Positions 1-51,733 of a stretch of DNA of 51,733 nt are shown piece by piece; within the stretch, counting starts at the first letter, position 1; every line of letters begins with the position of its first letter. Under the pieces are notes generated by a model that saw only the letters and a list, made by a program, of their open reading frames with translations, made no database searches and was not told where the DNA came from. The stretch lies in the NCBI GenBank assembly GCA_016196285.1, contig JACPXY010000044.1, positions 1 through 51,733 of the forward strand. Reading direction: 5' to 3'. The position numbers and the translations under genes were made by a program. The DNA comes from Candidatus Pacearchaeota archaeon (GTDB lineage Archaea > Nanobdellota > Nanobdellia > Pacearchaeales > GW2011-AR1).

Positions 1-271
1 TTATATCCCAATTTAAATGCTCATTCGGCATCGTAGTTCTACCTATGACTATACTCCAAGGTTGTGCCTTCTTCAAATCCTCTAGTGCTTGAGGAGAGGT
101 ATGGGAAACATGAATAAGGTAGGCATCATAATTAGGTGGAAAATTAAACTTCTTTCTATCATAACAATAAGTTACCTCTAAATTTGGTTTTACCTCAATA
201 GATTGAATTGTTGGGACTATAACTTCTTCTGCAATTGTCTTATTGTCTAAAACAAAAATTCTCTTTATCAT
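1..271 (-). CDS. hypothetical protein, N-terminal part only (runs off the window start)
   Basis: The minus-strand frame is open from the ATG at 271..269 (MIKRIFVLDNKTIAEEVIVPTIQSIEV...) to the window edge. Its ATG overlaps the TGA of the upstream permease gene (ATGA), which suggests the same operon. No recognisable motif. Confidence 0.4.
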   Translation of the reverse strand, partial: MIKRIFVLDNKTIAEEVIVPTIQSIEVKPNLEVTYCYDRKKFNFPPNYDAYLIHVSHTSPQALEDLKKAQPWSIVIGRTTMPNEHLNWDI

Positions 272-1485
272 CGTCTTAGTGCCTCCACGGGACTTAACCT
301 TGAGGCCTGAATGGCCGGCAAGATGCCTGAAATTAATCCTATTATTAAAGAAAATGAAATTGCTGACAGAATGAGCGGGTATGAAATTTGAACTTGCAGA
401 GATAAGCCTGAAAGATAATTTGATGCTAAAGAAGATGCGCTGAAGGCGAGAAGAAGACCGATGATTGCTCCGATAATTCCTCCTGCTAATCCTAACAATG
501 CAGATTCTGTTATGAAGAGTGCGAGTATATCTTTTCTTCTTGCTCCTAGGGCTTTCATTGCTCCTATTTCCCTTGTTCTTTCCAAGACAGATGTGTACAT
601 TGTATTTGCAATTCCTATTCCCCCAATTAACAATGAAATTGCCGCTATTCCTGAAATTACTATATTGACAATGTTTAGGATAGTTGTAATTGCTGAAAGA
701 CTTTCTAAAGGAGTTTGAACAGCGAAGTCTTCTTCTCCTAAATCCTGCTTCCTGTCTTTTCTTAATTTGTTTTCAATTGCTTCTGCTGTTTCTTTAATTT
801 TTTCTGAATCCTGAACTTGCACTGCTATCAAGTCAATTTCATCCTCTATCTTTAGAATTTCCCTTAAATCCTGCTCTGGCATTATTATTACTGAATCAAT
901 GATGAAGCTTCCTGATTTTTCCAATATTCCTATGACTTCAAATGTTTCTTTCTGAATGAGAAGCTTGTTTCCTACTTCTAATTCTTTTCCAAATGTCTCT
1001 TCATCTGTGAATGCATTTCCTAAAATTACTTTCTTTCTGTCTGAAGAAGATAATAATTTTCCATCTAAAATCTCCGCATTCAATACATCATAGACTATAT
1101 CTGCTTCTTCGCTGTCTTCTGGCAATGAAGTTATAGTTTGGAATATTGACTTCTTGTTAAAATTGACTTCTGCAGTTCTTATATATCTTGGAATTGCAAA
1201 TTCTACTCCATTTACTGATTTTACTAAATCTAGGTCATGCTCCGTTAATTTTTTAACAGCTGTTGCTCCTGGAGGGCCGAATCCTGTTTCTGCGCTCTGC
1301 ACAACTAATTTGTCAGGGTCAAGAGAAGAAAATTGGCCTGTGATTGCTGACTCCAAGCCATTTCCTAAAGAGATAAGAGAGACAACTGCTGCAATGCCTA
1401 TAAAAATTCCTAACATAGTAAGATATGAACGTATTCCTCGCTTTCTTAGGTTTTTTAATGCGAGGAGGAAATAATCAAAGAACAT
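268..1485 (-). CDS. ABC transporter permease, MacB/FtsX family (N-terminal TM, periplasmic-type core domain, C-terminal FtsX 3-TM bundle)
   Basis: 405 aa. The N-terminus LALKNLRKRGIRSYLTMLGIFIGIAAVVSLISLG is the classic MacB/LolE start. The C-terminal REIGAMKALGARRKDILALFITESALLGLAGG is the FtsX-domain signature. Confidence 0.9.
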   Translation of the reverse strand: MFFDYFLLALKNLRKRGIRSYLTMLGIFIGIAAVVSLISLGNGLESAITGQFSSLDPDKLVVQSAETGFGPPGATAVKKLTEHDLDLVKSVNGVEFAIPRYIRTAEVNFNKKSIFQTITSLPEDSEEADIVYDVLNAEILDGKLLSSSDRKKVILGNAFTDEETFGKELEVGNKLLIQKETFEVIGILEKSGSFIIDSVIIMPEQDLREILKIEDEIDLIAVQVQDSEKIKETAEAIENKLRKDRKQDLGEEDFAVQTPLESLSAITTILNIVNIVISGIAAISLLIGGIGIANTMYTSVLERTREIGAMKALGARRKDILALFITESALLGLAGGIIGAIIGLLLAFSASSLASNYLSGLSLQVQISYPLILSAISFSLIIGLISGILPAIQASRLSPVEALRR

Positions 1486-2182
1486 TATCTATACCCCCTC
1501 TGTGCGGATTAAGGGTTTTCCATTTTGCAAATGATGGACATTCAGATGGGCTTGGAAGAGCTGCAATGCCTCTTTTTGCAACTATCTTGTCTCCTTCTTT
1601 ATACCATTCAGCTTCTTTTAACTCCTTAATATCTATTGATGGTAAAAAATGATATATAGAAACATCTGGAATAAATTCTTGAGCTAGAATATTTGGTTGT
1701 TCTCCTCTCCATAATGAATTAGAGAAATTTGTATCTTTAGTTGTAAATAATCTAGGGTTATGAGTATCTAAATGGTCTTCCAACCCAGAAAGATAACTAA
1801 TACTGGTGACCATTATTCCATATCCATCAATATCTCTTTTTTGTTCTAAAAAATCTTTTATCTTCCCAAAATCTCTTGCTTTTATTCTTTCATCCGCATC
1901 CAAAACCAATGCTCTTTTTGTCCTCACATGTGTAAGAGAACGATTTCTTGATTGAGCATATCCTTCAAAAGGGTGTTGAAAGACTTTAAGATTTGGAAAT
2001 CTTCTTCTTAAATCCATTAGAGTTTTGTAAGTTCCATCAACAGAACCGGTATCGAGAATGACTGCCTCTTTAACAAATGGAGCTGTTGATTCAACAAAGT
2101 CAACTATTCCTCCGGCAGGATTCATCATTTCATCCCTGACAATTGCACATAGACTTGTATCTGGAAGAACTATTGAGGGCAT
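1475..2182 (-). CDS. glycosyltransferase family 2 (short GT-A, SunS/WaaE-like subgroup)
   Basis: 235 aa. Contains AIVRDE...VILDTGSVDGT...YAQSRNRSL...LVLDADERI, i.e. the IVKNEE/DTGStD/ARN/DADE pattern of this GT2 subgroup. Its 3' end overlaps the permease start by 11 nt. Confidence 0.8.
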   Translation of the reverse strand: MPSIVLPDTSLCAIVRDEMMNPAGGIVDFVESTAPFVKEAVILDTGSVDGTYKTLMDLRRRFPNLKVFQHPFEGYAQSRNRSLTHVRTKRALVLDADERIKARDFGKIKDFLEQKRDIDGYGIMVTSISYLSGLEDHLDTHNPRLFTTKDTNFSNSLWRGEQPNILAQEFIPDVSIYHFLPSIDIKELKEAEWYKEGDKIVAKRGIAALPSPSECPSFAKWKTLNPHRGGIDNVL

Positions 2183-2186
2183 GATA

Positions 2187-2339
2187 TTAAGCTCCGTATG
2201 TTCTAGGACCTTGATAATTACTTGCTGGAGTAGTTTCTAAATGATAATTTGAACTTCCTTGAGAAGAACCTGTGTATGAATTGCTTGTATTTCCTGATAA
2301 TTCATCGCTAGAATGATTTCTTCCATCTAATTGGCACAT
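2187..2339 (-). CDS. unannotated small ORF, 50 aa hydrophilic Ser/Asn/Gly/Thr/Tyr-rich peptide
   Basis: My translation is MCQLDGRNHSSDELSGNTSNSYTGSSQGSSNYHLETTPASNYQGPRTYGA*. The ATG shares one base with the TAA of the upstream gene (TAATG), and the stop lies 4 nt before the ATG of the GT2 gene. It is the only open frame across this otherwise unexplained 156-nt gap in a tightly packed operon. It is below the ORF-track length cutoff. Confidence 0.4.
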   Translation of the reverse strand: MCQLDGRNHSSDELSGNTSNSYTGSSQGSSNYHLETTPASNYQGPRTYGA

Positions 2340-3205
2340 TATTTCATCTCCTGCACTTTTTGCATTGACCTTTTCAATCTTCTTCTCTTTGCAATTGCTC
2401 TGTAAATAAGCAAGATGACAATTATCAGGATTACAATTCCTATGTATAAAGGAACATTGCTTCTTTTTATCAATCCTAATTCCAATGCCTCTTCTTTTGT
2501 GTATACCTGCACTGGAAGAGTGATTTGCTTTGTTATTTTCTTATTGTTGAAGTCAGTGTATTCTACCTGTGCTATAAAATCTGAATCCTGCTTGTCAAAG
2601 ACTACATCGTAGCTTGCTGTTTCAAAATCGTCTGAATCAACACTTCCTATGTAGATATTTGATTCTGAAAGCAATGTGAAACCATCAGGAAAAACTTTTA
2701 CTGATACAAATCTTGCGTCTGAAAAGCCGGAGTTTACAACTTTAAAGTTTATTTTTCCCTGCTGTGCTAAAACTGGATTTTCTGTTTCAATTGAATATGA
2801 CAATTCTGGCTGTGCGAAGATTGTAACCCCTACAAATCCGGTTTTTGTTTTTTCAGTATTATTTGTGAAATATTTTATTGTGTATGGAATTTGATAATCT
2901 CCTGATTCTGCTGTGTTTGAAGCTTTTATTGTGAACCTGAATGTTTCTTCATCTCCTTCATCAAGTTCTTCAGTTGATTTTTCTGAAGCTCCTACAGGAA
3001 TGAAAGGCAAGCCTGCAGTGTTTATTGAAACTGAAATACCTTCATTAAGGTCAAAGTTAAATGTGTTTTCAACATCAAGAAAAATGTCTCCTTCACTGCC
3101 TGGCTTTATTGTGTCTGTGCTTGATGATGTTACTGATAGTGCAGAAGCTATGCTTATCAGAAAGATGAATGCCAATAGAGCTGATAATATTGATTTTGTT
3201 TTCAT
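2339..3205 (-). CDS. secreted, C-terminally membrane-anchored beta-rich protein (COG1361/CARDB-like S-layer-domain protein typical of archaeal MacB-type ABC loci)
   Basis: 288 aa. It has an N-terminal signal peptide (MKTKSILSALLAFIFLISIASA), a beta-strand-rich body, a C-terminal TM segment (VPLYIGIVILIIVILLIYRAI) and a basic tail (KRRRLKR). Confidence 0.7.
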   Translation of the reverse strand: MKTKSILSALLAFIFLISIASALSVTSSSTDTIKPGSEGDIFLDVENTFNFDLNEGISVSINTAGLPFIPVGASEKSTEELDEGDEETFRFTIKASNTAESGDYQIPYTIKYFTNNTEKTKTGFVGVTIFAQPELSYSIETENPVLAQQGKINFKVVNSGFSDARFVSVKVFPDGFTLLSESNIYIGSVDSDDFETASYDVVFDKQDSDFIAQVEYTDFNNKKITKQITLPVQVYTKEEALELGLIKRSNVPLYIGIVILIIVILLIYRAIAKRRRLKRSMQKVQEMK

Positions 3206-3275
3206 GTTAATTTCTTATTAAAGGAGTTTAAAAGCTTTATGTAATGTAACTTGAAAGGGAAGACAGATAATCTGG
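3073..3275. repeat. copy A of a ~200 bp duplicated segment (5' end plus promoter of the secreted-protein gene); copy B is at 6972..7171
   Basis: The copies are near-identical except for the signal-peptide hydrophobic core, where copy B is one codon shorter and diverged. The segment contains a minus-strand TATA (ttttaaac, 3226..3233) about 25 nt upstream of the ATG at 3205. Confidence 0.9.
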
Positions 3276-3284
3276 CTCTTATCT

Positions 3285-4370
3285 TTACAAATAACCTTGT
3301 TTAAGCAAAAGTTCTGCTGTAAGAATCGCTCCGCCCGCTGCTCCTCGAATAGTATTATGTGACAAACCAACAAATTTAATATCTAATACATCACATTTTC
3401 TTAATCTTCCAGCTGTAACAGCCATTCCATTTTCTGCATATATGTCTATTATTGGTTGGGGTCTATCAACTTCATCTCGATATATAATCGGGCATCTTGG
3501 AGCACTGGGCAGACTCATTTCTTGAGGCAATGAAACATACCTATTCCATATCTGCAAAATCTCCTCAATTGAGGGTTTTCTTTTATAAAACTCTAAATTT
3601 ACAATAGCGGTGTGTCCGTCCCTTACTGGAACGCGCGTGCATGTCGCAGAAATATCTAATCCTTGATAGTTTACTATCACTTTATTTTTAACTTGCCCTA
3701 GAATCTTTAAAGGTTCTTTTTCTGTTTTTTCATCTTCTCCTTGAATATAAGGTATTGTATTATTTGAAATTGCTAAGGAAGATATGCCTGGATAACCTGC
3801 TCCTGAAAGTGCCTGCTCAGTTGAAACAATTAATCTTCTTGGAAAATATCCTTCACTCATTAAGGCATGTATGGGAGCCATAAAACTTTGTATGGAACAA
3901 TTAGGCTTGACAACAATAAATCCTTTATCCAACCCATAATTTTTTCTTTGTACGGGAATTATATTTAAATGTGCAGGATTAATCTCTGGAATTATCATGG
4001 GGACATCCTCTGTAAATCTATGGGCTGAATTATTGGACACTACTGGAATTCCTGCTTGTGCATACCGCATCTCAAGTTCTTTTACCTCTTCTTTAGTTGG
4101 AAGCTCAACAGCAGAAAAGACAAAATCACATTTTTCTAATGCTTCCTTTAAATCATGCACGTTTCCTAAAACTAAGTCTTCAATGTTTTTAGGTATATCT
4201 CTTTGCATAATCCATCTTCCTTCCACTGCCTCTCTAAATCTTCTTCCTGCACTTTTTGGAGAAGCTGCAAGATATGTTAGTTCAAACCAATCGTGATTCT
4301 GCAATAATAATATACAATTCTGCCCCACTGCTCCTGTTGCTCCAAGTATTCCTGCTCGCAATTTTACCAT
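3285..4370 (-). CDS. asd: aspartate-semialdehyde dehydrogenase (archaeal type)
   Basis: 361 aa. It has an N-terminal GILGATGAVGQ Rossmann motif, the active-site context VKPNCSIQSF and a C-terminal GLSHNTIRGAAGGAILTAELL. Confidence 0.9.
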   Translation of the reverse strand: MVKLRAGILGATGAVGQNCILLLQNHDWFELTYLAASPKSAGRRFREAVEGRWIMQRDIPKNIEDLVLGNVHDLKEALEKCDFVFSAVELPTKEEVKELEMRYAQAGIPVVSNNSAHRFTEDVPMIIPEINPAHLNIIPVQRKNYGLDKGFIVVKPNCSIQSFMAPIHALMSEGYFPRRLIVSTEQALSGAGYPGISSLAISNNTIPYIQGEDEKTEKEPLKILGQVKNKVIVNYQGLDISATCTRVPVRDGHTAIVNLEFYKRKPSIEEILQIWNRYVSLPQEMSLPSAPRCPIIYRDEVDRPQPIIDIYAENGMAVTAGRLRKCDVLDIKFVGLSHNTIRGAAGGAILTAELLLKQGYL

Positions 4371-4476
4371 TAATCTGTCTTATCTTAAAGATTTATAACT
4401 CTTTCTTTTGCCTAATCTTTCTTCCTAGCAATTTCTTAATTATAACTTGGGCATAATTAACAATGAGTTGAGGCGG

Positions 4477-4500
4477 TAAAAATCCTTACGGAAAAGCGTA
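4477..4500. repeat. 24-bp box TAAAAATCCTTACGGAAAAGCGTA (copy 1), containing a short hairpin cttacg-gaaaag-cgtaag
   Basis: An identical 24-mer recurs at 7186..7209, in both cases upstream of a GGTTTAAATA promoter. A partial match (ggaaagcgtaa) occurs at about 9418. Confidence 0.85.
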
Positions 4501-4525
4501 AGCTTTGCATATTATACACAAGTGC

Positions 4526-4586
4526 TAAGTGTTACAAAAAATGTATCACTTTAATCTATAAGTGTTACAAAAAATGTATCACTTTA
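4526..4586. promoter_or_regulatory. two tandem 28-bp direct repeats (TAAGTGTTACAAAAAATGTATCACTTTA, 33-bp period), each an imperfect palindrome; putative double operator
   Basis: The copies lie at 4526..4553 and 4559..4586 and are identical. The arms AGTGTTACA / TGTATCACT are inverted with one mismatch around an A5 spacer. They end 6 nt before the BRE/TATA ggTTTAAATA (4593..4600). Confidence 0.7.
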
Positions 4587-4615
4587 GAAAGGTTTAAATA
4601 TGTGTTATTTCTTGA

Positions 4616-5896
4616 ATGAGTATGAGAAGAGAAGATATATCATTTGTGCTTTTTGCCCAACAGAAAGACTTTGAGGAAGAAAAGCCAATAATAAAAAGAC
4701 AGATTGTTGGGAAAGCATTAGATTTGATAAAACTTAATTTACCTTTAGTTATAACTGGGGTTAGAAGATGCGGAAAGTCATACCTTCTAAAAATAATAAA
4801 AGATGAACTCAAACTGAAAAATAAAGAATATCTTTACATTAACTTTAATGATGACAGACTTGCTAATTTTGAGATAGAAGACTTTCAAAAAATACTTGAT
4901 TTTGTGCATGAGCAGAGATATGACGAAAAGTGCTTCTTCTTTATAGATGAGATTCAGGAAGTGGAAAGATGGGAAAAGTGGATTGATAGAATAAAGGAGA
5001 ATCATAAAATAGTTATAACTGGCTCAAATTCAAAACTATTAAGCAGCGAGATTTCAACGATACTTACTGGAAGGTCTTTGAGTTTATGGCTTACTCCATT
5101 AAGCTTTAAAGAATTTCTTGATGCAAAGAAAATATTCCTTGAAGATTGGAAGATTGACTTAAAAAAGCAGGCAATAATAAGGTCTGCATTTTCAGAATAT
5201 CTGCAGGATGGCGGCTTTCCAAAAAGAGTGCTAACTGGAAAAAATATAATAATTAAAGAATTATATGAACAAATACTCTACAGAGATATAGCTGATAGAT
5301 TTGGAAAAGGACAAACTAAAGCGATAAAAGAAATTTCAGTTAATCTTCTCTCTAAACCTTCAAGTTTGGTGAGCATAAGGCAAATTTCTTCCCTAACAAA
5401 TATAAAAAATCTGGGAACAGTCAAATCTATTCTTGATGCCTTTGAAAATGCCTTCTTATTCTTCTTTGTAAATAAGTTTGACTTTTCAGTAAAAAAGCAG
5501 ATACAAAACCCAAGAAAAGTCTATTCAATTGATAATGGAATTCCTTCCCATCTTGGATTTAGGATGTCAGGCGACAAAGGAAAGCTACTGGAAAATCTGA
5601 CCGCAATAGAATTAAAGAGAAGGGAGAAGGATATATTTTATTATTCAGATAAAAATGAATGTGATTTTATAATAAGAGAACGCAATGAAATTGCTGAAGC
5701 AATTCAGGTATGCTATAACCTAACGGAAGAAAACAAACAAAGAGAGATAAATGGTCTATTGGGTGCAATGGAAAAATTTAAGTTGAGAACAGGCCTTATT
5801 CTTACGCAGGAGCAGGAAGAAGAGATAAAAATCAATGGCAAAATTATAGAAGTTATTCCTGTTTGGAAATGGCTTCTGCAAGGAGTCCAAAAATGA
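4616..5896 (+). CDS. AAA+ ATPase of the COG1373 / DUF4143 family
   Basis: 426 aa. It has a Walker A ([14 protein letters not shown]) and a Walker B-like FFFIDEIQ, and the C-terminal region is typical of DUF4143 proteins. The TATA position favours the ATG at 4622 (third codon) as the real start. Confidence 0.85.
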
Positions 5897-6367
5897 AAAT
5901 TTTCATAATTTCTGATACTCACTTTCACCATAAGAATATTATTGCTTATTCTAATAGACCTTTCGCCTCGGTTGAAGAAATGGATACAGAAATGATAAGG
6001 AGGTGGAATAACAAAGTAGGGAAAGATATAGAGAACTGCGTAAGATAGATTACATTTTGTACGCAATTCTCTAATGGATAACTGCTAAAAACTATGTCAT
6101 ACAAACAACGCAGTTATCCATAAGTCAATAAGAAAAGCTGGTTTTTTACTTGCTGAAGGTACCCTGAAAATTGATAATATTATCTTTAGCCATCTCCCAT
6201 TGAAAAAGAAATCCATTCCAAAAGATTTTGTGAATGCTCATGGACATATTCATGAAAAAGAAAGCCATTCTGGGATTAATGTAAGTGTTGAGCGCACAAA
6301 TTATGAGCCAATATCATTAGATGAATTAAGAGAAAAAGTAAAACATTTTAATTCTCTTCACTCATAA
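5893..6367 (+). pseudogene. calcineurin-like metallophosphoesterase, disrupted (frameshift plus loss of central motifs)
   Basis: The N-terminal part [45 protein letters not shown] (DxH motif) stops at 6048. The C-terminal part continues in a different frame (6089..6367: ...IIFSHLPL...NAHGHIHEKESHSGINVSVERTNYEPISL, GHxH motif). The expected GD..D and GNHD/E motifs are missing, and about 70 nt carrying two hairpins sits in their place. The start overlaps the ATPase stop (ATGA). Confidence 0.7.
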
Positions 6368-6459
6368 CTCCAAGAAAGAATATTATTATCACATGGGGGC
6401 TGAACATTATTTATTAACATCTTTCTTGTTAATCTATGTAATCGGCTATTTTGAAAATA

Positions 6460-7101
6460 TTAACTCTTAACTTCTTTCCACTTATTGCCAATTCTTTTTG
6501 TAACTTTTTCCAGTTTTCCATCCTTTATATGGAAGATTGTTCTTGCATACTTTTCAGCTTTTTCTGAATCATGGGTTATAAGTATAATTGTCTTGCCCTG
6601 TTTGTTGAATTCTTCAAGAAACTGCATTACTTTTTCTCCGGTTTTTGTGTCTAAATTTCCTGTCGGCTCATCTGCTAGAATAATCTCTGGATTGTTTGCC
6701 AACGCTCTTGCTATTGCAACTCTCTGCTGCTGACCTCCTGAAAGTTGATTAGGATAGTGGTCTGCCCTGTCCTCTAATTCTACAAGTTTCAACAATCCCC
6801 ATGCTTTTTCCTCTCTTTCATCTTTCTCTATTCCTTGGAAGAGCATGGGAAGTGCAACATTTTCCAAGGCTGTAAGATTTGGAATTAGATTGAAGCTTTG
6901 GAAGATGAATCCTATTTTCTTTCCTCTTACTTGCGCTATTTCCGACTCTGTTAGATGAGAAATATCAATTCCATCAAGAAAAATGTCTCCTTCACTGCCT
7001 GGCTTTATTGTGTCTGTGCTTGATGATGTTACTGATAGTGCAGAAGCTAAGGTGATTAGAAGAATGAGAGATAGTAGTGATAAGATTATTTTTGTTTTCA
7101 T
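6460..7101 (-). pseudogene. chimeric ORF: signal peptide and first ~42 aa of the secreted CARDB-like protein fused to the C-terminal ~170 aa of a MacB-type ABC ATPase (no Walker A)
   Basis: 6460..6985 is colinear with 8695..9220 with no indels. It differs by 12 aa substitutions and several dozen nucleotide differences. 6972..7101 matches 3073..3205. The junction falls in a shared 12-nt string TCAAGAAAAATG (protein GDIFLD / GSIFLD). The product keeps the Q-loop, LSGGQ, Walker B and H-loop but lacks the P-loop. Confidence 0.8.
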
Positions 7102-7171
7102 GTTAATTTCTTATTTAAGGAGTTTAAAAGCTTTATGTAATGTAACTTGAAAGGGAAGACAGATAATCTGG
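6972..7171. repeat. copy B of the duplicated 5'-end/promoter segment (see 3073..3275)
   Basis: The sequence catgttaatttcttatt[a/t]aaggagtttaaaagctttatgtaatgtaacttgaaagggaagacagataatctgg is shared. Homology stops at 3275 / 7171. Confidence 0.9.
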
Positions 7172-7185
7172 GAATTATGGATTGA

Positions 7186-7209
7186 TAAAAATCCTTACGG
7201 AAAAGCGTA
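7186..7209. repeat. 24-bp box TAAAAATCCTTACGGAAAAGCGTA (copy 2)
   Basis: It is identical to 4477..4500 and lies 9 nt upstream of ggTTTAAATA (7219..7226). Confidence 0.85.
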
Positions 7210-7227
7210 GGGAAAAGGTTTAAATAT

Positions 7228-7249
7228 TACTATCACTATAATGATAGTA
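7228..7249. promoter_or_regulatory. perfect 8-6-8 palindrome TACTATCA-ctataa-TGATAGTA between TATA box and start codon; putative autorepression operator
   Basis: It sits exactly between the TATA box (7219..7226) and the ATG at 7249, so it covers the predicted transcription start of the wHTH gene. Confidence 0.6.
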
Positions 7250-7887
7250 TGAATATAGATGCCATTAATCCACATGTAATCCGGATATTGATAACTGCAA
7301 GGAAAGAAGACAGCATAAGCTCTATCTCAAAGAGGGCGGGATTGTCTTATGGATGGACTCATAAATGGATAAAAGAATTGATAAAAGAAGGCATTTTCAA
7401 GGAAAAATGGAAGGGGTTGACCTTACAGAAGAATAATAAGTTCTATAAAGAGATATTAAAATTTGTGAGGAATAATGCGAGCGAAACGGGTTTTTACTAC
7501 TATATATTGAACTTATTTGGAATTGAATACTGCTTGACGAAAACGGATGCGGTTTACTTATGGACAGACGGAAGGTACAATATAGCAAGATACAGAGATT
7601 TTTACCCCATATTTATTAAAGTGAAGAAAGATGATTATCCAGTTTTTTTATGGTATTGCAAAAATTTGAATTTAAGAATAAATGCGAAAAGGGGAATTTT
7701 CTACTCTCCAGAAATTGTTGAAAAGTTTGAGTCTGCCAAAAAAGGAGAATATTCCGTTGAACCTTTAGAGAATACAATTTATTTCATGAAGAAAAATATA
7801 TACAACTTTGAGCCTGCTTTGGAGATGATTTATGAGATGTATAAAAAAGGGATAAATGTGAAATACAAAGAGGTAAATAATTTATAA
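7249..7887 (+). CDS. winged-helix DNA-binding protein, AbiEi-like putative antitoxin/regulator
   Basis: 212 aa. The N-terminal segment ISSISKRAGLSYGWTHKWIKELIKEGIFKE looks like a wHTH. The stop overlaps the start of the downstream nucleotidyltransferase gene (TAATG). The family assignment is inferred from architecture, not from a search. Confidence 0.5.
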   Translation: MNIDAINPHVIRILITARKEDSISSISKRAGLSYGWTHKWIKELIKEGIFKEKWKGLTLQKNNKFYKEILKFVRNNASETGFYYYILNLFGIEYCLTKTDAVYLWTDGRYNIARYRDFYPIFIKVKKDDYPVFLWYCKNLNLRINAKRGIFYSPEIVEKFESAKKGEYSVEPLENTIYFMKKNIYNFEPALEMIYEMYKKGINVKYKEVNNL

Positions 7888-8555
7888 TGGAAGAATTAAT
7901 AGAGAAGGAGAATGCTATATTTGATATCTTGAAGAAATTTTTAGATCTGGGGCTTGATTTTATAGTAATAGGGGGCTATGCTGTTTCTTCATTTAAGCAT
8001 AGATTCTCTGTTGATGCAGATATTGTTGTTAAATCTGAAGATCTTAAAAAGTTTGAAGAAATAACCGAAAAAAACGGATTTGAAAAAACTTCTGAAAGAA
8101 AACTTGAGAATGTTTATTCATCAAGGTTTGTTAGATATGAAAAGGGATTGATTAGCATAGATTTCTTGGTGGATGCTGTTGCTGCGCGCTTAACGGGAGC
8201 TTCATTCAGCTATAATTTGATATTAAATAATTCAATCAAAAGAAAGATAATAGGGATTGAAAAAGAAATTAATGCTAAAATCCCGATAAAGGAGCTGCTG
8301 ATTGCAATGAAGATTCACTCTGGAAGATTGACTGATTTCAGAGATATTGCTGCTTTGGCTAAAGATTCTGACTTGGAAAGGATAAAGGATTTTTTATTTA
8401 TTGGAGATTTGAAAATGCTAAATGAGAGCTTGAAGAAGCTTGGAGAAACTATAAAAGATAAAAATTTTGCAAACTCTTTCAAAGGAGTTTTTATAGAGAA
8501 GAAGTTTGATATCGACCTGAAGAAAGTTGAAGAAATAAGCAGGTTAAGGAACTAA
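7887..8555 (+). CDS. nucleotidyltransferase-fold protein, AbiEii/DUF2204-like putative toxin
   Basis: 222 aa. It has a Pol-beta-type NTase motif, VIGGYAVSSFKHRFSVDADIVV (GG...DxD), followed by a helical C-terminal half. Confidence 0.55.
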   Translation: MEELIEKENAIFDILKKFLDLGLDFIVIGGYAVSSFKHRFSVDADIVVKSEDLKKFEEITEKNGFEKTSERKLENVYSSRFVRYEKGLISIDFLVDAVAARLTGASFSYNLILNNSIKRKIIGIEKEINAKIPIKELLIAMKIHSGRLTDFRDIAALAKDSDLERIKDFLFIGDLKMLNESLKKLGETIKDKNFANSFKGVFIEKKFDIDLKKVEEISRLRN

Positions 8556-8694
8556 TCCTTATAGCTGAAAGAAGAATATCATTATCAGTAATACTATGAG
8601 ATTTACACTTATCAACTTATGACTTTTATTTTGTTATCTATTTTATATCGATGATTTAGAAATCTTACACATTTTACAATTTATACAATATAAC

Positions 8695-9417
8695 CTAACC
8701 CTTAACTTCCTTCCACTTATTGCCGATTTTCTTTGTAATTCTTTCCACCTTGCCATCCTTGATATGGTATATTGTTTTTGCATACTTTTCAGCTTTTTCT
8801 GAATCGTGGGTGATAAGTATAATTGTTTTTCCTTTTTTGTTGAATTCTTCAAGAAACTGCATCACTTTTTCTCCTGTTTTTGTGTCTAAATTTCCTGTCG
8901 GCTCGTCTGCCAGAATAATCTCGGGATTGTTTGCTAAGCTTCTTGCTATTGCAACTCTCTGCTGCTGGCCTCCTGAAAGTTGATTAGGATAGTGGTCTGC
9001 CCTGTCTTCTAATTCTACAAGTTTCAACAATTCCAGGGCTTTTTCCTCTCTTTCATCTTTTTCTGCTCCTTGGAAGAGCATGGGAAGTGCAACATTTTCC
9101 AAGGCGGTAAGATTTGGAATTAGATTGAAGCTTTGGAAGATGAATCCTATCTTCTTTCCTCTTACTTGCGCTATTTCTGACTCTGTTAGATGGGAAATGT
9201 CAATCCCGTCAAGAAAAATGCTTCCTGCTGAAGGCAAGTCTAGGCTTCCTGTGAGATTCATTGCCGTGCTTTTTCCTGAACCTGAAGGGCCCATTATTGC
9301 CATGAAATCTCCTTTTTCTATTTTAATGTCAATTCCATCTAATGCTTTTACTATTGTCTCTCCCATTTCATAATATCTCTTGACATTCTTTATGGCGATT
9401 ATCTCCTTTCCTTGCAT
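8695..9417 (-). CDS. ABC transporter ATP-binding protein, MacB/LolD type
   Basis: It has Walker [10 protein letters not shown], a Q-loop, [13 protein letters not shown], Walker [12 protein letters not shown] and H-loop ITHD. The ORF-track start is 9456. I prefer the ATG at 9417 ([12 protein letters not shown]), which lies 25-26 nt from the TATA at 9439..9446. Confidence 0.9.
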
Positions 9418-9438
9418 GGGAAAGCGTAATGGATAAGG

Positions 9439-9446
9439 TTTAAAAA
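9439..9446. promoter_or_regulatory. single shared TATA box (TTTAAAAA) serving two divergent leaderless genes
   Basis: The box centre is about 25.5 nt from the ATG at 9417 (minus strand) and about 25.5 nt from the ATG at 9468 (plus strand). The whole intergenic region is 50 bp. Confidence 0.6.
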
Positions 9447-9467
9447 GGTTCTTCATGAAATAACTAT

Positions 9468-9665
9468 ATGATAATTCCAGTCAGGTGTTTCGGATGCGGG
9501 AAGCCGGTAGGCCACTTATGGGAAGAGTATAAGAAGCGGGTTGATGCTGGCGAGGACGCTGGCAAGATTCTTGATGAATTTGGTCTTGAGCGGTATTGTT
9601 GCAGGGCCGCATTGCTTGGGCATGCAGATATGCTTCCTGAAATTACCAAGTTCAAGAAGTCTTAA
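9468..9665 (+). CDS. rpoN: DNA-directed RNA polymerase subunit N (Rpo10/RpoN)
   Basis: 65 aa. MIIPVRCFGCGKPVGHLWEEY...LGLERYCCRAALLGH is the canonical zinc-bundle Rpb10/RpoN sequence. Confidence 0.93.
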   Translation: MIIPVRCFGCGKPVGHLWEEYKKRVDAGEDAGKILDEFGLERYCCRAALLGHADMLPEITKFKKS

Positions 9666-9696
9666 GTACCCGCTATCTTCTTATTTAATCCTATAG

Positions 9697-10257
9697 TTAT
9701 GTCTTAAGACCGAGAACCAATTCAAGCTCTCGCGCTTGCACTATCTTATTACTTTGCCAGAAATCTTCAACTGAATTGAGTTCCCACCATCCGTGCAGGT
9801 GTGGTGTGACTATATTATTCGGCTTGTGGAACATGACCTTCCCTGGACTTAAAAGTTCTCCCCACCTTGACTTAAGACCTCGTACTTGCACAGGTTCACT
9901 GCCCTTGAAATTCCACTGATGCCTGCGCACAACATTCCGAATTGCAATATCTTGGATATGCGTTGCTGGGCCGGCTTGAATTAGATAATCGCAGCCTGAC
10001 TTGATGTCATCATGAGAATAATCATAAACTTCTGAAGCAGTAGTAATAAGCTCTCTCCATATCTCAGGGCGCTTGAAAGAATCATTCCAATAGCTTCGCT
10101 CGTAGTGTTTGCATGCTCTTTTGAATTCAAGCTTATTCTTTCCCCATATCCAGACAATGCGCCATTGATTCTTGCCGAAGCGCGCATCATACCCTTCATA
10201 TCTTGCATCGCACTGCTTGCCGAACTGCCCTGGACTCTCTATATATTGCCAACCCAT
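9697..10257 (-). CDS. hypothetical protein, Trp-rich, no recognisable domain
   Basis: 186 aa with a long open frame and coding-like composition. I could not identify any motif (contains ...ATHIQDIAIRNVVRRHQW..., ...HLHGWWELNSVEDFW...). Confidence 0.55.
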   Translation of the reverse strand: MGWQYIESPGQFGKQCDARYEGYDARFGKNQWRIVWIWGKNKLEFKRACKHYERSYWNDSFKRPEIWRELITTASEVYDYSHDDIKSGCDYLIQAGPATHIQDIAIRNVVRRHQWNFKGSEPVQVRGLKSRWGELLSPGKVMFHKPNNIVTPHLHGWWELNSVEDFWQSNKIVQARELELVLGLKT

Positions 10258-10288
10258 GCTCTTCTTGACTGTACAGGGTTAAAAAAGA

Positions 10289-10543
10289 TTATTGTAGTCT
10301 AAATCTATTCTCATATCCACAATGCGCACAGATAACTGTCTTATGCTCTTTTGTGATGTGTATCTTTCCATGTAATGGTGATAAGCACTTCTTACAGAAG
10401 CTCTTGCGATACTGTGTGAGCTTAATTCTATGCCTCATGGCTATGCGCTTTGCCTTCTTAACCTGCTCGGAAGTAAATGATGATTGCGAGAAGAATTCAT
10501 TCAAATATATTTGTGCTTCTCTTTTTGTCAGCTCTTTCTTCAT
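10289..10543 (-). CDS. rnp4: RNase P protein component 4 (Rpp21/Rnp4)
   Basis: 84 aa. It has a basic helical N-terminus (AKRIAMRHRIKL) followed by a zinc ribbon, CKKCLSPL...VICAHCGYENRF. Confidence 0.85.
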   Translation of the reverse strand: MKKELTKREAQIYLNEFFSQSSFTSEQVKKAKRIAMRHRIKLTQYRKSFCKKCLSPLHGKIHITKEHKTVICAHCGYENRFRLQ

Positions 10544-10604
10544 TGATAATAAGATATATTTAAATTATATAAACTGCGCTATTGTTGTCTTCATAGAATA
10601 TGAC

Positions 10605-10718
10605 GAAGACAGCATCGGAGCTTCGCTTCTGGTGGGAAACTACCACACCCGACGTAGCCAGCTTGACTTCTGTGTTCGGAATGGGAACAGGTATTTCCTG
10701 GCTACTATGGCCGTCTTC
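10605..10718 (-). rRNA. 5S ribosomal RNA (stand-alone)
   Basis: The minus strand reads gaagacggccatagtagccaggaaatacctgttcccattccgaacacagaagtcaagctggctacgtcgggtgtggtagtttcccaccagaagcgaagctccgatgctgtcttc. It contains the universal CCCATTCCGAACAC-GAAGT-AAGC core. The ends pair as helix I (gaagacggc / gctgtcttc). A TATA (tttatata) lies about 24 nt upstream. The boundaries are good to a few nt. The 77-aa ORF at 10560..10793 is an artefact of this gene. Confidence 0.85.
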
Positions 10719-10761
10719 AAAAACTGTGAGAAAAAGAGGTATATAAAGCTTTCTTAAAAAC

Positions 10762-10797
10762 AACTGTGTTGCATGATTCTTAAAAAGCAACACAGTT
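10762..10797. other. perfect 11-bp inverted repeat (AACTGTGTTGC ... GCAACACAGTT) with a 14-nt spacer between divergent promoters
   Basis: Read directly from the sequence. It lies between the 5S promoter and the TATA of the kinase gene. The function is unknown. Confidence 0.5.
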
Positions 10798-10849
10798 CTG
10801 AAAACTGAGTGTATACAAATGTTTAAAATATAATCCCTAAAGTATACTT

Positions 10850-11824
10850 ATGGATAAAATAAGATATGCGCAAATAATCAGAGAATTCAGTGGTAAAAAT
10901 GTCGCTGTGGTAGGAGATGTATTATTGGACCATTACCTCTATGGAGATGCGAGCAGAGCCAATCCTGAGATGCCTGGCTCACCTCTCTTGAGAGTTACTG
11001 CGGAAGACTATCGGCTTGGAGGAGCAGGAAATGTCGCGGCAAATATCGCTGCACTAGGGGGGAAGGCCATCTTATATGGGGTCCGGGGAGCTGACCATGC
11101 GGGAGAGATACTCTCAGGTCTCTGCACCGAGCGAGGCCTTGCTTATTCTCTCATTCCTCTTAGAGATAAGACTCTTGTGAAACAACGGCTCATAGAGCGC
11201 GAGCATAATAACTATCTTGCACGAGTTGACTTTGGAGAGCAGACTGTAACTTCCTTGAGCAAAGATGATGAAGACGAGTTCTTTGGGATGATTGCAGATG
11301 AAGCATTTGACGCTCTTGTCCTATCTGATTATAATAAGGGGATGCTGCTTGGCGGTCTCGGTCAAAGAGTACTTGATCTTGCCGCTGCACGGGGAAAGAT
11401 AAGCATTGTGGACCCAAAGCCGATGAATGCTTATCTCTTCAGGCGAGCAACCGTCATTAGACCAAATCTGAGAGAGGCAATGCAGATTGTAGGAAGCACG
11501 TACCGCGATACAGAATCGATTGCTCGAAGGTTACAGGAGATAACTGAAAGTCGATATTCAGTGATCAGCTGCGGAGCTGAGGGGATTGTATTGTATGATG
11601 GTGGTTTCCATTCTATCCCGACGCATGCTGTTGAGGTCTCTGATGTAACTGGCGCAGGAGATACGGTTGCAGGAACCCTTGCTCTTGGGTTAGCAAGTGG
11701 AGCATACATCATTGATGCTGTAACAATCGCAAATTGCGCTGCAGGCATCGTTGTTGAAAAACGAGGAACTGCAACAACGAGTCAAGCAGAACTGAGTGAG
11801 AGAATCATTCGAGATATTCAATAA
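10850..11824 (+). CDS. PfkB-family sugar kinase resembling D-glycero-beta-D-manno-heptose-7-phosphate kinase (RfaE/HldE domain I)
   Basis: 324 aa. VAVVGDVLLDHYLYGDASRANPEMPGSPLLRV...RLGGAGNVAANIAALGG matches the HldE kinase-domain N-terminus. The C-terminal DVTGAGDTV is the PfkB signature. Confidence 0.75.
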   Translation: MDKIRYAQIIREFSGKNVAVVGDVLLDHYLYGDASRANPEMPGSPLLRVTAEDYRLGGAGNVAANIAALGGKAILYGVRGADHAGEILSGLCTERGLAYSLIPLRDKTLVKQRLIEREHNNYLARVDFGEQTVTSLSKDDEDEFFGMIADEAFDALVLSDYNKGMLLGGLGQRVLDLAAARGKISIVDPKPMNAYLFRRATVIRPNLREAMQIVGSTYRDTESIARRLQEITESRYSVISCGAEGIVLYDGGFHSIPTHAVEVSDVTGAGDTVAGTLALGLASGAYIIDAVTIANCAAGIVVEKRGTATTSQAELSERIIRDIQ

Positions 11825-11833
11825 CCTGTCTGT

Positions 11834-12070
11834 TCAACTCGTTGTAGTGCAATCTCTGCTGATTCCGCTATCTCGGGAATGGGATGTCTCGCCGAGCGAG
11901 AAGGCGAACTCATGCCTTACTATGGGGCTTGGATCGGTAAGTAAGCCTTTCCCTAGAATACTGCAGGATTCATCATCCGACTGATTCTTAAGGTGAAATG
12001 CAGTCTGAATTCTTGACTCTTGATTATGATTCTTTGTGTCAAATGCAATAGTCTTCCAATTCTGCTCCAT
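11834..12070 (-). CDS. HEAT/PBS-lyase-type repeat mini-protein (about 1.5 repeats), possibly a gene remnant
   Basis: 78 aa. LLTDPSPIVRHEFAFSLGETS is a HEAT-like repeat with a His-Glu pair, as in deoxyhypusine-hydroxylase-type repeats. It starts 9 nt downstream of the preceding gene. Confidence 0.35.
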   Translation of the reverse strand: MEQNWKTIAFDTKNHNQESRIQTAFHLKNQSDDESCSILGKGLLTDPSPIVRHEFAFSLGETSHSRDSGISRDCTTTS

Positions 12071-12079
12071 GTATCTGAT

Positions 12080-12826
12080 TTATACAGATTGTTTAAAATC
12101 TTTTTGCTGGATCATCTCAAGCAAAGCATCATAAAATGCAACGTTCAGTTCAAGATCAACGAACTGCCATCTGAAAAGCTCTTCTATGTCTGGACCACTC
12201 TGACAGGCATTATAACATAGATCCATCAACTCTCTGGAATGCTCAATGTCAGCTTCTATGTGAACCGGGAAATATTCTAGAGAGTCTTTTGGTGCAAATC
12301 TCTGCAAGGCCATGTAGAAGGGAGGGAACTCCCTCGGACAAATCAGCTCTTCACTCGCCATCATACCCAACGACATTAACGGATTGCATGATGAAGCCGC
12401 GAAGATGAGCATGTCGCAGATAAGCCGCGTAGAATCAGTCAGAGAGGCAGCAGCGTATTCATCTTCAGAGATATCTAGAGCGTGAAGGGCGCTCATGAAC
12501 AAAGCAAAATGCTCTTTCTGTGGATTGCCCTTCCCCATCTCATCGTCCAGATTTTCTGCCAGCGCATGATTCTCTCCTATACAGGGATTGGCAAGCATTC
12601 TTTGCAAGATGGTTACAAATGCCTGATCAATCCTTCCTGCCTGAATCGCCCATCTGCTCAAGACTTCCTTTGTCGGATTGTCTTTGATAATGCTAAAGAA
12701 CGGATGTTTCCATAGTCGATGATTGTTCATATTTCCTATAAATCGCTCTTGGAACTGTTCCTTACTCATCATTTTAACAGAATCCCTAGAGGATTCTTCT
12801 GCTTCTCGATGTTCTTTATATGTCAT
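12080..12826 (-). CDS. heme-oxygenase-like di-iron oxidase family protein (CADD/PqqC/TenA-like, 'iron-containing redox enzyme')
   Basis: 248 aa. HRLWKHPFF, ENLDDEMGKGNPQKEHFALF and FPVHIEADIEHSREL fit the helical E/H ligand pattern of this family. Confidence 0.65.
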   Translation of the reverse strand: MTYKEHREAEESSRDSVKMMSKEQFQERFIGNMNNHRLWKHPFFSIIKDNPTKEVLSRWAIQAGRIDQAFVTILQRMLANPCIGENHALAENLDDEMGKGNPQKEHFALFMSALHALDISEDEYAAASLTDSTRLICDMLIFAASSCNPLMSLGMMASEELICPREFPPFYMALQRFAPKDSLEYFPVHIEADIEHSRELMDLCYNACQSGPDIEELFRWQFVDLELNVAFYDALLEMIQQKDFKQSV

Positions 12827-12896
12827 GAAAACGGAGTGTTTAAATAGTATATTAACTTAATGTATAATAATATACAAAATATATTAAAAATGTAAA

Positions 12897-13604
12897 ATGG
12901 TAACTATTGCGAGAGTAGTCGAACGATATATCGAGGAGCATCCTTTTATCCACGATGCGCTCAGTCGAGGCATCATCAACAATGCGGCGCTTGCGAATGA
13001 GCTGCTCCCCCGCCTCAAGAGGGAACTGAGAGTCACACCCACATTCTCAGCAGTCAACATGGCTCTACGAAGATACGGGGAGAAGGCGAAAACGCGATTT
13101 GCCGAGAAGGTATTATTTGATGAGCGCTGCGCTATTACCCTTCAAACTGATTTGATTGAGATTGTTTTATACAAGGAAGAGCATGTTCAGGGCTACATCA
13201 GAGAGCTACATGCAAAAGTAAAGATTCGAGAGGGAGGCATTCTAACAATAACTCAGGGTTTTCATGAGATCATGGTGATTACCAACAGAAGGTATGAAAA
13301 GGAAGTACTTGCGCTTATTCCTTCCAAATACATTAAGAAGTTCGTAAAGAACTTGAGCAGCGTCACGATAACGCTTCCTGAAGAAGGAATACACGGCATT
13401 GGCCTGTTTTACACAGCAACGCGAAGCTTGAATTGGGAGAACATCAATATCATAGATATTGTCTCAACTCTAACAGAGATGACCTTCATAATAAAGAAAG
13501 AAGATTCTACAAAGGCGCTTGAGTCGCTTCAAGACCTTATTGAAAGCCAGCGCGCGTTTTTGCTAAGTAGAAATACAGGCAAAAATGCAAAAGAGAATAT
13601 TTAA
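12897..13604 (+). CDS. hypothetical protein (possible N-terminal helical/HTH part plus ACT-like C-terminal halves)
   Basis: 235 aa with a clean ORF. Domain assignment is weak (GILTITQGFHEIMVITN, IDIVSTLTEMTFIIKKED resemble ACT strands). Confidence 0.5.
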   Translation: MVTIARVVERYIEEHPFIHDALSRGIINNAALANELLPRLKRELRVTPTFSAVNMALRRYGEKAKTRFAEKVLFDERCAITLQTDLIEIVLYKEEHVQGYIRELHAKVKIREGGILTITQGFHEIMVITNRRYEKEVLALIPSKYIKKFVKNLSSVTITLPEEGIHGIGLFYTATRSLNWENINIIDIVSTLTEMTFIIKKEDSTKALESLQDLIESQRAFLLSRNTGKNAKENI

Positions 13605-13630
13605 AACTGTGCTTCGTTGATGAAGGACAT

Positions 13631-13714
13631 GCAGGAGTAGCGAAGTGGTCAAACGCGAGGGACTCAAGATCCCTTCCCTTAGTGGGTTCAGAGGTTCGAA
13701 TCCTCTCTCCTGCA
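13631..13714 (+). tRNA. tRNA-Leu (anticodon CAA), class II with long variable arm, no encoded CCA
   Basis: The manual fold gives acceptor GCAGGAG/CTCCTGC, D arm GCG-AAGTGGTCAAA-CGC, anticodon arm AGGGA-CTCAAGA-TCCCT, variable arm CCC-TTAGT-GGG and T arm AGAGG-TTCGAAT-CCTCT. A TATA (atttaaaa) lies about 24 nt upstream. Confidence 0.9.
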
Positions 13715-13780
13715 TCCCTGAAGGTATCTTCTTGATTTTATCTTCACACTGCTTAAAACGAGAAGGATTGTAGAAATGGA

Positions 13781-14647
13781 ATGAAGGTTGGGGTGGTTGG
13801 ATATGGTGTTGTTGGATCTGCAACTGGAACGGTGCTAGGTCAGATACATGATATCATTCCCTATGATCGGTACAAATCAGGTCTGCAAGATACGCTTGGA
13901 CGTCTGGCAAGCGAAGCAGAAGTAACTTTTATCTGCGTTCCGACACCTATGAGGGCAAATGGTTCAATGGACTACTCAGCCATACGAGCCTCGCTGGAAT
14001 CCTTGCTTCATGAAGTTATGAAATGTGGTAGAGATCCTGAGAGTCTTATTGCTGTTGTGCGTTCGACGGCAGTCTCGGGAACGACTGATTACTTTGCACA
14101 ACACTTCCCGTTTCGATTCGCTTTTAGTCCAGAGTTCTTGAGAGAGAAACATGCTGAAACAGATATGCGAAGCACAAGCAGAGTTATTATCGGGGCAAAT
14201 AGGAAGGATGTGCATACTGCATTGGTTGCCCTTTATCAAGCAGTCTTTCCTGAAGCGCATTATATCTGTGTTGATATAAAGACAGCTGAAATGATAAAAT
14301 ATGCTGCAAATATCGCCTTGGCAGGACAGATAGCCATTGCGAATGAGCTCTGTCGAATATGTGCTGCACTCGATATCGACTATGCACAAGTCAAGACAGC
14401 AATACAGCTTGATGAGCGGATAGGAAGAAACATGGATGTGCCTGGACATGACGGCAAACTCGGATTTGGAGGAAAATGTTTCCCGAAGGATTTGCGAGGA
14501 TTGATTGCGCTCGCCCGCGATAATCACCTAGAACCAAATCTGCTTAATGAAATCTGGAGAAGCAATCTTGATGTGAGAAAAGAACAGGATTGGCTTGAGA
14601 TCTGCGGAGCCACCACTGAAAACAATTTTGACAATCAGAGGGTTTAA
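13781..14647 (+). CDS. nucleotide-sugar dehydrogenase (UDP-glucose/GDP-mannose dehydrogenase family, short form)
   Basis: 288 aa. Contains MKVGVVGYGVVGSA (Rossmann), FICVPTP, PEFLREKHA and the catalytic-Cys context GFGGKCFPKD. Confidence 0.85.
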   Translation: MKVGVVGYGVVGSATGTVLGQIHDIIPYDRYKSGLQDTLGRLASEAEVTFICVPTPMRANGSMDYSAIRASLESLLHEVMKCGRDPESLIAVVRSTAVSGTTDYFAQHFPFRFAFSPEFLREKHAETDMRSTSRVIIGANRKDVHTALVALYQAVFPEAHYICVDIKTAEMIKYAANIALAGQIAIANELCRICAALDIDYAQVKTAIQLDERIGRNMDVPGHDGKLGFGGKCFPKDLRGLIALARDNHLEPNLLNEIWRSNLDVRKEQDWLEICGATTENNFDNQRV

Positions 14648-14673
14648 AATCGCTTGAAGCATTACGCCCACAT

Positions 14674-14748
14674 GCTCTCGTGGCGCAGCCCGGATAGCGC
14701 AGTGGGATCCTAACCCAAAGGTCGAAGGTTCAAATCCTTCCGAGAGCG
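14674..14748 (+). tRNA. tRNA-Arg (anticodon CCT)
   Basis: The manual fold gives acceptor GCTCTCG/CGAGAGC, D arm GCGC-AGCCCGGATA-GCGC, anticodon arm (G)TGGG-ATCCTAA-CCCA(A), T arm GAAGG-TTCAAAT-CCTTC and discriminator G. A TATA (tttaaaat) lies about 24 nt upstream. The A at position 32 and a G-A pair at the top of the anticodon stem are slightly unusual. Confidence 0.8.
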
Positions 14749-14784
14749 TTCTTTCAGTAAGATTTTTAAGTTAATAAGAGAGAG

Positions 14785-14994
14785 ATGTATATGAGAAATT
14801 TTATAGCCCATCTTGAGATTTTCTATTTTATTGGACTATACCAATTTAAAGATGAAATTTATGAAATTATCGACCAAAGAGAAGTGACTGAATTACGACC
14901 CTTGCAGCCAAAGAATTTTGCACTTGAAGAGAAGGCAGGAATTGATGCTTTACTTTCAACTGTATCTGATATTGAACAGAAAAGAGGGCGATAA
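14785..14994 (+). CDS. hypothetical small protein (69 aa)
   Basis: An ORF with a TATA-like atttttaag about 20-25 nt upstream. There is no homology signal. It lies directly upstream of the nucleotidyltransferase gene. Confidence 0.3.
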   Translation: MYMRNFIAHLEIFYFIGLYQFKDEIYEIIDQREVTELRPLQPKNFALEEKAGIDALLSTVSDIEQKRGR

Positions 14995-15020
14995 CAAGCT
15001 TTAAAACTGCCAATAGAATA

Positions 15021-15048
15021 ATTAAATTAATCGCGCGATTAATTTAAT
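15021..15048. promoter_or_regulatory. 28-bp perfect palindrome ATTAAATTAATCGC|GCGATTAATTTAAT
   Basis: It lies between a TATA-like ctttaaaac (about 14999..15006) and the ATG at 15055, so it covers the predicted transcription start. This is a likely operator. Confidence 0.6.
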
Positions 15049-15054
15049 GGCAGA

Positions 15055-15843
15055 ATGATTGGTTTCCAAGATTTGCTGAGTAAATCAGTGCGAAAAAACC
15101 AATATACACGGGTTCGATTCCCGTATCGCGCATACATGCATCTGAAGAAGGCTTTTGCGAGAATAAATAGGGTTGTCCATCATGAATATGGGCCTACTCT
15201 AGCCGCGATTATTGTATTTGGCTCTGCGAATACCGGCGATTATAAGCCTGGAATCTCTGATATCGACTTAATGGTCTTTCTTAAAGAAGGGCGAGGAGTG
15301 GATTATGAAGAGGAAAAGAGAAGATTGTTCACACTCCTTAAAGATGAGCATGCCTCATTGACTTATCTCATGAGTCTTGCTGACCTCAGAGAGAAGATGA
15401 AAACAAGAGGCAGCTGGAGCTCATACATCACGTTGGTAGCGAAAGACGGCTCTACAACACTTTCTACTAGTCCTGCATTCGAACGTATACGCGCAAAACT
15501 GAAGAAGAGCGTACCTAGTCTCGAATCCATTATCACCTATCTTGATGAGAAAGATCAGACTGAACTGGATGGGTTCTCTAAATCAAAAGGATTCAATCGG
15601 ACAAAACTCTTATACTCCCATATGAGGCGAAAGCTGCAAATTATGTACTTTATTGAGATGCATAAGCTCAGATTTGACTACCACTTCTGCCTGAACCATG
15701 CCAATCTGCCTATTGATGAGAAGAGATACTTGAGAGGACTCTATCTGGCCTATAGCCGGAGACGGCTTCTCACACGCACAGAAGAACAGAGATATCTTGC
15801 ACTGGCGCGCGCTTACACTATGAGAATCAAAGGCAAAGAGTAG
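15055..15843 (+). CDS. nucleotidyltransferase-domain protein with helical C-terminal (HEPN/KNTase-like) half
   Basis: 262 aa. The minimal NTase motif is IIVFGSANTGDYKPGISDIDLMVFL (GS...DxD). The C-terminal half contains an R-x6-H candidate (RTKLLYSH). Confidence 0.65.
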   Translation: MIGFQDLLSKSVRKNQYTRVRFPYRAYMHLKKAFARINRVVHHEYGPTLAAIIVFGSANTGDYKPGISDIDLMVFLKEGRGVDYEEEKRRLFTLLKDEHASLTYLMSLADLREKMKTRGSWSSYITLVAKDGSTTLSTSPAFERIRAKLKKSVPSLESIITYLDEKDQTELDGFSKSKGFNRTKLLYSHMRRKLQIMYFIEMHKLRFDYHFCLNHANLPIDEKRYLRGLYLAYSRRRLLTRTEEQRYLALARAYTMRIKGKE

Positions 15844-15877
15844 ATTTAAAAGTCCTTTTCCTATCTCTATCTCGTAT

Positions 15878-16759
15878 ATGGAAGTGAATCAGAAAAACTG
15901 GTATGACCGAAGTTATAAGATTCTTCTCTTTATTCCTATTGCATTACTTCTTGTTGCATTTGTGTATCTCTTCATTTTCTATCAACAGGAAGGGGACTTT
16001 ATCAGAAAGGATGTTTCTCTGACTGGCGGCACAACCATTACAGTATTAGATGGGAGTACTGACGTTGCTGATATTGAAGACACACTGAAAACTGAATTCC
16101 CTGATGCACAGGTGCGCAGCATCTCAGATATTCGTTCTGGAAAGCAACAAGGCTTCTTCATTGAAACAAAGGCTGATTCTGACGTATTAAAATCAGCGTT
16201 AGAAAACTATCTAGGGTATGCATTGACGAGCGAGAACTCATCAATAGAATTCTCCGGCTCAACCCTCTCGCAGGGATTCTATAAGCAGCTTCGGCTTGCG
16301 ATGATTATTGCGTTTGCGCTCATGGCCTTGGTAGTATTTGTCATCTTTAGGACCTTTATCCCTAGTATAGCTGTCATCTTTGCAGGGTTTGCTGATATCG
16401 TGATGACTGTAGCTACGGTCAATCTTATCGGATTGGAGATGTCAAGTGCAGGCATAGTTGCCCTGCTGATGCTGATTGGATACTCGGTAGACACTGACAT
16501 CCTGCTTACTTCCCGCGTACTTAAGAATCGGGAAGGAAGCGTCAATGAGCGCATCTATGGTGCATTCAAGACAGGCATGACTATGACGATTACTGCGATT
16601 GCCGCAGTCGGGGTCTCATTTATCATTATCTACAACTTCTCAGACACGTTCCGGCAGATTTTCGGCATCATCTTGATAGGTTTAGGATATGATATCATCA
16701 ATACCTGGATGACAAATGCGTCAATTCTTAAGTGGTATGCGGAGGCAAAGAGATTATGA
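15878..16759 (+). CDS. secF: protein-export membrane protein SecF
   Basis: 293 aa. The 6-TM C-terminal block with GYSVDTDILLTSRVLK is typical of SecF. The stop overlaps the secD start (ATGA). Confidence 0.88.
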   Translation: MEVNQKNWYDRSYKILLFIPIALLLVAFVYLFIFYQQEGDFIRKDVSLTGGTTITVLDGSTDVADIEDTLKTEFPDAQVRSISDIRSGKQQGFFIETKADSDVLKSALENYLGYALTSENSSIEFSGSTLSQGFYKQLRLAMIIAFALMALVVFVIFRTFIPSIAVIFAGFADIVMTVATVNLIGLEMSSAGIVALLMLIGYSVDTDILLTSRVLKNREGSVNERIYGAFKTGMTMTITAIAAVGVSFIIIYNFSDTFRQIFGIILIGLGYDIINTWMTNASILKWYAEAKRL

Positions 16760-18258
16760 AGCTTGGATGGAGAGTCTGGCTGCTGATCATTGTTGTGTTA
16801 CTCTCAGTTCTTGCTATACACCCTACCTTTCAAGACGGCGTTGTGGTTAAATCAGTAGAATTTAATTCAACTATCTTCAACGAAGGTCTGCGGGCAGGGC
16901 AAATTATCACTTCTCTCAATGGCCAGCAGATTGAGAATAAAGCTGAATATACTGCCGTGATTGAGGGTATCTTTATTGATACGCAGGTGCAAAGATTAGA
17001 TATAGCTACAAAAGACGGCGAGTACACAATTTTCACTAATCAAACTCCTGAAATTACAGTAGATACTATCCCTCGAACCAAGATTCAGACAGGTCTTGAT
17101 TTGCGCGGCGGTGCACGTGCACTTGTGCAGGCTGACCAGGAACTTAGTGATGCACAATTACAGGATCTCATTGCAGTCAGCAGCAACCGATTCAATGTAT
17201 TCGGCTTGAGTGATGTGCAAATTCGCGGTGTGACTGACCTTGATGGTAATAAATTCATGCTGGTAGAGGTTGCAGGTGCAACGCCTGCTGACCTTGAAGA
17301 TCTAGTTTCACAGCAAGGCAAGTTCGAAGCTCGCATTGGCAACAAGAGCGTATTTACTGGAGGCAAACATGACATCGCTGATGTGTGCAGGAATGATGCC
17401 TCTTGTGCAGGCATCACGCAATGCGGTGCAGCTGAAACAGGATATGCCTGCAGCTTCCGATTCACCTTATATCTGACTGAAGATGCTGCAAAGAGACATG
17501 CTGCACTTACTGAAGAGCTTGGATTTGATGAAACTGGCAGGTATCTCTCTGAGAAACTCTTCTTAATAGTTGATGACCGAGAAGTTGATTCCTTATTGAT
17601 TGGCGCTGATTTGCGCGGTCAAGTGGCAACACAAATCTCAATCCAAGGCTCTGGTGTTGGAGCGAGACAAGAAGATGCCCTGCAAGATGCACGAACAAAT
17701 ATGCAAAAACTTCAGACAATTCTTATTACTGGCAGCCTGCCATATAAGCTGCATATTGTCAAACTTGATACTATCTCGCCCACCCTCGGTGATCAATTTA
17801 TCCGTCTTATCCTGCTTGCAGGATTTGCGTCAATCCTTGCTGTCGCTCTGATTATCTTTATCCGTTACCGCAAGTTCAAGGCATCACTCGCCCTGCTTTT
17901 GACTTCCTTCTCAGAGATTATTATTATCTTAGGTGTTGCATCATTAATTAAATGGAATCTTGACCTGCCGAGCATCGCAGGCATCCTGGCAACAATTGGT
18001 ACAGGAGTAGACAGTCAGATAGTTATTCTTGATGAAGCTCAGAAAGGCATTAGCATCAGCGTAAAAGAACGCATCAAAAGGGCATTGTTCATCATTATCT
18101 CTGCATATGCTGCCTCGTTAGCATCATTGTTGCCGTTATACTGGGCAGGTGCAGGCTTATTCAAGGGATTCGCCATTACTACTATTATTGGCATCACTGC
18201 AGGCGTATTCATCTCACGGCCTGCCTTTGCTGATATCATTAGACGTATGGAGGAGTAA
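16756..18258 (+). CDS. secD: protein-export membrane protein SecD
   Basis: It starts MKLGWRVWLLIIVVLLSVLA (the ORF-track start 16732 is an upstream extension). It has the GLDLRGGARALV motif, a large extracytoplasmic domain and a C-terminal 5-TM block with GTGVDSQIVILDE. Confidence 0.88.
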   Translation: MKLGWRVWLLIIVVLLSVLAIHPTFQDGVVVKSVEFNSTIFNEGLRAGQIITSLNGQQIENKAEYTAVIEGIFIDTQVQRLDIATKDGEYTIFTNQTPEITVDTIPRTKIQTGLDLRGGARALVQADQELSDAQLQDLIAVSSNRFNVFGLSDVQIRGVTDLDGNKFMLVEVAGATPADLEDLVSQQGKFEARIGNKSVFTGGKHDIADVCRNDASCAGITQCGAAETGYACSFRFTLYLTEDAAKRHAALTEELGFDETGRYLSEKLFLIVDDREVDSLLIGADLRGQVATQISIQGSGVGARQEDALQDARTNMQKLQTILITGSLPYKLHIVKLDTISPTLGDQFIRLILLAGFASILAVALIIFIRYRKFKASLALLLTSFSEIIIILGVASLIKWNLDLPSIAGILATIGTGVDSQIVILDEAQKGISISVKERIKRALFIIISAYAASLASLLPLYWAGAGLFKGFAITTIIGITAGVFISRPAFADIIRRMEE

Positions 18259-18695
18259 TGCTACCGCGCTGGCACATTATCTTGGGAGCAGTATTCTGCA
18301 TTGTGCTAAAGCTCTTTGCTCCTGCAGCTTCATGGTTTTCTCTTGGACTTGTGTTCCTTGCTTCGTTCCTCATTGATTTTGACCATTATGCTACTTCTGC
18401 CTGGAAGACCGGCAGATTCAGCTTACTGCACTCGTTTGAGTATCATAGAAAACAGGGCAGTGCGCACCAGAAGGAGCATGTAAAAGGCATCAGAAGAAAA
18501 GGAGATTTCCATGTATTCCATACTATTGAGTTCCACCTGCTCGTCGCTGTACTTGGCTTGTTTTTTAGTCCTCTTTTTTACGTATTCATAGGAATGGTCT
18601 TTCATTCTTTGTTGGATATTGGATGGATGATGCACCATGGAGTACTGTATCGCAGAGAATTCTTCTTCTCGCGATGGTTACAGCAGAGATTCTAA
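18258..18695 (+). CDS. hypothetical membrane protein (possibly YdjM/DUF457-like)
   Basis: 145 aa with 3-4 TM segments and several His residues. The start overlaps the secD stop (TAATG), so it is probably co-transcribed. Confidence 0.55.
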   Translation: MLPRWHIILGAVFCIVLKLFAPAASWFSLGLVFLASFLIDFDHYATSAWKTGRFSLLHSFEYHRKQGSAHQKEHVKGIRRKGDFHVFHTIEFHLLVAVLGLFFSPLFYVFIGMVFHSLLDIGWMMHHGVLYRREFFFSRWLQQRF

Positions 18696-18851
18696 AAAGT
18701 ATCGGAAAGTGAGATATATTCTGACCGAATTAGGGAACATCAGAAGAGATAGGCTATCTGTATTCTATGCTCCTAACTAAGCATACATCAGCTAACAATT
18801 GTTGCATATACGGTACTATTTTATTCGTGTACATAATTATTAAGATATCCC

Positions 18852-19130
18852 TCAAATAAAACTGACCAGACCTTTTGCTAATAGGAGAAAGGCCGGCGCC
18901 CAGAGGAGGATTGCTGGGAGTGTGATAACAAGCGAGAGCAGAAGAAATATTGAAGATACTAGGTCAACTATGCTCAGCATATCTCCAGTAATGATGAACA
19001 TGCCCTTGAGTAAAAGAAGGCCTGCGCAGAAGAGGATGAACTGGAATGGCACTGACATACCAAATACCATCATTAGAAAAGCAATTGCTGAGACTAAATC
19101 GATACCTCCTAATAGTTTCAGGATGAACAT
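18852..19130 (-). CDS. small hydrophobic membrane protein (3 TM)
   Basis: 92 aa, almost entirely hydrophobic, with no known family. Confidence 0.45.
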   Translation of the reverse strand: MFILKLLGGIDLVSAIAFLMMVFGMSVPFQFILFCAGLLLLKGMFIITGDMLSIVDLVSSIFLLLSLVITLPAILLWAPAFLLLAKGLVSFI

Positions 19131-19160
19131 GCAGATAGTGCTTTGACAGGCATTTTAAAA

Positions 19161-19976
19161 CTATCGCTGGCTGGCGAGATAGCTTCTGAGTGCATCTCTC
19201 CAATGCCTCATTGGATAACGAGTTGAACTCAGAACCTCGCTTGCTGATCTTGCAGGACCTTGAGAATTCAGCTCCTGCATAGTAACCTCGTGTAATAATG
19301 AGGTGCTCTTTGTTAGACTAAGAACTTCATGCATAAGTTCTACAGCACTTGTACCTCCTGCATTCACTAGGTGATAGGTTCCAGAAGCATCAGTGCGGAT
19401 AAGCTCTTCTAGTGCCTGCATGAAATCTGAGAGATAAATCGGTGAACCCTTTTGATCGTAGGTTGCCTTGATCTCCTTTCCTTCCCTAGCCATCTGTATC
19501 ATCTTGTCAATGAAGCTTGGATTTTCCCTGAAGCCATAGAGCCATCCTGTCCTGATGATGAGGTGCTTTGGACAGATACTTCTGACCATAAGCTCTGCAA
19601 TGTATTTTGTCTGTCCATATATATTCTGCGGATTTGGAGTGCTTTCCTCGGTAAATTCTTGTTCACTTTCTCCATTAAATACCGCGCCACTTGATATTAT
19701 GATACATGGAATATTTCTCTTCTGCGCTTCCTGGGCTGCATGATAGACTCCGAGTACATTTACTTTATATGCCTCTAATGGGTTCTGCTCACTTTTTCTC
19801 AAGTCAAGAGAAGAGAGGCAGAGAATGGCAGACGGCTTCTTTTCAGCGCAGATGCGCGCAATCTGCTCAGGCTTGGTGACATCTAATTCAAGGCGCGAGA
19901 GTTTAATTCCCCACGGAATCATGCTGCCAATTCTGCCTTGAGCGCCGATTATCAGAGTTTTCGCAAGCTCAGTCAA
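19161..19976 (-). CDS. dTDP-4-dehydrorhamnose reductase-like SDR (RmlD family)
   Basis: 271 aa. Contains LIIGAQGRIGS, LDVTKPEQI, YGQTKYIAE (YxxxK) and IIRTGWLYG. Confidence 0.78.
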   Translation of the reverse strand: MTELAKTLIIGAQGRIGSMIPWGIKLSRLELDVTKPEQIARICAEKKPSAILCLSSLDLRKSEQNPLEAYKVNVLGVYHAAQEAQKRNIPCIIISSGAVFNGESEQEFTEESTPNPQNIYGQTKYIAELMVRSICPKHLIIRTGWLYGFRENPSFIDKMIQMAREGKEIKATYDQKGSPIYLSDFMQALEELIRTDASGTYHLVNAGGTSAVELMHEVLSLTKSTSLLHEVTMQELNSQGPARSASEVLSSTRYPMRHWRDALRSYLASQR

Positions 19977-21198
19977 GCTTAACCACCTCCAATTCAGGGA
20001 AGGGGATAATGACTCGTGATCCAGGGAATCTCTCTTTCAAGCGAGGAAGCAAGCTTGCCTTGTAATTCCACGAGAGGAGAAGAAAGACAGGACTCTTCTC
20101 TGCAGATAGTGCATCCCATGACTTCACTGGAATAGCTACACCTGGAGTCAGTCTGCCATGCTTTAAGTGAGTGTCGTCAACAATATACTTTATGTCTTCT
20201 GCAGTCAGTCCGCAATAGTTGAGAATCACCACTCCTCTTGCTGGTGCGCCTACGCCAATTAGTTTTCCTTTCTTCTTCTCGATATCAACTATCTCGCGAA
20301 GTCTCTTCTTGTAGTTGTTTACTTTTACTGACACATTATCATAGGTTTCAGGATTTAACCAGCCGTTTTCATGCTCATGCTTTAGTAATGCTGTTACTGC
20401 CTCTGATTCTCTTTTTGATTCCTCATCTCTTTGTGCATATACGCGCAAAGAGCCTCCTTGTTGAGGGATACGCTCAACATCAACAATCGCAAGTCCTGCC
20501 TGGGCAAAGGTTTTCTTGAGTGCATACAATGAAAAAGTATACACGTGCTCGTGATAGATTGTGTCAAACTCACCTTTCAGAACAGTCTCGAGGGCATAGA
20601 CTCCTTCCATGATGAGTGTGCCCTTAGGGGAGAGAAGTGTATGTACTCCTTTCAGCAAATCAACTACATTAGGTGTATGAGGTATGACATTCAAGCCGAT
20701 GATGAAGTCAAATGTTCCTCGCTCATTCTTGAGCTGCTCTGCTCTTTTTGCATTGAAGAAGATAGGCAATGTTTCTACTCCTTTCTCTTTGCTTAAAGGA
20801 ATCAGATTCTTTGCAGGATCGATACCCAGCACGTGAGCAGTAAAAGGTTTTAAAAAAGCGAGGAGCGAACCGTCATTTGAACCGATCTCTAGAATTTTTG
20901 TTTCTGAAGTTATTTTAAATCTATCGTTGAGCAGTTCTGCAACTTCTTTTAAATGTGAGAGGTTTGCTGCTGAACTGGCTGATAGATGCAGATACTCCTC
21001 AAACAGCTTCTCTGGAGGAACAATCTCCTCAAGCTGGGCAAGCATGCAGTTCGGACAGTAGGCAAGGTTCAAAGGATAAGCTTTCTCATTCTTAAGTTCG
21101 TCTGGATGAAGAAAGGCATTAACTGGAGGAATGTCGCCGAGCTCAAGGAAGCGCTTCAAGCCAGGGGTGTTGCATGCTTTGCAGATTGTTTGATCCAT
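19969..21198 (-). CDS. NDP-hexose C-methyltransferase-type SAM methyltransferase (Zn-ribbon + class I MTase + C-methyltransferase C-terminal domain)
   Basis: 409 aa. It has an N-terminal CKACNTPG...YCPNCMLAQL zinc-binding motif and a SAM motif ILEIGSNDGS. The architecture resembles TylCIII-like enzymes. Confidence 0.78.
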   Translation of the reverse strand: MDQTICKACNTPGLKRFLELGDIPPVNAFLHPDELKNEKAYPLNLAYCPNCMLAQLEEIVPPEKLFEEYLHLSASSAANLSHLKEVAELLNDRFKITSETKILEIGSNDGSLLAFLKPFTAHVLGIDPAKNLIPLSKEKGVETLPIFFNAKRAEQLKNERGTFDFIIGLNVIPHTPNVVDLLKGVHTLLSPKGTLIMEGVYALETVLKGEFDTIYHEHVYTFSLYALKKTFAQAGLAIVDVERIPQQGGSLRVYAQRDEESKRESEAVTALLKHEHENGWLNPETYDNVSVKVNNYKKRLREIVDIEKKKGKLIGVGAPARGVVILNYCGLTAEDIKYIVDDTHLKHGRLTPGVAIPVKSWDALSAEKSPVFLLLSWNYKASLLPRLKERFPGSRVIIPFPELEVVKLD

Positions 21199-21204
21199 AG
21201 TACA

Positions 21205-21969
21205 TTAGCGGGATGGAAATACCTTAGAATAGGAGATTCCAGCCTTGGCGAGCAGGAACTGGGCAAGGATAATAAATGTTTGCATTGCATAGAGTGCTGC
21301 TCCTGAGAGCTTATGTGAAGTATGCTCTGCTTTGTAGTCTGCTTCCACAGGAACTTCCTGAACAGGCATCTTAAAGTAGGCTGCCTGGGCAATAATCTGG
21401 AAGCTGAATAGATAGTCATTCGAATTTGCCTGATACGGCACTGAGTCTATCAATCTCTTTCCGTATATACGGAATCCTGTGTGAAACTCTGTCAAAGGCA
21501 AGCCAAGTACGAGCCGGTCAAAGAAACTGAGAAATCTATTAGCCAGAAATCTGATGAGAGGCATACCATTTCTAAGTGCCTGCATTGGTTGTTGGAAGCG
21601 TGAGCCGAGAATTAACTGCGCGTTCCCAATCCTCATGTAAGGCAGCGCAAAACGAATTGATTCTGGATTGAACTGGGCACCATCGCCGTGGATCTCGACA
21701 ACATAGTCTGCACCCATCTTGAATGCACGCTCAAGGCCTTCTTTCAAGTTGCCTCCGTAACCCTTGTTTGGCACATGCCTGAATACCTTGAGCTTCAGCT
21801 TCTTGGCAACTTCATATGTGCCGTCTTTCGAGCCGTCATCCATGACGATAATATCATCAAGCAGTCCTTTCGGAATCCTCTCCAGTGCGCGGGGAAGCAT
21901 GCGCGCCACGTTATACGCGAGGATTACACCGACGACCTTCGGCCCTTTTTTCTTGCTCTTCTGTGCCAT
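21205..21969 (-). CDS. glycosyltransferase family 2 (dolichyl/polyprenyl-phosphate sugar synthase-like)
   Basis: 254 aa. Contains VVGVILAYNVARML, IIVMDDGSKDGT and a C-terminal hydrophobic segment. Confidence 0.82.
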   Translation of the reverse strand: MAQKSKKKGPKVVGVILAYNVARMLPRALERIPKGLLDDIIVMDDGSKDGTYEVAKKLKLKVFRHVPNKGYGGNLKEGLERAFKMGADYVVEIHGDGAQFNPESIRFALPYMRIGNAQLILGSRFQQPMQALRNGMPLIRFLANRFLSFFDRLVLGLPLTEFHTGFRIYGKRLIDSVPYQANSNDYLFSFQIIAQAAYFKMPVQEVPVEADYKAEHTSHKLSGAALYAMQTFIILAQFLLAKAGISYSKVFPSR

Positions 21970-22056
21970 GTCTGTAAATCATGATGTAGAGACCATTTAT
22001 AAATAATACGATTTGTCTGCCGTAAGATTTATGTACTTGCTGAAAGATTCTTTTTT

Positions 22057-22611
22057 ATGAGAGCAAGAGGACACTCACTCTGGATTATGCCTTCTGGAGA
22101 GACATATGAGGAACTAGACAAGACCATCGAAAGAGTAAGCGCGCAGTATAACTCTCCTAAGTTTAAACCGCATGTAACTCTTTTAGGAGAAATTATTCTT
22201 TCTGAAGAAAAAGTTCTAAAGCGTACTCATGAAATTGCCACTCATCTTACTCCATTCCCCCTCCATCTTGATGAGTTTTGCTTTGAAGATTCGTATTTCC
22301 AATGCCTCTTTATTAAAGTAAGACAGAGCGAAGCAGTAATGCATGCACATACAATAGCTCGAGAAGTGTTTCAAGTACAATCAGAAGCCCACTATGTACC
22401 TCACCTTAGCTTACTCTATGGCACGATTCCTTTAGAGACCAAGCAAGCAACAATTGCCTCTCTGCCAATCCTAAAACATAACTACTTCTATGCACGTTCC
22501 ATTCATGTGCTTAATGCAGAAGGAAGTGTGCAAGATTGGCGTATTGTAGGGGAGATCCCATTATCGGATATTAAGCAGAGAATCTCATGTAGCCATATTC
22601 CCGCAGAATAA
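22057..22611 (+). CDS. 2H phosphoesterase superfamily, cyclic phosphodiesterase (CPDase)-like
   Basis: 184 aa. It has two HxT/SxL motifs (KPHVTLLGE and VPHLSLLYG) and an SLWIMPSGE start typical of CPDase-like proteins. Confidence 0.7.
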   Translation: MRARGHSLWIMPSGETYEELDKTIERVSAQYNSPKFKPHVTLLGEIILSEEKVLKRTHEIATHLTPFPLHLDEFCFEDSYFQCLFIKVRQSEAVMHAHTIAREVFQVQSEAHYVPHLSLLYGTIPLETKQATIASLPILKHNYFYARSIHVLNAEGSVQDWRIVGEIPLSDIKQRISCSHIPAE

Positions 22612-23266
22612 CTCTGCGTTCAGCAACACCAAAGCTTACTCGATTAGCTGTAACTTCTCCAATAGGTTCTGCTTGCTCTATGAATGAGAAAAGATCTGTC
22701 AATTCCTCTGGACTTCTCTGAGTAGTAAATCTACTAATGCTCATATGAGCTCCCCATGGGAAGTTCAATTCTAATCCTTCCTCTTTTGCTTTTGTATGTA
22801 TAGTGTGAGCAAGATCAAAGAATGCTCTGTCTGCATATGCTGGCATTATCGTGGTTGTCTCATTGAAGAGCAATCCGGGATAGACCATCCGTGGAGCAGG
22901 ACGGTCTGCTAGAGACTCAACGATTTCTCCAAGTTTTCTAATAATCTCGTTATCTGTAGTAAATCCTCCTGGAGTGATATATCCGTTTGCGAGAGTAACA
23001 TGGAGATCTTGAGGCTGATACACGTATGCTGGAACTCGTGCGGCGATCTCTTGTGAGAGTAAGTGTATTCTTTGATGATCCTGTGGCGAATATTGCAAGC
23101 CGATGTAATAACAATCTTCCCTCTCAGGCAGATCAGATGAAGCGATACCTTTATTTTTGACCTGGTTCTGTCTAAAGATTCGTGTAAGTCTTCTTTCCTG
23201 CTCTTTCAAGAACTCTCCGTATGTGGTAACTTGCGTATTGCGAGGGTTATTTACAACAATTGCCAT
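22571..23266 (-). CDS. second 2H phosphoesterase-like protein
   Basis: 231 aa. It has two H-x-T/S-x motifs (DLHVTLANG and GAHMSISRF). Its 3' end overlaps the convergent 2H gene by 41 nt. Confidence 0.55.
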   Translation of the reverse strand: MAIVVNNPRNTQVTTYGEFLKEQERRLTRIFRQNQVKNKGIASSDLPEREDCYYIGLQYSPQDHQRIHLLSQEIAARVPAYVYQPQDLHVTLANGYITPGGFTTDNEIIRKLGEIVESLADRPAPRMVYPGLLFNETTTIMPAYADRAFFDLAHTIHTKAKEEGLELNFPWGAHMSISRFTTQRSPEELTDLFSFIEQAEPIGEVTANRVSFGVAERRVILREYGYMRFSA

Positions 23267-23301
23267 GTTCCGATGGATAATTAGTCATTTAAAAACCTTT
23301 G

Positions 23302-24108
23302 CTAATATCTACTGGCTATGAAGTCACGCACCACCGCTTCATCTCCGGGATTAGTAATTCCAACCCACTGCTCTTCAGAAGGATAGAGCTTCATCCGTAT
23401 CTTTCCTTCTTCAATCAGTTTTGAGATAGTCTTGTGAAGTGGGAGTTCTATCCTCCTGTCTCCCTCGTTCTTTATCTTAAATTCAGTTATCTCTCTTCTC
23501 AGATGAGGAAGTATCTCTGGATTTAGAGCGAAGAGAGTCATACAGGATTCTTGGTCAGTTCCGCTCCTGATCTCTTTACGAGTGACTGAGAATACATCAG
23601 TTATCTTCTGTACGTATTCTCCTTTCCTCTCAAACAGCGCGCGGTTTACCGTTCCCTTATCTGGCACGGTATCTTTCAGAGCATATGAGATACTTGCCTC
23701 TTCATCACTTGCTTTTAGATGCTGTACCATCTTCTTAAAGTTCTTCTCGCCGTATAGATCATCACCGGTACAGACTATAAAAGGACAATCAAGAACCTTG
23801 CTTGCAACACATAATGCATCAACAGTTCCCCAGGGTTTATCCCGGTTACTTTCATCGTACTCTTGGAATGCATAAAAGATAGGCACTGATTTGTAGGCAT
23901 CTCCGAACTTGATCTTGAAAAGACTCTCAGTTGATCTTCCAACAACAAAAACTATCTTACTAAAACCTGCCTTTAGTGCTTGCTGGAGAGAGAATTCTAT
24001 CATCGTCTCACCATTCTCTCCTACTTCTGCAAAATGTTTTATACGGTTCCCGAAGCGACTTGACAGACCTGCAACCAGATACACTAGAGCGATATTAGAA
24101 GAAATCAT
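23302..24108 (-). CDS. sugar-phosphate nucleotidyltransferase (NTP_transferase fold)
   Basis: 268 aa. It has the N-terminal LVAGLSSRFG signature and a GDDLYG motif. Confidence 0.72.
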   Translation of the reverse strand: MISSNIALVYLVAGLSSRFGNRIKHFAEVGENGETMIEFSLQQALKAGFSKIVFVVGRSTESLFKIKFGDAYKSVPIFYAFQEYDESNRDKPWGTVDALCVASKVLDCPFIVCTGDDLYGEKNFKKMVQHLKASDEEASISYALKDTVPDKGTVNRALFERKGEYVQKITDVFSVTRKEIRSGTDQESCMTLFALNPEILPHLRREITEFKIKNEGDRRIELPLHKTISKLIEEGKIRMKLYPSEEQWVGITNPGDEAVVRDFIASRY

Positions 24109-24115
24109 GCTAAAG

Positions 24116-25201
24116 CTAATCTATTTGAAAATTATTCACATTCCATCTAGGACTAGAAGCAATGCTATAATTAATTAGGGGCTCCTTGATGATTCTCTTC
24201 ATGACCTCGAGATTGTAATACTGCGGGTCATCCATATTGGCTAATTCTCCTGACTTATGCGCGTCCTCTATCTCTTTTAATCCATATTCAATTCCATGCA
24301 ACGCCTGGAATCCTAGAATGCGCTCAAACTTCCTGAAGCTGACTCTATATGAACGGTTGTCTTTGTTATTCTCAATCTTTTCTATCTGCGAGCTCGGAAA
24401 GTATCCCTGTACGACTGGAACAAGATCACGAATCATGAAATTCAGCCTGCTGTTCCCTACGTTGAATATTTGTTTGTTCGTGATGCTGGTATCCTCGCTC
24501 ATAACTGCAAGTATTGCCCTGGAAGCATCTCTTACGTGGAGGAATGGTCTGTATTGCGTGCCGTCTCCATACAACATAATGCTCTTTCCCTGGAGAGCGC
24601 GTTTTGCCATGACGTTGACGGCAAGATCAAACCTCATTCTCGGAGAGTAGCCGAAGAGTGTTGCGAACCTTAGAGTGGAGACTGAGAATCTTGAGTCTGC
24701 CAAGGGAAGCAATTCGTTCTCGCACTGCAGTTTGGAGAGTGCGTATAATGTTACCGGACCAACAGTTGACTGCTCATCCAGCAGAGCATCGGCGCTTGCA
24801 CCGTAGACACTGCATGAAGAGATGAAGATGAATTTCTTCACTCCTTCTGCCTTTGCGCGACGCGCAAGAGACATAGTTGCTAGGAAATTAGTCTGTATGG
24901 TGAGATTCGGATCAAGGTCTCCGGAAGGGTCATTGGATAACCCTGAGAGATGAATTACTGTATCAACTCCCTTCAGCAATCGCGGAATGTTTTCATGGTG
25001 CGCCAAATCTATCTCAGTAAGATTCAAGTTAGGGTGATTTACATACTTCTCGAGAGATTTCTTGCCGAAATAAAATGTATCTAGAACATGCACTCTGAAT
25101 CCTGCTTCGAGGAGCATAGGCACGAGGACTGAACCTAGATATCCTGCTCCGCCGGTAACAACAATCCGCTTGCTCTCCTCTTTAGCATTGTGTACTTCCA
25201 T
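24116..25201 (-). CDS. NAD-dependent epimerase/dehydratase (SDR)
   Basis: 361 aa. Contains VVTGGAGYLGS and YALSKLQCE (YxxxK). Confidence 0.85.
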   Translation of the reverse strand: MEVHNAKEESKRIVVTGGAGYLGSVLVPMLLEAGFRVHVLDTFYFGKKSLEKYVNHPNLNLTEIDLAHHENIPRLLKGVDTVIHLSGLSNDPSGDLDPNLTIQTNFLATMSLARRAKAEGVKKFIFISSCSVYGASADALLDEQSTVGPVTLYALSKLQCENELLPLADSRFSVSTLRFATLFGYSPRMRFDLAVNVMAKRALQGKSIMLYGDGTQYRPFLHVRDASRAILAVMSEDTSITNKQIFNVGNSRLNFMIRDLVPVVQGYFPSSQIEKIENNKDNRSYRVSFRKFERILGFQALHGIEYGLKEIEDAHKSGELANMDDPQYYNLEVMKRIIKEPLINYSIASSPRWNVNNFQID

Positions 25202-25235
25202 ACAGAAGGTATAACTAGACTATTTATAAATTTAG

Positions 25236-25258
25236 TTATGTCAAGGAACTTGACATAA
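25236..25258. promoter_or_regulatory. 10-3-10 perfect palindrome TTATGTCAAG-gaa-CTTGACATAA between two divergent TATA boxes
   Basis: It is flanked by tatttataaat (for the minus-strand gene) and ctttaaatagc (for the plus-strand gene). Confidence 0.5.
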
Positions 25259-25291
25259 TAACTTTAAATAGCAAATTGAAGACTTTGTGAT

Positions 25292-25963
25292 ATGAAAATC
25301 TCGGTTGTGATGCCTGCACTGAATGAGGAAAAGCAAGTCGCTGCGTCAATTGCATCAGTGCCTGTGAAGGAGCTGAAAAAGCAAGGCTATGCAGTAGAGA
25401 TTCTGGTTATTGATGGCGGCAGCACAGATAGGACTATTGCCTTGGCACAGGAAGCAGGAGCGCTGGTTATTAAGTCTCGAAGAGGATATGGTCTACAGTA
25501 TAAAAAAGGATTTGCTGCTGCTGCAGGAGAGATTATTATAACTGGCGATTCTGACGGCACGTATCCCTTTGAAGACATGCTTACGTATCTGCAAGAAATG
25601 GAGAGACAGCAGCTTGATTTCATCAGTGTTAATCGGTTTGCAGGGCTTGAGCCAGGAGCAATGGCATGGGATAACTGGCTTGGAAACAAGTTCTTGACTT
25701 TAGTAACTAATATTCTATTTGGGTTCTCATTATGCGATTCACAGAGCGGCATGTGGATTATCAGAAAGAAGAGCTTGCCTGACCTGCGTGATTTATCTGA
25801 TGGGATGGCATTCAGCCAAGAGCTAAAGATTAAGGCATTTGAGAATGTGCATGCTGTTGAACTGCCTGGACGGTATAAAAAGAGAAATGGGATTACGAAG
25901 CTCAGCAAATTTATTGACGGGTTAAAGAATATGCACTCTCTCTTTAGAATGCGCTTCTCTTAA
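25292..25963 (+). CDS. glycosyltransferase family 2 (dolichyl-phosphate hexose synthase-like)
   Basis: 223 aa. Contains ISVVMPALNEE, VIDGGSTDRT and ITGDSDGTY. Confidence 0.85.
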   Translation: MKISVVMPALNEEKQVAASIASVPVKELKKQGYAVEILVIDGGSTDRTIALAQEAGALVIKSRRGYGLQYKKGFAAAAGEIIITGDSDGTYPFEDMLTYLQEMERQQLDFISVNRFAGLEPGAMAWDNWLGNKFLTLVTNILFGFSLCDSQSGMWIIRKKSLPDLRDLSDGMAFSQELKIKAFENVHAVELPGRYKKRNGITKLSKFIDGLKNMHSLFRMRFS

Positions 25964-26918
25964 ATCCGGGCGGCTGCGCCTCGAGATAGAGATAGTAGGT
26001 TGTATATAGTGCATTTCTAATATCTATATAGGAGCGTCTGGCGAAGATATTCTTGCTGCCGGTAAAAAAGTACTTGACCCTGAGATGATTCTGCCTCAGG
26101 AACCTGATAAATTCTTCGCGCTGCTTTGTATTAAAGAACTGGGCATGGAACTCGAAGAAAATTGCCAAACCTGGATTTTTCTTGATGAGCTGTGTAGCTC
26201 CTTTGAGAATATTGAACTCGTAGCCTTCAACATCCATGCGGATAAAATCTATCTTCTTTCCTCTGAACAAATTATCCAGCGTATCTACCTGAACTTTCTT
26301 GATTGAAAGAATATCAGAGTCATCTTCTCCTTTCTCGAACCTGCTGCAATTCCAGCTTTTCGCCATGTAGAACGGCAGTGTGCCTTTCTTATCGCTGATT
26401 CCGAGATTCATGAGTTTAATGTTCTTGTATCCATTCAGCTTCACATTTTTCTTCAGATAGTTGAAGGTTAAAGGGTTCGGCTCAACTGCATATATCTTTC
26501 CTGCTCCTTTCTGCGCAATCTTTGCTTCCATTAGAAGATAGTATCCTAGATTCGCACCAAGATCTATTGTATTCATATTCGGCTTATATTCTTTGAAGAA
26601 AGCACGCACAGAGTTCTTCTCCCTTATGCCTTCAATTATTAAATCTCGTGTTAATCCTTCGTCTGCAGTCGGAAGGAGCATGCGGTTGCCTAATACTTTT
26701 AACTCCACTTCCTTCTTGCCTGCAATGAACCTGCGGTATCGTGCATCAGAGTTATCCAGTGCTTGGGCTAGCTTCCTGAAGGGATAAGTAAGAATCCTTC
26801 CTGCAGTGTAGGCGAGGTACTTGAAGAAAATTATCTTGTTGTCATTGTAACAGAAACGTGCATGGGTCAAGAAGTGGCTTGTACTTTGCGCAGGTGTTCT
26901 AAAGTCAGGGTTTTCCAT
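25944..26918 (-). CDS. FkbM-family methyltransferase
   Basis: 324 aa. Contains TIDLGANLGYY and IDFIRMDVEGYEFNILKGA. It overlaps the convergent GT2 gene by 20 nt. Confidence 0.8.
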   Translation of the reverse strand: MENPDFRTPAQSTSHFLTHARFCYNDNKIIFFKYLAYTAGRILTYPFRKLAQALDNSDARYRRFIAGKKEVELKVLGNRMLLPTADEGLTRDLIIEGIREKNSVRAFFKEYKPNMNTIDLGANLGYYLLMEAKIAQKGAGKIYAVEPNPLTFNYLKKNVKLNGYKNIKLMNLGISDKKGTLPFYMAKSWNCSRFEKGEDDSDILSIKKVQVDTLDNLFRGKKIDFIRMDVEGYEFNILKGATQLIKKNPGLAIFFEFHAQFFNTKQREEFIRFLRQNHLRVKYFFTGSKNIFARRSYIDIRNALYTTYYLYLEAQPPGFKRSAF

Positions 26919-26924
26919 AGTATC

Positions 26925-28562
26925 TTAGAGACGAGTCTTTTTCAGTATCTTTGTATACTCGCTTACTGAGCCGAGTATAAAAAGGTTTCCGTCGGAAAGT
27001 AACTTGCTGTAGAGTAGAGCCAGATATGCTCCGAAACGTAGATAGTGCTTCGCATACCAATGATTAAACAGTGCTACCTCAAATTTCTTGGCAAGCAGAT
27101 GCTGCTTGTCTTTGACTAATCCAAGCGGTGCGCGTGAACACTCAAGTAAAGGATATGCTATCTTTTCCTTATCAGCAATTGATTGCAGCACTATGTGCTT
27201 CTCTCGAATCATTTGCAGCATACGGGGAACATTACGTTTTACGAATTCTCTGCTGAATGCATAACATGGGAGGGGAAATACAGTCTCAATGCCTCTCTGT
27301 CCGAGAGAAGGCTCTGTGCGAAGCGCGCAAATCTCTCCAAGAGCAGGATGCACGTACAAATAATCATTCAACAGTATCTCGTGGCCTGCAGCAAGTCCGA
27401 GCGTCCTGCATACTCCTGTTCCTTTTGAAAATGAGACTGGATAGTCAATAATGCAGAGATACTCTTCACTCATTGAAAGAAGAAGTGCGTGTATTTCTTC
27501 TTGTGAGAGGCTACTTGCATTTACCTGCCTGTGAGGGGTGGTGCTTGATATTGGCGAATCAGTATATGTGATAAAAAGAGCTGTTTTCTCCTGCATAGAA
27601 ACTGCAGAAAACTTGGCAGTTCTCCTGAAGAACTCTCTAAAGAGAGTGTCCCAGTTGTAGTTCTTGACAATGTGTTTGTAAGCATTCTGTGCAATGCGCT
27701 CACGCTCAGACTCATGCTTCAGATAATACTTTACTTTCTTAACAAGGTCGGATGCGCTGGAGAAATAGGCTGCCTCTTTTCCTGAACGCAGCATCCCTTT
27801 AGTCTCATTATTGTCAGTGATTACCTGGAACGTGCCGCAGCCAGCAACTTCTGCGAGACGGCCTTTTATCTTTAGTACTTTTCCTGAATCATCAATCAAA
27901 AAACTTGGGATAATCCTGCTCTCATTAGTAATCTGTACCATATCCTTGGCAAAGCCGCGATATGCCTTCTGAATAATTGAATCATGCACTGAATCCCATC
28001 CCTTACCCCAGATGTTCACATTAATACCTGCCTCTAATAAGTGCTTGAGCATGGAGACTCGCTCATTCGAAGGCTGGCCTATGAAGGAGACATCGTACTT
28101 CTTCTCTGTCTTGAGCTTCTTGAAAACATGTGTATTGCATGAATACGGCATGAGATAGAAGTTAGACAAACCAAGCTTCTTTGCCTGGAGGTATGCAGGA
28201 AGATACGTAGTGATGCACACATCGAAGAATGGTGCAAAGTACTTTGAGTAAATTTCGAATCGTGATTCATCATCTGAGAAGAAGTTGATGAGCTTAGTGG
28301 AAGGAGATACCTCCTTGACTTTCTTGAATGTCTCAAGATAAAACTCATCATAAATCACTGAGAGAAAGACGAAATGAGGCTTGAATCTCTTAATGAGCTG
28401 AAGGAATTCCTTGTTCATTGCATCTTTTCCGTACTTGAAATAGTACTTGCGCGGATCGAATACCTGCATAGATGACGCACTCTTCTTGAGAGGAAGATAC
28501 CAGTTCTGATAAGGATAATCTAACTTATCTTCTGCGTTCCAAGGAGCAAATAGGAGTTTCAT
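26925..28562 (-). CDS. CgeB-like glycosyltransferase (DUF3880 + Glyco_trans_1_2-type) with an extra ~200-aa C-terminal region of unknown function
   Basis: 545 aa. NVNIWGKGW ... RLAEVAGCGTFQVITD ... VKYYLKHESERERIAQNAYKHIVKNYNWD follows the CgeB-family pattern. Confidence 0.65.
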   Translation of the reverse strand: MKLLFAPWNAEDKLDYPYQNWYLPLKKSASSMQVFDPRKYYFKYGKDAMNKEFLQLIKRFKPHFVFLSVIYDEFYLETFKKVKEVSPSTKLINFFSDDESRFEIYSKYFAPFFDVCITTYLPAYLQAKKLGLSNFYLMPYSCNTHVFKKLKTEKKYDVSFIGQPSNERVSMLKHLLEAGINVNIWGKGWDSVHDSIIQKAYRGFAKDMVQITNESRIIPSFLIDDSGKVLKIKGRLAEVAGCGTFQVITDNNETKGMLRSGKEAAYFSSASDLVKKVKYYLKHESERERIAQNAYKHIVKNYNWDTLFREFFRRTAKFSAVSMQEKTALFITYTDSPISSTTPHRQVNASSLSQEEIHALLLSMSEEYLCIIDYPVSFSKGTGVCRTLGLAAGHEILLNDYLYVHPALGEICALRTEPSLGQRGIETVFPLPCYAFSREFVKRNVPRMLQMIREKHIVLQSIADKEKIAYPLLECSRAPLGLVKDKQHLLAKKFEVALFNHWYAKHYLRFGAYLALLYSKLLSDGNLFILGSVSEYTKILKKTRL

Positions 28563-28590
28563 ATCTTGAATATAGGAATAAGGTTTAAAG

Positions 28591-30345
28591 TCATTTCGCC
28601 CGCTTCTTCATGAATAGGTAGCTTCCCAGAGCAAGATACTTGAGGTCTGAGTTCTCTACAGTATGCAAGGCATCTTCAGGAGTCAGAACATTTGGTTCTC
28701 CATGGAGGTTGAATGAAGTATTCAAGAGCGCTCCGACACCCGTCTTTTTTGCAAAAGCCGATATTAGGTCGTAATATTCTTTATTGTGCTCTCTTGTGAC
28801 CACTTGCGGTCTTAGTGTAAAGTCATAAGGATGCATTGCTGCAGGCAGTTCCTTCTGTGCTTTTGATGTTGAGCCAAAGGTGAGCACCATATATGGTGTA
28901 GCGATATGTTTTGAGTTATTAAAGTAGGAATCAGCATATGTATCAAGAATGCTTGGAGTGAAAGGCATCCAGAAATCCCTATCTTTTATGGTCTCGTTCA
29001 GGATTCTGATTGTATCCTCTCTTGCAGGATTTGCAAGAATTGATCTGTTTCCTAAAGCGCGTGCGCCCCACTCGCTTTTTCCTGTGCAGCGTGCGACAAT
29101 CTCTCCTCTTGCCAATAAACGCGCCAGTTCTGCAGTGATGTTCTTGAGCTTTCTGATAGTGTATCTCTTTGATAAGTCTTTCTTTTCAATCAGTTTCTTT
29201 ATGTATGTATCATCATAATCTGGACCTAGGTAAAGATGTGTGAAAGGCTCTGGCGCAACAGGAAGATTCTGCTCGTGACACGAGACTGCATAGCCATAGT
29301 AACAGCATCCGAACGGATTGGACTCATCCCCACAGCTAGGCATGATAAACAGCTTCTTGACTTCCGGCAGCTCCGCAATCCTCATATTTGCCTTCACATT
29401 CATGAAGACGCCTCCTGAAAGCGCGATGGAGTGAATACCTGTCTTCTGTATAGCTTTTGTTATCCACTCACACACCCTCTCCTCAACCAGTTTCTGAACA
29501 GCTCCTGAGATGACGTCAAATCTCTGGAATCTCATTTCTCTAGCAAAGAAATGGTCTGCAAATGGCATGTTAAATCTTGACTCAAAGCGCAGATCATTGG
29601 TCACTCTAATCAGGCCTTTGAATGAATCGTAGATTTTCTGTATATTGTGCTCCTTCGCATAAGGTGCAAGACCCATAACCTTGAACTCGTGCTCGAGAGG
29701 CTTCATGCCTAAATGAATTGTGGCGAGAGAATAGAGGTAACCAAGCGAGGCTGCCTTCTTTGTTCTGGAAATTGTCTGCAGATTCTTTCCATCGAAGATA
29801 CTGACTGTGGCACAGAGTCCGGAACCTTCTCCATCAAGCGTGAATATCAGCGTCTTTTCACTCTGAGAAAGGTTGAAACAGGGAGAATATGCATGCGCAA
29901 GATGATGGTCTATCACGAGAATCTGCTCCTGCTTGAGTGAAAAGGAGCGCGCCAATACTCTCTTCAGCATTTGTGCACGGTGCTTCCGATGCGCTGCTTC
30001 TTTACTTTCCTTGCTGCCTGCGTAGAGCGAGAAAAGCGCAGGAAACTTATATCCGAGCTGTGAGAGAAGGCGTTTACTGAATGGCTTCTTTGTGTATGCC
30101 TCTAGAAATCGCTTTCCGAAATTCGGGTCGGTGTCGATATCGTAATGGTCATCAAGCACCACATATTCTATTTCTCTGAATGTTATGTTCGCTTCACTCA
30201 TGAGAGTATGAATTGCAGTGTGCGGGATGCCTGAATGGTTTTTTACCCTGGAAAAACGCTCCTCGCTGATGCAACCCAGAATCTTGCCGTTGTGCAGAAG
30301 TGCAGCAGTTGCATTGTGCCCGATATTCAGACCTAAAATATACAT
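28591..30345 (-). CDS. carbamoyltransferase (NodU/CmcH family)
   Basis: The homology-consistent start is MYILGLNIGHNATAALLHNGKILGCISEERFSRVKN (ATG at 30345). The ORF-track start 30468 would overlap the upstream gene by 101 nt. The C-terminal LNTSFNLHGEPNV motif is present. Confidence 0.85.
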   Translation of the reverse strand: MYILGLNIGHNATAALLHNGKILGCISEERFSRVKNHSGIPHTAIHTLMSEANITFREIEYVVLDDHYDIDTDPNFGKRFLEAYTKKPFSKRLLSQLGYKFPALFSLYAGSKESKEAAHRKHRAQMLKRVLARSFSLKQEQILVIDHHLAHAYSPCFNLSQSEKTLIFTLDGEGSGLCATVSIFDGKNLQTISRTKKAASLGYLYSLATIHLGMKPLEHEFKVMGLAPYAKEHNIQKIYDSFKGLIRVTNDLRFESRFNMPFADHFFAREMRFQRFDVISGAVQKLVEERVCEWITKAIQKTGIHSIALSGGVFMNVKANMRIAELPEVKKLFIMPSCGDESNPFGCCYYGYAVSCHEQNLPVAPEPFTHLYLGPDYDDTYIKKLIEKKDLSKRYTIRKLKNITAELARLLARGEIVARCTGKSEWGARALGNRSILANPAREDTIRILNETIKDRDFWMPFTPSILDTYADSYFNNSKHIATPYMVLTFGSTSKAQKELPAAMHPYDFTLRPQVVTREHNKEYYDLISAFAKKTGVGALLNTSFNLHGEPNVLTPEDALHTVENSDLKYLALGSYLFMKKRAK

Positions 30346-30367
30346 AGAAACACCTGCACTAAAAGGC

Positions 30368-31369
30368 TTATAAGTCTTTTGCCCTGGAAGATAGATATGC
30401 ATCAAACTCCCTGACCCTGCCACGTCGTATCCTCTGAAGATGTGTGAAGCAGTACCACAGAGAGGCAAAGTAGTGTTTAAGCTTGAGTCTATGCTTCTTC
30501 TCAGGGTGTAAAAGAAAGAGTGCGATTCTCAATGCAGTTATGCCGAGCAGTGTCCAGAAGAATATAATCTTCTCTTTGAAGGTTGAATTAAGATTCTTGA
30601 AATTAAAGTAAAAATGGTCTACTTGATTCAAGAAACTTGCACGTTCACTCGGCTGGCGCTCCTTAAAAGAATAACGGTGTGTCAGTTTTGCATGAGGGGT
30701 TATGAAAATTGAATTCTTGAATTTTCTGCTTAGTCTATATCCAAAATCGATGTCTTCTGCAACTGTATAACCGAGTAAATTCTCATCGAACTTCATGCTC
30801 TTGAACAGCTCTTTAAGATAAGCCATGTTATCTCCAGGCATCCAGTCTGCATTAATCGTCTGGGAGATAACAAGCGGGTACCGATTGCCGTACGCAGAGA
30901 CTATGGATGCATCGTTTTCATACAGTCTGCCTCCAAGAAAAAACAGTTTTCGTGCAATCTTCTCTATTGTTGAAGGCAGAGGCATATTCTTCTCATAGGG
31001 CACATAGCCTGCTGCTGCCTTTGCTTCTGGATGAGCATTGAATACTTTCAGAATCTCTACGAAGTAATTTGCACCAACGCTCACATCATCATCGGTGAAG
31101 CAGATAATCTTAGATGCTGGAGATGCATGCTTGACTCCAAGGTTGCGGGCTCGTGTGATTGAGGGAGTGGATGAATGAATGTATCTTATCTTCTGTAAAT
31201 TCTGGCGCTTAACGACTTGTTTTGAAGCATTGTTTGCGCTCTGGTCAACAACAATCACTTCCCTTAGATACTTGAGATGAGGTTTAAATGCCTTGAGTGT
31301 TATAGCTAATTCATCTGCACGATTGAATGTTGGGATGACTACCGATATATCCTTCAGCGAATACGGCAT
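30368..31369 (-). CDS. glycosyltransferase family 2
   Basis: 333 aa. Contains ISVVIPTFNRADEL, VVDQSANN and FTDDDV. Confidence 0.85.
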   Translation of the reverse strand: MPYSLKDISVVIPTFNRADELAITLKAFKPHLKYLREVIVVDQSANNASKQVVKRQNLQKIRYIHSSTPSITRARNLGVKHASPASKIICFTDDDVSVGANYFVEILKVFNAHPEAKAAAGYVPYEKNMPLPSTIEKIARKLFFLGGRLYENDASIVSAYGNRYPLVISQTINADWMPGDNMAYLKELFKSMKFDENLLGYTVAEDIDFGYRLSRKFKNSIFITPHAKLTHRYSFKERQPSERASFLNQVDHFYFNFKNLNSTFKEKIIFFWTLLGITALRIALFLLHPEKKHRLKLKHYFASLWYCFTHLQRIRRGRVREFDAYLSSRAKDL

Positions 31370-31452
31370 GATAGTGATTGCGTGAAATGCTATATAAGTC
31401 TTTGGAAGTATAGTTCAGCATCTTTATATACAAAGAATACTTTTCACAAAGA

Positions 31453-33003
31453 ATGGCTCGAAGTGTGAAAAAGAGTGAAGAACGGACTGAATTTCACCAG
31501 CGTCTGGGCTATGTTGCTAAATCCTCTATTATTGTACTAGTCAGCGTTTTTCTCGCCAAGATCCTGACGTATGCATACAAAGCCGTCATTGCGCAGAACT
31601 TCGGACCTGCAGTTTATGGACTGTACTCGCTCGCACTTATGGTTGCTGGATGGTTTATTGCATTGTCCTCTTTAGGACTTGCGGAAGGACTTCTGCGCTT
31701 CATGCCTATTTATGCAGGAAAGAAAGAGTGGGGAAAGCTAAGATTTGTTTTCAGAAAGGGCTTTAGGACGCTGTGTATCACAGGCATCATCTTCAGCGCG
31801 CTCCTATTCATAGGTGCAGAGGTTATCTCAGTCCAGCTTTTTCATGATAATGAACTAATACCATTCCTGCGCTGGTTCAGCATAACTGTAATTCTTACAA
31901 TCCTTGCCAGTCCATTTGTTGATGCGTTGATGGTATTTGAGAAGATACGCTTATTCTCATTCATCTCGAACGTGCTTCCGAACCTTGCTAGGATTATCTT
32001 CTTGGTATTATTCATCTCTTTGGGGCTCCAGAATAATGCAATCATCTACTCTCATGTGCTGGGGGTTGCACTGGTACTTATTGCAAGCATTCTGGTGGCG
32101 TTCTCATACATACCTGTCTTGCGAGGGCATATTGACTTGCAGAAACGAGAGAAAAAGAATATCTGGTCTGATGTGCTCTCATACTCGTGGCCTATTCTGT
32201 TTCTAGGTATTGTTTCGAATATATTCTACTGGATTGACACTTTCTTTATTGGATACTACATTGATGCATATGAAGTAGGCATCTATAATGCTGCTGTACC
32301 GATTGCACTGCTGCTTGGATTCGTGCCATCATTGGTTATGACCGTGCTCTTCCCGCTCATCAACAAGGAATATGCTCGGAAAAAACTGGATGTGGTGCGG
32401 GACTTAAATAAGCAGGTAGGGAAATGGATATTCCTGCTTAATCTGCCGCTCCTCTGCGTATTCCTAATCTTCCCAGAGACATTTATCCAGATTCTCTTTG
32501 GAGCTGAGTTTATACGAGCAGCTGCATCTCTGCAGGTAATCGCATTCGGCTCATTTGCCTATGCTCTTGGAGTAAGCGCACTTGGACTGATTTCTATGCT
32601 TGGAAAGTCTCGGCTTATTCTGATTATTTATCTTGCAGGTTCACTCTTGAATGCATTTCTCAACATGCTTTGGGTTCCAAGGTATGGGATTATCGGAGCA
32701 GCATTCTCTACTATGCTGATGTACTTTGCAGTAACCTGTATCCTTCTCTTCTATACCAAGAAATATCTAAATACTATTCCCTTGCGGAGAAAGGTACTGC
32801 GCATACTTCTTATTGGGCTAATGCCTGCCCTGGTGCTATGGGGAGTGACACGTATTATTACAGTGGATGCTATTGGAGCTATAGTGCTGTGCATTTTGTA
32901 TGGTTTAGTCTATCTTGCCTTGCTTTTTACAACTGGCTGTCTTGACAGCAATGATTTGTATATCTGGAATGCTTTAAGAAAGAAGCTTTTTAGAGATGTT
33001 TAG
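31453..33003 (+). CDS. oligosaccharide flippase (Wzx-like, MOP/MATE-type polysaccharide biosynthesis protein)
   Basis: 516 aa with about 14 predicted TM helices. The size and pattern are characteristic of Wzx/RfbX proteins in glycan clusters. Confidence 0.8.
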   Translation: MARSVKKSEERTEFHQRLGYVAKSSIIVLVSVFLAKILTYAYKAVIAQNFGPAVYGLYSLALMVAGWFIALSSLGLAEGLLRFMPIYAGKKEWGKLRFVFRKGFRTLCITGIIFSALLFIGAEVISVQLFHDNELIPFLRWFSITVILTILASPFVDALMVFEKIRLFSFISNVLPNLARIIFLVLFISLGLQNNAIIYSHVLGVALVLIASILVAFSYIPVLRGHIDLQKREKKNIWSDVLSYSWPILFLGIVSNIFYWIDTFFIGYYIDAYEVGIYNAAVPIALLLGFVPSLVMTVLFPLINKEYARKKLDVVRDLNKQVGKWIFLLNLPLLCVFLIFPETFIQILFGAEFIRAAASLQVIAFGSFAYALGVSALGLISMLGKSRLILIIYLAGSLLNAFLNMLWVPRYGIIGAAFSTMLMYFAVTCILLFYTKKYLNTIPLRRKVLRILLIGLMPALVLWGVTRIITVDAIGAIVLCILYGLVYLALLFTTGCLDSNDLYIWNALRKKLFRDV

Positions 33004-33121
33004 ACAGAGATTTCTTATTATCTGAAGAACCTTATGGCTGAACATTTATTGATGGCAGTGACCATTGTTTTCATATAGGCTATCTAGAAATCCCCTTCCT
33101 TTATAGATTATATACCTTAAG

Positions 33122-34039
33122 TTAATTCATCCGAGACTTGAACCACTCAACCGTCTCACGAGCGCCTTGCTCATATGTATGCCGCGGCTTCCAACCAAGT
33201 TCTCTCTGGACGAGAGAAGTATCAAATACAATGTCATGCACTTCTCCCTTGATTGCGGGAACATGAATTGCTTCTCCGTTGAATCCAGTATACTTCTTAA
33301 GCAGATTAAATAATTCATTCACACTTACCTGCGTGCCATTTGCAAGATGGAACAGCTTATGCTCGGGAGTTTTTGGAATGCAGAAAACCAGAAATTCTGC
33401 TAGATCAAGAACATATATAAAATCCCTAGTTTGAGTGCCGTCGCCAAATATCTTGGGCGCTTCACCGCGAAGCATCTTATCAGTAAACAAGCCTGTGACT
33501 CGAGTTGTCTTCGGGTCATCTCTCGGTCCGTAGACATTGCCGAAGCAAAAGATGAGATAATCAAGACCATATAGCTGATGATACATCCAGACATAATGCT
33601 CTGCTGTGTGCTTTGAGATGCCGTACGGCGAGAGCGGGTTAATTGGATGGTCTTCTGCTACCGGAAGCCTGACTGGCTCTCCGACACGAGCTGAAGTTGA
33701 CGTATAGATGATTTTCCTGACTTTATGCTTCCTGCATGCTTCTAGAACATTGATTGTACCAAGAATATTTGTTGTTGCATCGTGAATCGGCTCTTGCAGG
33801 GACTTTCTCAAGTCAACATTAGCTGCTAAATGCATAACTATCTCTGGCTTCTCTTTTTCGAAGACTGCATCGAGGTTTCCATTTAGATCCTCGTGATAGA
33901 ATGAGGCTTGTGGATTTACATACTCTCTTTTGCCAGTACTCATATTGTCTACGATAACCACCTCATATCCCTCTTTGATGAGGGTGTCGGTAAGATGGCT
34001 TCCAATAAATCCTGCACCGCCTGTTACTAAGACCTTCAT
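33122..34039 (-). CDS. NAD-dependent epimerase/dehydratase (GalE-like)
   Basis: It starts MKVLVTGGAGFIGSHL (ATG at 34039, an ATGA overlap with the upstream stop; the ORF-track start is 34072). Contains YGISKHTAE (YxxxK) and GDGTQTRDFIYV. Confidence 0.85.
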   Translation of the reverse strand: MKVLVTGGAGFIGSHLTDTLIKEGYEVVIVDNMSTGKREYVNPQASFYHEDLNGNLDAVFEKEKPEIVMHLAANVDLRKSLQEPIHDATTNILGTINVLEACRKHKVRKIIYTSTSARVGEPVRLPVAEDHPINPLSPYGISKHTAEHYVWMYHQLYGLDYLIFCFGNVYGPRDDPKTTRVTGLFTDKMLRGEAPKIFGDGTQTRDFIYVLDLAEFLVFCIPKTPEHKLFHLANGTQVSVNELFNLLKKYTGFNGEAIHVPAIKGEVHDIVFDTSLVQRELGWKPRHTYEQGARETVEWFKSRMN

Positions 34040-34734
34040 GATTTTCTCCTTGATACATGGCGAGTTTTCCATTCATCAACCAATTCTCTGGCTTTCTGCT
34101 CGCTGAAAGGATTGAGTATTCTGCGGAAGGATGTTGCAAATGGCAGGCTGTAGAGTATTCTCTTCATCTTTTTACGCCAGATACTTGTGCGGAGTCTTTT
34201 TATTTGTTCCGGTGGACCGTAATATACAAGGTAGTGAGTATGGTCTGGAATAATTATGCAGGCACCGAAAGAGCGCAGCTCTCTCTCAGTCCATTGCGAC
34301 TTGAATATCTCATAGGGGTTGTCAAATTCTGCCTTCTCATTCCAGCAAACCTTTACTATGCTGAGCAATAAAGCATTGTTCTTCTTGAGAATCTGCTTAA
34401 TGAGCTTTCGCCCGTCCTCTTTTGTAAAATCAAACAGTACATCAAGAAGCAATACTACATCATACTTTCTCTTTATCTTCTCCAGCATCTTCCCTGCTTC
34501 ACCGATATATATATTATTATAGACGTACTTGTGAACTGGCGTTACATATCTCTTGAAGACTTCAATGCCGTCAATCTGCTTCTTGAAGTTAGGATAGGTT
34601 TCATAATCAAGATACTCCCGAGCAAGCACACCATACTTTCCGAAGCCTGTCCCAATATCTAGAAGAGAATCTGGTTTAAGTGTAATGAGTGCTTCGATTA
34701 CTCTTCCGATGAGATGGGGGCTGCTTGAAGGCAT
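34036..34734 (-). CDS. class I SAM-dependent methyltransferase
   Basis: 232 aa. It has motif I LLDIGTGFGKYG and motif II-like VVLLLDV. Confidence 0.72.
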   Translation of the reverse strand: MPSSSPHLIGRVIEALITLKPDSLLDIGTGFGKYGVLAREYLDYETYPNFKKQIDGIEVFKRYVTPVHKYVYNNIYIGEAGKMLEKIKRKYDVVLLLDVLFDFTKEDGRKLIKQILKKNNALLLSIVKVCWNEKAEFDNPYEIFKSQWTERELRSFGACIIIPDHTHYLVYYGPPEQIKRLRTSIWRKKMKRILYSLPFATSFRRILNPFSEQKARELVDEWKTRHVSRRKS

Positions 34735-34736
34735 GG

Positions 34737-35705
34737 CTACATATTCCTCTTGAAATAATTAGGATTCTTCTCTAGATTCTTGAAGTGGAAGATGAGTGAG
34801 ATAAGTGCGCCTAGAGTGTAGCGGAAATTATCATAGGATTTCTGAGATGGACGAATGATGAACCCGATTGTCCTGAGAATCGCTCTGCCTAACATCCCCC
34901 ACCAGAAGATAGATAGGTTCTTCCATGTCTGATTAAAGTCTTTTTTGAAGAGATACGCTACATAAATAATCTTTGAGTAATAAATCTTCTTGGAAGGCAT
35001 CCTGCTGCTGAAACTCACATTATGCAATGCCTTGTTTGCTTTTAGAAGATAGAGATTGCCATATTTCTTATAGAGCCTGTAAGACCAGTCAAGGTCATCC
35101 TGCACTGGATACTCTGTCAGCTTCTCGTCAAATCTGAATTCTTTCATATACTTCTTCTTGACTGCGCAGGTTCCTGTGCACATGCGTTCCACAGGCAAGA
35201 CTTCCTTTGTCAATGGGAATGGTTGTATCTCAGACATTGTTGCAAGCACCTTAGATGTATCTTTTTTATACTGCCCAAGCATGAAGAAGCGCATTACCGC
35301 ATTCTTCCAAGGATTAAACGTTTCCTTCTGAATCGAGTATGGATACCAGTTCATCCCTACTGCATTAGGATTATCTTCAAAGAAGCGCAGGGTTGCTTCC
35401 ACATAGTCTTTCTTTACCAGCATGTCATCTTCTGAAAGAAATATAATATCTCCCTTTGCCAGACGAATTCCTTTATTTGTTGAAATAGTCATGCCTCTCT
35501 GCTCAGGTTTCTTTTTGAAATAGACGATGTGTAGTTTTTTGTACTTGCCGCAAAGCTTTTTTGTCTCATTATTGTCAGAATCATCAACAATAATTACTTC
35601 GTCGAACCTGACTGTCTGCTTGACATAGCAATCCAGAACCTTCTTCAGACTTTCAGGACGATTATATGTAGGAATAATCATCGAAGTAGTCATCTTGCGA
35701 GGCAT
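34737..35705 (-). CDS. glycosyltransferase family 2
   Basis: 322 aa. Contains SMIIPTYNRPESL, IIVDDSDNN and LSEDDM. Confidence 0.85.
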   Translation of the reverse strand: MPRKMTTSMIIPTYNRPESLKKVLDCYVKQTVRFDEVIIVDDSDNNETKKLCGKYKKLHIVYFKKKPEQRGMTISTNKGIRLAKGDIIFLSEDDMLVKKDYVEATLRFFEDNPNAVGMNWYPYSIQKETFNPWKNAVMRFFMLGQYKKDTSKVLATMSEIQPFPLTKEVLPVERMCTGTCAVKKKYMKEFRFDEKLTEYPVQDDLDWSYRLYKKYGNLYLLKANKALHNVSFSSRMPSKKIYYSKIIYVAYLFKKDFNQTWKNLSIFWWGMLGRAILRTIGFIIRPSQKSYDNFRYTLGALISLIFHFKNLEKNPNYFKRNM

Positions 35706-35727
35706 AGCACTACGTGTATCTTATGCT

Positions 35728-36195
35728 TTAAAAGAGTTGTGTACTGGCAATTCTTTTCAGCAAGTGTGAGTAATCAGAAAGGCTCTCCTTGATTAGCGGC
35801 ACGAGATCGAGGTTTCCAAGCTCTTCAAAGGAGAAATAGCCGGCACGCTGGCCTTCAATAACATGCAAAGCTTCGAGAGGAGTTTCTGTCTCAGCATACC
35901 ATACTTCTAATTCAAGCGGCAGGCTCTTATGTGCTGGAGCATGTTCAGGACCAAGTGAATGCCCTCCTATTTTCTTAAGACGAACAAGCACTAAAGACTC
36001 TCCTAATTCCTCTCTTGCTTCTCGCAATAAGGCTGTATCTGCTGTCTCTCCTGATTCAATCTCGCCTCCGACTAGATCCCACTTTCCTGGATTAGTTATC
36101 TGAGGTTTATCATCCCGCTGTATGAATAGATACTTCCCCAAGGAAGGATTCCTTATAATTCCTTTCACGCCGTATATTCTTCCATCATAGGTCAT
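35728..36195 (-). CDS. NUDIX hydrolase
   Basis: 155 aa. The Nudix box is GGEIESGETADTALLREAREELGE. Confidence 0.85.
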   Translation of the reverse strand: MTYDGRIYGVKGIIRNPSLGKYLFIQRDDKPQITNPGKWDLVGGEIESGETADTALLREAREELGESLVLVRLKKIGGHSLGPEHAPAHKSLPLELEVWYAETETPLEALHVIEGQRAGYFSFEELGNLDLVPLIKESLSDYSHLLKRIASTQLF

Positions 36196-36237
36196 AATTT
36201 TCTAGAAATAACATGCCTTAAATAGCTTTGCTTAGTG

Positions 36238-36415
36238 AGTGAAGAACCCTATGGCAAGACCATAGTGCATCAGAAGAAGAAATATTATTATCTCCTGCAA
36301 CTGCTCATCTTTATCGGACACGCGATAATTATAATTGTTAGACTATCTTAGGTTTATATTGTAATCCTGCCTTGCTTTATCCCCAAGGCAAGACCTTGGG
36401 GTATTAATGAGAGAT
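36238..36415 (+). repeat. copy 1 of a ~160-180 bp repeat element with two hairpins sharing a GGCAAGACC core
   Basis: It aligns with 49532..49690 in the same orientation, with roughly 85-90 percent identity by eye and a ~22-bp extra segment in copy 1. The hairpins are CTATGG-caaga-CCATAG (36249..36265) and CCCCAAGG-caaga-CCTTGGGG (36381..36401). Confidence 0.85.
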
Positions 36416-36560
36416 CTTTGCTGTTGAACGGTCCATTACGCTTCCTGTACTCGGAACACAGCGCATTCTTGAAGCTCGTGGATTTCCTGATGAAGAAGAA
36501 CTGCAACGATACAAAGAAGTTGCACGGAAATACTTCTACGGGACCTTTGCTCCGACTGTA

Positions 36561-37220
36561 ATGCGCCCTGAGCACGAAATCTTCCAGAAGCTGGGGTACC
36601 ATAAGATAGCAAATCATACTATCTTGGTAGACCTGCAGAAAAGTGAAGAGGAGTTGTGGAATGCACTTGAGAAGAAATCGATACGATGGGGTGTAAAGAC
36701 TGCGCTGAAGAACCAAGTCCGCATTGTATCGCCTACTGCGAAAGAGGTTGATACTTTCTATACGCTATATACAAACAGACTGAAGGCGGGCGGTGTTGAG
36801 CCTGAAGCAAAAGAAAGCATGCATCTTCTAACTTCTACAAATGTCTCAAAACTCTTTGTAGTCCTCCACGGAGAAGATGTTGTGGCAGGCGGGATGGTAT
36901 TGCTTGATAAAGCACATCACTACGCTATTCTTGACCTGACTGCTGCTTCTGAGAAAGGATTTGAACTGCAAGTCATGCCATACCTCTATTGGCAGCTGAT
37001 GCTTTTCGCAAAGCAGCACGGAATGCGTTATTTTGACCTAGGAGGGTATGATGTCGGTGCCAGGCCTGGCGATAAACTTTACAACATCAACAAGTTCAAG
37101 GAGCGATTCGGCGGAAGAGTGGTAGAGCAGCCGATTTACGCGACTCATGGAAGGTATGTCTCTATGCGCAAGGTACTTGGGGCATTCAAGTTCATGCGCT
37201 CGTGGTATCGAAAAGAGTAA
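36561..37220 (+). CDS. FemAB-family (peptidyl/aminoacyl-transferase, GNAT-fold) protein, apparently 5'-truncated
   Basis: 219 aa from the first ATG. Contains LVDLQKSEEELWNALEKKSIRWGVKTALKN..., YAILDLTAAS, YLYWQLMLFAKQHGMRYFDLGG and NKFKERFGG. The frame stays open back to 36411 (EIFAVERSITLPVLGTQRILEARGF...), exactly where the repeat element ends. Confidence 0.65.
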   Translation: MRPEHEIFQKLGYHKIANHTILVDLQKSEEELWNALEKKSIRWGVKTALKNQVRIVSPTAKEVDTFYTLYTNRLKAGGVEPEAKESMHLLTSTNVSKLFVVLHGEDVVAGGMVLLDKAHHYAILDLTAASEKGFELQVMPYLYWQLMLFAKQHGMRYFDLGGYDVGARPGDKLYNINKFKERFGGRVVEQPIYATHGRYVSMRKVLGAFKFMRSWYRKE

Positions 37221-37280
37221 AAATAGATGTTCTTTCGGAAGATTTATATATCTTCAGATGAGTTTCCTCCATGTGACTAT

Positions 37281-38231
37281 ATGGCATCTAAAAAGATACT
37301 TATCACCGGTGCGGCAGGCTTTATCGGCCATCACTTAGCAAATAAACTGAGAAGTGAAGGCCATACTGTGATTGGAGTTGATAATTTTGATCATCCTTGC
37401 GGCGCTCCTGCCCAGTGTGTGCATATGGATGTGCGCGACCCTGCCTTGAAAGAGCTTATCAAAGATGTTGATGAAGTGTATCATCTTGCTGCACAAATTC
37501 ATGTCGACCGTTCGTATGAAGACCCTGAATTGACGTATGACGTGAATGTTGGAGGCACTAAGAACGTGCTTGATGCATGCAAAGAGTACAACAAAACAAT
37601 GCTACTCGCCAGCAGCGTAGAAGTCTATGGGAGTGCGAAAACGCCTGCTATCTCTGAGGATCATCCCTTGCATCCACAAAGCCCCTATGCAGAAAGCAAA
37701 CGCCAAGCAGAAGAATTATGCAAGGAATATGCAAGAAAATATGGTGTGAAGGTGAAGATTATGCGCAGCTTTAATACTTATGGTCCGTACCAAAATAGCG
37801 AGATTTATGGTTCAGTGATACCTATCTTTGTCCGAAGGATACTGAATGGGGAGCCGCCAGTCATCTTTGGCAGCGGCATCCAAACTCGGGACTTCATGCA
37901 TATCAGCGATGCATTGAACGCGTATGAACTGATGATTACTAAAGGACCTATTGGCGAACCAACTCACTTTGGAACAGGAAGCGAGATATCAATCAATGAG
38001 CTTGCTGATGTGCTCATTAACCTCATCGGCAAGAAGATGCGGCCTGTGTACTCTGCGCCTCGGCCAGATGAAGTCATGAGACTGCGTGCTAACATCACCA
38101 AGGCAGAGTCTCTTGGCTTTAAGCCAGCGATGGCACTTGAGCAAGGCCTGAAACACTATGTGGAATGGTTCATGAAGCACCGTCTTGGCGACAGTGCGAA
38201 TGTACCTTCAGGGCTCTACCTGAAAGAGTAG
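37281..38231 (+). CDS. NAD-dependent epimerase/dehydratase (4,6-dehydratase/decarboxylase-like SDR)
   Basis: It starts MASKKILITGAAGFIGHHL (ATG at 37281, about 25 nt from the TATA atttatatatc; the ORF-track start is 37227). Contains YAESKRQAE and GSGIQTRDFMHI. Confidence 0.85.
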   Translation: MASKKILITGAAGFIGHHLANKLRSEGHTVIGVDNFDHPCGAPAQCVHMDVRDPALKELIKDVDEVYHLAAQIHVDRSYEDPELTYDVNVGGTKNVLDACKEYNKTMLLASSVEVYGSAKTPAISEDHPLHPQSPYAESKRQAEELCKEYARKYGVKVKIMRSFNTYGPYQNSEIYGSVIPIFVRRILNGEPPVIFGSGIQTRDFMHISDALNAYELMITKGPIGEPTHFGTGSEISINELADVLINLIGKKMRPVYSAPRPDEVMRLRANITKAESLGFKPAMALEQGLKHYVEWFMKHRLGDSANVPSGLYLKE

Positions 38232-38280
38232 TTTGATTCTCAGTAGCACATCAAGGAACATAGAATATGCATTCTTTTGT

Positions 38281-39363
38281 TTAGGCAAGCAGTTCCCTTA
38301 ATGATTTGACAATGTACTCGCGCTCTTCTCTAGTGAGCTGAGGATGCACAGGTATGCTGATGACTTCCTTAGCAAGCTGCTCTGCAACAGGAAGCGAGCC
38401 TTCTGCACTGTATCCTTTATAGAGCGTCGTGAGATGAAGCGGCTGCGGGTAGTAGACGCGCGCTGCAATCCCTTTTTCCCCCAACTTCTGTAAAATTAGA
38501 TCTCGTTTTCCGTTGGTGATTCTCAAAGTGAATTGGTGGAATACGTGCTTCGTGCCTTTTTCACTGGGAAGAATCACATTCGGCAGACCTGCCAATTCCT
38601 TGAGAAAATAGTGCGCGTTCTCTATTCTTTTTTTAGTAAGAACCTCTATTCTCTTCAACTGCTCAAGTGCGATTGCTGCCTGCATCTCAGTTATCCTGAA
38701 GTTTAATCCGTAGCCTACATAATCATACTTTGTGCGCTGCCCTATATTGATGAAATCTCTTATCTTTCCTGCATATTCTGGATTGTTTGTCGTGATAATG
38801 CCTCCTTCGCCGCTCATGATGTTCTTTGACTCCTGAAGACTGAATGCAGCAAGGTCTCCTAGTGTGCCTGCTTTTCTCCCCTGGTACTCAGCTCCCACTG
38901 CCTGACATGCATCTTCTATCAAAAAGAGCTTGTGCTTGTCTGCAATGCGCTTGATTGCATCATAGTCATACTGCAATCCGTAAAGGTCAACAGGAAGAAT
39001 TGCTCTTGTCCTCTTAGTTATCTTTTCTTCTATCTTACTCGGATCTATGTTGAAGTCTTCTCCGATATCAACGAAAACAGGTTTAGCTTTAAAATACATG
39101 ATAGCATTTGCAGTGGCAATGAAAGTGAAGGGAGTGGTTATCACCTCATCCCCTTCCTTGAGACCGCATGCATAAAGTGCGGCTATAAGCGCTGACGTGC
39201 CGCTTGAAACAAGGATTGCATGCTGCACCTTGCAGAATCTTGCAAATGCCTCCTCAAACTCCTTCACTACCTTTCCTTGAAAGAGCCTGCCTGACTCGAG
39301 AACTTTTAGAACAGCTCTCTTTTCCTCTTCTCCGATAAATGGCCTGGCAATTGGTATCTCCAT
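38281..39363 (-). CDS. DegT/DnrJ/EryC1/StrS-family sugar aminotransferase
   Basis: It starts MEIPIARPFIGEEEKRAV (ATG at 39363, with its own TATA at 39386..39392; the ORF-track start is 39426). The catalytic-Lys region is AAFSLQESKNIMSGEGG. Confidence 0.88.
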   Translation of the reverse strand: MEIPIARPFIGEEEKRAVLKVLESGRLFQGKVVKEFEEAFARFCKVQHAILVSSGTSALIAALYACGLKEGDEVITTPFTFIATANAIMYFKAKPVFVDIGEDFNIDPSKIEEKITKRTRAILPVDLYGLQYDYDAIKRIADKHKLFLIEDACQAVGAEYQGRKAGTLGDLAAFSLQESKNIMSGEGGIITTNNPEYAGKIRDFINIGQRTKYDYVGYGLNFRITEMQAAIALEQLKRIEVLTKKRIENAHYFLKELAGLPNVILPSEKGTKHVFHQFTLRITNGKRDLILQKLGEKGIAARVYYPQPLHLTTLYKGYSAEGSLPVAEQLAKEVISIPVHPQLTREEREYIVKSLRELLA

Positions 39364-39459
39364 GATTAAGAACGTACGTGTTGTCTTATAAACTTTTCCG
39401 AGGAGAATCGAGTAGAATAAGTTCATAAGGTTTATAAATGAACTTCGATTGCAACGAGT

Positions 39460-40164
39460 ATGGCTAATGGCATTGCTGGTGTTCCGGCTACTTTTGAAGA
39501 ATTCTTAACCTCTGCCGGTTCTGTGCAGGTTGACTTGCAGTCATTAGTTATTGCACTGCTGCTTGCAACACTTCTTTCCTTCCTTCTGGCGAGACTATAT
39601 GTGAAGTATGGCACCTCTTTGTCAAATAGAAAACGCTTCGCTGACAATTTTGTACTAATAACTGTTGCAACTACTTTAGTGATTACAATCGTTAAATCCT
39701 CGCTTGCTTTATCTCTTGGATTAGTTGGTGCACTATCCATTGTGCGATTCAGGGCAGCCATTAAAGAGCCTGAGGAGCTTACTTTCTTGTTCCTCACCAT
39801 TGCGATGGGTCTTGGGCTGGGAGCAAATCAATTCTCAATAACTATTGTCTCGTTTCTCATTATGAGCGTTATTATCTGGGGCAGGCACTTCTATCACAAG
39901 AAAGATGAAAACCAGAATCTCTATTTATCAGTTGTCGGACAAGCATCATCCCATGTAACACTTGACAACATCAAGAAGATTCTTGAGAAACATTGTACTG
40001 CTGTCCAGCTCAGACGCTTTGACCATACTGCTGATGACGGCATTGATGCAACTTTCCTGATTGATGTGAGTGCATATGCCTCTCTTGAACGAGCATTAAA
40101 TGACTTGAAGAAGCTCTCAAAGAACCTCACTATCACCTACATGGATAAAATCGGCGTTCACTAA
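39460..40164 (+). CDS. DUF4956-family integral membrane protein (partner of VTC-domain proteins)
   Basis: 234 aa with about 4-5 TM segments. It has the hallmark stretch LGLVGALSIVRFRAAIKEPEELTFLFLTIAMGLGLGA and a soluble ~80-aa C-terminal tail. The TATA tttataaa is centred 25-26 nt upstream. Confidence 0.72.
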   Translation: MANGIAGVPATFEEFLTSAGSVQVDLQSLVIALLLATLLSFLLARLYVKYGTSLSNRKRFADNFVLITVATTLVITIVKSSLALSLGLVGALSIVRFRAAIKEPEELTFLFLTIAMGLGLGANQFSITIVSFLIMSVIIWGRHFYHKKDENQNLYLSVVGQASSHVTLDNIKKILEKHCTAVQLRRFDHTADDGIDATFLIDVSAYASLERALNDLKKLSKNLTITYMDKIGVH

Positions 40165-40166
40165 CC

Positions 40167-42899
40167 ATGGAAATCAAAGGCCGGGAGACTAGTGCACACC
40201 TCTACTCTAACCCGTTAGAAAAAATCAGAGCAGCATTGCAGACAAACATAGCACGTAAAGCTGGATTCGCATTTTGCATTCTTCTCTGCATCCTTACTTT
40301 TATCATAGGAGTATTTGGAGGTCTGCTTGCTACCGGTTTTTTTGGAACACTTGATGAACCATCTGAACGCACTATCGCGATTATCCATGCATTTGGCATC
40401 GGTGGCTTGAGAGAACTGCAGACTAAAGTCCTTGAGGTAAAAAATGAGCATATCAAGATACCATTCAATTACCTTCTTGGCCACCTCGCGCAGCCAAAAC
40501 GCATGACTATTGATGTCTCATTCGAAAACTATCAGAAACTCGTCTACGCGCGCGAGAAAGCAGTGAATCTTGGACTTCTAATCGTCTCTGATGATGAAGA
40601 GGTTCCTGCACGCGTGACACTTGACGGTAAGCAAGTACGTGCAGACATTCGCTTGAAAGGAGAGAATACTGATCATGTGCTGGGAGATAAATGGTCGCTA
40701 CGCATCAAAGTGAAGGATAGCGAGACATTGCAAAGTATGAGCGTCTTCTCGATACAAGACCCTGCACGCAGAAAAAATCTGAATGAATGGATATATCTTC
40801 AGGCATTGCATGACGAGGATGTGCTTGCAGTCAGGTATGATTTTGTTGATGTAACCATCAATGGCAAGCATAAAGGAATATACGCTATTGAAGAGCATTT
40901 CCAGAAACAGCTGCTTGAATCGAATGGCAGGCTTGATGGGCCGATTATTCGATTCGATGCTGAACAGCGCAGAGATGAAGTATTGCTTCGTGAACAGACA
41001 GAGTACTCTCAAATACTCTCTGAGAACATTGACTGGTATCCTACTACGACTATCCAGCTCTATAAACCGACAACGCTTCAAGATTCTGTACGGGCACAGG
41101 AGTTTGATGAAGCAAAGAATCTGCTTGAAGCATGGCGTCTCGGCAAGATGAAAACCAGCGAGGTATTCGATACTGATGTACTGGCAAAGTACTTTGCAGT
41201 CAGCACAGTCTTTGGCGGGCATCATGCAACGCTCTGGTCTAATACTCCTTTCTACTATAATCCAGTTACCTCAAAACTTGAGCCAATCGGCTTTGATGCA
41301 GAAATTGGAAATCAAGCATATCAGGGAGTTGAACCTTTCTCTCCTGTGTGCCTCAAAGCTTCTGGAGCTGCCTGCAGTGTTGCAACGACAGATTACTATG
41401 GATTGCTGTTCAGTGATGCTGTATTCTATCAAGCATATATTGAAGAGCTTAAGCGAGTGTCACAGAGAGAGTACATGGACTCCTTCTTCTCAGAACATGA
41501 ACAGGAAATCTCGCACTATACCAGATTGTTACACCGCGAGAATCCGAGCTATCATGTATTTCTTGATTCTTTCTATACAAATCAGTTGCAGATTCAATCT
41601 ATCCTGCACCCAGTTAATCAGGTTAATGCATACTATGGGGGAGTGAATGCACAGCGCAGACTCACCTTGCAGATAGGCAATACTGGCCAAGTGCCGATAG
41701 AAATTGTGGACCTGAAGTATAAGGATACTATCATCCAACCTGTAAATGGACCTCTGCTCTTACAGCGCAGACCTGCAAATTCATCGACAAATTATCAAGA
41801 AGCTGTATTTGTACTCCCATCCACACTTACTACGTGGAATGAGACTTACGTGCCTGAAATGCGCGTGCGCTACCGATTAGTTGGAGATAGTGAACTCTAC
41901 GAGGATTATGTGCTGCCTTGGCAGTACCTTGATGAATCATTTCCAGAGGATAATCTTCTGCGAGAAACTCCTAATATTGAGAGATTTTCATTCATTGAAA
42001 AAGATGAGGGCTCGAAGATTATACGGATTAAGCCAGGAACCTGGATAGTGAATGAGAGCTTGATTATCCCTGCAGGATACCGTGTGCATGTAGGTGAAGG
42101 AACTTCTTTAGACCTTACTTCTAAATCCTTAATTCTCTCCTACTCGCCACTGCAACTTGAAGGCAGTCAGGAAAGACCAGTCAGTGTCTATTCATCTGAT
42201 GGAACTGGGCAGGGGCTTGTTGTGCTGCAGGCGCGGGATTCTTCAACAGTGAGTTGGACACGATTTGAAAACCTAACTAGTGCTGATAAAAGTAACTGGC
42301 AGCTGACTGGTGCAGTAACCTTCTATGAATCTCCTGTTGCATTCGACAATGTATACTTCGGGAGCTTTCATGCAGAAGATATTCTTAATATTAAACAGTC
42401 TTCTTTCTCCCTAACTAACTCTGTTTTCAATCAGAGCACGTCTGACTGTCTGGATATTGATTTCGGGACAGGAAGAATAGAATCAGTTAAAGCATATGGG
42501 TGCGGAAATGATGGGCTTGACTTCTCAGGCAGCACTGCGAACATAAAAGATTTCTACTCACGCGGTCAGGGAGATAAGGGCATCAGTTCAGGAGAGAACA
42601 GCACAATCTCTGCTGAGGATATAGTTGTAGAGGAAGGGTATATCGGGCTTGCGAGCAAAGACTTGTCCTTCTTTACTGTCACGAACGCGACTTTGCGCGG
42701 CAATACATACGGTCTTGCATTGTACGAGAAGAAGACTGAGTTTGGAGCAGGCGTCCTGCATGGCGCAGGCATTATCTTAGAAAACAACGAGCAGGATTAC
42801 ATTAAGGACAGTGCATCTGAACTTGTACTTGAAGGTGAGAGAATGGAGGAGAGCGAGAGCAGAGATGTTTATGACTTGCTCTATCCTGAGGAATTATGA
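40167..42899 (+). CDS. membrane-anchored CotH-family (atypical kinase fold) protein with C-terminal parallel beta-helix repeats
   Basis: 910 aa. It has an N-terminal TM anchor (FAFCILLCILTFIIGVFGGLLATGFFG) and a CotH-like core (IRLKGENTDHVLGDKWSLRIKVK; SIQDPARRKNLNEWIYLQALHDEDVLAVRYDFVDVTINGKHKGIYAIEEHF). The C-terminal ~250 aa has repeated short G/D/N-rich strands (SDCLDIDFGTG..., GNDGLDFSGS..., GDKGISSGENS...). Confidence 0.78.
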   Translation: MEIKGRETSAHLYSNPLEKIRAALQTNIARKAGFAFCILLCILTFIIGVFGGLLATGFFGTLDEPSERTIAIIHAFGIGGLRELQTKVLEVKNEHIKIPFNYLLGHLAQPKRMTIDVSFENYQKLVYAREKAVNLGLLIVSDDEEVPARVTLDGKQVRADIRLKGENTDHVLGDKWSLRIKVKDSETLQSMSVFSIQDPARRKNLNEWIYLQALHDEDVLAVRYDFVDVTINGKHKGIYAIEEHFQKQLLESNGRLDGPIIRFDAEQRRDEVLLREQTEYSQILSENIDWYPTTTIQLYKPTTLQDSVRAQEFDEAKNLLEAWRLGKMKTSEVFDTDVLAKYFAVSTVFGGHHATLWSNTPFYYNPVTSKLEPIGFDAEIGNQAYQGVEPFSPVCLKASGAACSVATTDYYGLLFSDAVFYQAYIEELKRVSQREYMDSFFSEHEQEISHYTRLLHRENPSYHVFLDSFYTNQLQIQSILHPVNQVNAYYGGVNAQRRLTLQIGNTGQVPIEIVDLKYKDTIIQPVNGPLLLQRRPANSSTNYQEAVFVLPSTLTTWNETYVPEMRVRYRLVGDSELYEDYVLPWQYLDESFPEDNLLRETPNIERFSFIEKDEGSKIIRIKPGTWIVNESLIIPAGYRVHVGEGTSLDLTSKSLILSYSPLQLEGSQERPVSVYSSDGTGQGLVVLQARDSSTVSWTRFENLTSADKSNWQLTGAVTFYESPVAFDNVYFGSFHAEDILNIKQSSFSLTNSVFNQSTSDCLDIDFGTGRIESVKAYGCGNDGLDFSGSTANIKDFYSRGQGDKGISSGENSTISAEDIVVEEGYIGLASKDLSFFTVTNATLRGNTYGLALYEKKTEFGAGVLHGAGIILENNEQDYIKDSASELVLEGERMEESESRDVYDLLYPEEL

Positions 42900-43585
42900 G
42901 CGAAAAGAAAGCGCGAGAGCTGCGCTACGAGAGAAAATTCTTGGTGCATGAACTAAGCACGCATCAAGTCAGGCATCTGCTGGTGATGCTTCCAGGCATA
43001 TTCAGGAAACTTCATCTGCCAAGGCGCATCAATAATATCTACCTTGATTCTCTGGATTATCGGAATTATCTTGATAGCATTGAAGGAGAGAAAGAACGCA
43101 TGAAAGTACGCATACGCTGGTATGGAAAAACTATCGGACAGATACATCCTGTATTGGAGATTAAGATGAAGCATGGTGAGATTGGAAAGAAGCTCTCATT
43201 TCCTTTACATCCTTTTGCTGTCAGCAAACGCCTCTCACGCGAATTCCTTATGCAGGAGGTATTCATGAGATCAAATTTACCTGATGCAATCCTCGCTGAA
43301 TTAAAGCAGTTAACCCCTGTGCTGCTTAATTCTTATCTCAGAGAATATTATCAATCTGCAAATAAGGCCTGCAGAGTAACTTTAGACAGCGAGCAGGTAT
43401 TTATCAAGCTCCATCCTGCACATAATACCTTTACGCAACGCATCAAAGATCCCCGAAGTACTGTGATTGAGATTAAGTACTCGCAGCAGGATGCTGAGCT
43501 GGTGCACCAGATGTTCAAGCACTTGCCCTTCAGACTTGTACAGAATTCGAAGTATACGTATGGACTTGGGCAGTTCATAAGCTAA
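42896..43585 (+). CDS. VTC-domain protein (triphosphate-tunnel / polyphosphate-polymerase-like)
   Basis: 229 aa with no TM segment. Alternating charged beta-strand motifs YERKFLV, NIYLDS, KVRIRWYG, VLEIKMKHG, RVTLDS, VIEIKY and SKY are typical of CYTH/VTC tunnel enzymes. The ATGA overlaps the CotH stop. Confidence 0.78.
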   Translation: MSEKKARELRYERKFLVHELSTHQVRHLLVMLPGIFRKLHLPRRINNIYLDSLDYRNYLDSIEGEKERMKVRIRWYGKTIGQIHPVLEIKMKHGEIGKKLSFPLHPFAVSKRLSREFLMQEVFMRSNLPDAILAELKQLTPVLLNSYLREYYQSANKACRVTLDSEQVFIKLHPAHNTFTQRIKDPRSTVIEIKYSQQDAELVHQMFKHLPFRLVQNSKYTYGLGQFIS

Positions 43586-43591
43586 GAGACT

Positions 43592-44632
43592 ATGAATCAG
43601 ATTTTACTTATGGGGATGAGTGCGCCGCAAGAAGGCGGCAGTGAGAGACATGTATATGAGCTGGCAAGCCGAATCAAGGAAAGCACGGTCTTTACCCAAA
43701 GAGGCAGCATTTGCCAGCGCACTGTTCAAGTTCCTGTACCTACAAGAAATATTCTTCTCAGGAATTTGTGTTTTCTCTTCTGGGCTGTGCTCTATGCTCT
43801 TTTCCTGCTCATCACTCTTAGGAAGAAGTATACAACTATCCATATCCATGAGAATCTGCTCTATGTTCTTGCTCCTCTTCTTAGAATGCGCTATACTGTT
43901 GTGATTACGATACATGGCATGACTGGATTTCTCTTCCATGATTCAAAACTGCTCTGGCTGTTTTTTAAGCAGGGATTGCGTGCCGCTGATGCGCTGATTG
44001 CAGTGAATCCTGTTGATGAGCGCGTATTGCACCATGAGTTTCCCGGAAAGAAAATTAAATATTTCCCGAATGGAGTTGATTTAGATGCCTATAAAGGAAG
44101 AGCGCATGTAGAGAAGAAAATAGTATTTATCGGCAGAATCCATGAACAGAAAGGAATTGTGTATTTGCTTGAAGCATTCACCTCACTTGAGGCGCAGATT
44201 CCTGGCTTCAAGCTGGAGATTATAGGAAAACTGAATGATTATGCCATCGAGCTGCAGAGAAAGTATCCTTCTCAACGCATTCTCTGGAGAGGATTTATTG
44301 CTAATCGAGATGCAATTGCGAGAACGTTAGAGTCTGCTTACTGCATAGTCTTGCCGAGTTTATGGGAGGGTCTGCCCCTGACTTTGTTCGAGTCACTTGC
44401 TTCAGGCAGGCCGATTATTGTATCAAAGATTGACGCATTTAGTTCAGTGGTTAAAAACGAAGTCATTTTCTTCAAGAGCAAAAATAGCTCGGATCTAGGA
44501 AAGAAGCTGTTAGAGATTGTACGAGATAAGAAACGTGCTGCTCGAATAGGTGCTGCAGGAAAGAAAACTGCCGGAAGATATGACTGGAACAGAATTGCGC
44601 AAGAATATTCTGCATTTATGCAGAGTTTATAA
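43592..44632 (+). CDS. glycosyltransferase family 4 (GT-B, GT1-type)
   Basis: 346 aa. The EX7E region is PSLWEGLPLTLFESLASGRPII. Confidence 0.85.
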   Translation: MNQILLMGMSAPQEGGSERHVYELASRIKESTVFTQRGSICQRTVQVPVPTRNILLRNLCFLFWAVLYALFLLITLRKKYTTIHIHENLLYVLAPLLRMRYTVVITIHGMTGFLFHDSKLLWLFFKQGLRAADALIAVNPVDERVLHHEFPGKKIKYFPNGVDLDAYKGRAHVEKKIVFIGRIHEQKGIVYLLEAFTSLEAQIPGFKLEIIGKLNDYAIELQRKYPSQRILWRGFIANRDAIARTLESAYCIVLPSLWEGLPLTLFESLASGRPIIVSKIDAFSSVVKNEVIFFKSKNSSDLGKKLLEIVRDKKRAARIGAAGKKTAGRYDWNRIAQEYSAFMQSL

Positions 44633-45818
44633 CTTCTATTATCTGCTTCTTGAGAGCATGAATATCCTTCTCAGATAGGTTATCCAATGATACGACTAAC
44701 ATTCGCTTGCTCAGCTCTTCTGAGGCAGGGAGTGAAACAGGAGCAAGCTTCTTTGCCTTCACATATTCACGATAATAATTCAGACTCGGCTCAAAACTGC
44801 CTGATGCATATAGAGATGCCAATGCTTTTGTAATATCTATTTGTCTCTTGAAGATAATAGGGAATCTGAGTGCTGAAGAGCCTGGATTACAGGAAACTAC
44901 CTTAATTCCCTTAATTCCTCTCATCAGAGCATAGAATCTCCTGTACTGCGAGATATAGTGATTGACTATCTTCCTGCTCTTCTGCATCTGGCTGAGACAG
45001 ATGGCCAGTTCATGTTTCTGTAATGTATATCTATAACTCTCTTCTGACTCTTTGAGTGCGATGCGCATCTTGTCAAGAATAAACCCTGCTGGGAAGAGTC
45101 TTTGCATTCTGGGCAGATAGGAGAATAAGAAAACTGTCAGATGCGCCAATATAGATTCAAGCATGCTCTCATGAGGAAGGAGAAGAGCAGAAAGTGCATT
45201 TTTTGCCTTTTTATAAATTAGAGTGTTGTTGGTAATGAACAATCCTCCGGCAGGAGCACTTAATGCTTTTGAGAAACTGAAGATACCTGCCTCGCCATAT
45301 GTACCGAGCGGTTCTCCTTTGGCCGATGCATGAAGTGCGTGTGCACAATCCTCAAGCAAGACGATACTGCGTGCCTTGCATACAAGTCTTATCTCCTGCA
45401 TTTTGGCAGGCATGCCATAAAGATTGACTGGCATGATTATTCTTGTTCTCTTAGTTATCTTCTTCTTGAGAGCGGACAGCAAGAGATTGCCTGACTCATC
45501 AACATCAACGTATCGAACACATGCGTATTTATCAAGCAGTTCAGGAACTTCTGCACAGACGTATGCCTGTGTAAGCACTTCATCGGTCTTCTTTACCTCT
45601 AGAGCACGCAGAGCGATCTCAATTGCCGCCTTTCCCGAGGGAGTTACAAGCGCGTATCTGCATTTGAACTGTCTCCTAGCTTCTTCCTCGATGGACTCCT
45701 CAAGCTTTCTTGCAGTTAGAGAGCTCATAAGCGCTTTGTAATCTCGCTTGTCCAAGAAGAAAAGCTTATGCGCCCGCCTCCGTAAGAGAAACGGATTGCC
45801 TTTCAGATTCATAAACAA
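44616..45818 (-). CDS. DegT-like PLP aminotransferase-fold protein (divergent)
   Basis: 400 aa. Contains YALVTPSGKAAIEIALRAL, LLEDCAHAL and IFSFSKALSAPAGG (Lys candidate). The start is ambiguous: 45818, 45812 or 45728. 45812 would sit about 25 nt from the shared TATA at 45832..45841. Confidence 0.6.
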   Translation of the reverse strand: MFMNLKGNPFLLRRRAHKLFFLDKRDYKALMSSLTARKLEESIEEEARRQFKCRYALVTPSGKAAIEIALRALEVKKTDEVLTQAYVCAEVPELLDKYACVRYVDVDESGNLLLSALKKKITKRTRIIMPVNLYGMPAKMQEIRLVCKARSIVLLEDCAHALHASAKGEPLGTYGEAGIFSFSKALSAPAGGLFITNNTLIYKKAKNALSALLLPHESMLESILAHLTVFLFSYLPRMQRLFPAGFILDKMRIALKESEESYRYTLQKHELAICLSQMQKSRKIVNHYISQYRRFYALMRGIKGIKVVSCNPGSSALRFPIIFKRQIDITKALASLYASGSFEPSLNYYREYVKAKKLAPVSLPASEELSKRMLVVSLDNLSEKDIHALKKQIIEVINSA

Positions 45819-45859
45819 GGAACATGAAAGAGATTTATAAACTCTCTGAACCTTTGCTC

Positions 45860-46597
45860 ATGATGAATAGAATCACCTACAGCGTCGATGTCGAGCCTGA
45901 CTTGCATGGCTCAGGATATCGGGGAGTGAATCAAGGTCTTGTGAAATTCGAGAAGCTCTGTGATGCACACAAAGTAAAACCTGTGCTCTTTGTGACTGCC
46001 GACTGCATTAAGCAAAATCCAAGGCTATTTCTGCGATTGCAAAAGAAAGGCTGGGATGTCTCGCTGCATGGATTTACGCATACACGGTTTGATGAGATGA
46101 GCATGAATGAGAAGGAAAGAGAAATCTCACAGTCTTTGCTCTACTGGAAGAAGTATCTGAAGAGCAAACCCAAAGGATTTCGTGCTCCCCAACATAGTAT
46201 TGATGATGAAACTCTTGACTTATTGGAAAAGCATGGCTTCCAATATGACTCAAGCTACACTCCTTTGAATGCATTCCAATTCTTGTTCTTCCCAAGAAAG
46301 CTCTTCCTCAACTTGAGAAGCTTCTTTTCGCCTTTACAACCCTATCGGATTAGAGAAAAACTTAGAGAGGTTCCTTCCTCGGCTCTTCTCCTTCCTTTTG
46401 TTTCATTAACAATTCGTTTTCTACCTCGATGGCTAATCTCAATCTATATTCATCTTATTCACTTAATATACCGCCAGCCAGTATTCTACGCGCATTCATG
46501 GGATTTTATCTCCCAGAAAGATAGCAGGATAGACCGCCTTGTCTCCCATAATTCTTTTATCAAGAAACTTGCATACTGCATGGAGAGATTCAGATGA
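45860..46597 (+). CDS. polysaccharide deacetylase (NodB-homology, CE4-like)
   Basis: It starts MMNRITYSVDVEPD (ATG at 45860, about 25 nt from the TATA; the ORF-track start is 45824). Contains HGFTH and FRAPQHS. Confidence 0.72.
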   Translation: MMNRITYSVDVEPDLHGSGYRGVNQGLVKFEKLCDAHKVKPVLFVTADCIKQNPRLFLRLQKKGWDVSLHGFTHTRFDEMSMNEKEREISQSLLYWKKYLKSKPKGFRAPQHSIDDETLDLLEKHGFQYDSSYTPLNAFQFLFFPRKLFLNLRSFFSPLQPYRIREKLREVPSSALLLPFVSLTIRFLPRWLISIYIHLIHLIYRQPVFYAHSWDFISQKDSRIDRLVSHNSFIKKLAYCMERFR

Positions 46598-47727
46598 GAA
46601 TTCTTGAACTGACTAATTTTTCAGCAGGCGGATGTGGGGTTTTTGCGCGAGTGAAAGCTGAATCAGCACTGCTCAAGAAAGCAGGCCACGAAGTTATGAT
46701 TTTCTCATCAGATCTTGAGAAAGGGACGAACAAACGTGTGCCTCATCATGATAGTATAACTAATATCCCGATTCAACGATTCCGTGCGAGGCGTTTGGGA
46801 GGCGAGAGCTATATGTCATGGAGTTTCCAAGATGCTACGCGCGCTTTCAAGCCAGAGATTATTATTGCACATGGCTATCGGCATCCGCATACGCTTCAGG
46901 CGCTAAAACTAGGCAGAAAGCTCAATGCTAAAGTATTATTGGTAACACATGCTCCCTTTGGTAGAGATGCGCAACGCTCAAGTTTATCTCGGTTTGCAGT
47001 TAGCTTGTATGACAGAAAAATTGGCAGGAGTACATTGAAGCACTTTGACCGAGTTATCGCAATAACTAAGTGGGAGCTTCCTTACTTGAAGGCATTGGGA
47101 GTTCCGAGAGAGAAGATTACCTATATCCCTAATGGCATCAGAGAAGAGTTCCTTTCTTCAAAGAAGAGGAAAGAAAGCAATAAACTGATATACCTTGGCA
47201 GGATCGCTCCTATCAAACACTTGGAAGTTATTATTGAAGCTCTTGTACTGATGAAAAACAAGTCAGTTGTTGAACTCTTTGGTCCTGCGGAAGAGAAATA
47301 TCTGCATATCTTACAGAAGAGGATACAGAAAGCTGAACTGGAAAAAGATATCAGCATTATCAATAAGAAGTATGACTCTGATGAACAAATAGCTGCGCTT
47401 GACTCCTCGAGATATTTCATTCTCCCTTCTTTGAGCGAAGGTATGCCTCAGACACTGATTGAAGCGATGGCGCGAGGAAAGATCTGTCTGGCGAGTGATG
47501 TACCTGGGAATAGCGATCTGATAAAACATGGCAGGAATGGATTCTTATTTGAGAATACTCCTGAAGCACTCGCAGCTTTGCTGGAGAAGCTGCAGGCAAT
47601 GAATCAAGCACGAAGAAGACAGATTCAAAGAGCTGCACGAGCATCAATACAGCAGTTTTCCTGGAAGATAGTTATCAAGAAACTTGAGAAGGTAGTTCAA
47701 GAAGTTTCTGTACGGTCTGCCCAGTAA
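46594..47727 (+). CDS. glycosyltransferase family 4 (GT-B)
   Basis: 377 aa. Contains ILPSLSEGMPQTLIEAMARGKICL (EX7E). The ATGA overlaps the upstream stop. Confidence 0.85.
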   Translation: MRILELTNFSAGGCGVFARVKAESALLKKAGHEVMIFSSDLEKGTNKRVPHHDSITNIPIQRFRARRLGGESYMSWSFQDATRAFKPEIIIAHGYRHPHTLQALKLGRKLNAKVLLVTHAPFGRDAQRSSLSRFAVSLYDRKIGRSTLKHFDRVIAITKWELPYLKALGVPREKITYIPNGIREEFLSSKKRKESNKLIYLGRIAPIKHLEVIIEALVLMKNKSVVELFGPAEEKYLHILQKRIQKAELEKDISIINKKYDSDEQIAALDSSRYFILPSLSEGMPQTLIEAMARGKICLASDVPGNSDLIKHGRNGFLFENTPEALAALLEKLQAMNQARRRQIQRAARASIQQFSWKIVIKKLEKVVQEVSVRSAQ

Positions 47728-48368
47728 AATCCTGCGCTTCTCAATCTGCAAGCAAGACACGAATTGCATGGTTTCTTGCCTCCGAGGTAACAGCTCCATG
47801 TGTTATTCAAATCCACACCAAGCTTCTCACCAAGCAGGATGATATCTTCTTTGTCTTTTTTGATGAGTGGAGCATGTATCTTAATAGACACAGAAGCGCT
47901 TACTTTAGCTAGCTGATTCACCTGTTTAAGGAATTCTGGAGTAGTGTCTGGAAAATGCTCCTCTCCCTCGCACTTGAACCCTATGAAGATACTATGCACT
48001 GGCTTCTTTTGGATGCAGAGAGATTCTGCGTATGCCAGCGCATAGCTTAGGAAGATAAGATTTCTCTGTGGCACGTACCAGTTCTTGCTCTCATCTTTTG
48101 TATTCTTCAATGAACTTGTATTCTCTGGTTTTACCTGTCTGGTAAGAGATGACTGGTTAAGTTCCTTTAGATTATTGAGAGTAATCTCTTTCATCGGTGC
48201 ATGAAGCATCTGCGCACATACCTTCACACAACGCCTCTCCTGCTTGCACGCATGCTGACCATAGTTGAAAAAGAGAAGTATTGGCTTATATTTCAGGTGC
48301 TTTGCAACATACCATGCAGTGACTACGCTGTCAATGCCTCCAGAACAGAGAACCAGTGCGCGCTTCAT
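47697..48368 (-). CDS. queC: 7-cyano-7-deazaguanine synthase (QueC, PP-loop ATPase)
   Basis: It starts MKRALVLCSGGIDSVV (SGGxDS PP-loop; ATG at 48368, whereas the ORF-track start 48578 is a long non-homologous extension). Contains YVPQRNLIFLSYALAYAE and the C-terminal Cys cluster CY...CNSCLACRLR. It overlaps the convergent GT4 gene by 31 nt. Confidence 0.82.
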   Translation of the reverse strand: MKRALVLCSGGIDSVVTAWYVAKHLKYKPILLFFNYGQHACKQERRCVKVCAQMLHAPMKEITLNNLKELNQSSLTRQVKPENTSSLKNTKDESKNWYVPQRNLIFLSYALAYAESLCIQKKPVHSIFIGFKCEGEEHFPDTTPEFLKQVNQLAKVSASVSIKIHAPLIKKDKEDIILLGEKLGVDLNNTWSCYLGGKKPCNSCLACRLRSAGFYWADRTETS

Positions 48369-48389
48369 CGGTAAAATAAGTTCATAACC

Positions 48390-48396
48390 TTTATAA
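48390..48396. promoter_or_regulatory. single shared TATA (within near-palindrome AACCTTTATAAGGTT) for divergent leaderless queC and the aIF5A-like gene
   Basis: The box centre is about 25 nt from the ATG at 48368 (minus strand) and about 25 nt from the ATG at 48418 (plus strand). The intergenic region is 49 bp. Confidence 0.6.
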
Positions 48397-48417
48397 GGTT
48401 GTGTTCTACAAAATGCT

Positions 48418-48612
48418 ATGAAGAAGCTTGCAAAGGAGCTCGAAAAAGGAGAACGGATTCTTATAGGGCAAGAGCAGTTAACAATTGAGGAAGTTGAACT
48501 ATCTGACATTGGAAAGCAAGGCACGCAGAAAGTCAGAATTGTCGCAAGCAAAAAGTCTGGAGAGAAAGTCACCGTCATCAGGCCTGCGGATTATCCGTTT
48601 ATGACTGCATAA
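48418..48612 (+). CDS. 64-aa protein resembling only the N-terminal (SH3-like, hypusine-loop) domain of aIF5A
   Basis: LEKGERILIGQEQLTIEEVELSDIGKQGTQKVRIVASKK aligns by eye with the aIF5A pattern LKxGxYVxIDGxPCxIVxxSxSKxGKHGxAKxRIVG. The GK-x-G-x-x-K loop is kept, with Gln in place of His. The OB-fold C-terminal domain is absent. Confidence 0.5.
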   Translation: MKKLAKELEKGERILIGQEQLTIEEVELSDIGKQGTQKVRIVASKKSGEKVTVIRPADYPFMTA

Positions 48613-48613
48613 C

Positions 48614-49525
48614 ATGATAGACGTCATCATTACTTCGTACAATGAACCGAAGGCTACCCTTAGAGCAGTGCAGACTTTTCTCAAACAACTTGGAAAGAAT
48701 GATAGAATTACTGTTGTTGACCCTTTTTCTGAAGTGGAAACCTTCCTAAGAGAGAAGATTAGAGACAAAAGATTTTTCTTCTTCCTTGATCCAGGAGAAG
48801 GAAAGAGCTATGCGCTAAACCTCTTGTTCCAAGAGTACTCGTCATCTAACACCGATGATATCTATATCCTGAGCGATGGAGATGTATATGTGAGTCAGCA
48901 TGCAGTACGCGAGATACAGAAAAAATTCAAGGATATAAAGATAGGATGCGTTACTGGAAAGCCGGCCAGTCTCGACTCGCGAGAAAAGAAGTACGGCTAC
49001 TGGTCGCACTTGTTGTTTGCAGGCATTGATAAGACCAGGAGGAAGCTTGATCAGAAAAAGGCGTTCTTTGAATGTTCTGGCTACTTATTCGCAATTAGGA
49101 AAGGAGTGATTCTTGACTTCCCTATGGAAACAAGCGAAGACTCCATTATCCCCTATCTATTCTGGAAGAAGGGCTATCGCATTGTTTATGCAGACAGAGC
49201 TGAAGTGTATGTTAAAAATCCTGATAACTGGAGAGACTGGCTTGCGCAAAAAGTCAGAAATATCAAAGCGCACGAGAATCTAAATAGGATTGCTCCAGGC
49301 ATGCCAAGAACAAAAACATTTATGAATGAGATAAAAGAAGGATGGCATTTCTTATTCACGTATCCTCGGAATCTGAAGGAAATTGGATGGACGATTCAGC
49401 TCTATTGTGCACGACTCTATCTCTATCTGAAGGCATTCTCTGAATTGAAGAAGCAAAAGAAATATCAAGACGGCTGGCGGGGAGAAGCAACTACCGAAAG
49501 TACTAAGACGCTTGACGCGCCTTAG
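48614..49525 (+). CDS. glycosyltransferase family 2
   Basis: 303 aa. Contains IDVIITSYNEPKATL and ILSDGDVYV. It starts 1 nt after the preceding stop. Confidence 0.8.
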   Translation: MIDVIITSYNEPKATLRAVQTFLKQLGKNDRITVVDPFSEVETFLREKIRDKRFFFFLDPGEGKSYALNLLFQEYSSSNTDDIYILSDGDVYVSQHAVREIQKKFKDIKIGCVTGKPASLDSREKKYGYWSHLLFAGIDKTRRKLDQKKAFFECSGYLFAIRKGVILDFPMETSEDSIIPYLFWKKGYRIVYADRAEVYVKNPDNWRDWLAQKVRNIKAHENLNRIAPGMPRTKTFMNEIKEGWHFLFTYPRNLKEIGWTIQLYCARLYLYLKAFSELKKQKKYQDGWRGEATTESTKTLDAP

Positions 49526-49531
49526 ATTACT

Positions 49532-49690
49532 AGTGAAGAACCCTATGGCAAGACCATAGAGCATCAGACGAAGAAACATTATTATTATTATCTTCTACAA
49601 TTACTTATCTTTATCAGACACATGATAATTATATTGTAATCCTGCATTGCTTTATCCTCAAGGCAAGACCTTAGAGTATTAATGAGAGAT
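49532..49690 (+). repeat. copy 2 of the ~160-180 bp repeat element
   Basis: See 36238..36415. The left hairpin CTATGG-caaga-CCATAG (49543..49559) is intact and the right hairpin is partly degraded (cctcaaggcaagaccttagag). It begins 6 nt after the GT2 stop. Confidence 0.85.
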
Positions 49691-49840
49691 AAATATTCTT
49701 TCTGCGCCCTATGTGGACTACTATAATCTTATTGGCAGAAACAACAACATCCATTATAACCCCAATTCTTTAGCAACCTGGATCTCTTGAATCTCTCCTG
49801 CAGTAAGTGTCTTTTCCATGTTACATCTCTGCTATAGTTA

Positions 49841-50248
49841 CTATATGAATCTTCTTCTCAGCTCCTTATCCAATTCCTCAAGCGTTCTAACAATTGGCAT
49901 GCTGGCAATCAAGATTGAGGAGAGGTACTCGAAGCCTTCTTCAGCAGACTCATCAGTCTTAAGACCTACTCTTGGAATGCCTTTTGCATACGCATAGCCG
50001 AGTTCCCAGGCAGTCCCTGCACCGACATGCAGTCCATCGAGCACTGCAATAACTAATGTTATGCCTTGAAATCCTTGAGTGATATCTCCTTCAAAGATTC
50101 TATGCGCATCTGCTGCTGATTGCGCGATGCCTACATCACGATGCGGGAGGAAGGTTTCAAATCCGAGCTGTCTGCAGAGCGCATCGACTTTCTCGAGCAG
50201 TTCTTTCTCGTATGGTGTGTGTATTTTTCCAGCAAGGTAGACTTTCAT
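49841..50248 (-). CDS. nucleoside 2-deoxyribosyltransferase-like protein
   Basis: 135 aa. MKVYLAGKI...LPHRD...GTAWELGYAYAKGIP fits the Nuc_deoxyrib_tr fold signature. Confidence 0.65.
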   Translation of the reverse strand: MKVYLAGKIHTPYEKELLEKVDALCRQLGFETFLPHRDVGIAQSAADAHRIFEGDITQGFQGITLVIAVLDGLHVGAGTAWELGYAYAKGIPRVGLKTDESAEEGFEYLSSILIASMPIVRTLEELDKELRRRFI

Positions 50249-50323
50249 CCTGTTTCAGATAAAGGAAGGTTAATAAGAGTTATGTATCAGAAACCTTAAA
50301 AGCAGATTCTTGCATGTATACGT

Positions 50324-51304
50324 ATGAAGATATGCATTATCAAATTAGGAGCAGATGGAGATGTGTTGAGAACGCTGCCGCTTGCTCAAGCGATTAAAGA
50401 AAAGCACAAGAATGCGCAGATTACCTGGATAACTAAGGGAGACATTAAGGACTTGCTTGCAGGAATTGATTATATTGATACTGTGCTGACTCTCCCGTAT
50501 TATGGAATTGATACTTTTGATATACTCTATAATTTTGACATTGACACAGAAGCATTGGAACTTGCAGGGCACATCCAAGCAGAAAAGAAGTACGGTTTTT
50601 GTGCAGAAGGAGGTTACCCTGCTGCTTGCACTCCTGGAGCATCTTACTATCTTGATACTTTATTTGATGATGACCTCAAGAAAGAGAATACGCGGACTTA
50701 TCAGGAGATGATGTTTATGGCTGCTGAGCTTGAGTACCAGAACAAAAGATATGAATTAGTGCTCAGTGAAGAAGATCTTAGATATGCAGAGGCATTTGCA
50801 GCAGAAAATGAACTTGCAGAAAAGAAGCTTATCGGCATCCATATGGGGGCTTCATCACGCTGGCCTTCTAAAGTGTGGCATCCTGAACGCGTGAAGGCAT
50901 TCATCAGAAAAGCGAGTAATGAAGGGTATACGCTTCTTTTGTTTGGGGGGCCAAATGAAGTGGAGAGCCATGAACATTTGTGCGCTGAACTGGAATCTGA
51001 AGGCATAAGCATTGTGCGAAATAACCCTCGAAATACCAAGAGGCAGTTTGCTGCGTTAGTGAGCCTGTGCTCATGTATAGTATGCTCGGATAGCTTTGCA
51101 TTACATATCTCCCTTGGGATGGGAAAAAATACTATTGGACTCTTCTTCTGCACAAGCCCGAATGAAGTTGAGGGATATGGTTTATTGACAAAACTTGCCT
51201 CACCTATGCTTCTTGAATATTTTCCTGAACGCTCTGATCAGTACAGTGAAGAATTAACGAAGAGCATCAGCGAAGATGAAGTGTTGAATGCTCTTATTAG
51301 GTAA
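50324..51304 (+). CDS. glycosyltransferase family 9 (heptosyltransferase-like)
   Basis: 326 aa. The N-terminus is MKICIIKLGADGDVLRTLPLAQAIKEKHKNAQITWI. The central IGIHMGASSRWPSKVWH and CSDSFALHISLGMG are typical of GT9. Confidence 0.78.
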   Translation: MKICIIKLGADGDVLRTLPLAQAIKEKHKNAQITWITKGDIKDLLAGIDYIDTVLTLPYYGIDTFDILYNFDIDTEALELAGHIQAEKKYGFCAEGGYPAACTPGASYYLDTLFDDDLKKENTRTYQEMMFMAAELEYQNKRYELVLSEEDLRYAEAFAAENELAEKKLIGIHMGASSRWPSKVWHPERVKAFIRKASNEGYTLLLFGGPNEVESHEHLCAELESEGISIVRNNPRNTKRQFAALVSLCSCIVCSDSFALHISLGMGKNTIGLFFCTSPNEVEGYGLLTKLASPMLLEYFPERSDQYSEELTKSISEDEVLNALIR

Positions 51305-51544
51305 ACTATTCCTACAGCAGAGCCAGTTATCCCTCTGTCAATGGCTGAACCAAGAAACTCCCCACAGCAAGCTAGGGGTATTAGGGAAGAATGAATATCC
51401 TCTATCTAGCCAGGGGAGATATGAGAAGAAGATGGTTATCCTACTACTAGGAATTTACAGACATCAGCTAATCAAAAGTCTTATCCTCGAGGCAGGTCTG
51501 GATGTATTAGAAAACAATAAATACCATTCTTTCTATCTCCTTGC

Positions 51545-51733
51545 ATGAGTGAAAAAGAGAAGGGTATTGGTGCATGGATTCAGCAGCCTTGGCACCTTGC
51601 ACTGGTGATTATTCTCATTGCTGCAGCTATTATTCGCATCTACTTCTTTGTGCAGGCCGGCGGGCAAGCGATGTGGTGGGATGAAGCAGAGTACATGGCT
51701 ACTGCGAAACACTGGGCATTTGATGTGCCTTAT
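51545..51733 (+). CDS. membrane glycosyltransferase, GT39/GT83 (PMT/ArnT)-like, N-terminal fragment (runs off window end)
   Basis: An open frame runs from the ATG at 51545 (MSEKEKGIGAWIQQPWHLALVIILIAAAIIRIYFFVQAGGQAMWWDEAEYMATAKHW...). The first TM followed by WWDEAxY is the usual start of these enzymes. A TATA-like aataaata is centred about 25 nt upstream. Confidence 0.5.
   Translation, partial: MSEKEKGIGAWIQQPWHLALVIILIAAAIIRIYFFVQAGGQAMWWDEAEYMATAKHWAFDVPY

Follow-up and report, generated by a model that had tools for sequence, protein, structure and literature searches.

A gene trio encoding a CotH protein, a VTC-family protein and a DUF4956 membrane protein has been described in bacteria. 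It was tabulated in NELoc-2 of Clostridium perfringens in 2010 (PMC2879425), and the same trio is described among the pel accessory genes of Streptococci, Clostridia and Bifidobacteria (10.1101/768473), on which the Gram-positive literature runs from 2019 to 2025 and includes deletion mutants (10.1101/768473; PMC12345266). When the trio genes of S. intermedius were deleted singly, loss of the VTC gene gave no aggregation or Pel phenotype, loss of CotH and loss of DUF4956 shifted Pel levels in opposite ways, and the authors favour a cytoplasmic location for polyphosphate (polyP) (PMC12345266). Away from pel loci, the pel accessory-gene authors state, they could detect no such synteny (10.1101/768473; PMC12345266). 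An earlier note on the DNA described here had held that no prokaryotic trio of this kind had been functionally characterised and that its presence in an archaeal glycan island was unusual; both statements were too strong, given NELoc-2, the pel accessory genes and their deletion mutants. The trio is not new, being widespread and previously reported in bacteria.

The window analysed, 51,733 nucleotides in all, is from a contig of Candidatus Pacearchaeota, a DPANN archaeon, and all three trio genes already bear names in the NCBI annotation. By exact ORF coordinates, ORF1 (39460..40164, + strand; Pfam PF16316, 3e-17) encodes a DUF4956 membrane protein of 234 aa, ORF2 (40167..42899, + strand; Pfam CotH, 2.8e-8) a membrane-anchored CotH-fold protein of 910 aa with beta-sandwich and beta-helix, and ORF3 (42896..43585, + strand; Pfam VTC, 1.8e-29) a stand-alone, soluble VTC-type triphosphate-tunnel protein of 229 aa. 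Direct reading of the sequence places the ORF1 stop TAA at 40162-40164, followed by "cc" and the ATG at 40167, and gives the ORF2/ORF3 overlap as ATGA at 42896-42899. A TATA-box-like element, TTTATAAA (39431..39438, + strand), lies 22 nt 5' of the ORF1 ATG; the stretch 39300-43700 has no other TTTA[AT]A match, and the element may act as a promoter. The layout is thus as the earlier note described it: three plus-strand ORFs, a 2-nt gap, an ATGA overlap and a single TATA-like box. Since a GT4 glycosyltransferase gene (43592..44632, + strand) starts 6 nt 3' of ORF3, the co-directional run is one of four genes. Conservation as a set in other genomes is limited to the first three, without GT4, and in the closest syntenic relatives (L004/L005) a minus-strand gene comes after the trio; the GT4 gene is possibly a passenger, perhaps co-transcribed, outside the conserved module. 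The genes on either side point to a glycan rich in amino sugars that is moved by a Wzx-type flippase, and no pelD/E/G families were found in the flanks of the archaeal trio.

Each family assignment proposed for the three proteins holds above its Pfam gathering cut-off: DUF4956 with 63.3 bits (cut-off 30.6), CotH with 34.1 bits (cut-off 23.8; residues 161-434) and VTC with 103.4 bits (cut-off 23.0; profile positions 2-231 of 235). Linkage was surveyed in the best 80 related loci from GTDB species genomes. All three families are together in 54 of the 80; a contig end interrupts most of the 26 loci with an incomplete trio, and every one that lacks DUF4956. Where at least 4 kb is available on each side (42 related loci), DUF4956 lies beside VTC in all 42 and CotH beside VTC in 35, so that the co-conservation expected by the earlier note is borne out in both domains of life; the seven CotH-less loci belong to Anaerolineae/Chloroflexia (five) and Verrucomicrobiota (two). 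At least six different arrangements of the genes keep the trio together, and in 77 of the 80 loci the detected module genes share one strand. Its hosts include Pacearchaeota, Woesearchaeota, Nanoarchaeota, Methanosarcina, Bacteroidota, Planctomycetota, KSB1, Omnitrophota and CPR, among others. This adjacency exceeds chance by far, and trio synteny outside pel loci is common. Two variants link the membrane protein to the outside: Flavobacteriaceae encode the beta-helix and the CotH portion in two genes of their own, one on either side of VTC-DUF4956, and in Anaerolineae that lack CotH the DUF4956 protein bears an N-terminal ConA-like 3-keto-disaccharide-hydrolase domain.

ORF3 is predicted to be a cytoplasmic, stand-alone VTC-type tunnel enzyme that keeps the catalytic and tunnel residues of Vtc4. 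It carries neither an SPX nor a TM domain, and a hydropathy scan detected no hydrophobic segment, which agrees with the soluble protein that had been proposed. The family profile matches the TTM domains of yeast Vtc2/Vtc4 (3g3o, 3.4e-7; 3g3q, 1.1e-4). Among 40 homologs, K14, R72, R74, E88, K90, K99, Y147, R149 and R160 are invariant, and they align with Vtc4 K200, R264, R266, E279, K281, K294, Y359, R361 and R373, respectively; the Lys, Arg, Glu and Tyr residues of the tunnel are therefore kept. By the full-length Pfam match, ORF3 E192/K194/S218/K219 presumably correspond to Vtc4 E426/K428/S457/K458, an alignment that is not significant. Mutations that inactivate yeast VTC hit R264/R266/E426 (PMC9911596).

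ORF1 is better conserved than ORF2 and ORF3 (50-66% identity with homologs), and its AF2 model has a pLDDT of 85. AF2 helices and conserved columns define a membrane domain, residues 26-145 (39535..39894, + strand), with five predicted helices (26-50, 57-78, 81-99, 104-121 and 125-145) and the invariant core SSLALSLGLVGALSIVRFRAAIKEPEEL; the family's invariant columns are S80-L107, and the motif GALSIVRFRAAIKEPEELTFLF quoted in the earlier note proves to be this core. The Gly/Ser-rich invariant helices are more highly conserved than the sensor domain that follows, an ACT/PII-like ferredoxin fold at residues 152-229 (39913..40146, + strand), placed by AF2 secondary structure and Foldseek and ordered beta-alpha-beta-beta-alpha-beta. 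Residues 1-25 contain no Lys or Arg, and basic clusters occur at 57-59 (RKR) and past helix 5 (HKK); together these point to an N-out/C-in topology with a cytoplasmic C-terminal domain, which the N-terminal ConA-like domain of the Anaerolineae proteins fits. In Foldseek the C-terminal domain resembles, weakly in each case (E>1e-3), ACT domains, SbtB and the C-terminal domain of MgtC (2lqj), and of 40 homologs 31 give a sub-threshold match to MgtC PF02308. The MgtC/SapB/YhiD family (PF02308; M. tuberculosis 2lqj) likewise has five membrane helices and then an ACT-like cytoplasmic domain; its profile matches to the ORF1 family are weak yet consistent, with a score for ORF1 well under the family cut-off (9 bits vs 31.4), and the invariant core SIVRFRAAIKEPEE is DUF4956-specific. 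Some ORF1 homologs carry the JGI label "YhiD". As modelled, then, ORF1 is a protein of MgtC-like build, with five helices and an ACT/PII-like domain. Its membrane part matched no solved structure and no solved channel, and similarity to the yeast VTC channel (the DUF202 transmembrane domain) was not detectable, so that the proposed analogy with the VTC translocase receives no support from homology. MgtC, the nearest relative of ORF1, is known to regulate the F1Fo ATPase and PhoR and is not known to be partnered with VTC. It is known as a regulator, not a transporter (PMC12345266).

ORF2 has one hydrophobic segment only, a signal-anchor at residues 27-63 (40245..40355, + strand), recognised by hydropathy (a 19-residue stretch with Kyte-Doolittle hydropathy of at least 1.6) and flank charges. 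The N-terminal flank carries a net charge of +3 and the C-terminal flank one of -2, which by the positive-inside rule predicts N-in/C-out and an ectodomain facing outward, where the earlier note had put it; the anchor is kept in 40 of 44 homologs. Beyond it lie a CotH-fold domain (residues ~110-480; 40494..41606, + strand), assigned from fold and aligned CotH residues, a weakly conserved beta-sandwich spacer seen in AF2 secondary structure (residues 486-583; 41622..41915, + strand) and a right-handed, glycanase-like beta-helix (residues ~610-890; 41994..42836, + strand), recognised by Pfam Beta_helix/Pect-lyase matches in homologs and by its Foldseek likeness to GH87 glucanase, alginate lyase, phage tailspikes and K1 capsule lyase. 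Columns at least 90% conserved amount to 19% of the CotH domain and 16% of the beta-helix, both of which are thus strongly constrained, and to 0-5% of the spacers (5% for the beta-sandwich). Conserved acidic and Lys residues of the beta-helix fall on successive rungs (D760, D785, D803, E810, K831, D832, K856, E858).

The "CotH kinase" of the earlier note stands as to fold and family, while the kinase reading is uncertain. Foldseek ranks B. cereus CotH (5jda) first for the AF2 model (pLDDT 88), with an E-value of 8e-12 and a TM-score on target of 0.70, and ORF2 shares with the Bacillus CotH kinase (5jd9/5jda; PMC7821199) the Asn/Asp metal ligands and scaffold residues (N359, D377, E372, E243, K175), of which N359, E372 and D377 equal B. 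cereus N229, E242 and D247. In contrast, the ORF2 clade has Gly, Ala or Ser in place of the catalytic Asp (D228 in B. subtilis, D224 in B. cereus); in ORF2, A354 occupies its position, directly preceded by H353, and this adjoining His is near-invariant (43 of 44 homologs). Because the catalytic Asp is missing, canonical kinase chemistry is improbable for this domain. Unlike Bacillus CotH, ORF2 is predicted to be extracytoplasmic and membrane-anchored, with two additional domains and no spore context.

On the computational points by which the earlier note had proposed to be judged (Pfam hits, tunnel residues, topology and co-conservation), nothing was found against it. Our preferred reading, held tentatively and with somewhat less than even confidence, is that the locus represents, in a DPANN archaeon, an envelope module of three genes that is widespread, mobile between lineages and placed across the cytoplasmic membrane, with proposed polyP and glycan roles. 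ORF3 would polymerise polyP from ATP at the inner membrane face; ORF1 would act at the membrane on this product, or on a signal from it, by holding it, gating it or conducting it across; the ORF2 beta-helix would bind a surface glycan, and the CotH-fold domain would modify or organise that glycan with a phosphoryl donor. Export of polyP and its extracellular use as phosphoryl donor are plausible by inference. The family assignments, the invariant Vtc4 residues, the steady pairing of the genes, the Anaerolineae and Flavobacteriaceae variants, the topology and constraint of ORF2, the glycan context and the coupling of synthesis to translocation in yeast VTC speak for this reading. The S. intermedius phenotypes (none for VTC, opposite for CotH and DUF4956) are not predicted by a linear VTC to DUF4956 to CotH pathway, and the seven CotH-less loci, the missing catalytic Asp, the lack of a channel match for ORF1 and its kinship with the regulator MgtC also count against this working of the module.

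A possible though less probable account keeps the polyP made by ORF3 in the cytoplasm: ORF1, as a MgtC-like ACT-domain sensor, would tether or regulate ORF3, or regulate phosphate/ATP homeostasis during glycan synthesis, and ORF2 would be an independent, co-regulated surface protein that receives nothing. The two-domain architecture shared with MgtC, the sub-threshold MgtC matches, the likeness of the C-terminal domain to ligand-sensing PII/ACT domains and the existence of CotH-less VTC-DUF4956 pairs all favour it; the S. intermedius authors, for their part, favour cytoplasmic polyP, and the outcome of each of their three deletions was unlike that of the other two (PMC12345266). It leaves unexplained, however, why an extracytoplasmic third partner persists in 35 of 42 loci despite changes of gene order, and why an extracellular lectin-like domain is fused to DUF4956 in CotH-less Anaerolineae; the conservation of the ORF1 membrane helices above its sensor domain also counts against it. 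The fuller model of the earlier note, in which ORF1 serves solely as a channel for polyP and CotH (poly)phosphorylates S-layer protein or glycan from exported polyP, draws on all the support for the envelope module, and it would give a donor to a kinase that, if ATP-dependent, would have none outside the cell. The Asp replacement with its adjacent His permits non-canonical phosphotransfer chemistry, and many family-specific basic residues are conserved (R162, R179, R202, H170, H244); but channel function of ORF1, polyP binding by a CotH fold and a phospho-His intermediate are all hypothetical, and the VTC deletion in S. intermedius did not phenocopy that of CotH (PMC12345266), so that we regard this model as rather unlikely.

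The TTM superfamily is catalytically diverse and includes CYTH triphosphatases and cyclases. ORF3 might likewise hydrolyse or convert a triphosphate substrate, and so energise an ORF1/ORF2 envelope machine or generate a signal for it; the searchable literature yields no measured activity for any prokaryotic VTC-family protein, and the C-terminal catalytic residues lack a significant alignment to Vtc4. Against this, the match covers the full length and is specific to Pfam VTC and, among solved structures, to yeast Vtc2/Vtc4, and the nine invariant tunnel residues include the R264/R266 pair required for polymerase activity, which makes a non-polymerase improbable. That the genes are neighbours by accident, or belong to an anti-phage defence island, and share no envelope function is hardly credible: the GT4 gene weakly matches the "GT4-conflict" Pfam family, but PADLOC gave zero hits for the four proteins (trio plus GT4), and this, with near-obligate co-occurrence among the surveyed loci, which holds in archaea and bacteria alike and through several gene orders, effectively refutes both.

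Among known systems, the yeast VTC complex (Vtc4/Vtc3/Vtc1) has the triphosphate-tunnel domain of ORF3 with the same basic, Tyr and Glu tunnel residues, and in both it and the archaeal module the tunnel domain is obligatorily associated with a membrane protein; in yeast, synthesis of polyP by VTC is obligatorily coupled with membrane translocation (PMC9911596). ORF3 differs in that the SPX sensor is absent and the tunnel domain is not TM-fused, and the membrane partners are unrelated, being a three-helix DUF202 protein in yeast and a five-helix MgtC-like protein with an ACT domain, of putative translocation function, in the archaeon. The order in C. perfringens NELoc-2 is VTC, a "tubulin/FtsZ-like" membrane protein, CotH, glycosyltransferase and deacetylase (PMC2879425, PMC11677781). 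As in the archaeal trio, VTC proteins are paired there with membrane proteins of ~225 aa, which by size and position only would be DUF4956, and the pair adjoins CotH, a glycosyltransferase and a polysaccharide deacetylase; unlike the archaeal locus, this bacterial pathogenicity locus has the VTC/membrane pair duplicated around a resolvase, and its CotH is short (497 aa).

The pel accessory genes, in S. intermedius SIR_1594/1593/1592/1591 for cotH, polyP polymerase and DUF4956 (plus DUF4832) (10.1101/768473; PMC12345266), are contiguous, belong to the same three Pfam families and adjoin an exopolysaccharide locus. Their products also correspond to those of the archaeal trio, with CotH predicted to be secreted, VTC cytoplasmic and DUF4956 composed of a TM domain and an ACT domain. 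The glycan-cleaving or glycan-binding component is a separate DUF4832 hydrolase in the pel set and a fused beta-helix in ORF2, and the order is cotH, polyP polymerase, DUF4956 in the former and DUF4956-CotH-VTC in the latter. Streptococcal CotH, ~570 aa with an FN3 domain, reportedly retains the catalytic Asp, whereas ORF2, membrane-anchored at 910 aa with beta-sandwich and beta-helix, belongs to a clade without it; and the hosts are Gram-positive bacteria for the pel accessory genes and a DPANN archaeon here.

Three genes of the window are packed head to tail on the plus strand: ORF1 (39460-40164; 234 aa), which encodes a DUF4956 membrane protein; ORF2 (40167-42899; 910 aa), encoding a CotH-fold and beta-helix protein; and ORF3 (42896-43585), encoding a VTC-type tunnel protein. 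Reading the junctions directly in the sequence places the ORF1 stop codon TAA at 40162-40164, followed by "cc" and the ORF2 ATG at 40167, and an ATGA overlap between ORF2 and ORF3 at 42896-42899; the positions and strand in the earlier note, which had proposed a polyphosphate (polyP)-export and extracellular-phosphorylation module, were exact. Within 39300-43700 the sole match to TTTA[AT]A is TTTATAAA at 39431-39438, 22 nt 5' of the ORF1 start codon. The next gene, for a GT4 glycosyltransferase, starts 6 nt past ORF3 and extends the co-directional run to four genes. NCBI entries 100% identical to the three proteins, from "Candidatus Pacearchaeota archaeon", are annotated as "DUF4956 domain-containing protein", "CotH kinase family protein" and "polyphosphate polymerase domain-containing protein"; NCBIfam gave no match for ORF1, ORF2 or ORF3. 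The feature is real, non-random and well conserved.

ORF3 is the VTC tunnel domain alone (229 aa, with no hydrophobic segments), and matches Pfam VTC (PF09359) over profile positions 2-231 of 235 at 1.8e-29 and 103.4 bits (cut-off 23). Single-sequence PDB searches with the trio proteins returned nothing significant and profiles were required; a profile of 40 ORF3 homologs matches the yeast TTM structures of Vtc2 (3.4e-7) and Vtc4 (1.1e-4). Residues were paired by counting along the printed alignment, the 3g3q chain position plus 185 giving the Vtc4 number. Nine Vtc4 positions are invariant in the 40 homologs (ORF3 = Vtc4: K14=K200, R72=R264, R74=R266, E88=E279, K90=K281, K99=K294, Y147=Y359, R149=R361 and R160=R373), and the VTC assignment made for ORF3 in the earlier note is borne out, as is the retention of tunnel residues on which it was to depend. 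Four further residues, E192, K194, S218 and K219, are invariant or near-invariant and lie inside the region spanned by the Pfam match; a C-terminal-only VTC profile searched against the PDB did not align significantly to Vtc4. By the full-length Pfam match and the Vtc4 sequence, E192/K194 and S218/K219 are probably the equivalents of Vtc4 E426/K428 and S457/K458. Yeast VTC is inactivated by mutating R264, R266 and E426 (PMC9911596). ORF3 has neither the SPX domain nor the DUF202 three-helix transmembrane domain of the eukaryotic VTC complex. ORF1 homologs match DUF4956 and, weakly, MgtC; DUF202 is not among the 25 best of the 69 families to which they show weak matches. The VTC profile collects 8,076 clusters at 50% identity (E<=1e-3); no VTC fusion proteins occur in the best 150 representative-library matches, all of which are stand-alone proteins of 208-277 aa.

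ORF1 is the best conserved member of the trio, with 50-66% identity to many homologs and the invariant core SSLALSLGLVGALSIVRFRAAIKEPEEL. Its DUF4956 identity, as named in the earlier note, is secure: PF16316 is matched at 3e-17 and 63.3 bits (cut-off 30.6), and all 40 aligned homologs match as well. The AF2 model (pLDDT 85) has membrane helices at 26-50, 57-78, 81-99, 104-121 and 125-145, followed by a C-terminal beta-alpha-beta-beta-alpha-beta domain at 152-229. From the distribution of charge (no Lys or Arg in the first 25 residues, RKR after helix 1 and HKK after helix 5), we infer an N-out/C-in topology, which would turn both the C-terminal domain and the conserved loop RFRAAIKEPEE towards the cytoplasm and with which an extracellular fusion on the DUF4956 protein of Anaerolineae agrees. 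A Foldseek search with the model matched the C-terminal domain only, and weakly (all E>1e-3), to PII-like SbtB, the MgtC C-terminal domain 2lqj and ACT domains; the likeness to 2lqj (TM 0.60 on the target, E 6e-3) stands amid many ferredoxin-like folds. The membrane part had no Foldseek match, and an ORF1 profile search of the PDB had none. Against MgtC (PF02308; cut-off 31.4) ORF1 itself scores 9 bits, and 31 of the 40 homologs match below threshold only (best E 0.03). The weak MgtC matches, together with the unmatched membrane part, suggest that ORF1 is a distant MgtC-like protein and not a relative of the transmembrane channel of VTC, which weakens the proposed analogy with the VTC translocase.

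ORF2 is anchored by a single N-terminal hydrophobic segment (27-63) that is kept in 40 of 44 homologs and has a positive N-flank and a negative C-flank, in keeping with the outward-facing ectodomain that had been proposed. Its family membership is likewise upheld, by a CotH (PF08757) match above cut-off over residues 161-434 (2.8e-8, 34.1 bits; cut-off 23.8), by a family profile that finds 5jd9 at 3.3e-8, and by the fold of the model, for which the top Foldseek match is B. cereus CotH 5jda (E 8e-12, TM 0.70). The AF2 model (pLDDT 88) comprises a helical stalk (67-107), the CotH fold (~110-480), a beta-sandwich (486-583) and a right-handed beta-helix (~610-890) that Foldseek likens to a GH87 glucanase, an alginate lyase, phage tailspike depolymerases and a capsule lyase. 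Strong constraint is seen on the CotH domain and the beta-helix, not on the stalk or sandwich.

The catalytic centre of CotH was compared by aligning the B. cereus protein to the ORF2 family HMM. Kept in ORF2 (= B. cereus) are N359=N229, N365=N235, E372=E242 and E243=E124, as well as D377=D247, the equivalent of the metal-binding B. subtilis D251; D377 and the catalytic-loop Asn, N359, are each kept in 42 of 44 homologs. The catalytic Asp of B. subtilis CotH is D228, and the D228Q mutant is inactive (PMC7821199). Its B. cereus equivalent, D224, pairs with A354 of ORF2 at a posterior of about 0.8, in a column that holds G, A, S or T in 41 of 44 homologs, while the preceding H353 is kept in 43 of 44. 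Among eight other module-linked CotH proteins examined, short Flavobacteriaceae forms included, the catalytic Asp is absent from all eight and the His is retained in seven. As read from these alignments, ORF2 is predicted to be a CotH-fold protein with an intact metal/nucleotide scaffold and a non-canonical catalytic centre, and the missing Asp undercuts the analogy to a canonical kinase.

Conservation of the trio as a group was followed by searching the best 80 loci with HMMs from the analysis' own alignments; when one genome for each species of GTDB was scanned, at least 578 of them had a relative. Flanks of 4 kb or more are available on either side of 42 loci: all 42 include DUF4956 and 35 include CotH, and every locus that has no DUF4956 gene is cut by a contig end. 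The co-conservation on which the earlier note made its proposal depend is found. The core pair is VTC-DUF4956, with CotH as a frequent third member. Around the closest VTC homologs the order is that of the window, DUF4956, then a ~900-aa CotH(+Beta_helix) protein, then VTC, and it recurs in MAGs and SAGs of Nanoarchaeota, in two ENA contigs that share synteny with the window, and in a KSB1 and a Planctomycetota bacterium. With M for the DUF4956 membrane protein, V for VTC, C for CotH, Cb for a CotH-beta-helix fusion and b for a separate beta-helix protein, at least six arrangements exist, including M-Cb-V (26 loci), Cb-M-V (10), M-V-Cb (5), M-V-C (3) and Cb/b-V-M-C (4), and the trio genes are nearly always co-directional. 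That the linkage has outlasted so much rearrangement, in archaea and bacteria alike, argues strongly for functional coupling.

Variant loci, cited by locus number and in their own coordinates, show how the parts may be redistributed. Five of the seven full-flank loci without CotH are from Anaerolineae/Chloroflexia, and in three Anaerolineae loci scanned with Pfam the DUF4956 protein carries an N-terminal ConA-like (3-keto-disaccharide hydrolase, DUF1080-type) domain (L036, 8566-9942; L048, 8449-9888; L030, 879-2459), VTC being present and CotH not found within 10 kb. In Flavobacteriaceae (L029, L039, L044 and L077, about 7350-13240) ORF2 is split into a ~850-aa beta-helix protein upstream and a ~610-aa CotH-like protein downstream of VTC-DUF4956; Pfam recognised neither of the split L029 proteins at E<=0.01. 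The Nanoarchaeota SAG AM-311-K23 (L003, the same region as L014) carries two complete trios, at 4631-8663 and 10466-14540, in opposite orientations and, each in its own direction, in the orders M-Cb-V and Cb-V-M, around a single Wzx-type flippase gene. A rough neighbor-joining tree of DUF4956+VTC, drawn without support values, groups the DPANN copies as one clade beside CPR bacteria and the Methanosarcinales as a separate clade among bacteria, which suggests at least two transfers between domains. Searches of plasmids with the ORF1 and ORF3 proteins gave no match.

In the window, the trio is flanked by a glycan-biosynthesis island of about 19 kb to 51 kb that includes a Wzx-type flippase, GT2, GT4 and GT9 transferases, two DegT aminotransferases, several epimerases/dehydratases, a FemAB-like protein, a CE4 polysaccharide deacetylase and a carbamoyltransferase. 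A Pfam scan of 20 flanking genes (24-51 kb) found GT4, the CE4 deacetylase and the Wzx-type flippase, and none of the PelD, PelE or PelG families, so that there is no contiguity with pelDEA(DA)FG. A defense-system reading of the locus was rejected. The GC content of the island (41-45%) is like that of most of the window; a step separates 33-37% in 1-10000 from 41-45% in 10001-51733, with a lone 5S rRNA gene (10604-10718, minus strand) at the boundary. The first 10 kb hold an ABC transporter, a MacB/FtsX permease, an AAA_14 ATPase and a semialdehyde dehydrogenase. There, an ABC-transporter ATPase ORF at 6460-7101 (minus strand) matches only ABC_tran profile positions 37-136 and may be truncated at its N-terminus; the neighboring ABC ATPase at 8695-9456 (minus strand) is complete. 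Between tRNA-Leu (13630-13717) and tRNA-Arg (14673-14749), a UDP-glucose/GDP-mannose dehydrogenase-like ORF of 288 aa (13781-14647, plus strand) looks truncated, with an N-domain match that starts at profile position 72 and no C-terminal domain; it could be what is left of a gene. Rfam, but not ARAGORN, finds a third tRNA, 100 nt long (15033-15132, plus strand), which probably contains an intron, as is typical of archaea, and so agrees with an archaeal source of the window; it is overlapped by an ORF with a nucleotidyltransferase domain (15055-15843), the true start of which is thus probably further downstream.

Neighbors in other genomes were counted by Pfam, as phmmer with the window's flanking proteins was too insensitive and missed the Methanosarcina deacetylase. 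The 135 immediate neighbor genes of ~49 loci are diverse (most often GT4, 8; Wzx flippase, 6; GT2, 6; methyltransferases, 6), and the module accordingly looks like a self-contained cassette that is often, but not always, in glycan loci. Inorganic pyrophosphatase (PF00719) and APH-type phosphotransferase genes occur three times each among these neighbors (flanks L008-L087), and may bear on PPi priming or removal in polyP synthesis. In a Planctomycetota locus (L007, on the same contig as L017), a phosphonate-type cassette of a CTP-transferase/PEP-mutase fusion, a TPP-dependent decarboxylase and an Fe-alcohol dehydrogenase lies directly downstream of the trio (6848-10424) and again ties the module to surface decorations that contain phosphorus. 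The complete genome of Methanosarcina sp. Mfa9 (L011, NZ_CP195119) also carries the trio; adjoining genes at 601-6318 and 12278-17124 include those for a CE4 deacetylase, a FemAB-like protein, DUF354, WbqC, GNAT, a PIG-L de-N-acetylase and GT2, and the trio is followed by genes for a 1000-aa beta-helix/Ig/dockerin protein and a cohesin-domain protein. FemAB-like and CE4 genes are thus near the trio in both this genome and the window.

Together, the observations firmly support a trans-membrane functional unit of a VTC-type enzyme in the cytoplasm, an MgtC-like membrane partner that is always present and, usually, an outward CotH-fold protein with a beta-helix of a glycan-binding or glycan-cleaving kind. 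The earlier model came through every computational refutation test that it had set for itself, while its novelty claim goes too far and two of its analogies are less strong than the note makes them. Prokaryotic polyP synthesis is normally credited to PPK1 and PPK2. The most likely of the readings, and a tentative one drawn from sequence comparison, is that ORF3 would make polyP at the membrane, ORF1 would couple this synthesis to the outside and ORF2 would act on a surface glycan. Its main rival, rather doubtful in itself, holds that polyP stays in the cytoplasm and that ORF1 is a regulator. The phenotypes in S. intermedius fit such cytoplasmic polyP somewhat better: deletion of the CotH or the DUF4956 gene reduces aggregation and shifts Pel levels in opposite ways, and deletion of the VTC gene gives no phenotype (PMC12345266); the authors suggest in the preprint of that study that polyP may remain cytoplasmic.

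An unlikely but more far-reaching version would see in the module the prokaryotic equivalent of the eukaryotic VTC synthase-translocase, assembled from membrane parts of unrelated origin and using polyP, not ATP, as the CotH donor. ORF3 would polymerize polyP, an ORF1 oligomer would pass it through the membrane, and the CotH domain of ORF2, with the neighboring His in place of the catalytic Asp, would use it to (poly)phosphorylate a surface glycan held by the beta-helix. Exported polyP as a CotH donor would be important, if true, and would amount to an ATP-independent extracellular phosphorylation system in archaea and many bacteria. A near-obligate tie to DUF4956 and an extracytoplasmic CotH/beta-helix protein as a frequent partner make the module a compact, experimentally tractable unit. 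It could reveal a second prokaryotic route to polyP, what the large DUF4956 and MgtC-like families do, and the way in which a kinase-fold protein works outside the cell. With the trio in the complete Mfa9 genome and already deleted in Streptococcus, direct tests look feasible, and whether prokaryotes have a VTC-type polyP system is a question that this module opens to experiment.

Related gene sets have been recognized in bacteria for some time. The NELoc-2 locus of C. perfringens, tabulated in 2010, lists VTC-domain proteins, ~225-aa membrane proteins, CotH, a glycosyltransferase and a deacetylase (PMC2879425), and in Streptococci, Clostridia and Bifidobacteria a conserved set of accessory genes that directly adjoins pel operons, made up of cotH, a polyP polymerase gene, DUF4956 and DUF4832, was described by Whitfield and colleagues (10.1101/768473). 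The published S. intermedius study reports that this synteny was not found outside pel loci (PMC12345266). A literature search found no biochemical study or measured activity for any member of a prokaryotic VTC-type module. The novelty claimed in the earlier note was overstated, the module having been described in bacteria and every gene annotated; what is new here is the archaeal and long CotH-beta-helix fusion variant, its independence from pel and the altered CotH catalytic loop. The window trio places the same three families side by side as does the pel-associated cotH/PPP/DUF4956 accessory cluster, but without contiguity to pelDEA(DA)FG, and the long CotH-beta-helix fusion, a clade without the canonical catalytic Asp, extends through DPANN archaea and many bacterial phyla.
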